Positions 1-64,000 of a stretch of 64,000 nt of DNA are shown piece by piece. A program made the translations under genes and the position numbers. The notes beneath the pieces are model-generated. The model was given only the letters and a program-made list of their open reading frames with translations, had not been told where the DNA came from and made no database searches. Source of the stretch: Diadema antillarum (lineage: Eukaryota); the NCBI RefSeq assembly GCF_040938485.1, contig NW_027271994.1, positions 62,001 to 126,000 on the forward strand, written 5' to 3'. How positions within the stretch are numbered: the stretch's first letter is position 1; each line of letters opens with the position of its first letter.

Positions 1-12690: not shown

Positions 12691-13127
12691 CCATTTTAAC
12701 GACCACAGATGTAACAAAATTCTTGTTACAACGAAATCGAAATTCAGATCCCAAAATTATCATAAATCTGCAGTGTATAATCTTTATACACTTTACTGTT
12801 CAGCTATAATGACATTTTGATATAATGTAAGAAAACTGCCAGTCACGAGGACTTCATTACAATGTGAGTGCAGTGTAGTTACACTTTGAACCACAAAAAA
12901 ATAAATTTACTTACTTGAGCCTTAGAAAACGTGTCCAACCACATACAGACACAGTGGAGACCATTCACTTGCAAACTGGTCTACTACATGAAAATGTATC
13001 ATGCATTACGTATTAGAGCATTGTACTTTTTCAATTTTTACCCTGCAATTATTACCGCAGTCAGTTTGTATGGTACATAATATTCATTTTTTCACTGCAT
13101 ATGTGGTTTAAAAGTCTTTGTGTCATA

Positions 13128-13800
13128 TCATTCATTCATTCATTTATTTTATTTTGTCACAGTACTGGGCTCAGCCAGAGGCTGTTTTTCAGCCAGTCCG
13201 TGAATTAAAAATACACGATACACAATGAATTGTACAATGCAAAAGTTACATAACTGAAAATGAGTAAAGAAACAAGTCAAAACAAAATGAAACACAACAA
13301 ATCATTATAACAAAAGTACAAAACTTAAGACCAACAAATATATACAGAATAAAATTATAATAAATTACACAAAATTTAAGAAATTTATCATAGTAAGGTA
13401 CACAAATGAAATCAGCTAATTGCAGACTGATCCCCACCCACTTATTTATACTAATCTCCAGTGTTTACTAAACTCAAATGTTTCATGTTATGAAATCATT
13501 CACCTGTCTCCTGAAATCATTCCAACCAAGCCCTTTTATCTCATTCGTTAAACTATTCCAAAGCCTTACTCCACTAAACAACAAACTTCTTTTTTTGAAT
13601 TCAGTACGGACTTTTGGTAATTGAAAATTGTTCATTTGGTGTCTAAGGTTGTGCTCATTATTCTTAAATTGAAAAACTTTACAAATAACATAAGGTAACA
13701 TTTCAAAAGCGACCTTATACATTGTATAAAAAGTTCGCTTTTTCCTCCGAATTTCAAGTTTATCAATTTTCAGTTCACGATACATGTATATCAGTAGATT
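13128..13800 (-). mobile_element. 5'-truncated LINE (L2/CR1/Crack-like): RT C-terminus + 3' UTR + (GAAT)n tail
   Basis: ORF 13483..13785 encodes …QLPKVRTEFKKRSLLFSGVRLWNSL…, typical of the L2/CR1-group ORF2 C-terminus. A 3' stem-loop (GGCTG/CAGCC, 13180-13194), AATAAA (13143-13148) and a tetranucleotide tail (13128-13143) follow. Confidence 0.75.
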
Positions 13801-14780
13801 CGGAGGGAAATACCCAGTTTACGCCCATAACTGTTTGAAGATTAAGCCGTTTACTCTGTGCTTCCAGTGAAAGTATATATGTCCAGATGACAGACTCAAT
13901 CTTTTCACATTACCTGGGCAAGAATGGTTGGTAGTACACACTTTAACAGCAGAAATGTCCTACACTAATACATGGACAATACCAGGTTTTCAAAGACTAC
14001 ACTTATATATTTTGTTGTTTTGATATGAAATGTCTATTTTGATATAAAATGTTACCAAAATCCCTTAAACACTGACAATGCTTGGCCATTTGGACTTGCT
14101 GTCTGTGTTGTCAATCACCTCTTCTGCTTCAAAGAGTAAATAGTGAACTCGATATCTTAGTCTCAGAGTAATTATTGAACATGCTCTCTTGGAACTCAAA
14201 TATTTCTAAGAACCCAATCTTGTTCCATCTCAATAATCTTGTCTCATTCATTCATTATGAGTAAAGCTACACTACCTGGCAACTGCATGTATACCGGTAC
14301 TCATGTGACCAAGTGCTTGATTAATTCCAAATGCAAAAATAGTGATTTTGGGTCCTGTATGTGTGATCTTTCAATTGTCATATTTAAATATAAACCTGAT
14401 TATCAATGGATAACAACAGCTAGCTCCACTCACATTGCCAATGTTCAACACAGTCAAGTGGCTAGAATTGGACACATCATAAAACATTTATAACCAGGTC
14501 ATGGGAAGAATTCTCAGCTTTGTTGAGCAAGTAATATTCAACAGGAGAAACATAACTTCCTGCCCTATGCATTGTATCGCCATAATCGCCATAGTACAAA
14601 TGTTACCACACACTTTCACATGCAAAGATTGGAATAAGAATAACAAAATGAAAATGGCATTTTGCTGCATCAGCAGAGGTATTTGGATGAAAATCCCTGT
14701 ACACAGAAGTAATTGATCTGATATGATTAAGTCAGAGACCAAATTAGTAGGAGTCCACTCTGAAGCATGACCATGACTAG

Positions 14781-17700
14781 TCATGGACTCTGCTGATCGC
14801 CATTTGATGACCCCTGTTGGCCAGCCTCTGCTGTCTGACCAGGATGTGGGATTCTGATCATGGTGTTCCTCTCCTCCGCCCTCAGTGGACGGGTGAAGGT
14901 TGCCGTGTCTGGCCACTTCACCTCCAGGGTCAGCGTCGGCTCTTGGTCTCCGAAGCCGAAGTGGGCCACAGGTTCCATTTGGCACAGATAGCCGGACCCG
15001 CCATCGATCACTCGGAGCTGGGACACACCATCTCCCGATGTGACCTTGACCAGGGCCCCACGGGCAGGGGCACCTTGTTGGGTCAGGGGCATGACCCGCA
15101 GCCAGTTGTTGTTTGCTCCCTGGCGAGGGCGGTAGACAGTGAGTGGCTCCTCGGCACTCTCTCCATGAGCCAGGATGAGTTCCAGTTGTCCATCTCCATC
15201 AAAGTCTGTCACTGCTCCACCTGGTGAAAAAAAAAGAATTGAATTATGTGAGGGGAAGATAAAGCTGAGGTCACATATATGACAGGCATTGTAGATACAT
15301 ACTCAAATAAGGCGATGCAGTGTTATATAATATGTGNNNNNNNNNNNNNNNNNNNNNNNNNNNNNNNNNNNNNNNNNNNNNNNNNNNNNNNNNNNNNNNN
15401 NNNNNNNNNNNNNNNNNNNNNNNNNNNNNNNNNNNNNNNNNNNNNNNNNNNNNNNNNNNNNNNNNNNNNNNNNNNNNTACAAAGACAGTTCATAAAATGA
15501 GAAATCTTTCAAAATGCATTTCATTGGTGATTGGTGGTCAGCGGTGATTGACAGTTCTCATGCTCCGCCAATGAACTTCAGTAAACAGGCACTTGAAACT
15601 GTACATGTATTCGGTGAGGATCATGCTTCACAACAGTATCTAACAGTTTGAATGGCTTTCATGTATGTTGCATGAGAGAGGGATCAACGGACCTGCCCTA
15701 AGCATGACTGAGTCATTCTTGAAGAAGTTGATGCTCTGTCTAAAATAAAAGAAAACCCCTACAACACGCTTGCCACACATACCTGTACCATGCCCAGTCT
15801 CCTCCACCGCTTTTCCAAGCTCAGTCTGCTGCTCAATCTGCACCCGCCCGTTCTCGGAGGGGCTGACCTTGAAGAGCCTATTAGGAGCCCACCCGCGGTA
15901 GGCGATGTTGTTGAAGAAGACCTCCATCACACCATCGTTGTCCATGTCTGCAGCGATGACCGTCCTGATAGGAGACGGTCTGGCAAATTCCGGGGTAGCT
16001 GCATCCTACAGGTGGGAAGATTTTCAACAGAAAGATTTACTTTAGAAATAAATACATCAAATCCAGTTATGATTGTCTTCAAGACACATTTATAGCTCAA
16101 GTATGCCTCCAAGACTTCATACTGAAATACACACTTCATGTTATGACAGGTGATATTATGTACACTTAAAAAAACAAAAGTAACATATCCATAGGATATA
16201 CGATAAACCCAAAACATCATCAATCACACCATAGAATGTATGTAGTATTGCCTTGGTGTTCTTTACATGTATACCTTTCGCACTGAATGAAACTAAGTGC
16301 ATGACTCTCCACATAGAAATGCACTCAATCAGGCATTAATGTTAATACATATTCGATGTGGTGGGGTCATACAGAGATTGTAGCTGTACTTCTTTTTCTA
16401 CATCATCCACACTGATTTTTTTTTTCTGCTAATGTGATTAGGGCCCAAAATATATATATGCTAATCTGCATCTTGGTATTGAAACAAACCTTGAAACGTC
16501 TCCTGCCTTGCCTCTCTTGCTGCAGATAGAGGCGGTGCTCTCCATTCCAGTTTCCATAGACAATGTCCAGCTTGCCATCTCCATTGAAGTCAGCCAGTGC
16601 AACACCTCGGCCATTGTTGTATGGGTCTGCCACACCTGTAGAGTAAACCATGGAAGAAATAGACATAACTGACACTATTCTCATGCGACAATCCTTTACA
16701 ACATTCAGAAACCTACAACAGAAGCTGACCCAGTAGGCCTATACAGGACATTGTGTTGACCTGAATAGTTTCAAGTTGATATACTGAAAAGTTGACTGTT
16801 GTGGGCTCAAGCATTTTCCACAACTTGTGACATGAAAAACCAAGTACATAGAACATTACAATGATCTATTCTACTCATATTATCGGTTGTATGCACATTA
16901 TTACTTTGCAGTCTTTTGTTGAATATGCTGTTAAACCTGTCCAAAATTTCTGAGATGTGGTTCTTCTGGTCCCTAATTATGTACATATGTGCAAACAGAA
17001 TACAATGTGGTCCATTCCTTGTTTATAATATCTTATCACTGCAATGAGACATAACCTGTCATGTTTGACAATAGAATAAAGAATGTTTCAAAGAACAAGA
17101 ATGTCAATTAACCATTGCACATTTCAAGCTCCTCCACACTCACCATGATCTTGAGCTACTTCAGTGAACACTCCTTGTCCATTGTTCTTGTACAGGAAGT
17201 TTGGGCCCCTCTCGTTGTCACAAAAGATATCAGACCTGCCCTCATCATTTAGAATGGGTCCAACTGTAACCCCTCTCCCTCCTGTTTGGAAAAAAAAAAA
17301 AAAAAAACACCTCTCAATGTCAGTCATACAAATGTGTGACTTCATCATGTTTTTTTTTTTGTGCAATATATGTTTTATAATAGAGCATGGGAATATTTCA
17401 GTAGTGGTATTGTCTTGAAAGTTATCTGAGTTACAGAAAAATGAGTACACATATGAATATAAAGCCGATCATGTTTCACTTTCAAGCCCTGATAAACTTC
17501 AAAGTGGGATGCCCCACACTAGAGGATGAAATCTTGATTATTTTCCATCTCATGAAATCTTACAACATCTTCTATTCATCCAAGATTCAAACTGATATTA
17601 CTAATTTACAAATTGCATTTCAGTGCAGAGTTCCTGGTAATGAGCCCCTGGCATAGGCGCCGGAAGTGGGGGGGCAGGGGGGGCGGCCGCCCCCCCAATC

Positions 17701-20700
17701 CAAAAAGTGGGGGGGCAAAACGCATTTTTGCCCCCCCAAAAAGCCCCCCCCAAAAAAAAAAAAGCCCCCCCCCCAAAAAAAAGTAATAATAATGATAATA
17801 AAAATAAATGAATAAACAAAGAAAATTAAATAGATATGTATATATATGAATAAAAGGGAAAAAATATGGCTACAAACGGCAGCTTTTGGACTGTAAAATG
17901 TCAAAATTTTCAAGCTCGCTCGCTTCGCTCGCTCGCATCCAGCAGTTGAGCCCGGTGCGCCTCCCCCTTAATTTCTAAAGCGAAAAACATAGCCACGACG
18001 GCAGTTGTTGGACTCTAGAATGTCAAAATGTTCAAGCTCGCTCGCTTCGCTCGCTCGCATTGAATCGTTATGCCATTCTCCTAATGTTGCTGACAGTAAT
18101 TGCCAGTAGTTGCGCCCGATGCCCCCACCCCTTAATGGGGTTACTGCCAAATTGCCAGCAGTTGCGCCCGATGCGCCGCCCCATTAATTTCCAAAGTGAA
18201 AGATAAAGCTACAAACCCCAGTTTTGGGACTGTAGAATGTCAAAATTTTCAAGCTTGCTCGCTTCGCTCGCTCGCATTGAATCGTTATGCCATTCTCCTA
18301 ATGTTGCTGCCAATAATTGCCATTAGTTGCGCCCGATGCGCCCCCATTTATTTCAAAGCGAAATATGTAGCTACAATTAAAACTCCAGTTTTGGAACTGT
18401 AGAATATCAACATTTTCAAGCTCGCTCGCTTCGCTCGCTCGCATTTTATTGTTATGCCATTCACCTTATGTTGCTGACAGTATATAATTTGTCGATCGTT
18501 TCACACCGTCATTCCATCCATGTAAGGAAAACTTACAATGTTCCTCAATGACTGCGTTGTTGAATGTATCACATTCCATAATGTATTGTAGTCCCATTAT
18601 TGCTCACGCACACACGCACAAGCATAGTACAGACCGTCAAAATTACTTTATGGTTCCCCCCATGTTTCGANNNNNNNNNNNNNNNNNNNNNNNNNNNNNN
18701 NNNNNNNNNNNNNNNNNNNNNNNNNNNNNNNNNNNNNNNNNNNNNNNNNNNNNNNNNNNNNNNNNNNNNNNNNNNNNNNNNNNNNNNNNNNNNNNNNNNN
18801 NNNNNNNNTGGTCTAATCTTGAGCCCCCTCCAATGTTTGCCCCCCCCCCAATCCAAAACTGCTTCCGGCGCGCCTGGCCCCTGGTGCTGAATTGGACATC
18901 TCCCATGCATCACAAAGTGAGGACCGCTTTAAAGGACAAGTTCACCTTCATAAACATAAGGATTGAGAGAATGCAGCAATATTAGTAGAACACATCAGTG
19001 AAAGTTTGAGGAAAATTGGACAATCGATGCAAAAGTTATGAATTTTTAAAATTTTTGTGTTGGAACGGCTGGATGAGGAGACTACTACAGCTTGTGAGTC
19101 ATATGCGTACAACAGTATAAAGAAAATGTAAAGAAAATTCAACATATTTTCACTTTTTTCGCATAATAAAAGAGCACTTGACTTGCCTCTTTCTAAAGGC
19201 AGGGGGAATAATATTACCCATAACATTTGTCGGTAACGAGTCGGGGGAATGTGTACTTTTTTCAAAAGATGAAATTTTGTGAAATTCTCTTTATATTTTC
19301 CTTACATTGTTGTACGCATGTGACATCTAAGTTATTCACACACTGCAGTAGTCTTCTCATCCAGCGGTTACTGCACAAAAACTTCAAAAATTCATAACTT
19401 TTGAACGGATTGTCAGATTTTCGTCAAACTTTCAATGATGTGTTCTACTAATATTGCTACATTCTCTCAATCCTTATGTTAATGAAGGTGAACTTGTCCT
19501 TTAAAGAAGAAAACAAACAATGCAAAGCAAGACAATGTCAACAGTCTCAGGTTGTTGTTGTTGATTTTTTTTTTGACTGATAATTCATAATACTTCCAAG
19601 AACTAGCACAATGCTCCTACTTTTTAGGAGACCTGTAAGACCAGGCAGTCAACACACAAGCACAAAAATTTGGTCAACTTACCAATGAATTTCCGGACCC
19701 CAACTTGACTAGCCACATTCTCGATCTTGATGGTTCCCTCCGACACGTTACTCTCCGCTTCATTCATCTCGATCATGGCACAGGCTCCGACGGGTGGAGA
19801 CAGCTGGTAATTTGCATAATTGGCCAAGTAGATGGAGTAGCGGCCAGTTCCCTTGCGATCAATGCATGCCACTGAGCGCCCTGGGATATTAATGAGATTG
19901 CTACTCAAGTAAATACATGAAAAAGTGGTATCACTGTAACATTTTGCTCTCTTGCACTATCAAAGCTTGTGGTCTTTCTGATGATTTCAAAGACTGACAA
20001 TAATACCACTGGGTTGTTTGAACTGTCTTCAGTAACTTTTGATTTTTTTTTCTTTCGTAAGCAGGATTTTTTATCGTCTCGCACTCAGACAGTGAAAAAG
20101 CAAAAAAGGCACAAAATATTTGAAGAAATACTGACACATACTAGTATGTGACCACCCAGCTTAAAACACCAAAAAGGAGACCAAACTTATATTCGAATTA
20201 TCCACAAAGATTATTAAAAACAGGACAATCCATTGAAAAAGTGATTGAAAAAGAGACTGTTAGGAGATGCAGATTCATAGAAAAGGAGAAATGGCAATCT
20301 TAAGATTAGGGTCACCTAAGTGTGCTGTGCAGAGGTATTGATGTTATTATGTTCTATTTCACAGTGAAGGCAGCACCTGTCCAAAAATGAAAAAAAAAAA
20401 TATGGGCAAGAAAAATTGCTAATATATGGATTCGATTTTGTACTAAGCCACCAGATTTTGACAGTAGGTAGATATCTCCCAGATACGACAAACGTGGGTT
20501 GTGGGTTTTGAGTTGGGCAGTCACATATATGTCACATGCTATTCCAGAAAACCAAAAAGTGTAGATATAAAGATGCACTCAAGATGTACTCGGTACTCTT
20601 ACCTGCAAAATCATTGGTTACATCAGCATTTGCAGAATCTGAGAGAACATCTTCATAGCGACCATTTCTCCACTTGAAGAGCTTGTCTGGATAGGACTTG

Positions 20701-21469
20701 GTCCCCCAGTAGGCCTGGTTCGTGTTGAGAAAGTAGATCTCCTCCCTGCCGTCGCCGTCGACATCACAGGCGCACACTCCAATGGCCTGACCCCCCTCAT
20801 CTCGTAGCCCGTAGAAGGGAGATGCTGCATCGTCGATGGCTAAGTTCTCCAGCTGGCTGGTGGTGTGGTTGTACTTTAGCACAAGGTTCGGTCCATTGAA
20901 CCTGCAGAACAGTGACATTGTGTAAAATAGCATACCGGTACTGTAAACACACTTGTTTTTCTTATATTCCTCCGAACATTCTTTAGTTCCATTCTAGGAT
21001 AGTAATGAAATCATTCCAAGACAATGCAATGCCAGGTAGTGAATGAATTAAATGATACAAGACCTCTTCAGTGCATGATGGAAAGTTTGGAAGTATTTAT
21101 CCATGCTATGGGCAGATGTGGATTGAGGATGGCTACTTACCCAGCAACAACAATTTCCAGTTCACCATCATTATCAACATCAGTCACAGCGATGCCATAA
21201 TTGAGCTGGGTCGGATTCGACTGGGCCGTGAGGACTTGTTCGCTCATGCTGACAAACCACGACGTGGGCGTGTCCACCGATGGACCTTGGCGAGATCCTG
21301 GCCTTTCCTCGGGGTAGATGTAATGGTAGTGATCGTTGTGCCGGTATCTGATTGGCTGTGCTGCCATGGCGACGCCAGATGGTGACGATTGGAAGGCAGA
21401 CCTCAGGAGGGCCACAGACACAAGGCCTGTCACACAGTGAAGGGTTGTGCGAAGAGTTTTAGCCAACAT
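14781..21469 (-). CDS. CRTAC1: Cartilage acidic protein 1-like (FG-GAP repeats + ASPIC/UnbV), 590 aa; complement(join 21141..21469, 20603..20901, 19683..19880, 17144..17281, 16490..16635, 15783..16005, 14781..15220)
   Basis: The exons total 1773 nt in one frame. Sequences SNPTQLNYGIAVTDVDNDGELEIVVAG, GVCACDVDGDGREEIYFLNTN, GRSVACIDRKGTGRYSIYLANY, GRGVALADFNGDGKLDIVYGNWNG and IDGGSGYLCQMEPVAHFG closely follow human CRTAC1 as recalled. There are five DxDxDG-type Ca-binding motifs and a hydrophobic N-terminal segment. Confidence 0.93.
15337..15477. other. Assembly gap (N run)
   Basis: 141 N; lies within a CRTAC1 intron. Confidence 1.
17652..18876. mobile_element. hAT-like non-autonomous element with 8-bp TSD and four internal GCTCGCTCGCTTCGCTCGCTCGC units (contains an assembly gap)
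   Basis: Imperfect TIR CATAGGCGCCGGAAG / CTTCCGGCGCGCCTG. A perfect 8-bp direct repeat GCCCCTGG lies at 17644-17651 and 18877-18884. Confidence 0.75.
18671..18808. other. Assembly gap (N run)
   Basis: 138 N; lies inside the hAT-like element. Confidence 1.
18930..19503. mobile_element. Long-TIR MITE family A, copy 2 (CRTAC1 intron), inverted relative to copy 1
   Basis: Same TIRs as 7630-8204; the internal segment is the reverse complement of that in copy 1. Confidence 0.85.
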
Positions 21470-21805
21470 GTTGGATTATCACACTATCTTGAGCTGAGTA
21501 AACTGTGAATACAGAAAGAGATATAGGCATATCACAGTTACAAGTATCCTTCGAATCCACTCCAATCTTGGCTTAGAAAATGAAGTTAAGGTGTAAGGGG
21601 AATTTCCCCGAATTTTACATGCCTAGCTGGATTCGGTGATTTGACCGGGAAAAAACAATGTTTTTGAGTGAAGTTTAGGGAACTTCAGACAAACTGTTCA
21701 AAAGGTATAATTGCTGTAGTTTTGTCAGATAGATCAATACATCATTATCATCATTGGTTTGGAAGGATACAAAAAATCTTGATGTCATAGAACTATTTGT
21801 ACATA

Positions 21806-21848
<43 letters not shown>

Positions 21849-22125
21849 GTATTGCCTTGTTTCTGTTCAAATGTTTGCAAATTGGTTGCTTTATAGCTTT
21901 TTTGCTTTTTTGTTTATGTCCCAGGCCCTTGAAAAAGACTGAGTCATAAGCTTGGGAGAATTAAAGGCATAGTGAACATACTGCAACGTCTGCCAGCAGT
22001 CATTCCTCTGTCACACCTATATGTTTGTGTGTGTGTGTGTATATATATGCACACACACACACATAAATGTGTGATGTGTGTGTGTGTGTGTGTGTGTACA
22101 GCTGTATATATATATATAATATATA
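21806..22125. repeat. (TA)n / (TG)n / (CA)n microsatellite cluster in CRTAC1 intron 1
   Basis: Read directly from the sequence. Confidence 0.9.
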
Positions 22126-22439
22126 CTGAAAATGCAATTTCAACTTTTTTGTTGTTGAAAAGTTCATATTTCCCAACTTCTTGCTTACACAAGTTATGAA
22201 AACACTGTTCTCCCTGTCTTCAAAAGGGGGGTAAATTGTTGTGCAGTATGACTTCCCTCTAAAGCATATTCAAGAAATAGTTTTATAGTATCTCCATAGT
22301 CTGTTTGGTTGTCGTAATGCATCTATTACAAATCATAGTTGGTGAGGAAAAGAGAGACCTAAAATTTCAAGGGAAGTCCTGATGATTAGGCTTTGCTGTT
22401 TATAGCATGTAAGGATTTACCATTAATCAAATATGGCTA

Positions 22440-22606
22440 CAGTGGCGGATGCACGAATTCTGTAAAGGGGGGGGCGTGACTAATATTTCTGGCGCCACTT
22501 CCGGGTTTCAATTCATTTTTTTTTCTTTTTATTTCTTTTTGTTTTTAACGAAAAATAAAGGGGGGGGGGCGTGCGCCGGTTGTGCCCCCCTCTGGATCCA
22601 CCACTG
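22440..22606. mobile_element. Short G/C-tract MITE (CAGTGGCGGAT…GATCCACCACTG)
   Basis: Inverted termini flanked by TA, with internal poly-G and poly-T tracts. Confidence 0.65.
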
Positions 22607-22619
22607 TATATATACATAC

Positions 22620-22660
<41 letters not shown>

Positions 22661-23520
22661 GGTGACTTGCATTTTTATAGGATAAATATATAATGCTACT
22701 GCACAGATTATCGACACACATGCAGCAGAACACTCAATTCAGCCTACTTAGCTGACTTTTTAGGCTGTGTTGATATTGCGGGAATAAAGGTGGGACCAAC
22801 CTCTTCCCTGCATTTTTATGACATTCGAGTCTGCGTCTGAGATCTACATTGTATATTAAATCAACAGTGGGCCTACAATAAATATACCACTAATACTGAT
22901 ATCTTGCACAGTATGAGAGTATAAAGACATGAGGAAGTCATTTGGCAATTCGATCCTTTGAAATACGAAAATAAAGAAAACAACCCTCCTGTATGGGTTT
23001 ACCAGGACTTACAGATCCATTCTTCAAGTCAAATACGTAAACAAAGTCAGCAGAGCAGCATGGTTTATTAAGATAAAGGCATAAATGTACTACACATACA
23101 CAGCACAGCTTTGTCGCCTCTGGTCGGGCTGGGCACATGAACATAAAACAGCTCCTTGATGAACACTTTGATCACCCCCATTCACTTACATTTTCCCGTA
23201 CAAGACAAACATTCATGATCCATAATTCCACCTCAATCTAAAATCTGTAAATGTGGAATTATTTTTCAACACCATTCCTTAAGACCTGCGAGTACATTTT
23301 TTGACATTTTCATCAACATTTCTCTTTCTTAAATCTGAACATATGGTAGTGTACACAACAGTGCTCGATCCTTGCAAACTGTAAATGTAAAACATCACAG
23401 AAGAAAATAGAGACAAACGATCAATTATACTCTCTATCTATTTTGATACTTCAGTCACTGCTGAGCAGTATATATCACGACACAAAAACGAAGTAAAATA
23501 AAAATATTCCTCAACATTAC

Positions 23521-23800
23521 CTAATCTCGTAACCCGCAGAGATGTCATATATTCACATAAAATGCTAATGGCAGACAATTTCTCCGGTTGGACGCGCAAC
23601 ACGGCTAGCCACTCGGCCTCGTTCTTCGAGAAAAATGCTGGTCAGTGGTCAGATCACACCTTTTGGTCCTTCACACCTCCCTGGTAGAGCCTATCGGACT
23701 GGCGAATGTATGCGAGATGTCTGCTGCTTGCTGGCTGTGCAGCGCTGGTGAGCTGTTATGAAATTTGACGAGTTACGAAAGCTCTGGGCAAGACTGGTAT
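23521..23800 (-). promoter_or_regulatory. Probable non-coding first exon / promoter of the CRTAC1-like gene (5' boundary uncertain)
   Basis: The ATG-bearing exon is preceded by an acceptor (…attcacag| at 21503-21504), so an upstream exon is required. A minus-strand donor AG|GTAATG lies at 23520/23521 inside a CpG-rich patch (~23560-24050). Confidence 0.45.
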
Positions 23801-24706
23801 AGCTTTGCATTCTCTGAGTCACGCATGGCATGCAGTTATTTCCTGTCTAAATCGGGTACCTGTCTCAGCACGAGACGTAAGCGCGCACGTGTACACAACA
23901 CCGAAGATTACATAACCACTCGACCATAACAAGCCGCGAATGAGGCACGGATAGAATTGTGATGTAATGATTATGAAAGGGAAAAAAGTTCTACAGGAAG
24001 CGCGCAATGACACGGAGAGGCTGAGGTGGTTTCCTAAAAAACGATCAAAACACCTATCTATAAAAATTGTAATATAACACAAACACACACATCCACGCAC
24101 ACACCACATACTAGTACATATACTTATGTATGTAGTGTGTGTGCGTGTGCGTATATGTATGTTAATCATATCATAAGTCATTTTGGGGTCTGTGAAACAT
24201 TCTTTTTAAGGTAAATATTTCATCCATAGTTTGCCCTCCTTATGCTGGGTCCAAGCCATATCTACAGTGCAGTTTATCATATTTCATGCTTCATTTTTAC
24301 AGTGTTTCCACTCAATCACAACACAATGACTCCCTGGTTCTATGCTCACATAATATCAGTGCTGTTTCCGGGGCTGTTTCTCGTTGGTAACAATTAATGT
24401 CTGATGTCAAATTTTTTCAAGAAACTGTATGGATTAAAAAAAAAAGGAATGTCGAATGCCCTTAGAGTAAGCTCACCTTTATGTAAAACATTCTTCTAAC
24501 TGTATGGAATATGTTGATTTTCTATAATACGGAAATAAAACAAACACGCGAACAAACCTAACCGTTAAAAAAAAAAAAAAGAAAGTGTTAGGAAAGGTGA
24601 GAGGGAGTAAAAGGATGGAAGCTAAGACAACAGCAGTACTTAAAGAGGAAATCCACCCCAAAAATTAATAAACTTCAAAAAAGAAAAAAAAACAAACAAA
24701 CAAAAG

Positions 24707-25223
24707 TATTCCCTAAAGAACGACACTAAAATGACAAGTATATTGGCTAAGAAATAGGGAAGATATGACATTTCAAAATTTCAGTTTCCCCCCCGAAAAC
24801 ATTTCTTGACCAGTGTAGCCTTCTGAATATTCAAATGAGCAAGTTTACGATGTCATGCTCTCACATAATTTCTTATTCATTTCATAATCACAAATAACAA
24901 TGATCTCATATTTCAGCAGTACAAATATAAAACCTGCCTTAAAACCACCCAAAATAAAAAAAGAACAAATATTAACTCTGACATATCTTGGTATGAGAAC
25001 GTGCTTTTACTTTTATTTGCTGAATATCGGTTTTTTTCAGAATTTCATATAATTCATAACATACATGAAAACTTGTGTGAATATGGCATCATCAACTCGC
25101 TCATTTGATTATTCATTAGGACTCGTCAAGAAATGTTTCGAAAAAATGTGAAAATTCAAAATGTCATATCTTCCTTATTTCTTATCCGATTTTTGTCATT
25201 TTCATATCGTTATGTAGGGAATA
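24707..25223. mobile_element. Long-TIR MITE
   Basis: TATTCCCTAAAGAACGAC…GATATGACATTT at the left mirrors AAAATGTCATATC…CGTTATGTAGGGAATA at the right. Confidence 0.7.
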
Positions 25224-26101
25224 TTTTCTCTTCATTTTGAAGGTTATTTATTTTTTGGGTGGATTTCCTCTTCAAACATACACCAGAAACTGAGTGTTTA
25301 ATCAGAGAGGTGTCAAAGAAGGAGTGGAATCTTTTCGCAATTTGTGCATATATATGCGTGGGTTCTATAGCACGAAAATTGAATACTTGGTATTTCACCA
25401 TAATACTATTCTCTGGCTTTGATGTTCCATGCTCCAAGCCGCTCTATATAGAGTTTGGATATGGAGACCAAAGATGATGTTCGTGATTTAAACAATTTTA
25501 AGCTGTACTATGTCAGAGGAAGTGTTGAAATCCTGTATGGAACTTGGTGGTAATCTTGTACCGAACAACCACAAGTTTTTCTTCAAATCTGCTTGTTAAT
25601 TTTTAACACCCCAAAGTGAGTTAAAGGAGTAACAGTATCTCATAGAAAAGTTAACTTTTAACCATATTGTGCACATTTGTGTAATATTGTTTGCCATAGT
25701 TAGCACTTGAATATTGCATCTTTCGAATTAAGTATTTGACTATTTCGTGCGTAGCTCTTCGTGTTTAGTAGCATTTTACATTCAAAGAAGTTTTGTACTA
25801 ATTTTCGTTGCGTGTCCTATATTCTTTGCACAAGACACTTAAAATAATTGCGGCCGGAAATATTGAAGGCGACAGTGAATTGCCACTGGCTAGGTATGTT
25901 GTATTTTAGGAATGATACTTACTTAAACAGAAGTGCTGTCTTTTGTCAAAGCAGTTTATAAACAATAAAGCACAAAACTTCTCGGCGGCACTGAGCATGG
26001 GTACGAAAGAATGATTCTTGTTTCCATACTCCTTTTCTGGCACCTCCCTGGTTTTACAAACCTCCCAAAAATAACTCTTGTATACTACAGTAAGTGACTG
26101 T

Positions 26102-26751
26102 TAAAGTGTGATCATTCTCTATATATGCTTATTCATACATGACCGACAGGATAATTTTGATGTTCACACAGAAGTTAGTCAATAAGTGCAGAAATTCTCC
26201 TGTCAAATTATTTTGCTCTAAACCTTTGTTGAAAAGTTACGCTATTATGATTACTAAAGGGAGGAGTTTGTTGTTGTTGTTGTTGTTGTTGTTGTGTAGA
26301 TGTAACCGAAAAATACCGATCAGTACCATCATACATCCTGTCCTCATGCAAAATTTGAATGATTGTAGCAGGGAAGTTTAAAGAGACCTCACTGGCTTTA
26401 TAGCCATTGTCGTGTGCATTCCAACTAACCAACAAATTTTCGCTTTTCTAGCATAATGAAAGAGTGCTTGACTTACCTCTTTCAGAAAACAGGGGGAATG
26501 ATATTACCCTTAACATATGCAGTAACTATACAGGCGATCTGGAACAACATTCTCCTTATGTCTTCTTTATATCGTTGTTCATAAAGACGTCATGAAGTGT
26601 AGTAATCTCCTTATCAAGCGAGGATGGCACCAAACTTACAAAAATTCATAACTTTTGAATGAATCGTCCAATTTTCCCTTCACTGATATGTTGAACTAAT
26701 ATTGTTGCTTTCACTCAAGTCACGTTTATATTCAGGTTTTGGTTTCCTTTA
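26102..26751. mobile_element. Diverged relative of MITE family A; left boundary approximate
   Basis: Shares the 'gagtgcttgactt.cctctt…aggggaat..tattacc' core and 'aaaattcataacttttgaa'; ends …TTCCTTTAA. Confidence 0.55.
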
Positions 26752-27700
26752 ACAAAAGTACACTGACAATTCTGCTTGAAATTTTGCCACTATCACTCCA
26801 TGCAGTACAAACAATTGCCCATTAATATACATAATGCCCTCAGGATCAGATATTTCTACCAGACAATCCAGATAAAGTTAACGCTGAAACATACGGCATT
26901 CTAAGCCACAGTTCAGCGATCTTTGACAGATTTCGAAAAAAAAAAAAAAAAATCTTACCAGCACATCTGCACCTAAAATAGTATACCGAGGCCAATTACT
27001 TGTCCACTACTAAAAAAAAATGCACAGAATATTGTACAGGATAAGAAAAACTTTTTGTTTGTCTGGTGTTTTTTTTTTTCTCTCTCTCTCTAAACACAAA
27101 TGCCAATGAAGCACATGTCATGGCAACGATTTCTGTGAAGTGAAAACCAATGGGGAAAAATTGTGTTAATGGGATTTATCGAACACAAGATTCTGTGAGC
27201 AACTTTTGTTCGTTTTTTATGTTGAATGTATCAGTGCCTGTACAAGTTCTGCTTCTATTCTATGTGGTTCATTGCATCAATGATACCACTGAATAGTTAA
27301 GCATCAGTCCATTGCACACATTATACATTCTGCATAGACCATCTAACCATTATCATGCATGCACGTGTGGTATTTGTGACTGGGTGCTTGTGAAGAGGCC
27401 GGCAATACATTGCTCTATGTATTTATGCATCAATTGTATTGAGTGATGTTTCCTAACAGAATGGCAACCCATTAAAGACTGCACATTTTAGGTGTTATAC
27501 AAAACATTTCCCATTTTTTTTTATCCTTAATAGTTTGAAAACTATACATCAGATAACACTGTCATTGATGGTGAGCAATAGCTGAATAGTGTACAATTTG
27601 GTTGGAGGTGATTTGAATATGAGAGTATGAATCAGTTTCATTAAATCCATGATTTATTTTAAAGGTAAGTTCCAGATTTTGGTCAAATTTGAACCCTCTG

Positions 27701-28111
27701 CAGGGGCGGCGCAGCCGTGGGGGCCGTGGGGGCTCGGGCCCCCACACTTTTTGTGCACCATACAAAGGAATACATAATGTGTCATCACTTTGGGCCCCCC
27801 ACACTTCTTTCAACCCGGAAGTACGTAAGAGGCACTACAATGGGAGGGGAGAGAATGAGCTGAGGACCTTTTTTTTTTTTTTTTGTCAGCTGATCATGAA
27901 GAAACCCGGAAGTGGACGGGTAGAGATGAGCTGAGGACCTTGTTTTTGTTTTGTTTTGTTTTGTTTGTCAGCTGAAGAAACCCGGAAGTGGACGGGGACG
28001 GGGAGAGATGAGCTGAGGACCTTTTTTTTTTTTTTTTTTTTTTTTTTGCTTGTTAGCTCATGAAACCCGGAAGTGGGCCCCCACACTTTTGAAAACAGTG
28101 CGCCGGCCCTG
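27701..28111. mobile_element. MITE with CAGGG…CCCTG termini, 5-bp flanking direct repeat and three internal tandem units
   Basis: CAGGGGCGGCGCA / TGCGCCGGCCCTG termini; CTCTG at 27696-27700 and 28112-28116; GAGATGAGCTGAGGACC-polyT-…-CCCGGAAGTGG units. Confidence 0.7.
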
Positions 28112-31100
28112 CTCTGTACAAAATTAAACTTTACTTAAGAACCAATGATGTGTATGTGAGTGTGTGCTTACAATGACCCTGAACAATAGACATGAATACA
28201 TGTACTACAAATACCACCTTTTCAGAGCTCTGCTGATTAGGCTTCAGGACTCTTGCTCCAACACACATGAATGCTTTATCAATAATTCATGATGGATTGC
28301 CCTGGGTACTGCTAGTCTGAATTCACGGTATAGGGTAAAATGCATGCACATGAAAAAGATAAGCACATGTTTTCATGTGCTTGCATACACTACAATATCA
28401 GGATAAATAGAGACTAGCTGTGACAGTGAAATTTCTCATGAATATGTAGTAAGAGCAGTCAAACCAAGGCCATTGTTCAGGACCAATGTCTGGCTGTAAC
28501 CACACACTTCCACACACACCAATTGACCCCTGTGCAAAATTAAAGTTTTGTACAGAGGGTTGAAAATAGAGCAAAATCTGAAACCTAACTTAAAAATAAA
28601 TATACAATTTAATGAAACTGATTTATGTGCTCATTTTCAAATCACTTCCATCAAAATTGTACACTATTCAGCTATTGCGCATATCTATGTCAGTGTTATT
28701 TGATATATAGTTTTTGAGCTGTTAAGGCTCGAAAGTGGGAAATGTTTTTTGTAACACCTAGTATGCCGTCCTCTTGTAGAGTCAGTAGGAATATTCAGGA
28801 TGAAATATACTTGTTGTGACACTACATGCATATGCTTATGAGTGTCACACACTATGTGTATCTATCATATAGCAAAAACAGAGTCGTCACCTCGCAGTAC
28901 CTTTAAAAAATTGCAAGAAGAACTGGAAGGGACACACATTATAATAGAACTCGAAAATGTACTGCCTTTTGGAGTAGATGCAATCTTCAAACGAATGCAG
29001 ACACAACAAATAGACACTTGCTCCAGTAGGTTTTCTTCTTTCAACGATTTCTTCATAGACTTTATTTTCGATGAACAAAATAGCTTTCTTGATGCAATGC
29101 ATTTGCAGTGTATTCATTCACAAAACATAATAAACTATACATTGACATAATTTTCAAATACATGTAGATATTCGTAACACACAAAAAAAGAAAACATTAC
29201 ACATTACTTTGTGCAAATCGTATTTGACCACATAAAATGTTCACATTCACTTCCATGACAAGAAAATTACCAACATTTTTTTTTTTCATGTTAATCCTAC
29301 CAAACATAAGTGGTGATAGGTACAGTAGAATAGACAATTATTTTACAGAAGCAATTATTTCACATTAAACAATGTTCCATGAGAACAGAATATAATACAA
29401 CTACAGATAAATAATCATGTCATCATTTCATTTCAATCATTTACCTTTTTTTCCCCCACAGGAAGTGTTTTTTAAGTAATCAGTACACCCTGTAAATTTA
29501 ATTTCAGTTCTTCTCATTCTTTCCTAAGCAAATAAGTCACCAAAACCACACGCCTGCCTCTCTTGTGGCAGAAAATCCAAAAGACAGGCACAGTCAGCAA
29601 ACGGCTTTCCTACATTTATAGGTATGAATTTATAGGTATGGACACCATGCATCATAGTGGGTTGAGATATTCATTGTGTGAAAAGATCAGCATGTGGAGG
29701 TTTGCTACGTGTCTTTGCAGTTATACTGCCCTCAGGGTTTACAAATCTCCAGTACCATTGTTTGTTTGTTGTTTTTCATTATCATTCTGCTTTCAAAGTT
29801 TGCCCTTGCTTGGCATATATATATATGATCTGCATACAGAGGACAAAATATAATATGGCATTACAAAGATAATATAGAAGTCTAAGCAATGCTGGTGTGT
29901 AAAATCATGGTAAAATCCAGGGAAACGTATCCCAGGTGTGTATACTACAATGTTAGAAGGTCAGAACCTTGGGCAATGTTCCTTCATTTTTGTAACATAC
30001 CACGCATATGCATCTACCAACATTGCAATGGTGCCTCCCTGGGTGTATAGCCTGAAATTTTTCATTTCAAGGACTCGACCTCGTTGCAGTATGCTGCCGA
30101 TGCAGAGATTAGAAAAGGAAATGCAGGAGAGGTCACAAGGCTAGACTTGAAGGCAAAATCTATTGTGACTTTAATACTACATTCACCGACCATTATCTGG
30201 CCTTAAGCGACTTAAAAGATCCATACAATAGTTTCCCAGACATTCTGTGTAGGCACTAATGGAAGCGAATAATCTATCAATACAACAACAATAACAAAAG
30301 AAACCAAAGAACAATACAACCATCATGGTCGCCGGAACCTCTCATTTTACCGCATTTCAAACAGTTCCTCGTTGTGAGCAAGTTTGTTATAAAGGGGTTT
30401 CCCTTAATTTACACTGATAATGATGCTTCTAATGATGACATGTCCACTTTGAGGTCAAGTGACTTATCTTCCACTTATATACTAAATGTCTTTGCAATAG
30501 CCTGTGTAGCATCTTGGCACTGTTTGACACAGCTTTTAAGACCTACCACGTAGTTAAGCAATATTTGACTGAAACAGCCTTAGTAAATTTCTTCAGCATT
30601 TTGATGATGTATTGATTACAAGAACCTCACATTCCCCTTCAGTTTTTGCAGAGAATGTACTAATAAAACAACCCACACGACCTATTAACATGTTGAATAC
30701 AAAATTTTGATGAGCAATACAAAAACCAAGAATTTATAATTATGCATTCATTTAGCCGACATTCTTTCCTTCTTGAAAAAAAAAGGAGAAAATAACACAA
30801 CACACCTTTAATATAAACCAATAGTTACTTACCAAATTCTACTTTGGTAGTACCACAAAGATTTCCATTATTCCAAATTACAAAATCATGTCTTCAAAAC
30901 TGTCACTCTCTTACTCATACTCTTATACTCTCTCAATTGGGACAATGATTTCTGTAAAACCAAGAACATTGCCTGAGTAGTACAAAAGAAGAATAAAACA
31001 GAATTGATGGAATGTGTCCACTTTCTGTGTCTTTACCAAATTAAAACCATATTGCATGACTGATGCTTGCATGAAATAATTTGACAGTGAAAAATCCTCT

Positions 31101-31552
31101 GATGCTTTGCTTTCAATGTTCCTTGTACAAATGTGGGCCATGCACTTTTAAGTGTCACAGAATGCCTAACATTGTACAAAACAAACATAATGTCAGCGGC
31201 ACCCCCTATAATGCAGGGCCCAGATTAATCACACACTTTGATGTTTGAGTTGATCAATTTCTTTTTCTTTCATCAATCAAATGATCCTAATGATTTTATA
31301 TAGCCACATTTCTGATGCCATTCTATTGTACTTGTTTGCAACACAAAATGTTAACCTCGTGTCATTTCTTTTGTCACTTTTCATGTAGGTAGGTTTAAGC
31401 ACACACATTATAATGGAACACTTGTGCCCAAATTTATACAAAAATATCCACAAAGGAATAGAAATGTGTATTCATGTTTCCAGGAGAAACGGAAAAAAAA
31501 AAAGTACCATGGTTGTGACCTCTAAACATTTCAGTCAACAATTCCAGGATCC

Positions 31553-34500
31553 TTAGAAGAGCCCATAAATTGTCTCGGTTTCTGAGTCGATGTCGATGTC
31601 GTAGAAGCACGGTCTTGTGGGAAGGCCGGGCATGGTGCTCATCTATTGAAGAAGATAAAATGGAAAAGTTTGATAGTAATACCAATGGCAAACATTCATA
31701 CAGAGTGACAGTGACTCCAGAAGTGCATTACTGTCAGCAGACAAGGATGGCCATACCCTTTCAGAAACTACATTTGTATTCTCATTTCAATTGATCATTT
31801 TGTTTTGCTTTTGTTTTTGCTTTTGTGTGTGCATGTGTGTGTTTTGCTATTTTTTTTTTATTGGTCATGAAGATAAGAGGTTGTAAATCAATTTGACAAA
31901 TTAGCAGGACAGTGCAAACTTTTCAGAACTACAGTATAAATGTGTCAAGCTTTTAAGTCGCGTCCACACAGCACTGACCATTGCCAGCGTGTGGCAATAT
32001 TGCAATGGTTTAAACCAATTGGTCACTCACTGTGCTGGCTTGGACAGTATTCAAAAAGTGACTGCCAGCAAGCTTTCAAGGACAATACTTGAAGTCAAAC
32101 AAGACACTAAACAAAACTCTCATGATCACACTTTCAGATAATGTGATACCATAGCAACTACTTCATGTTTCACTCACTGTCATATCTCATGCACGCGTTC
32201 TACCCAGTGCTGACATGACCTCCAGACAGTACAGAGACTACAAAGATATTCTGTTTGAAATTACCAATCCTCCTTCTCAGCCTCCTCTACTCTCACCATT
32301 TCTTCTTTTCCCTCCCATCTAAAATTTGTCTTATCTACTCCATCATTTCTTCTTCTGTTCTTTCCTCTTTCTCATATTGAAGCAAACCTTCAGTTTTTAA
32401 TCTAAACTATTTCTGTGCATGCTTTGACACGCATCCAATTTTACGGGGCCTAAGATATACAAGCTATGCTTTTGATTTAGGTCCCCCCACTTTTGTTCTA
32501 ATTTCTACATTGTTTTACCTTTTGTTGCTGAAGTATACATCTTGACTATTGCCTATGTCACATAAAACTAAATGTCACTGTATTGTAATAATCATTGTAA
32601 TTCATCAAATCTGTTTCTTTGTTATTGTGAACATGAAGGAGAAATAAATTCAAATCAATCAATCAATCATGCATGTACATTGCTACATCTTGTGAATTCT
32701 ATTGACAATGAGTCTGTGTGTCACTAAATGCAGCTATAGTTAGTTGATGCTGCCTTTTAATGCACTGAAGATTCAATGATTTTGATCCCCTGAATGTTTG
32801 GCACTTCTACAGGGGAGGGTAGGGCAAATGCTCTGGTAACCTATTGAATTGCCAATTTGGTAATTGCTCGACATAAAAATATTGCATTTGTTGTAAACAA
32901 CGAGACAATGTCTCTGTCATGGGAAATTGTTGTTGCTCTTGACTTTGTTACAAAAGGTTCTCCTTGCACAAGGAGTTTTCAAAAAAGTAACTCACTTACA
33001 AAGTGAATGGAAAATTATGCACTCTAGCTAACACAACAATCACAAAATGTAATCACTCTCAAATTGATATAATTTTGTCTATTTCCGATTCACAATAGGG
33101 CATAAAGAACATTCAATTTGTCTGCAAACGTTTTACCGAAGAGGTGTTGGTGAATTCCCTACTCAGTCAGGACCCACACAATGTCCCAATTTGAATACCC
33201 CAATACTGCAGGGATGACCGTATACAGGTAACTCCCGTTACAACGAAGTCCTCGGGACCAGCAGTGTTCTTTTGTGATGTCATAAGTTTGTTATAGCCAA
33301 ACTAATAAAAAATATTTATAAAGATATAGGAATAATAATTTTGGGACCTGAATTTTTACTTTGTTGTAACAAAATTGCGTTATAAGAGGAGCGCACTGTA
33401 GTAGCACATATATATCATGTGGTGCACAATGACTTACAGTGCCCACTAGTGGGTAGAGGAATCCCGCTCCCACGCTGGCCCGCACATCTCTGATCGGAAG
33501 CTTGAAGCCGCTGGGGGTGCCCTTCAGGCTGGGGTCGTGCGACAGGGACAGATGCGTCTTGGCCATGCAGATGGGCAGGTCGTTGAACCCCTGGCTGCGG
33601 TAGCGGTCAATCTTCTTCTGGGCCTCCTCGGACAGCTCAATGTCGTCGGCGCCATAGATCTTTTTGGCGATCGTGGCGATTTTCTCCTCAATGGGTCTCT
33701 GTGCACGAGTATTGCAATGATTCGCCTGATATCAAACTTCATGGAATACGAGATTCAAGAACATCTCCTGGTTTTGTGGAAAATGGTTTCTATGCTAACA
33801 TGACAGTATTGATCCATGGTTACTCCTCTGCATACATCAGGAGCCAAAAATACTAGATTCTCTCTAACTAGATTAGGCAACCACTTTCCACGCCATATTT
33901 ACAGGCATATTCTTGGAATCAGAACTTGCAAGACAATTGTGTGCATGCATGCTTAAGAACCACTGGGAAGGAATGTAGAATAAATTTTAGCCCTTTATCA
34001 AACAAAAAATCAAGCAAATTCCCACCCTGGAGTTGATACACATACACTGCATTTCTGTTACTTGAGCCAAAAGATTCTTGAGGTGTTAATTTTGCTGCGA
34101 ATTACTGAAGGTCACTAGAAAACTTGGCCTTTAGACGTTCTTTAGTGTTCCTTCAACATTATTGATACAATTTGTTTAGACAGGGCACAAAATAGCCGAC
34201 AGCAGTAAATACGTAGTTGACAAAGTGATAGCAAAAACAAAACAAAAACAACAGCGACAGCAAAAGGCCCCACCTACCTGTTTTCCAGAGACGTGTTATT
34301 CAAAGATACAATTTCTTTTTCTTTTCTCTCTCTCTCTTTTTTTTTTTGAGAGGGGAGCGCCAAGGTCAAGAGTCATGTTTTATATGTTGGTAATATTTTA
34401 TTGTGCATCCAAGCTGGATATCATGGCATGCATCATTCTATTTTGTTATATCCAATGTATTTTGGGATTGAGATATATGAAAATAGATTGAAATCAAATG

Positions 34501-37500
34501 AAATCAAATGAAATTATAATAGAAGTACAGACAAACGGGACTTACATCCAGCTCATAGAGGAAGTTGAATTCACTGGGCTGGTAGCACGCTCTCTCCACA
34601 GCCTTGGCCAGTTCCACTGCCCCAGCTCCGCCGAGGGCCCAGTGGTTGGACACCACGGCATCGTAGGCTCCACACTCCTTGGACAGATGCTGAAGAAGGG
34701 CCAACTCATTTGGCGTGTCTGAGCTGCGGTATACAGAGATATTAGATCACATAACATTTGAATTACCAAAGGCCAACTTCTAGTGTGCATTATGCACTTG
34801 AGTCTTGATCATCACGTGCACAAGTCTCAAATGTGGGTGAAAAAAAAAAAATCATGTTTATATTCATTCATTTCTTGACACATTTATATCACAATTTCAT
34901 GGTTCTTAATGAATAGATGTGTCCACGTAGATCAAGTTTTAATGAGTCGATTGTTTACACATGGATATTAAACATATATGGATAAAACAGCTTTAAAAAA
35001 CATGGGACTGAGAAAGATCTTCAACTGACTGGGGTACATTGTATGCTGCATTTCTCTCAAATAAAACAAGAAAGTAGACTGTCTACACAAACTATTCAAA
35101 AACACAATCAGACCAAATACTTCATAATCAGTTACCTATATCTGTTAGCTCTCAACTGACAGGAAAAGCTGACATCTCAAATTAAAGTAGAAAACGTGAA
35201 TTCCAGAGAATGGTGCACACAATCATTGTTTAAAGTGGTCCAGCTTCCATTTAAACTCAACTTATTGTACATTGTTGATGGCTTCCTTACTCCAGCAAAT
35301 TAAAGCATTATGAAACGAACAATCATTACTCATTAAAACCATTTAATACATTAAACCACATTTAAACATCTCCATCAAAGTTTTAAAAAGGTCAATTCTT
35401 ACGCAAACTGGTTGATGGCCACCACACACGGGACTCCAAAGTACTTTGTGTTTTCAATCTGTTTCCGGAGGTTGCAGAAACCTTTCTCCAGCAGCTCCAG
35501 GTTTTCTTGGCTGTACTCTGGAGCAAGCGGCCTTCCAGCAGTCACCTGCAGAAACCAAAAAATAAAAATATATATACATGGCGAATAATTTTTGTTACTT
35601 CTTAATTGGAGATTAAAGTGTGTGTGTGAGGAAGAGGGGGATGCATTAACATTGTCATAAACCTCATTTTATGTACTGAGTTTTAAGCATTTTTGTTTTC
35701 TTTTTCATACTTAAAACTGAAAGATTATTAGGTTGGGCAAATGCCTGCAGAATAACAAAAGCATTCATTTAAAAACTACATCTTTTTTATTATTAGCCAC
35801 TTTTCTGTTTGTAGGCATAGCCTACAATGTACTAGGCACTTTCCTCTCCACAGTAACTACACAAATATACAAAATGGGGAAAAAAAACAACAAACATAAC
35901 TTTACAAATGGCAAATACAGCTTGCATCATCTTGAAAAGTGAATTCCAATGGCACTGTTAATATAATCAGCAAGAGCATTGGCATCATCTTGACAAGTGA
36001 ATTCCAATGGCGCTGCTGATAGGACATTATTAGCAAGTGTATTCCATGACACTTAAAAATTCACATTGGGCAATTTTAGAATTTTAAAATTCAGAATTTC
36101 AAAAGCTTAGAAATTCAAATGGGAGGCAGCAATCAGGTGACAACAATGTGTCAACTCACGTTAGGTCCACCTCCGTGCATCTTCAGGGCTCTGACTGTGG
36201 CCACGATCACACACGCACTGGGTTTCAGGCCCGAGTAGCGGGTCTTGATGTCAAAGAACTTCTCCATGCCAATGTCAGATCCAAAGCCTGCCTCAGTAAC
36301 TGGAATTGAAAAAAGAATAAAACATGGGAGATTAAAAAGTGTGGTCACAGCATAGTCAACCTAACAGATGTTTACTTCCCACTTGTGAGATACACCTACA
36401 TAATCAGGAAGCCCAACTGTACTCAGGTTTAAGTGTTTGACTTCAACTCAAGTCAAGCATTTCATAGGTCAAAAAGCTTCTTTTACTTCGCCCAAGGAGG
36501 TATAAAGAGAATTGCATGGCTTATCATGAGGAAAAACAGGCTTTACCTCATAAATTAATACAATTAATTTTCTGATTGTTAGGCTATTTATGTTAGGGTG
36601 TGTGTGTGCCTGCGTGTGCATGTTAGCATAACATTGTATCAATTTGCTGAATACAAGATATTTTTGTAATTAACAAACAATATTTTAATAACATGACTCA
36701 TGATGACACATTAATGCAATTGTTCTTTTCAGAGACAGACATAAATATAAGGCTTTGCCTTCCTGCCTGTCACCTAACACTTTCCAATCAGTTTGTTTTT
36801 CGTGTATCTCATGAATGTTGTTGTAATTCTCATGCTTTCATATATGTCTTATTGTTTGTAATGCTGTCTGTTTTGGTTATTTGCTTTCATAGAAGTGTTA
36901 AATAAAACTCAACTCAACTCAACTCATCCAAGCATTGCAATCCAGCCACCAATTTTTACGACAACAAAATGTGAAAAAGCCTATGCACAATGGACCCTGC
37001 AAAGTGAACAACTGCTATAGCTCACTTGAGCATTTCAATTCAAGTGAGCTAAAAACTAGTTTAACCGCAATCACACCACTGATTGTGTTTGACTTCAATC
37101 TTTATTGAAGGAAGCAAAGACATCAATTTTTTTCAATGTTTCTTTAATTTTTTGGTTGCTGAACTTTGAACAAAGTGCATTCACAAATGATTTGCTAGTA
37201 TCTTCTATGCTTTAACAGCTTCAAAACTTTCAAGTGGCTGGGCGTAGTTGAAATTTTCTCGATAACTATTCTGTAAATCTTCAATCACACATCTTTTATC
37301 TTCAGTATTGACAACAAGTCTCAGTGGGTAAGAACTTGCAAAAGACTTTGAGGAATTGCCACTATCTAAAGGAATGATTCCTTTAAACCACGTAGCACCG
37401 CTAAATCTCATGAGACTTTCTTGTGTAGCGAGTACAAGGATGGCTCACCGACAAATCCATGCTCTCCCACCAACTTGAGCGCTATTTTGTCAGCCAAGAT

Positions 37501-40500
37501 GGACGAGTTTCCATGGGCGATGTTGGCAAACGGTCCAGCATGGACAAACACTGGGTTACCCTGAAAGAAATAGGAGAAAATTGATGAAACAACTCACATA
37601 TGATATACGACACAATGAAGACACAGTTTGACCAAAGTGGGAAGTAACTTAAATGCACAATTTTTATGTTTAGATCCCCATGCTTTCTGAAAATATCACT
37701 GCTGTCTAAGCTACTGTGACATCATTTCCTTTCATTCGTAAAGGTTTGAACAAAAATATGAGATTGATTCATCAACAGATAATAGGCTCATTTCAAATCA
37801 TTTTCATTTACCAAACAAGCTCAAAAAAAAAAAAAAAAATGACACTGGTAAATTAAAATGGTTTCACGTACAACTAAAGATTTTATATCAACTTATTTGG
37901 GAAATTTGCAAAGACTAATTCAATGACACTTTTTCTTTTGCTTTCCTTAAAAAATGGGTAATTAGAAAACACGCTTCTTCTTTTTTTTACAAAAAAATAC
38001 GATAATCACATTAATCATAATCACAGCATTCATAATCATCATCATCACCACCACCACCACCAGTCACAAGTTTCATCATTTTCCAAATTATCCCCATCAC
38101 CTTCAACATTTAAATGATCATCATTACACCCAGGCAACCCCATTATCATTGCAAACATCCCCCTTTCAGTCATTATTACCTCCAGAGTCTGCATGAGGTT
38201 TGGTTTGATGGCGTCCTTCATGAGCACGGTGAGGGCCCCGCCCAGACCGAGGTCATCTGCCGTCACGGGCTCGCCCTGCTTGTTGCTGGCGACGACGATC
38301 TTGCCCAGGCGCTGGCGCATGTCGGCCAGGTTGTTGGTCAGGGCGAGAATGGCCATGATCTCGCTGGCCACTGTGATGTCGAACTGGGTCTCGCGAGTGA
38401 AGCCCTTTTCGGTCGGGGACTGTCCGATTGTGATCTTGCGCAGGTAGCGGTCATTAGTGTCCATCACTGCAACATGGAAGCAGCATTATCAATAACAATG
38501 AATGATATTAAGTCATGTCAATTGTCCTTGCTCCTACAAAAACAATACAGGACACAGATATTGAAAAAATAAAAGGTTGGACCCACCTTTTATTAGGATC
38601 TCTTTGTTTCTGGATATCTCGGCCATTTCAAAACCGATTTCCGTCAAATAATCTTTGAACTCCTCTTAGAATTGTATGTACATAAAAGAAGTTTCTAATC
38701 ATCTCGTAAAAAGTTAAAACCTGAATTCCCATCCCAACTGAAACTATACTAACCTTCTAAATTCTCATGTAGAATACATCACCAGTAAACCACTGTAAAA
38801 CGAGGAATGTTCGCGTGCATTCTAATTTCGCGAATTTCGCGAGCGGCAACATTCGCGAAATTAAAATGCACACGAAAGTTCTTGCCTACACAATATGCAC
38901 TGGATGCCAGTGTCAAGTCGCGAAAATTTCATGCTACGATAAACGCTGTCGGCTCCAATTCGCAAAATTTTCATGCCGCGAATATATCGTGTTTTACAGT
39001 ATGTAATAACTTTAGAGATTTGACAGAGACCAATGGACTGACCTCGCTGCCATGTGATGGTTGAAATATCGATGTCCAAACGGGCAAACTTGTGAATCTC
39101 CTCCTCAGTCAAGTCATCAGGGTTTGTTTTGTCAATGCCAAGACGCTGGGAGAAGGGGGAATAAGATAGTTCAGAAAAACTCTAGTTATAAGACACAACT
39201 CTTTTCCAACTTCCTGTAAGACTTTGCAATTTTATGACAATGCAATTACTGCAGAAACCTGGTGTACAAACATATATGCTCTTTGTCTACAATAGAACTT
39301 GAATGCAATCAAGAGAATGAGCCGGAAAGTTGAACACTTGCTGCCTAGCTACAGGGGAAACACATTCATCATCTTTATCATACATTGGGATTTAACTTTG
39401 TCAATAGTGAAAGGTTGCCCTCCATAGTCATCTGGATCATCACTGACCCTCCTCTGCCTTTTGTCTGTTCACCCTCCTTTACCTGTTGGGCTCTTTGCCC
39501 ATGACCTCCAACCCTCCCCTTTTGTGTTTTCTTTGTTCTGTGTCCTAAGCCTTCCCCTGACTGTTCTTGTTGTGTGTAGTCCTTATATGTGATTGCTTTC
39601 CCTGCCTGTTTTGTCATTTTGCCTCTGACGAAGATTCTGCTAGGATTGAAAGCTCAGGCCCCTTTTGACTCCATTTTACTCCATCGGCTTGCCACTATTG
39701 GATAAGCAGTTTTCAGCAGCTTTTTTTTTGCTACACTTTGTCAATTATCTGTTAGGTTTCAGCCATTGATATTTCAAGTTACTGACATGAGTATTCACGA
39801 TAATCATCATACCTTCAGCCTGCCGAGCTGGATGTCGGAAAATGCACGCTGGCCCTTCTTGGTTGGCACAAGTCTGCCATAGAGGGCAGAGTCCGTCTGG
39901 GTGGATTCGTGGAAGATCCTGGCATCGATGGCCGCAGCCAGGAGGTTGTTGGCTGCTGTGATGGCATGGATGTCCCCAGTCAGATGAAGATTAAACTAAA
40001 CAAGAAACATGGGATTAAAAAAAAAATGAAACAAACACAATTTTCATATGTCATCACTGACAACCTTAATCTGAATACATCAGCCACATAAAAATACTAT
40101 GGTTTCAAAGCCTCTCTTGGCATTCTAAAACGAAGCAAAAAGGAAGCAAAATTAGGTATTTGCCACAAAGGACTCATTAGAAACCCATGTGAATACAATG
40201 AATTCAAACTCATGTTGAGATACAAGAGAACATGATAACATGGAAATAAGTAAGCATATACAAACAACCTCTGGTCATCATACCTCAATATGATATCCTT
40301 ACAAACCAGCAGTAGAAAGAACCTGTATCTGAACTGGTTACCAAGATTTCTGTTGAGCCCCAACAAAAGGCATGAAAAAGCCCTGGCATACCTCTTTAAA
40401 CTTTGGCCATGTTGGCAGTGACCTTGTAACTCTTGTGGTACAGTGATAAAAGCTGTGAAGGAATTTAATAATGCCTCTGACTTCTCAAAATTCTTGAGTT

Positions 40501-43500
40501 TTAAAGACAATAACATCAATAACTTTCCTTGTCAGAGTGAACAGTCTTAAATGTGTTCGTCAAACAGAATGAAAAGAATAAATCCCAAAATAAAAGAAAA
40601 AAAAACGTGATATCAAATGACTGTATTTTCAGTGCCACAAGATGCAGGTTGCTTTCCAAACACATATTTATTGACTTTTGTCACTGGTGTTCTTTCTGTG
40701 ATCTTGAGGGGATTAAGAATAGTACTTTGTGGTTTTAAAGCTCTTTTCTTGCATATCCACAGTATTAAATTCCTTTATATATTTTTAATTCATGTGAAAA
40801 GAACCCCATCTGCGATGGACACACATGGGATCAACAGATCAATAATTCCCCATATCCTTACCTCTTCCATGGGAATGACTTGTGCATATCCGCCCCCGGC
40901 TGCCCCGCCCTTGATACCGAACGTCGGCCCCTGAGAGGGTTGACGGACACAGGCAAACACATTCTTCCTGAGGTGGGATCCCAGGGCTTGCGTCAGGCCA
41001 ATTGTGGTGGTACTCTTGCCCTCTCCCAGCGGGGTTGGGGTAATCCTAAGAACAAACGTTAACACTGATTAAATATCATAGATCCAGATTAGCCACTACT
41101 ATCTAATTCTGCTGCTCCTTGCTCTTTAGAATTTAGACTGTAGATCCGCAAGCACATTGGCTATCAATGCTGCACAATTCGCCAGAAATGTTTCACAGAT
41201 TTAAAAAAAAGCCTTTTGTTACGTCAGAAGCTTTCTCTCCCAAATGACAAATCTTTGTAAATTACTTTATGATTTTGCAAATATAATGATTTATAATGGC
41301 TCCTTTTATTCTCGTCCAAGTACAGTATACTCAGTAAAATTCAGAGTTGCCAATTCAACGAAACAATTTCTGCAGCAAAACCACTCCAGAAATCCTATGA
41401 TCCAATAATTCAAGTCATTTCAATTCAGTTAAATTTTATTTCCAAATACCATTCATTCTATGGTGCACGGAACATTTCCATTCTCGATACAGTAATACAA
41501 AATTTAACAAAGTGTCAGTGGCATAGCTGTTTGAATTTGTGTGTGTGTGTGCGTGTGCATTCAGTGGCATAGCTGTTTGAATTTGTGTGTGTGTGTATGC
41601 GTGTGCATAATCCAGTCTACTCACCCCCCAACCACAATGTACTTTCCGGGAGCCCTGTCCTTCAGTCGGTCCAGGACCGTCAGAGATATCTTGGCCTTGG
41701 TCTTGCCGTAGAAGTCAATTTCGCTGGGCAGGAGCTGCAGTTCCTGGGCCAGCTCTGAGACTTCCTTGGGCTTCTGGGCTCTGGAGACCTCGATGTCTGA
41801 GGGCACGGGGTCCTTCGGTCTGAGTTGGAGGTAGCGCATTTTCCACTGGTCGCCCTACACCACAATGTGAAGAAATTGCCAATGTGATCAAATAAGTTAG
41901 GACAGTTATGGAACAGTTTCATTGATACAGAAAATATTATTGCATATCAATGAGTAGCAGGTCAAAGTGGAACATGATGTTGAGAGTGCCAGCAAATACA
42001 AAACTTTCACTGGCGCCAAGGCAATCTCTAGCCTCATGCATTATCGTAGATTCAATACGTGAAACTTAATAGCGATTCAAGCTCACACCATTGCAGTTTG
42101 TTGTTGAGAAAAGTTTGAAACACAGCAAAAAATATGTGAAGCAAATCATGCACACACCTATTTTGGAACTCCAAGGGACAACATAAAACATTTCGCCCAC
42201 TTGTTCAGACGGGCAGTCAGGCAAAGGGTGAGAAACAGGACAGCCTCCATTCATTTTATTTGCCCAGCCATAAGCGAGCACATGGGTTTTTGCAGCACCC
42301 CGATAACTCACCAGCGTCCCTTCCACAGTCCTCTTGGCACTCTCCACCGTGTTGCCCATCAGCATGGCCACCGTCATGGGCCCTACTCCTCCCGGAACGG
42401 GGGTGATGGCGCCCGCCACTTCCCTCACTGCGTTGTAGTCGACATCCCCCACCATCTTCCTGCCAGTCTTGGAGAATGGATCTATAGCGACACAGAGAGA
42501 GGTGCGGTTAAATGATGAGAGTCACAGGTAGCATCTCATGAAACCATTACAATGGGAGCAGTCTAACACTTTAGTTTGATGTGAACATTAACAAATAAAA
42601 GATGAGCATACCAATGATTGGAAAGTATATAATCTGTGGCTAAATAGTGATGAATATATTTGTATCTAATATATGACATGAAATATCTCATATCTGTTGT
42701 CTACACATGAACTGAGCTACACACAACACTATGAAAGGACAAGACACTGTAAAGACATGGCATTCCTACATGTTTTCTTTTATTCGAGAGTCAAGAATTT
42801 GCTTCCTTAGTTGACCTGAAATCATGAAAAGGAATGATTCTGTTATTACTTTCTAAACACAGACAGTGCTATAGCACTTCAGCACATGGAGCTTCACAGT
42901 TTTATCAATCATTTCCATTCATTGAGATGCAGAATCATTTTCTTCAAAGCCCCTTGCTAACACCTACTTTCTAATATAGAAGGCAGGTTTAGGATTTCAC
43001 CGCATGTTATGACTGCAGGGTATATAATGTAGTCTTGAAAAAGACTGTTTTATGAAGTCTTGAAAAAGACTGTTTTATGCAGTCTTGAAAAAGACTGTTT
43101 TATGCAGTCTTGAAAAAGACTGTTTTATGTAGTCTTGAAAAAGACTGTTTTATGTATTGTTTCCAAACAATACCACATGTAACTGCTCTGATGACAGAGT
43201 TCTAATAATTTTTCATTTCAATTCTTTGCATTGACAACTTCAGCAACAATGTAGGAAGAACAGCAAAACTGACTGATATTTCTCTTCCTTTAACATTTGT
43301 TAAATCTCTTATGAGTTTGCAGTTTTATAGTTACATTGAATTTTACCACGTAACTTACAAAACCAGTTCTTTACATAGGATATTTATAAGACAGAGACAC
43401 TGTTGACTAGAAGGAATGAAGGCCTAATTTCTACCCGGGCAGGTATGTTAACATGGCATGAGAAAATGGCAAGTAGGAGCAAGCTGATCTGGAAAATGAA

Positions 43501-46500
43501 AACCAATGGCTAATTTGCATAATGTCATAGCACATTCATGCACACATGAATAAATCAATACAGGAAAGCACTAGAAAGAAGTGAACACTATATATTTCAA
43601 TGGTACATTACAAATGCCACATTCACTTTTTAGCAGAAAGTTTTAGCCACTCGTTTGCATTTGCTTTTTTTTTTGGGGGGGGGGGGTTGGTTGTATAGTG
43701 AAGTCATTTTTTTTTTTTGTACAACTTTTTTTGCAGTCACAGAGAGAGAGAGAGAAAAAACCCATATGTGAGTTAAATTTCTATTCAAACACTGATACCA
43801 GCAAGATAGCAAAGGGTTGAAATATATGACTGATTGAAACTGTCAGTTGATGCTTATTTTGATGGTTGTTAACAGCAGCCAGACATAAATATACTGTATG
43901 TTAACGCCATTCCCACTCATTACAGAAAAGGTTGTCAAGTTACACATGACACACGTAACGCAAACTGTATCAAGCAGTGCCAACCCCCCATAATACACTG
44001 AATGCTTCTTCATTTGTATGTCGTTTACAAGTACACTGATTTCCACAGAACAGACTGCTGAATTGGAATGTTGGGAGGGGGGGGGGGGGGGGGACAGCAC
44101 GAAATGTACAAAATCAACATCAAGTGAGCAAATGCCGACATGGCATCCCAGTTATTTTGTTCTCATGGTCAAAATTTTAGAATTCATTTATAGTAATGAA
44201 GATCCTTTTTCTAATAGATGCTGAGGCAAATGTTTCATGAGTCAAAGAAAAAGAAACCAAACCAAATCAAACCATAAAACTTAAATAATTTTGCTGCACA
44301 GGCATGACGAAGCACAAGCAGACCAAGAGCATGCATATATATGTACATGTATGCTGTTTGTACAGAACACTTTATGGTACTCAATGTAACACAGTCATGC
44401 AGGTACAATGTGCATACAGTAGTAGATAATCTTATGGTGGAATGACAAGACACAATAGTATAGCAAGGTGAATGCATTTCAGATGTGGGCAAAGAGTGTG
44501 GTGTCAATATAATACCTCAATGATGTAACTAGAGTTTAAAGTTCATGGAACTGTATGCATTCAGATGTTCTACCCAATCCCAAACACTGCACATCCTATG
44601 TGGAATAACGATCCCTTCAACAGCAAACAGAAAAGGGTAAAAAGAGACTTTGAAAGAGTTTGTGTTTGATCTTTTGATTAGTAAAAGAACAGTGTGCACA
44701 CAACTGACCTGATCACAGAATGACCACATTTCGGTCAGAAGCATTCAGAACACAGGCATTTGATAGTCATTCACTTGTAGAAACCTGGAATAATCTCAAC
44801 AGAAATATTCACTAAAGTCATATTACAATTATCTTAAACCCCCCCCCTCCCATCACCCTCACCCTCTCCAACCCCCTCCCACACCCACACCCCCACCCCC
44901 CACCCCCCCAAAAAATGCACTTATGAATTCACAATGTGAATCATTAGTTTTACGCTTAACAGCAAAACAAAAACCAAAAATTTTCAGATAACTTGAATGT
45001 TCGGAAGAATTGAAATATGTTTCTTTCTTTTCTCCATCTTCCAAGAGAAAACAATCTTACATGTACAACATAAAAATGTCATGCTTAGTAGGAATCAGTA
45101 ATGAATTCATGCCGCTGTTTTATCTGTCTCATTTCAATGGCTAGGAGGAAGAAATTGTTGAAGACACTGGCTGGTAGCCTTCAATCTACCGGTATGTGAA
45201 TATTGCAGGGCAAGATCAGAAGTGGCACTGAGGGAGAGCAAAAAAGATGTGTGCCCTTACAGAATTCATCCCCCACCCCCCCCCCCCAAAAAAAGCCCTT
45301 CATTTTATTTATTAAAGGCTACCTCCAGCCTGCAGATCTAACGACAAGGGACAGCTCCTTCCATTAGCGGGGGAAGACATCGTTAGATTGAGGTGATTTC
45401 GGCCAGCCATGCAAAATACTAGAAGTCTCAAGAGCCGGTGCAGTGTTGTAAAGGCAGATGGCATAAATTGACTTGGAATGCGTGGGCGGAGTGATACAGT
45501 GTATACCCCCCCCCCCCCCCCCCCCCCCCATCTCAGACGAAGAATACCATCTCCTCCACTGACGGTAAGATGAGGAGGAAATTACATGAGGGATGGTGGA
45601 GCATAGGTTGGAGACAGAATGCATGAGCAGAATGACGCAGCCCACAGCACGAGATATGATGAGTTGGGGTGATGTTAATGAAATTTCGGAGCAGCTTCAT
45701 GTCAGCAGTCAAAAAATCATAATTTTTCTTCCCTAAAAATAGTAAAATGCTCTTTTATTGCCTGGTTTTAAAAAGTTAGGGATAAAGTACATGTACATAT
45801 GTGCAGTGTTAGTCATTTATTTTTTTCAGCTGAAGCATAGCTGTTAGCCACCTTTCCCTTGAAGAAAAAAAAATGCACAACAGATTAACAGATTAAGAAG
45901 TAAAGAAGAAATAATGCATAAAATCATAGAAATGAGAAGAAAAAATGAAAGGTGGTATTATCATGTGGAATCAACAGATTGCCCCATGCGGTCCTCTGGT
46001 AATGTCATTACAGCTACAGATCCTACAGCTTTTGCCCATGAGTGATGACCAGTGAGTGATTTTTTGAAGCCGTATTTACTGATTTTTTTTTTATCATTAT
46101 GAGTCTTTTTAATTATAGTAAAATGAGAAGAAAAAAACAAATCAGTGGGCAAAGGAAGATGATTTGGTCAATTTTACATTAACAGCATGAAAGTGAAGTT
46201 TTCATGACAATGAATTGGCCCACAAGGAGACCATACTAAACAAAGTAGAAACAAGGAAGTATCTGATCATTGTACAGAGCTGCTTTTTCTGTCTTTTTGC
46301 ACTGTTCTTGAAAACAAAAGACACATAAAATCCTCTCAAAATGTGGCCCTTGACAATACTTTAAATCTGCCTCAGCACTTCATTTATACAGTACAGTTGG
46401 AAACTGGAACTCTTAAAAGAACAGTTAAGGTTCTCACACAAGAACAAGCCCTTCCCACTGAGCAGGTACTATTATACTACAAAAACTTTTGTTTTACTGT

Positions 46501-49500
46501 GACATTGTGAATATTATAGTATTTTATGAAACCTACAGAATAAGCCACAGTAAATGATCACACAACATTACAAATCTTAGATGCCCCAATGATAATTTAC
46601 GTAATATTGGCTTGCGGCATACGAGACGACACATTTGAAAAGGCAGAGCATATGACACTTTTATGATACAATCACACCAAGCATTTCGTCTTAACCTTCC
46701 AACCCAAGTTTGCATGGGTCTTTGACAAAATCAGCAAAATCATGTGATAATGGAACATGCGATTGGTAGTAAACGAACCATGCTTTTGTGGTGAATGTAC
46801 TGAAAATGATATCAGGTAAACATGTACATTTGTATCTGAAAAATTTTGACAATGTGATGAGCTCAGAATCATTCTTACTGAGAATGCCTGTAAAGACTAC
46901 ATAACAGAACCTTTATAAGTGTGTGAAATACGATAAATATTAAGATAAGGTGTCAAAACGTTGACTCATAGTCCTGCTGTGTGGACCTGCCGTCAAAGTT
47001 TGTATTAGTCATCCACTATTGACACCTGTTTCTTGCTGTATATTATATTTGTGCATGGTCAATGAATGACCAACCATACACCTCGGGACAAACACAATAC
47101 ACAAAAACTTCTGACAACTGATTAATGAGTGTGTATACAGTACCATGTGCTTTACTGCATGCAACACTTATGACTCTGTACACGTACAACAGCACACCTA
47201 CACTTTGTATAAGTAACAATCTTTTTCATGTTCTAGGTCCCAAAGTACACAGGATAAGGGGTCCATGTGACGAATATTACAGGAAAAAAGAGGGGGGAAA
47301 AGACAGATGACTTTAGTTGAAGGCTACAAGAAACCATTCTTACCGTCTTCTTCTAACTCAGAGCCTGTTGTGGCATCTGGATTTATAAATGTAATGATAA
47401 ACAAACAATATACACATTATTGGAAGATTTATTCAAAACTGCTTCAATATTACTCTTGTTTTTTTTTCATTACTCAAAGCTCTGCTACACACAAAAGAAA
47501 AAAGAAAAGAAAAGAAAGGAGAATCAACTCCATGCTCCAGCATATACCTCCTGCACAGTAGACATTATACAAAATTCAATGCGAATTTCTTGGGAACCAA
47601 AAGTTTGAACACTCAAGTGCTTCTTTGAGGGAAAAATACATTGTTAATGCACAACAACTGCAACAACAACTTCAACAGACAAACAAACTCCAAGTTTCAT
47701 ACACTCCATGATATAATCTACATGTACAGGACATACCACAGTAATAAGTAAGACAATATTACGAAGCAAGTGTTAATTTCAATGCTTTTGATCATTTTGA
47801 TCTAATTCTGTAACAGTGGAACTTCTAGAAAATGAATTTGTCACACTTGGTTTGAAAAGTGAGGACATTTCCATGCTTTTTGGATGTTTCAACCACGGTT
47901 ACAGAAACTTAAAGAAACAGCTTCCAGTTTTAGTTTCATGGTGGTATTAGATAGTGAAGAATTATCTGCATGCCTCAATTTCCAGCAATATGAAAAAAAA
48001 AAATCAATAAAAAAAATCAGTTTAGGTTTGATCCCTTTCATAATTTACTACAAAAGCCAACAAGAGTTCACAAAAACACTTTTCTTGGAAATGTCCTCCT
48101 CTCTGACATATGCCTTGAATTAATTACAAAATTTGGCTCTATCCCAATACAACACAATAGAAAGGTCAGACATATACAATGCAGTGCCTATAATCTACCT
48201 TCCAGAATCATGCAACAATGGAGGACAACTTAGCACTGGACGGTTCACAAAGTGACTTTTGGAGCAATGCCATATCACATTGAAGTTGACTTATCACAGT
48301 AAAGTTGAATAACTGAATGACACAACTTAAATCTCGCCAACATCTGACACAAGATTTGTTAAATTAGAGAAAAATGAGAGTTTCAAAGTACTTCCTGCAA
48401 GTTCCCTATTGAGGTGATGAAGTCACTGACTCACAACTCACTCCATGGTTGATTGCTTAAATGCAATATCACCTGATGTTCAAATTTTGAGGTATGGTCT
48501 GCTAAAAGAATGAAGTTTATCTGATCATGTCAATTCAGGAAATTTCATAAAAAGGACTTGTGTGAAGGTCAATGGGAGGCTTGTGAGGCCATGATATCAC
48601 ACGTATATCGATGTTTGGTTACTGTATACTAGTACGTCAAATACTTCGCGAGGTTTTTATTTTCGCGAATTTCGTGAGTCGGGTGCTATTCGCAAAATTA
48701 AAGACGTGAAAATATCGACTCTATTCCCGATGTAAATGTGACGTACGCGTACATTTCTCCATTCAGTACAGGACTCCATGATCACAAATTTAACCACTCG
48801 TGAAATCGTCAGGAATTCCAGATTCGCGAAAATATAGACTCGCGAAATATATGGCATATACAGTATAACATACGAATGTTCGAAATTTCATATCTTTCTT
48901 CAGGTGAAAGTTCCATTAAGTGACCTGCACTTTCTTATCTGTGATTAGAGCCAACTTGGAAGATGGAGTGGAGAATAAAACTATTGCCAGAGTGATAAAA
49001 TTTGCAATCAGCTTCTCTGTTACACGTACCATAATGCTTGAATAATCAATCACAGCCTTGGGTGACACAGAACCTTAATTGTCATTCGTAACTTGTGGAG
49101 CAACAAGTCGTCATATCTCAGTCCGAATGTGAATAATCATAATGTCAACATGGGAACGACTATGCCTCTCCTCCTATGACTTTATAATCATAAAATTCTT
49201 TTTACCTACATTATCATGAAAAAGGGCATGCTGTCGCATAAATACTTATGTGGTCCTTGAAAAGGGCAATTTCAGTTTAAAGAGTATTTTATGGGGCTGT
49301 GATGTTTGCTGCTTCACACACATGCTCTGCGAGCTAAATGACAGAAATAATTGTTGGATAAAGGTGCTGAAAGGTAAATATTGCATTACTGCACTCGAGG
49401 CAATCACAGCATGGTGGAAATACACTATGTATACATGGCAGTTTCTAACACATATACTTATTACGGCCTTTTCCATTCATGTGAAGATGAAAATAGTTTA

Positions 49501-52500
49501 AGCGCACAAGATTCATAAACTGAAATATTATAGAATTTCAGAACCTCACGAGGTGCATGGCTCTTCATTTGTGAGCATTGTGTGTGCGTGTGTGTTTGAG
49601 TTTATTTTAACAGGTAGATTTTGATACTGCCCCTAGACTTCCATTGAAGTATCAGCAACTTATGTATGTGCAGTGGTCCATGCAAAGAATTTGAGAGGAT
49701 AAATATTACTGATCTTCCAATTGATATAGCAGCATAAGAATCCTTCAAATAATTTGCACAGAAAAAAAAGAGGGCAAAGGTCGTGATGAAAGGTAAAACA
49801 GAGGCATGTAAAATACGAAGCTGAGAGGCAACAGTGTATACACTCAGGATTGTGTTTGCAATTCAATGACAACCGCTTTATCAATGGCTAGATAAAAAGA
49901 TTGAAGGATTTTAACGTGATAGCCTCAAGCTTTTGAGTTTGAATGCATACATGCAAATTATACAAGAACCCATAAGAACCAAATGAAATTCTAAAAATAT
50001 AATCAATTAACAAACTTTGAGAACTTTTGCACAAATATGGTATATTGATATGCTTTAAAAACGTCATGCAGAAAAAAAATAATAAAAAGATTAAAAATTC
50101 ATACTATAACACCCCATTCACACTGAGCAGAAGTCTTGTTTCTTAAACCGCTGAGGACGAGTCCCAAGTATACTCGGACAAGTGTCCATGGGAAATGCGT
50201 GGTGTAGCAAAATCAGCCAGTCCTAAACGGGTTAAAACCGCTTAATAATGCTTCATTAAGAGTCTTGTGTTCAGTGTAAAGAGATCAGATAGCCATATGT
50301 CGTTTTAGAATCTTTTCTGTACAGTTTAAGCAGAATTTAGAGCTGTCTGGCTTAGTGTAAATACCAAGTGGATTGAAATTTTTGTAAAAAACTTGGAAAC
50401 AAATATCTTCCATTATCCTTCATGGTGTACTATTAACACAAAACCAAATAGTGTGCATATACATCATGAAGGTAGGCTACATGTTTCACAACACAGACCC
50501 GTGCTGCAGTATAAATGGGGTATCAGATTCCCGGCACCGATTTTAATCGACAGCAAAGAAATTTTAAAAGGTAGGTCAGGTATCATAAGTGAAGAGTTTT
50601 TCAAGCAAAATCTGCATAGCATGTGATGCATCTGTATATAACAAAGGTCAAAAACTATTGTGGGACTTGTTTCAAATCAAATTCTTTCCTATCTTACTCT
50701 AAACAACTTCAAATGAAGTGGAGTGATGATAAAGTGTACAATAGACAGTATAGGACACAATACTAATTGTTTCATGATCACTGAAGTCATACGCAATCAG
50801 AATGATTGAGGCAATACAAAGATGGGCATGGTATTAATAAGCATTACTTAAAGTGAGAGAAGATATCCACAGCCCAATATATATCCTCAACAAATTTTTG
50901 AAACACCAGAAAGAGTATAAATGGCTGAGTGCAAACATTTAAATAAATGCGCTCAGTACACAATGTGTAAGTTGTCATTACTATACTGCATGTTTTTAAT
51001 GTAATCAAGGCACTTTATAGTTTGTTATTGTCCTACATGCCTTGTGAGTACATACCATACCATAAATTTTAAGTACCGGTATACTGTATCCGATAATTAG
51101 CCATAATCAAGGAATATTCTAACATAGCTCATGTACAAGCAGGACAACACTGCTTGAAATCAAAGAAGTTGTTTCCAATAGCCAACTGTTATACACTGTA
51201 TATACTGATGTACTTTCCCACACAGGAGGTTCTGATTACAGCTTTTGATACAGATTCAAGATATAATTCACTTTCTCAGGCAAAAAGCTGGACATTTTGT
51301 TTGTATACTTTGCTGATTATGTAATAAAACATCCTCTGATCAAAGACCGGCCATGGTTACTGATTAAATGGATATCACTCTGATTGATAAAATACTTTGT
51401 ATCATTCCTATAATCAGTCATTGAGAGTTCATTTCTCACATTGTTGTCTAATATTCATTACCACTTTTGAGCAAACTCTCTTCATGTGCTACAAGTCCAC
51501 TGAAAGTCTCATTGTTCATGTCTGTTTTCCCTGATTTTCAGACAACTTTGTCAAAACGTTCTGCCTACCAATGCCTCACATATCACAAAGGAAATTGCCG
51601 GCATGCGAAGTATATTATTCTCACACCATTGTGTTATCACTTGTAACACAAAACAACAAGATTTCATACACTGCAGGTACACTCTTGTGATTGTTACCTC
51701 TTTCTCCATTAATGCATTTTCCCTCAGTCTCTCTCTCCTATTTCAGTATTCTTTCACATTGAATTCTAAATAAATGAATAGGGTACATACCATCAATGAA
51801 GTTAATCCCGCAGTCGATCACCACTGCACCAGGCTTGATCCATTCCTTCTGTACGAAGCTAGGCTGTCGGATACCAACTACGATCACGTCAGACTCGCGG
51901 ATCTGAAGTAAAATCGACATTAGGCACTGGGGGATGAGTAGGCAGGTCATTTACTGATAGCATTAAATGATTAGTCTATGTTTTATTTTAATTTTGTGAG
52001 TGTGTGTGTAGATGCGTGTATGTTAAACAGCCACAAAGGAGATTAATAAGTAGCTTTCGGTACAAACTGCCATACAAAGTGGCAACCGAATTCTATCAAA
52101 GAACTGCTCGCTAAAAAGCAAAACAGAACATTTTTTTCTTCTCAGTAAAAAATAGCCATGAAGCAAGAATGACAGACAACAGAAGATTTGAAAAAGAAAA
52201 AAATAAAATCACATAACTTTACTTAATCATATATACCTAACAGTCAGGATGTACTCTACCATGGCTTTCTATGAAAATCATAATAACCCACTCTGTCTCA
52301 TTATTGCTCTTACATTCAGGTTATTCCATTAAGACAATTCTGACACATCTACAATACCTTCTACTAAAATTTATAATATATATTGTGGTTTTACTAATAT
52401 TTTTTTGAACTCTTCAAGAAACTGCTCTATGTATGTCAACCATCTGTACAACTGCTAATTTCAAGAATACGATTGGAAGAATTGCTTCTCTTTTCATGTA

Positions 52501-55500
52501 CTCTCTCTTGTGACAGTGTGTTGAATTGGTAACACCCATTCAGCATGCATTGAAATACATTTAAACTCTACCCTTATATCTACATATCAAAGCGCACATT
52601 AACTACAACCATGAATAGAATCTGTTTACTTTACAGATCTTTCAATTACTTTTTTATTTGCTCATATAAAGTGTTTGCCTTCCCTCTTGGTACATCACTG
52701 TTTACCACTGAAGCATGTAAATAGATTTCTTTGCACTTTGGCAAAGTGGGATATCTCTTGCTTATCATTTCTACACTATGTTCAACTATTGTATGTGAAC
52801 AGACCACTTGTGACTTCATATGAACCTCCTTTGTTTATGACACCTAAATAAGATTATAAACTGCACCAAACATTATGAACATATAATACACAAGTGATAG
52901 CATTACTACCATTGTTTGCAACATATAACTGAACATCCAGTCAAGCAATTCCCTTTTGACAAAAAAAGCTTGGTATTATTGAGTGGGCAAAACATCTTGA
53001 TGTAGCCAAATCATATTGCTAAAAAGCAAAAATTTGTCTAATTAGCAATTTACAATACAACCTCTTCTTGAACTTATTTTTTAAAATTTTTGGTATAAAA
53101 GACAGAACAGCAATATGTTGCCCACTCATCTTCCCATTGACTTGGTCTGCAACACTACACATGGCCAGATATTAGATTTGCCAAACTTAGGCAGATACTT
53201 ACTGATTAATGGCACAAAAAAGATTAATTGGTATTCAACCTAATCTTGACTCCAAATTTTAAGTAAGTCTTTTCCAAAGACTACACAGATAACTTACATC
53301 TAAGTGTATAGTTTGGGTTCTCGTATTGTTACATGGGGTAGGACTTTTTTGTACATTTAATGCTTTTATTTGATCCTCGACCTTTACCAGATTGTAGTGG
53401 GTATCAACAAGACATTAAAGGAGCCAATTATTGTCACCCATATCACATTCCAACAGTTTGTTCCTTACCAATGCAGCATTGCAATTGGTAATCACATTGT
53501 TAATACACTAAAGCAAGACAAACTCAAGCATGGTAGCAGGCTCAAACTTGTTTGGCAATCATGCAGTGTCATGAAAATAACCATCTTTGATGTTATTTGG
53601 GTTACAGTCACTCACGATGTCATCGATGTTTTTGGTGCGAGAATGGCACATGGTGACCGTGGCGTTGTGGGCCCTTAGGAGGTCCGACATCGGGGCACCG
53701 ACAATCTTGCTCCGTCCCAACACTGCCACCCGCTTCCCCTCCACGACCACACCTGTATCGATGAGAAAGGGTGGAAATGTTTGATACATTAAAGGCACAT
53801 TGTAACCAGACGACCCCTTTAAGACTGTGAGGATTTTCATCACATTTCTTATCAGCACTCCCTTACTCACGTTTCTTCCGATACTCAAGGCACTGGATGT
53901 CACGAGTTTCCTTTAAGTTTTAACACAGGACATTATTTGATGATTAAAATGCTATGGTTCAAAGTTCTTACAATATAGGTTCTAGTTTTCTGCCTCTCCA
54001 TATCTCGCTTTTTTTTTTTTTTATGACTGCGTTTAATACTGTTTATCATAAGATTCAAAACTCATACAAACCAGCAGACTGATGGCTCAAATGGATGCAG
54101 AAAGCAGTCAGCTAACAGACTATCAGTGAATCTTGAAGACTGGTAATTGAAGTCTGTATTTTATCACTGTCTGCTAGACTGGCAAAACAAAGAAAGGGTT
54201 AGACATGACAGATCCTAGTATGTAATACTGTACATGCCATATACTCTGCGAGTCTAAAATTTTTTCGAATCGGGTCCGAACAATTTCATTAGGGTAGATT
54301 CACGATTGTGGAGTACAGTAATTGATGGAAAAATGTTTGCGCACATGTCATGTTCAAGTTGAGATCAGAGTAACTATTTTTGTGTGCTTCTAAATTCGCA
54401 AATGGCACCAGCCTCGCAAAACTAGCAAAAAATGAAACGGTAGCTTCGAACTTACCCGATCTCTTCAAGAGCTCCATACATCCACGCGGAGTACATGGCA
54501 AGAAACACTGTCCCAGTTCACCGCGGGCCAACTTCCCTGCATTGTGGTCAGTCAGTCTGGCGAGAGTCATGCACAAAGTGGCACTTACAACGTACATTCA
54601 AACCAAAATTCCAACTGTGTTCACATCTGTTCAGTTCAGGTGATAACTGTTGGTGCATCACAGTAACTATACTTTCTTGCATGAGAGTCACAGATGCAAG
54701 ATCTCTAAATTTACCACTGTGACAAGTTATATTACTTACAGATTCAAAAGAAAGCCATTTTATTCAAATGTATTCATATATCATATGACGATAGCTACTG
54801 AAGCAATAAAGAGGGCACACAATATTCTACATTAATTCAAGATAATACTTTTCCGGGGTTTTTTTTTTGGCTGTGTGTGTGTCAACAATGTAAAATTAGC
54901 CACAGAAATGTTCCATGCATGCTTTCAGAGCTGCTGAGGTATGATATAGGAAGGAAAGACAGATATTAAAGGTAACCATGCTTCTGTTAAGCAGGAGTTA
55001 CAGATTACCATCCCTTCCCAAGCAAGCAATGGCAGCTCACCCATCAACATCCTTTTTGGGAGACACGGCATTGAGGAGGGCATCCTGGTCCATTGGCTCG
55101 TCCGACTCGGGAGGCATCTGGACCAAGATGCCGTGGATCCGAGGGTCCTTGTTCAGGTCACTGATCTTGTGGACCACCTGTATCAAAGGAAAATTCAAAG
55201 GTATGAGGGGACCTGCTTTTATTTCATGATGTGGAGCATTTTGGACATTATGGCACAAAGATCGCTTCAGCACTGCTCTCTAGTACAAAACACGCAGAAA
55301 CATGAAACAAATTCATCTGAATTTCTTACTTGTCACAACTATGTGGAATTGCTCTCAAAGGCAAAAAAGTAATAACATTTCAGCAGATGATGATTATGAA
55401 TGAAGTTCTTGGAAGTGAGTGTACAAAAAGTGTAACAATTTCAGGCCTAAAGCTTTATATAGAGAAGCATTTCATTGTAAGACTTGTATCACAGAGAAAT

Positions 55501-58500
55501 CATTTGCTATGCAGGAGTAGCTTACCTCAGCAAGAGAGCTGGAACTTGGAAGTTTGTAGTGCTCGGCAACCATTCCAATCTGTGCAAGAGCAAAAACAAA
55601 GCCAGTCAAACTTAGCTTCTTTAGTGTTTGTTCAGCAGAGAATGGCCAACAGTAATTGAATCTTTGAAGTATTAAAATCGACTCAAGTTGAAACAACAGA
55701 ACAATACTGTTTCCTTTGTTGTTTCTTTTCTTTTCTTTTTTAATTTTGCATGGGTATCCAGAAGATAATGCTCCTGGTCATAAGGATGTATAACATTTTG
55801 CCAATGCTATATTTTCCTGGATATGCGTTTCTAATCAGCATCCCGGCAAGTGCTTCAAATCCTACAATATATGCATACTGAGAGCAAAGTTTCACTTCTC
55901 TTGACCAGATATCAAAACTCCCCCAGACTGTGAAATTCATAATAGGAAATGGCTGCATTATGACAATCACTATGGAAACTCCCAAAGATTATGAAATTCA
56001 TAATCAGAATGATTTCAACGGGCATAAAAAAATTTAACCATCTTACCTCTGCTGCTGCTGCCAGCTTGAACTTGATGTAGCGATTTGAATCGCATCTGTC
56101 ACCAATCTACATCATGGAATTAGTGATACAGTTGGTAATAAAGCATATATACAGTATATACACAAAGTGAAAGATGCTTCCCTTGTACTGAATGTCTTTT
56201 TGGGAAGGAACATCACATGTGGTTGTCAAAGGCAGATATCAAGTACAGTTGAACCTCTCTTATCCGGCCTCCCTTTATCTGGATCTCTCTATTATACGGA
56301 CGCAATCTCGCCGTGATTTTTTTTTTAATAATTACTCCTTGAGATCTCCTACACAAACACAATGAATTACATTATACTTGATACATTTCTTAATAATTAT
56401 TTAGGTAAATCATCCCAAGAATTTATAAAAGAAAATTATTTCATTCTTGCAAACACGAACCTCTATTTTGGGGTCTGTTACTGAGTGTAACAATGAAAAG
56501 GTTGCAGTATACACATTACTACATGTGGTACTACAATGGGCTACATCAGTACATGTGTATGTATATGTACATGTATAAAGCATTGAGTCTCCCGTATCCG
56601 GCCAAATCCCTTATCCGGATGAGCCCCGGTCCCGACTTGTCTGGATACGAGAGGTTCTACTGTACCTGAAGACTAAAATCCTAAAAATGTCATGAGACTC
56701 AAGTTACAGCCAGGACGAAACATTTAACCAGATACTTAGTATTCAACAGATGTGGTAACTAGTCTGACATACATGTACACAACAAGCTCAATTCAATGTA
56801 TTTAGTGAGAAATGAATCAACAAGGGTACTGAAGAGAAGTACAACATGTATGATAAACAATGCTAGCTTTTTATTAATCATTCTGGTGTGGGGGCATTGT
56901 CATCTAGATTTGGACATTATGCTATTCCAACAGAAGAGGCCATCTGCACATCAAACATCCTCCTAAGAACTGAGCACTTAAAAAGGAAGGCTATTCCTGC
57001 CATCACTAGGTAATTTTTACATGCAGTATTTGAATTCACTTCTTTTGTTTGCTTATTAGTTGTTTTACCTGGACAATGGCAAGTCCTGGCATGAAACCTG
57101 GATGTCTCTCCTTCAGCATAGCAACCTCCTCCTGGAGCTCCTGGCGGATCTCCCTAGAGTGGAATGGAAAGAGAGCATGGAATGAGAATGGAAGGATAGT
57201 TTGCATCTCACAAACACACAAGACCATGTGACTATACGCATTGTAGTCATAAGCATTCACACACACTCACTTACAAACACACAAATCCTACATAAAAAAA
57301 ACCCTTCAATGAATGCAAATGCAGGTGACAATGTTTCTGTTCAGGCACAAAATCAAAAAGACCTCTTGAAGAAAAAAAAAATGAAGCTCACATGAAGAGT
57401 TGATTACGATATAATGGAGAGATAGCAAGTGGCAGAAAGGTGTGAAGGAGAGGGGAGAAGGAGGGTAGAGAAGAGAAAGAGAAGGGAAAGAGAAGGGGAA
57501 GCAGAGGCAAGGGGGAGGTGGAAGGCGAGGGGGAGGGGAATGGGAGAGGATTTATGAGAGGGATGGAAAGACAAATCCAGTTGGGGATAAAGTTCTACAA
57601 GGATTTCCAAACAGATGTCAAATCATGCATACTTAGACATTCTGTCCTTATTACATTACGTATGTAAAGCAAAAAAAAAATGATTTTGAATTCTTATCAA
57701 TAAAAGATGGGACATTTAATTACTCATTGGTGACTTTACATATTGACTAGTCATTAAACTTCAACACACATTTCATAACAAGACATCACTTTTTCAACAA
57801 AGTGCTCGCACTCTCACAAGACCAACATTTCTCTCTCCCCTTACATGTCAGAGCAAAACATGGACACTGCATTGGCACCACACTTTCATGATTTCATGCA
57901 CTACTGGTAGTAATTTCACTTGCCATGATGGCACCGTTCACTATGTACTCTGCATAAAACCCACACTGGGATAATCATGTGACACCAAGGCACAGACACC
58001 TTGTGTAAGCACAACTAGTGCATCGTATTTCCTTTGTTTACTTGTCAACAGAAGAAGACCAAACATGTAGGCGTTATCTCAGTTCCCTAAGCTCAGCCCT
58101 GGGAATGAGGACCTTGATGTGATATCACAAAGGCAAATTATGCACAGAATTCAAACACCTTAGTTCTCCTGGCACCACCCTCGAGGCTTTTGATGTTTCA
58201 TTTGTGCAGAAAGTGACACCTTGTAAATAAATGGCATGTTTGCAAAACAATTACAGGTAGACATATCACACTTATTTTTTACTGTGTGCATGTGTGCAGG
58301 ACTGCCTGTCTGTTCTGTGTATTTTTTTAAAACACACACACACACACATATACACTTTCTGTTCTTCCTATTTCTGTGTATTCATTTCATTGATTCTTTA
58401 TGTTCAAAGGGAGTGGTTAAATACAAACTCCCCTCACGATTGAGAGCAAACACTAGAAGGCTACTGGCCACTGTTATGTAATGTTGCGCAGCACATGTCT

Positions 58501-60749
58501 TTACTTTTCTCCTATGTTCATTACAGCAAATGATTTAAATGAAATGAAATGAAATGATATCAGTAATCATCATTATCAAACATTTCTTCATAACAAAATA
58601 TGATTCTAAAATCATATTTTGCTAATTATATCCCTCACCCTTCAAAGTAGGATAGATTTACAGCACATTTCCCGGATGACCAACAAATTAGTTTTCCGGT
58701 GCATTTTCTGGATTTTTTTTACCTTACCCCCCCCCCCCCCCAATCTGAAAAATGTTCTGCTGCCCATGCATATATTTCAAGTCAGGTGATCACTAATTAA
58801 CCTATTGCAGAGGGCATGTCCACCGTCCTTGGCGACATTATTCTTTGAAATAATGAAAAGGGCAGGGTAGATCTACAGTACATTTCCCGGACGACCAACA
58901 AACCTGTTTTACGGTGCATTTTCTGGATTTTCTTTACCTTACCCCCCCCCCCCCCCCCTCAATCTGAAAAATTTTCTGCTGTCCCTGTATCATATTTCAA
59001 GTCAGGTGATCACTAATTACCCTATTGCAGAGGGCATGTCCACTGTTCTTGGTGACACTGTTCTTTGACATGATGAAAAAAAAAATGGATCCACAAAATC
59101 TTATACCCCCGATCCATCTGTAATATGGAGTTACCATCCAGGGGCAGGGTACATAGGCCCTACAGTGTAACAGTGTACCAATATACAGCAGAGACTCCAA
59201 CCCAAAGCACCTTCTGATCTGGAGATTCTCCCACCTGAAACCCCTAGCAAACGGGAGACTCGAAGTTGATGTGTGCGAAGCGCGAAATTCCTAGGGTTGT
59301 AGATGCTCTCTGGTGCTATCTAAGGCTTATTTTTCAACATACAATAGCAATAAGTAAGAAATCCTTTCCAACGGGAGACACAGAGCCAGGGAGGGAGAAA
59401 TTAAATCTCAAACGGGAGAACGGGAGATTTTGCAAAAATGGGTTTTCGGCGGGAGATCTCCCGTCGAAAACGGGAGAGTTGGAGTCTCTGATACAGGCAA
59501 CCACCACATGCACACACACACACACACACACGTACCTACACGCCTCGCCTGCATATAGGGTTGTTTGCGGCAGTAGCGGATGAATGAAGGAAGCAGAAAA
59601 ATATTAATATGAGAAAGATGTGATGACGAGCTTCATATGCCATCGTATATTTACAAAGTAATTTTCACACTGTGCGATTTTTTTGTGATAACGTCACATC
59701 ACACAGCGATGGATTGCCAGATGACGTATGTCATGGGACCCACTTTTTGTTACTTTGTTTTTGGATGTGTCAGCCATTCCAAAGCCAATTTTCATCTCAT
59801 AATTAATTTGAATTAATTGAATTCCTATTAGATTAGAATGGTATGGTCTTACATAACGTATATGTATATACATGGTTTTTGCGATATCTCATAAAAAGTT
59901 AAAGGTAACCCAATTCTCATCTCCACCATCTAATACCATACCATCCCTCTCAACAGTCACGTCAGGTCACTAAGGGCTAAGGCTAAAAAAGCTAAGCAGC
60001 TCAGCCTGCCCCTGCCCCTGCTGCACTTGACCGAAAGATTGGTCTGTATCTGGTCGTCGGGGATATGTTCTGCGGAGACTGCATCTGGCTTCACTGATCC
60101 CCTACGGAGGAGAGTGATAACGTCAATAAAAATAAAAGACTCCTCCGGACAGACGGATTTTTCTGTCTAACTTGTGTTACTGCACTGCTGCTGCACCTGC
60201 CCTGGGTGGTGCATGGTCCATGGTCTGGATATATGCATGCTGGGGTACGTAGTTTCGGGCCCTTGCTCTCTCTCCTCTCTCTCTCCCTCTCTCTCTCGTG
60301 TTATATTTGATCTGTCAGAGAGAACCAGGCCGCGGTAAGACGGGACTGGTATCCCTCAGCAAACATGGGTGTACATTCAAGCCAGGCACACCATGTCCAT
60401 GCTCCACCTCCTCGCATTTTGTAACAACAGTTTGGTTATGACTGAGTCGAACCGCCAAAATTAACGAGGCGAGGGTGCGTCACTTGCAACGTACATTTTC
60501 ATTTCTAGGCAAGGTAATCTATCGAAAAGCAAATTTAGTAACTTACTTGGCTATTCCTTTCCCGTCGATAATACTAGCCATATCTAGACACGGTCGAAGG
60601 TATGGGTACGGCAAAACTTTCAGCCTCTGACTGGCACTCAAGGCAGATTTGGATACCTCTCTCGAGGTGGTATTGGACACCCAGCGCTTCACGTGTTCAA
60701 AGTGCAAGTTTGTCGATGGCCTCACGATAAGGCTCCGTATCCGAAACAT
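31553..60749 (-). CDS. MTHFD1: Trifunctional C1-tetrahydrofolate synthase (methylene-THF dehydrogenase/cyclohydrolase + formyl-THF synthetase), 989 aa from ATG 60749 or 933 aa from ATG 60581; 20 exons complement(60547..60749, 57069..57153, 56047..56106, 55526..55579, 55041..55177, 54456..54556, 53616..53752, 51791..51902, 42312..42481, 41625..41854, 40862..41045, 39813..39995, 39043..39145, 38180..38466, 37449..37560, 36160..36299, 35403..35545, 34546..34723, 33438..33698, 31553..31642)
   Basis: The exons total 2970 nt in one frame, all GT-AG. D/C domain: IIDGK, YIKFK (YxxxK), [56 protein letters not shown]. Synthetase domain: [88 protein letters not shown] and C-terminal [17 protein letters not shown]…GLF*. 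Confidence 0.96.
32440..32668 (+). mobile_element. LINE/SINE 3' end with (AATC)n tail; 5' boundary approximate
   Basis: Stem-loop GGGGCCTAA…TTAGGTCCCC around ACAAGCTATGCTT, then AATAAA and a microsatellite tail. Confidence 0.5.
33225..33398. mobile_element. Tc1/mariner (Tigger-like) MITE
   Basis: TA-CAGGTAACTCCCGTTACAACG … CGTTATAAGAGGAGCGCACTG-TA. Confidence 0.6.
36730..36926 (+). mobile_element. LINE/SINE 3' end with (AACTC)n tail; 5' boundary approximate
   Basis: GACAGAC…AGGCTTTGCCTT…CTGTC stem-loop, then AATAAA directly followed by a pentanucleotide tail. Confidence 0.5.
38792..39000. mobile_element. TTCGCGAA-rich MITE family C
   Basis: ACTGTAAAACGA … TCGTGTTTTACAGT termini with multiple TTCGCGAA palindromes. 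Confidence 0.7.
39360..39720 (+). mobile_element. Probable Penelope-like element terminal (pLTR) fragment in MTHFD1 intron 12; boundaries approximate
   Basis: Pyrimidine-rich tract surrounding the minimal hammerhead. Minimal palindromic-stem-III hammerheads are an established hallmark of Penelope-like elements. No recognisable ORF remains. Confidence 0.45.
39621..39659 (+). ncRNA. Minimal type I hammerhead ribozyme motif (Penelope-like-element type), slightly decayed
   Basis: GCCU-CUGACGA-A-GAUUCU-GCU-AGGAUU-GAAA-GC-UC^AGGC. Stem I is GCCU/AGGC, the core CUGANGA and GAAA boxes are intact, stem II has 6 bp including two G-U pairs, and stem III is reduced to palindromic AGCU with a CUC cleavage triplet. 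Confidence 0.7.
41516..41608. repeat. Tandem duplication, 46-bp unit x2 next to the MTHFD1 exon 10 donor
   Basis: CAGTGGCATAGCTGTTTGAATTTG(TG)n starts at 41516 and 41562. Confidence 0.85.
43031..43155. repeat. Minisatellite, 5 x 25 bp (AGTCTTGAAAAAGACTGTTTTATGN)
   Basis: Units start at 43031, 43056, 43081, 43106 and 43131 and differ only at the last base. Confidence 0.95.
48622..48863. mobile_element. TTCGCGAA-rich MITE family C
   Basis: TA-CTGTATA … TATACAG-TA with repeated TTCGCGA motifs. Confidence 0.7.
50143..50235. mobile_element. 93-bp piggyBac-type MITE, copy 2 (opposite orientation)
   Basis: Same length, TTAA ends, and an interior that is the reverse complement of 10048-10140 with some substitutions. 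Confidence 0.75.
54228..54445. mobile_element. Decayed family C MITE next to the MTHFD1 exon 6 donor
   Basis: Its left end CTGTACATGCCATATAC…GCGAGTCTA matches the reverse complement of the right end of 48622-48863. Confidence 0.5.
56246..56662. mobile_element. Tc1/mariner (Tigger-like) MITE
   Basis: TA-CAGTTGAACCTCTC … GAGAGGTTCTACTG-TA with TATCCGG subterminal repeats. Confidence 0.75.
58652..59078. repeat. Tandem duplication, ~215-bp unit x2 with poly-C tracts (MTHFD1 intron 1)
   Basis: …ACATTTCCCGGA.GACCAACAAA…CGGTGCATTTTCTGGATTTT…TTTCAAGTCAGGTGATCACTAATTA… occurs twice. Confidence 0.9.
59189..59490. mobile_element. hAT-like MITE with AACGGGAGA subterminal repeats
   Basis: Perfect 13-bp TIR CAGAGACTCCAAC / GTTGGAGTCTCTG; ATACAG flanks both sides. 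Confidence 0.75.
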
Positions 60750-61300
60750 TCTCCACTAGGCCGCCGGCGGGCGCTGCTCCACTCGCTCGTATGGTACCGC
60801 ACCAGTACGCAAAGCAATACTAGAATTCTCAATTAAAATTTGCAATTTCCCGTCTGATCGTCATCGAAAATAGGAATCCACATAGGCAATTACATAAATC
60901 AATTGGAAAACAGCATATCTTCAGAACATATTACACGGATCGTTTAAAAGATTCGCGGAAAGCACATCTTCGGAACCATTCGCCGGTATATTTTTGCCGG
61001 TATTCGCGAATGTACACAACTCCCGATGGTAATGTTTTCAATTCATTTGGCGCCACATGTGAGGAACAAAAAGAACGCGCGCCTTTCTCCGTACGAAAGC
61101 TCTCCCAGTTTCCGCTTGATTGAGATGCGGTTAGTGACGTCACGGTTGGCAGCTAAACCCACGATTGAGGTCGGCTTGCTTCGCATGCTTTCGACCAAAA
61201 CAGAAAATGAATGAACGTGGGCGAATATCACGTGAACACACCCAGAGAGCACATGGGATGCGGGTCTGTCTGTGTTGTGTCGCCGTGTCCTGAAAAGGTC
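60750..61300. promoter_or_regulatory. CpG-rich promoter of MTHFD1 with CRE and E-box motifs; possibly bidirectional
   Basis: CpG-dense region directly upstream of ATG 60749, with a perfect CRE palindrome TGACGTCA (61135-61142) and TCACGTGA (61228-61235). Confidence 0.6.
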
Positions 61301-61739
61301 ATTTCAATGACATCCTCATAATGGCTGTGCCAGCTTGCTTGCACTTGCAGCAGTAGGAGGAAGACAGATACAAAATTACATGTGATACCGCCTAGTCTAG
61401 ATTGGTATCGGTAGTACAATGTCGATATACTACCAAAGAGCTTGTATGAGTGAGTAGGTGGTGAGGACCACCTATCTCTTATAAATGACTGTGAAAGGAA
61501 AAGTACGGATGAAAAAGAGTATAGGCCTACTGTTTGTATAGTAACGACCAGGGCCGGGATGCAGTACTAGTATGTAGGCCCATGATGCCCAGAAATGCTC
61601 TTGATCTGCAGATCAATGTCTTTTTGTTTGCAAATGAATACTAGTACGTATACTAATACGAAAGGAGGATCATTCAGGTCACGCGTCTTGGTCTTCCTTA
61701 TGAATTAAAAACAAAACAAAAAAGGCAAGTATTTGATAA

Positions 61740-62075
61740 CAGGGGCCGCGGCTGCAGCCCTCCCCCCCCCCCCCCCCCCCCCCGCCGACAAACACACACA
61801 CACACACACAAACACTTTTGGCTCATGAGTCGTCAGAAAGAAAAATGGGGAAAACAAATTTAAAAAAAGAATCGGGAAAAAATCACAAAACCCAGTGAAT
61901 TTCAATCTCCAAAGATTCCGTCCTTATAGATTCTTCCCGTCTAAAGTGGAGGGGGGAAGGAGGGGAGGGGGGTCTTGACCTTGAACCCGTCCCACAGCCC
62001 CCCCCCCCCCGTCCCACAGCTTCCCCCTCCCCACACACACGTCCACACACACTGAAAAACGTTCCGCGGCCCCTA
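61740..62075. mobile_element. G/C-tract MITE (AGGGGCCGCGG…CCGCGGCCCCT)
   Basis: 11-bp perfect inverted termini at 61741-61751 and 62064-62074; no TSD seen. Confidence 0.55.
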
Positions 62076-64000
62076 CATGATGAGGTCCTGGGCCTACCAA
62101 ACTGGATTTGCCATATTCAAAGTATGCAGCACGGAATGAATGTTAGGTTAATGTTTTTGTTCTTTTTTAACTATATAGAAATGAAAGTTTAAAAAGCGTT
62201 AAAGACGAACATATTGGTTGCAACTCATGAATTCAAAAGAGAGACACGCCAGTCTTCGCAGGTGCACGCAGGTTGCGGGAGGCCTACTAGTGAAAGCTGG
62301 TCATTCGATCGATAATATTAAGAATGTGGAATTTTATAGGCCTAAGCAATAGCATGAGAGTGAAATTTTATGAAAATTGGATAAAAGATATATGATGAAC
62401 ATGAAATTTCTCTAATTGGGCCTATCACAAAAATGTCTTGAACAGTATATTGAACAGTATAGTATATTTCTTGAATATCACAAAAGTGATGTCCCTTCCA
62501 AGGAGGGAAGATTTTCACAACCATCCATTTTGCCCAATCAGAACGAATTGTTTCGACTGAATTACCTGTACTAAATCCTGCAGGTCTCGTATTAGATTGA
62601 CTATACACAGTGACAATTAATAGGCCCTATAGGCAAAACTCGTTTCACTTCAGCCTATGATACTCAGAAACATAATCATTGATAGGCCTACAACGTGCTC
62701 CTTCTATAGGCCTATAGGCAGTTTTATGCCTACATCTTTGATGTAATGTTTGACTGACACTGACTTTTCGAACCACACATAACCATTGCATGTGAACGTT
62801 ATTATGTGCAGGACGATGTAAATTTTACCTGATGCACGTGCTGCACCCGGAAGTACGGTACAATTTGTATTATAGTCTGCGTCCACATGACATTGTGTCG
62901 GCTTGAAATAATGGGTTGCTTAGGCCTGCATTAAGGGTTTCATCGCAAAATAACTTAACCCATGTATGTTATAGTGTCAGTATAAATTATAGAAATTGCT
63001 ATCAAGCCTGCTTACAAAAAAGAAGAAGAAGAAGAAGAAGAACTCATTGAAGAAGAAGAAAAAGAAGAAAATAATTATAGGATATTCTAGACTATATAAA
63101 GAATATTCCTTGTATAATTATACTGTCATGCATGATTTATGCAACAAGTGAGGTATCATGGGAGATGTTTTATTTTGCTCTAAAAATCTGATGACTTACA
63201 TTATAGATTATTAAAGAATGGCGCTTAAGTCGTTTTGCGATAAAACTCTATGGGCCCAATATGAAGTATGTGCTGTATGCAATGGTGTATGTTTCATTGC
63301 AAGCGCATGCGTGACTTTCTTACTCTTGCATGCTGTGTCATGGTTTCGTTTCTTCCTTTTCCCCCTTAATTTTTCTCGTGGGTTCTACTGGATGATGAGA
63401 AAGTTGCAAATGAGAACGGAAGCAAGTCATCTCATCACTATGAAAGGTCACACTGTGTGAATTCAAGGATATATACACTACTGTAGTATAGGGAGCTATA
63501 ATCATATTCACCTTGATATTCAGACTTATATGAGAACAAAATGTCGTCAAATTCTATCTTTGAATAAGAGAGGGTTTTTTTTGACATTTTATGCATGACT
63601 GTGTTCACCGAATGTGAGAGATATTGGTCATAACCACAGTGGAAGACTTCAAAAGGAAGTTAAGGAGTTTTTTTAATGTCACCAATAACAGTATACTCTC
63701 TGTTTTTCGAATCATAGTTTTGTTCAATAATATGCTATAATTACCAACTGCATCATACAAGTTCGCTTTTCTACAACAGCCCCTCAATTTTCAATTGGGA
63801 TAGTCCCCCGGTCTAGTCTTCTTTATGTAGGCCTACATAATTATAAAAGTATTTATATCATTTGTTAAGATATCATGTTACATTTTAATGTAGGCATATG
63901 TTTCTTGTTTGTGACACATAAGCCCTTATTGTTTGGAAATGAAAATAAAACTGAAACTGACACTGGATCAATAAAACACACACACACACCGTGACACACA

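What the first reader, a model, noticed from the sequence alone, without database searches (positions are those of the whole stretch)
60547..60758. One catalytically intact MTHFD1 gene appears to encode both a mitochondrial and a cytosolic trifunctional C1-THF synthase from two in-frame ATGs
Seen: ATG1 (60749; A at -3; in-frame TAG three codons upstream) adds 56 aa, [56 protein letters not shown] (10 R/K, 11 S/T, 3 D/E). ATG2 (60581; G at -3 and +4) begins MASIIDGK, where cytosolic MTHFD1 starts. No ATG occurs in any frame between them. The D/C domain keeps YxxxK (YIKFK), KDVDG, GRSKIVG and CHS (NADP-type), unlike vertebrate mitochondrial MTHFD1L, which has lost D/C activity. Established: yeast uses two trifunctional genes (ADE3, MIS1), and vertebrates use MTHFD1 plus mitochondrial MTHFD1L and MTHFD2/2L. 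Inference: leaky scanning or alternative TSSs give dual targeting, possibly the state before the MTHFD1/MTHFD1L split.
Basis: partly seen in the sequence, partly recalled or inferred. Interest (0 to 1): 0.76.

Follow-up and report, generated by a model that had tools for sequence, protein, structure and literature searches.

The report
Sea-urchin MTHFD1 with conserved N-terminal leader
A sea-urchin gene for the folate enzyme MTHFD1 starts with a conserved, translated 56-residue leader that looks like a mitochondrial address tag, followed by a second start codon at the usual cytosolic start, so one gene may serve both compartments; this is plausible and useful but not proven, and the mechanism is a well-known one.

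Summary
On the minus strand, ATG1 (60749) and ATG2 (60581) are in frame in exon 1 of an intact 20-exon MTHFD1 gene. It encodes 989 aa (long form) or 933 aa (short form), with all splice sites GT-AG and the catalytic residues kept.

New evidence shows the 56-aa extension is coding. Two deeply diverged relatives (a Tara metagenome contig and a Logan contig) keep ATG1, the frame and ATG2. Synonymous sites are saturated and the flanks are unalignable. Yet the last 37 codons show pN 0.14-0.16, against about 0.5 for the first 19 codons. That is the pattern of a labile presequence followed by a constrained segment. A spliced RNA contig from a closer relative covers ATG1 and at least 131 nt upstream.

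Mitochondrial targeting is plausible from composition and conserved R-3/R-10 motifs, but no predictor or import test was run. The leaky-scanning argument is weak. The lack of intervening ATGs is not significant (P 0.07-0.25), and both relatives have intervening ATGs. I could not test for a second paralogue, nor the "pre-MTHFD1L ancestral state".

Verdict: a real feature and a new member of the known two-AUG dual-targeting kind. The scan noted a similar two-ATG arrangement in a pyrophosphatase gene of this genome, but nothing for MTHFD1 on other DNA.

The parts
60756..60758 (-). In-frame TAG stop three codons upstream of ATG1; it closes the frame, so ATG1 is the first possible in-frame start
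60747..60749 (-). ATG1, start of the 989-aa long form (context AGAATGT)
   Evidence: conserved as the first in-frame ATG in L001 and L004
60684..60746 (-). Codons 2-22 of the extension: fast-evolving, basic, Ser/Thr-rich; the putative mitochondrial presequence
   Evidence: pN about 0.5 and pN/pS 0.54-0.74 between lineages; indels only in multiples of 3; composition
60582..60683 (-). Codons 23-56 of the extension: strongly conserved segment (RWVS...[17 protein letters not shown]), function unknown. It contains the conserved R-3/R-10-type motifs
   Evidence: pN 0.14-0.16 against saturated pS 0.68-0.86 over the last 37 aligned codons; invariant columns; motifs
60579..60581 (-). ATG2, start of the 933-aa short form at the canonical MTHFD1 N-terminus (context GATATGG)
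   Evidence: numbering against 1A4I
60547..60749 (-). Coding part of exon 1 (203 nt, phase-2 end); GT donor at 60546-60545
   Evidence: junction 60547>57153 seen in the spliced RNA contig of run X13
60750..60880 (-). 5' leader that is transcribed in a close relative; contains no ATG up to 60863; CpG observed/expected 1.4
   Evidence: the X13 contig aligns across 60546-60880 and runs 118 nt further
57069..57153 (-). Exon 2
51791..56106 (-). Exons 3-8: the remaining dehydrogenase/cyclohydrolase exons upstream of the 9.3-kb intron. Coordinates: 56106-56047, 55579-55526, 55177-55041, 54556-54456, 53752-53616, 51902-51791
31553..42481 (-). Exons 9-20: end of the D/C domain, the linker and the FTHFS (formate-THF ligase) domain, with the stop codon at 31555-31553. 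Coordinates: 42481-42312, 41854-41625, 41045-40862, 39995-39813, 39145-39043, 38466-38180, 37560-37449, 36299-36160, 35545-35403, 34723-34546, 33698-33438, 31642-31553

Best explanation
Exon 1 of an echinoid MTHFD1 (trifunctional C1-tetrahydrofolate synthase) gene carries two conserved in-frame start codons. Initiation at ATG1 gives a 989-aa protein. Its first 20-25 residues act as a mitochondrial presequence; they are followed by a conserved segment of about 34 residues that probably stays on the mature protein or holds the processing sites. This long form would supply the mitochondrial matrix with C1-THF synthase, above all the 10-formyl-THF synthetase step that releases formate, a job done in vertebrates by the separate gene MTHFD1L. 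Initiation at ATG2 gives the ordinary 933-aa cytosolic enzyme; ATG2 could be reached by leaky scanning, by reinitiation, or from a transcription start downstream of ATG1. Because both products share one D/C domain that the cytosol needs, that domain stays catalytically intact, unlike in MTHFD1L. Shown here: the gene model, the intact catalytic motifs, translation-level selection on the extension, and ATG1 inside a relative's mRNA. Inferred: mitochondrial import, use of ATG2, and the absence of another gene for either compartment.
For: The gene is intact: 20 GT-AG exons, 989 aa, Pfam THF_DHG_CYH, THF_DHG_CYH_C and FTHFS. The catalytic and NADP-type residues align to human MTHFD1. The extension is kept in frame, with ATG1 and ATG2, in two unrelated contigs: L001-L003 from Tara metagenomes and L004 from a Logan assembly. 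Between all three lineages pS is 0.68-0.86 (saturated), and the flanking 200 nt upstream and 150 nt of intron are at random-level identity (0.51-0.58 against 0.52 for shuffles). Yet pN is 0.14-0.16 in the last 37 codons and about 0.5 in the first 19, and the length differences are multiples of 3. A spliced contig from run X13 shows both coding junctions with GT..AG ends and has no intron or upstream coverage, so it comes from RNA. It spans 60546-60880, and its only two gaps (60807, 60818) are upstream of ATG1. The leader has net charge +7 and 11 Ser/Thr. The first acidic residue is at position 14-34 depending on lineage, and RWV|S, RE[VL]|S and R-10-type motifs are conserved. ATG2 has a purine at -3 and G at +4 in all three lineages, whereas ATG1 lacks G at +4. 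PMC11064299 states that MTHFD1L is vertebrate-specific and that non-vertebrate metazoans have MTHFD1 and MTHFD2 only, which leaves the mitochondrial synthetase step without a gene. PMC12718117 shows that two-start dual localisation is a pervasive alternative to paralogue duplication.
Against: No targeting predictor or import experiment was run. The maximal hydrophobic moment of the leader does not exceed shuffles. Two lineages have acidic residues within the first 22 positions. ATG1 has a purine at -3 in all three lineages, so most scanning ribosomes should stop there. Both relatives carry two out-of-frame ATGs between the starts, which would further reduce leaky scanning, although those short ORFs end before ATG2. 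No RNA run of the window's own species was listed, so its transcription starts are unknown. I could not retrieve annotated full-length urchin or other invertebrate MTHFD1 proteins, so a second paralogue is not excluded. In Drosophila all pug (MTHFD1) isoforms are predicted to be cytosolic (bioRxiv 10.1101/2022.11.25.517956), so the arrangement is not general among invertebrates.
Confidence: 0.45

Rival explanations
1. One product only. Translation starts essentially always at ATG1. The long protein either goes entirely to mitochondria, with cytosolic MTHFD1 activity coming from another gene not in this window, or is shared between the compartments because a weak presequence is imported inefficiently. 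ATG2 is then simply an internal methionine inherited from the ancestral start.
For: ATG1 has a purine at -3 in all three lineages, and relatives have intervening out-of-frame ATGs that disfavour leaky scanning. The amphipathicity signal is modest and there are acidic residues early in the leader, which would fit a weak signal. M57 lies inside a fully conserved block, so its conservation does not by itself show that it is used as a start.
Against: The literature describes MTHFD1 as usually single-copy in metazoans (PMC11064299). ATG2 keeps a strong context in all three lineages, and the short form begins within 2 residues of the human N-terminus. Nothing tested here separates the two models directly.
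Confidence: 0.25
2. The extension is translated but is not a mitochondrial signal. It is an echinoid-specific N-terminal appendage with another role: regulation, protein interaction, or another destination such as the nucleus.
For: The best conserved part is the C-terminal 34-37 residues next to the enzyme (pN 0.14-0.16), which is more conserved than presequences usually are. There is no match in Pfam, the PDB or the ESM Atlas. The hydrophobic moment is not above shuffles.
Against: The first ~20 residues evolve fast while keeping a basic, hydroxylated, acid-poor composition and the initiator Met, as presequences do. There is a metabolic need for a mitochondrial synthetase in animals without MTHFD1L (PMC11064299).
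Confidence: 0.22
3. The extension is not translated. ATG1 opens a chance upstream ORF that happens to be in frame, and only ATG2 is a real start.
For: The short form alone would be a complete, canonical MTHFD1.
Against: The frame, ATG1 and the amino-acid sequence are preserved across lineages whose synonymous sites are saturated and whose flanks are unalignable. Substitutions in the last 37 codons are concentrated at synonymous positions, and all indels are multiples of 3.
Confidence: 0.03

Closest known systems
Vertebrate MTHFD1 (cytosolic) plus MTHFD1L (mitochondrial, monofunctional synthetase)
   Same: The same D/C plus FTHFS architecture. The long urchin form would fill the role of MTHFD1L, namely 10-formyl-THF synthetase activity in mitochondria. 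MTHFD1L also carries an N-terminal presequence ahead of a D/C-like domain.
   Different: Here there is one gene rather than two, and the D/C domain keeps all the catalytic and NADP-type residues. In MTHFD1L that domain is degenerate (PMC11064299). No sequence similarity between the urchin leader and anything in the PDB was found.
Saccharomyces ADE3 (cytosolic) and MIS1 (mitochondrial), both trifunctional
   Same: A mitochondrial C1-THF synthase that is fully trifunctional and NADP-type, which is what the long urchin form is predicted to be.
   Different: Yeast uses two paralogous genes from an independent duplication (PMC11064299). The urchin would use two starts in one gene.
Two-AUG dual-targeted genes: TRNT1/CCA1 (PMC12718117), yeast PIF1 (bioRxiv 10.1101/2024.01.21.576553), and, from my own knowledge and not checked here, mammalian FPGS, whose exon 1 holds two in-frame ATGs flanking a mitochondrial leader
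   Same: Two in-frame starts in the first coding exon bracket a basic leader. The downstream start has the better +4 context. In other lineages the same need is met by paralogue duplication.
   Different: None of the functional evidence that defines those cases (localisation of each isoform, start-codon mutants, mapped 5' ends) exists here.
Drosophila one-carbon genes Shmt and Nmdmc (MTHFD2 homologue), which give cytosolic and mitochondrial isoforms from one gene
   Same: The same pathway and the same single-gene, two-compartment solution in an invertebrate (bioRxiv 10.1101/2022.11.25.517956).
   Different: In the fly the MTHFD1 homologue pug is reported to have only predicted-cytosolic isoforms (same preprint). 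A mitochondrial MTHFD1 isoform would therefore be a difference between echinoids and flies.

Membership tests
MTHFD1 (trifunctional C1-tetrahydrofolate synthase) | D/C catalytic domain, NAD(P)-binding domain and FTHFS domain in one polypeptide | tested here: met
   Pfam PF00763, PF02882 and PF01268 on the exon peptides; one open 989-aa frame across 20 GT-AG exons
MTHFD1 (trifunctional C1-tetrahydrofolate synthase) | Dehydrogenase/cyclohydrolase residues S49, Y52-xxx-K56, Q100, P102 and D125 (human DC301 numbering, as listed in PMC6443876) | tested here: met
   [12 protein letters not shown] and KDVDG at short-form positions 47-54, 97-100 and 120-124, two lower than the human numbering; alignment to 1A4I/6ECQ
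MTHFD1 (trifunctional C1-tetrahydrofolate synthase) | NADP-type cofactor site (R173 in GRSKIVG, S197 in CHS) | tested here: met
   [10 protein letters not shown] and CHSRT align to human residues 163-204; the best PDB matches are human MTHFD1, ahead of FolD and MTHFD2. The role of these residues is from my own knowledge of the DC301 literature
MTHFD1 (trifunctional C1-tetrahydrofolate synthase) | The three enzyme activities | not testable with these tools
   Needs recombinant protein assays
MTHFD1L (mitochondrial monofunctional synthetase) | Degenerate D/C-like domain lacking the catalytic and cofactor residues | tested here: not met
   All residues examined are intact, so the gene is not filed as MTHFD1L
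MTHFD1L (mitochondrial monofunctional synthetase) | Membership of the vertebrate MTHFD1L clade in a phylogeny | not tested
   No full-length homologues could be retrieved. The literature places the duplication within Vertebrata (PMC11064299)
Mitochondrial matrix presequence | N-terminal 15-50 residues that are net positive, rich in Arg/Ser/Thr/Ala/Leu and poor in Asp/Glu | tested here: met
   Net +5, +4 and +3 over the first 30 residues; 5-7 Ser/Thr; 0-2 acidic residues in the three lineages
Mitochondrial matrix presequence | Amphipathic helix | tested here: inconclusive
   Maximal hydrophobic moment 0.56-0.68 (11-residue window); 14-64% of composition-matched shuffles reach this value
Mitochondrial matrix presequence | MPP-type cleavage motif (R-2, R-3 or R-10) | tested here: met
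   RWV|S, RE[VL]|S and R-x-V-x-x-[ST]-x-x-x-x are conserved in all three lineages. These short motifs have low specificity
Mitochondrial matrix presequence | Import into mitochondria and removal of the leader | not testable with these tools
   Needs GFP fusions, import assays or proteomics. TargetP and MitoFates were not available
Two-AUG dual-targeted gene | Two in-frame AUGs in one transcript bracketing the targeting signal | tested here: met
   conserved in L001 and L004. The mRNA contig of a relative spans both starts
Two-AUG dual-targeted gene | A way to reach the second AUG: weak first context, no intervening AUG, or a transcription start between the two | tested here: inconclusive
   ATG1 lacks G at +4 but has a purine at -3. 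Absence of intervening ATGs is not significant and not conserved. Transcription starts of the window's species are unknown
Two-AUG dual-targeted gene | Both protein isoforms exist and localise differently | not testable with these tools
   Needs ribosome profiling, N-terminomics and imaging

The most novel reading that the evidence does not exclude
In echinoids, and perhaps in the deuterostome ancestor, a single catalytically complete MTHFD1 gene supplies both the cytosol and the mitochondrial matrix through two start codons. This would close the unexplained gap of how animals without MTHFD1L release formate from mitochondria. Vertebrate MTHFD1 and MTHFD1L would then be the subfunctionalised halves of such a dual-targeted gene: MTHFD1 lost the leader, and MTHFD1L lost D/C activity once freed from cytosolic duty.
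Probability: 0.3. Interest if true: 0.65.

Novelty: new member of a known kind. Interest (0 to 1): 0.45.

Why it matters
Textbook one-carbon metabolism needs a mitochondrial 10-formyl-THF synthetase to export formate. The gene that does this in vertebrates, MTHFD1L, is reported absent outside vertebrates (PMC11064299), and I found no paper in the held library that says how invertebrates cover the step.

A conserved, selected mitochondrial-type leader on the only known MTHFD1-type gene gives a concrete answer that can be tested by embryo injection. It also gives a worked example of dual targeting later being replaced by paralogue duplication.

The impact is limited for three reasons. The mechanism is a familiar one. 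The localisation is unproven. The long isoform may already be present in existing urchin genome annotations, which I could not inspect.

Tried and rejected
1. Retrieving full-length urchin or other invertebrate MTHFD1 proteins, to see their N-termini and annotation. The word search accepts only candidates 0.55-1.75 times the query length, and no exon exceeds about 95 aa.
- Exon 1 as query found only the 98-aa ORF P0001.
- The exhaustive representative search with exon 1 found P0001, P0002 and a spurious tandem-repeat protein, P0003.
- I aligned the urchin FTHFS exons onto a 631-aa Chloroflexi Fhs scaffold to reach the right length. That search returned 120 Chloroflexi ligases and no animal protein.
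- A nonsense antisense-ORF scaffold was tested locally and gave a useless 112-column profile, so it was not submitted.
- P0002 with region 43-113 found nothing new.

2. Wider relatives in JGI metagenomes. A degenerate DNA pattern for [14 protein letters not shown] and a profile-guided scan both found nothing.

3. RNA evidence for the window's own species. No RNA run was listed. Only a relative's contig could be used, and contigs cannot show transcript ends.

4. The ESM Atlas, Pfam and PDB gave nothing for the leader.

5. The earlier-findings index has no note on MTHFD2, MTHFD1L or any other folate gene in this genome and no look-alike windows. This says nothing about their absence.

6. I rejected 'no ATG between the starts' as evidence for leaky scanning.

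7. I rejected a PTS2 reading of RLKVLPYPY by eye: proline occupies a position where the consensus does not allow it. This rests on my own knowledge.
Full report
**What is in the sequence**

The region 60547-60758 on the minus strand is the first coding exon of an MTHFD1 gene.
- ATG1 is at 60749, in context AGAATGT. An in-frame TAG lies three codons upstream, at 60758-60756.
- ATG2 is at 60581, in context GATATGG, and is in frame with ATG1, 56 codons downstream.
- No ATG occurs in any frame between the two starts.

I rebuilt the whole gene from in-frame conserved cores and GT-AG sites.
- It has 20 coding exons from 60749 to 31553, a 2970-nt coding sequence, and encodes 989 aa (long form) or 933 aa (short form). 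Every intron is GT-AG.
- The first two junctions (60547>57153 and 57069>56106) are confirmed by a spliced contig in a public run.
- Exon peptides hit Pfam THF_DHG_CYH, THF_DHG_CYH_C and FTHFS above the gathering scores.
- In the PDB the D/C exons match human MTHFD1 (1A4I, 6ECQ, 1DIA) better than FolD or MTHFD2. The equivalents of S49, Y52, K56, Q100, P102, D125, R173 and S197 are all present.
- Counting through the model, the short form is two residues shorter than human MTHFD1 at the N-terminus. ATG2 is therefore the canonical start.

**Which organism**

Earlier notes of this scan call the genome a sea urchin (s1-224550, s1-215123). I did not test this independently. It fits the fact that the only relatives of exon 1 come from marine samples.

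**Is the extension translated?**

This is the main new result. A word search and an exhaustive representative search with exon 1 found two ORFs:
- P0001, on three short Tara Oceans metagenome contigs (L001-L003).
- P0002, on a Logan contig (L004). The database's gene caller read this one with TGA as Trp. In the standard code it has a TGA five codons upstream of its ATG1 and the same GT donor after GIAK.

Both contigs are genomic DNA, since the intron follows the exon. In both, ATG1 is the first in-frame ATG, the frame is open to ATG2, and the extension is 59 codons against 56 in the window, so the length differences are multiples of three.

The three lineages are very distant from one another.
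- The proportion of synonymous differences is 0.68-0.86, which is saturated.
- The 200 nt upstream and 150 nt of intron are at random-level identity (0.51-0.58, against 0.52 for shuffles).
- The last 37 aligned codons of the extension have pN 0.14-0.16 (pN/pS 0.16-0.22). The block [17 protein letters not shown] is invariant.
- The first 19 codons have pN about 0.5 (pN/pS 0.54-0.74).

Selection has therefore acted on the encoded protein, so an untranslated leader or chance uORF is effectively excluded. The gradient, a labile basic N-terminus followed by a constrained segment, is what a cleavable presequence followed by retained sequence would give.

**Is ATG1 in the mRNA?**

No RNA run of the window's own species was listed. 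I laid four runs on 56000-61900.
- Run X13 (organism D, about 88% identical here) has an 1814-nt contig. It aligns to exon 3, exon 2 and then 60546-60880, with GT..AG ends at both junctions.
- X13 has no coverage of unique intron sequence or of anything upstream of 60925, so it is RNA.
- The contig's only two gaps are single bases at 60807 and 60818, both upstream of ATG1. The extension therefore has the same length and frame in that species.
- The contig continues 118 nt beyond 60880.

At least one transcript class in a close relative thus contains ATG1 and more than 130 nt of leader. Contigs cannot show where transcripts start, so a second start site between the ATGs is neither shown nor excluded. 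The region 60750-61300 has CpG observed/expected of 1.05-1.8, as expected for a promoter.

**Is it a mitochondrial signal?**

Composition fits.
- Net charge over the first 30 residues is +5, +4 and +3 in the three lineages, with few acidic residues.
- The leader has many Ser/Thr, and Arg outnumbers Lys.
- The motifs RWV|S, RE[VL]|S and an R-10-type pattern are conserved in all three.

Two points weaken the case. The hydrophobic moment is not above composition-matched shuffles, and two lineages have a Glu within the first 22 residues. No dedicated predictor was available, and Pfam, the PDB and the ESM Atlas say nothing about the leader. I rate mitochondrial targeting as the most likely function, at about 0.6, but it is an inference.

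The metabolic argument helps. [quoted passage not shown] That leaves the mitochondrial formyl-THF synthetase step without a gene in invertebrates.

**Is ATG2 also used, and how?**

This is the weakest part of the reading.
- For: ATG2 has a purine at -3 and G at +4 in all three lineages, while ATG1 lacks G at +4.
- Against: ATG1 has a purine at -3 everywhere.
- Against: the absence of intervening ATGs in the window happens by chance in 7% of shuffles and 25% of synonymous resamplings.
- Against: each relative has two out-of-frame ATGs between the starts, although their short ORFs stop 38-112 nt before ATG2 and so leave room for reinitiation.
- Neutral: the methionine at ATG2 sits in an invariant block, so its conservation is not diagnostic.

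Three routes remain open: leaky scanning, reinitiation, or a downstream transcription start. A fourth possibility is a single long product that is only partly imported.

**Comparison with what is known**

The arrangement works like the classic two-AUG dual-targeted genes.
- PMC12718117 shows that alternative start codon selection is a pervasive way to make mitochondrial and cytosolic or nuclear isoforms. It also shows that other lineages solve the same problem by paralogue duplication (TRNT1).
- Yeast PIF1 is a leaky-scanning example (bioRxiv 10.1101/2024.01.21.576553).
- From my own knowledge, mammalian FPGS in the same pathway has two in-frame ATGs flanking a mitochondrial leader in exon 1.
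- Within one-carbon metabolism, Drosophila Shmt and Nmdmc make both isoforms from one gene, but all pug (MTHFD1) isoforms are predicted to be cytosolic (bioRxiv 10.1101/2022.11.25.517956).

I found no paper in the held library describing a mitochondrial MTHFD1 isoform in any invertebrate. That library is incomplete, and I could not inspect urchin genome annotations.

The gene meets the tested defining features of MTHFD1 and fails the defining feature of MTHFD1L, a degenerate D/C domain.

**What could not be done**
- All attempts to fetch full-length animal MTHFD1 proteins failed because of the length window of the word search.
- The JGI metagenome scans were empty.
- As a result, three questions are untested: the breadth of the leader beyond these lineages, the existence of a second paralogue, and the proposal that this is the state before the MTHFD1/MTHFD1L split.

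**Verdict**

This is a real, selected, transcribed N-terminal extension on an intact MTHFD1. It is probably a mitochondrial leader, and one gene may serve both compartments. It is a new member of a known kind: moderately interesting, directly testable, and possibly already present in annotations.

Noticed in passing
L005:1811-3703 (and L006-L059); window 31553-41854: 631-aa formate-THF ligases of Chloroflexi MAGs (Ardenticatenaceae, Anaerolineae) are 68% identical to the urchin synthetase domain over 633 aa, and 75-80% identical over one exon. That is much closer than Firmicutes Fhs, at 57-63% over the same exon. It points to a eukaryote-like long Fhs clade in Chloroflexi, or an old transfer.
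   Followed up: partly
window 56197-56787, 59152-59545, 59743-60333: These stretches of introns 1 and 2 have summed contig depths of 10^4-10^5 in DNA runs of related species and many truncated contigs. They are high-copy repeats or transposon fragments.
   Followed up: no
window 60600: In DNA runs of a related organism (X5, X7), about half of the depth carries an in-frame 3-nt deletion inside the extension. A second, more diverged contig class covers 60515-60667. These are probably two haplotypes, and the indel preserves the frame.
   Followed up: no
L004:522-1001 (P0002): The database protein P0002 was called with TGA read as Trp. It therefore runs through a real upstream stop and into the intron, which is why the locus 'does not translate to the query'. 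Short ORFs called on eukaryotic Logan contigs can be artefactually long.
   Followed up: yes
P0003 (740 aa): This tandem-repeat ORF (units of about 60 aa containing VKILPYECLQP) scored E=3e-7 against the conserved [12 protein letters not shown] block through seven repeats. I judged it a spurious repeat-driven hit.
   Followed up: partly
window 60864: The first ATG upstream of ATG1 lies 115 nt away, is out of frame and opens an 11-codon ORF. It sits inside the stretch transcribed in the relative, so the leader may carry a small uORF.
   Followed up: no
window 39621-39659: Another first-stage note (s1-208800) places a minimal hammerhead ribozyme antisense in the intron between exons 12 and 13 of this gene. 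I did not examine it.
   Followed up: no
window 42482-51790: The intron between exons 8 and 9 is 9.3 kb, by far the longest in the gene, and splits the D/C NAD(P)-binding domain. I did not examine its content.
   Followed up: no
window 15337-15477 and 18671-18808: Two runs of N (assembly gaps or masked stretches) lie downstream of the gene, outside the finding. I left them untouched.
   Followed up: no
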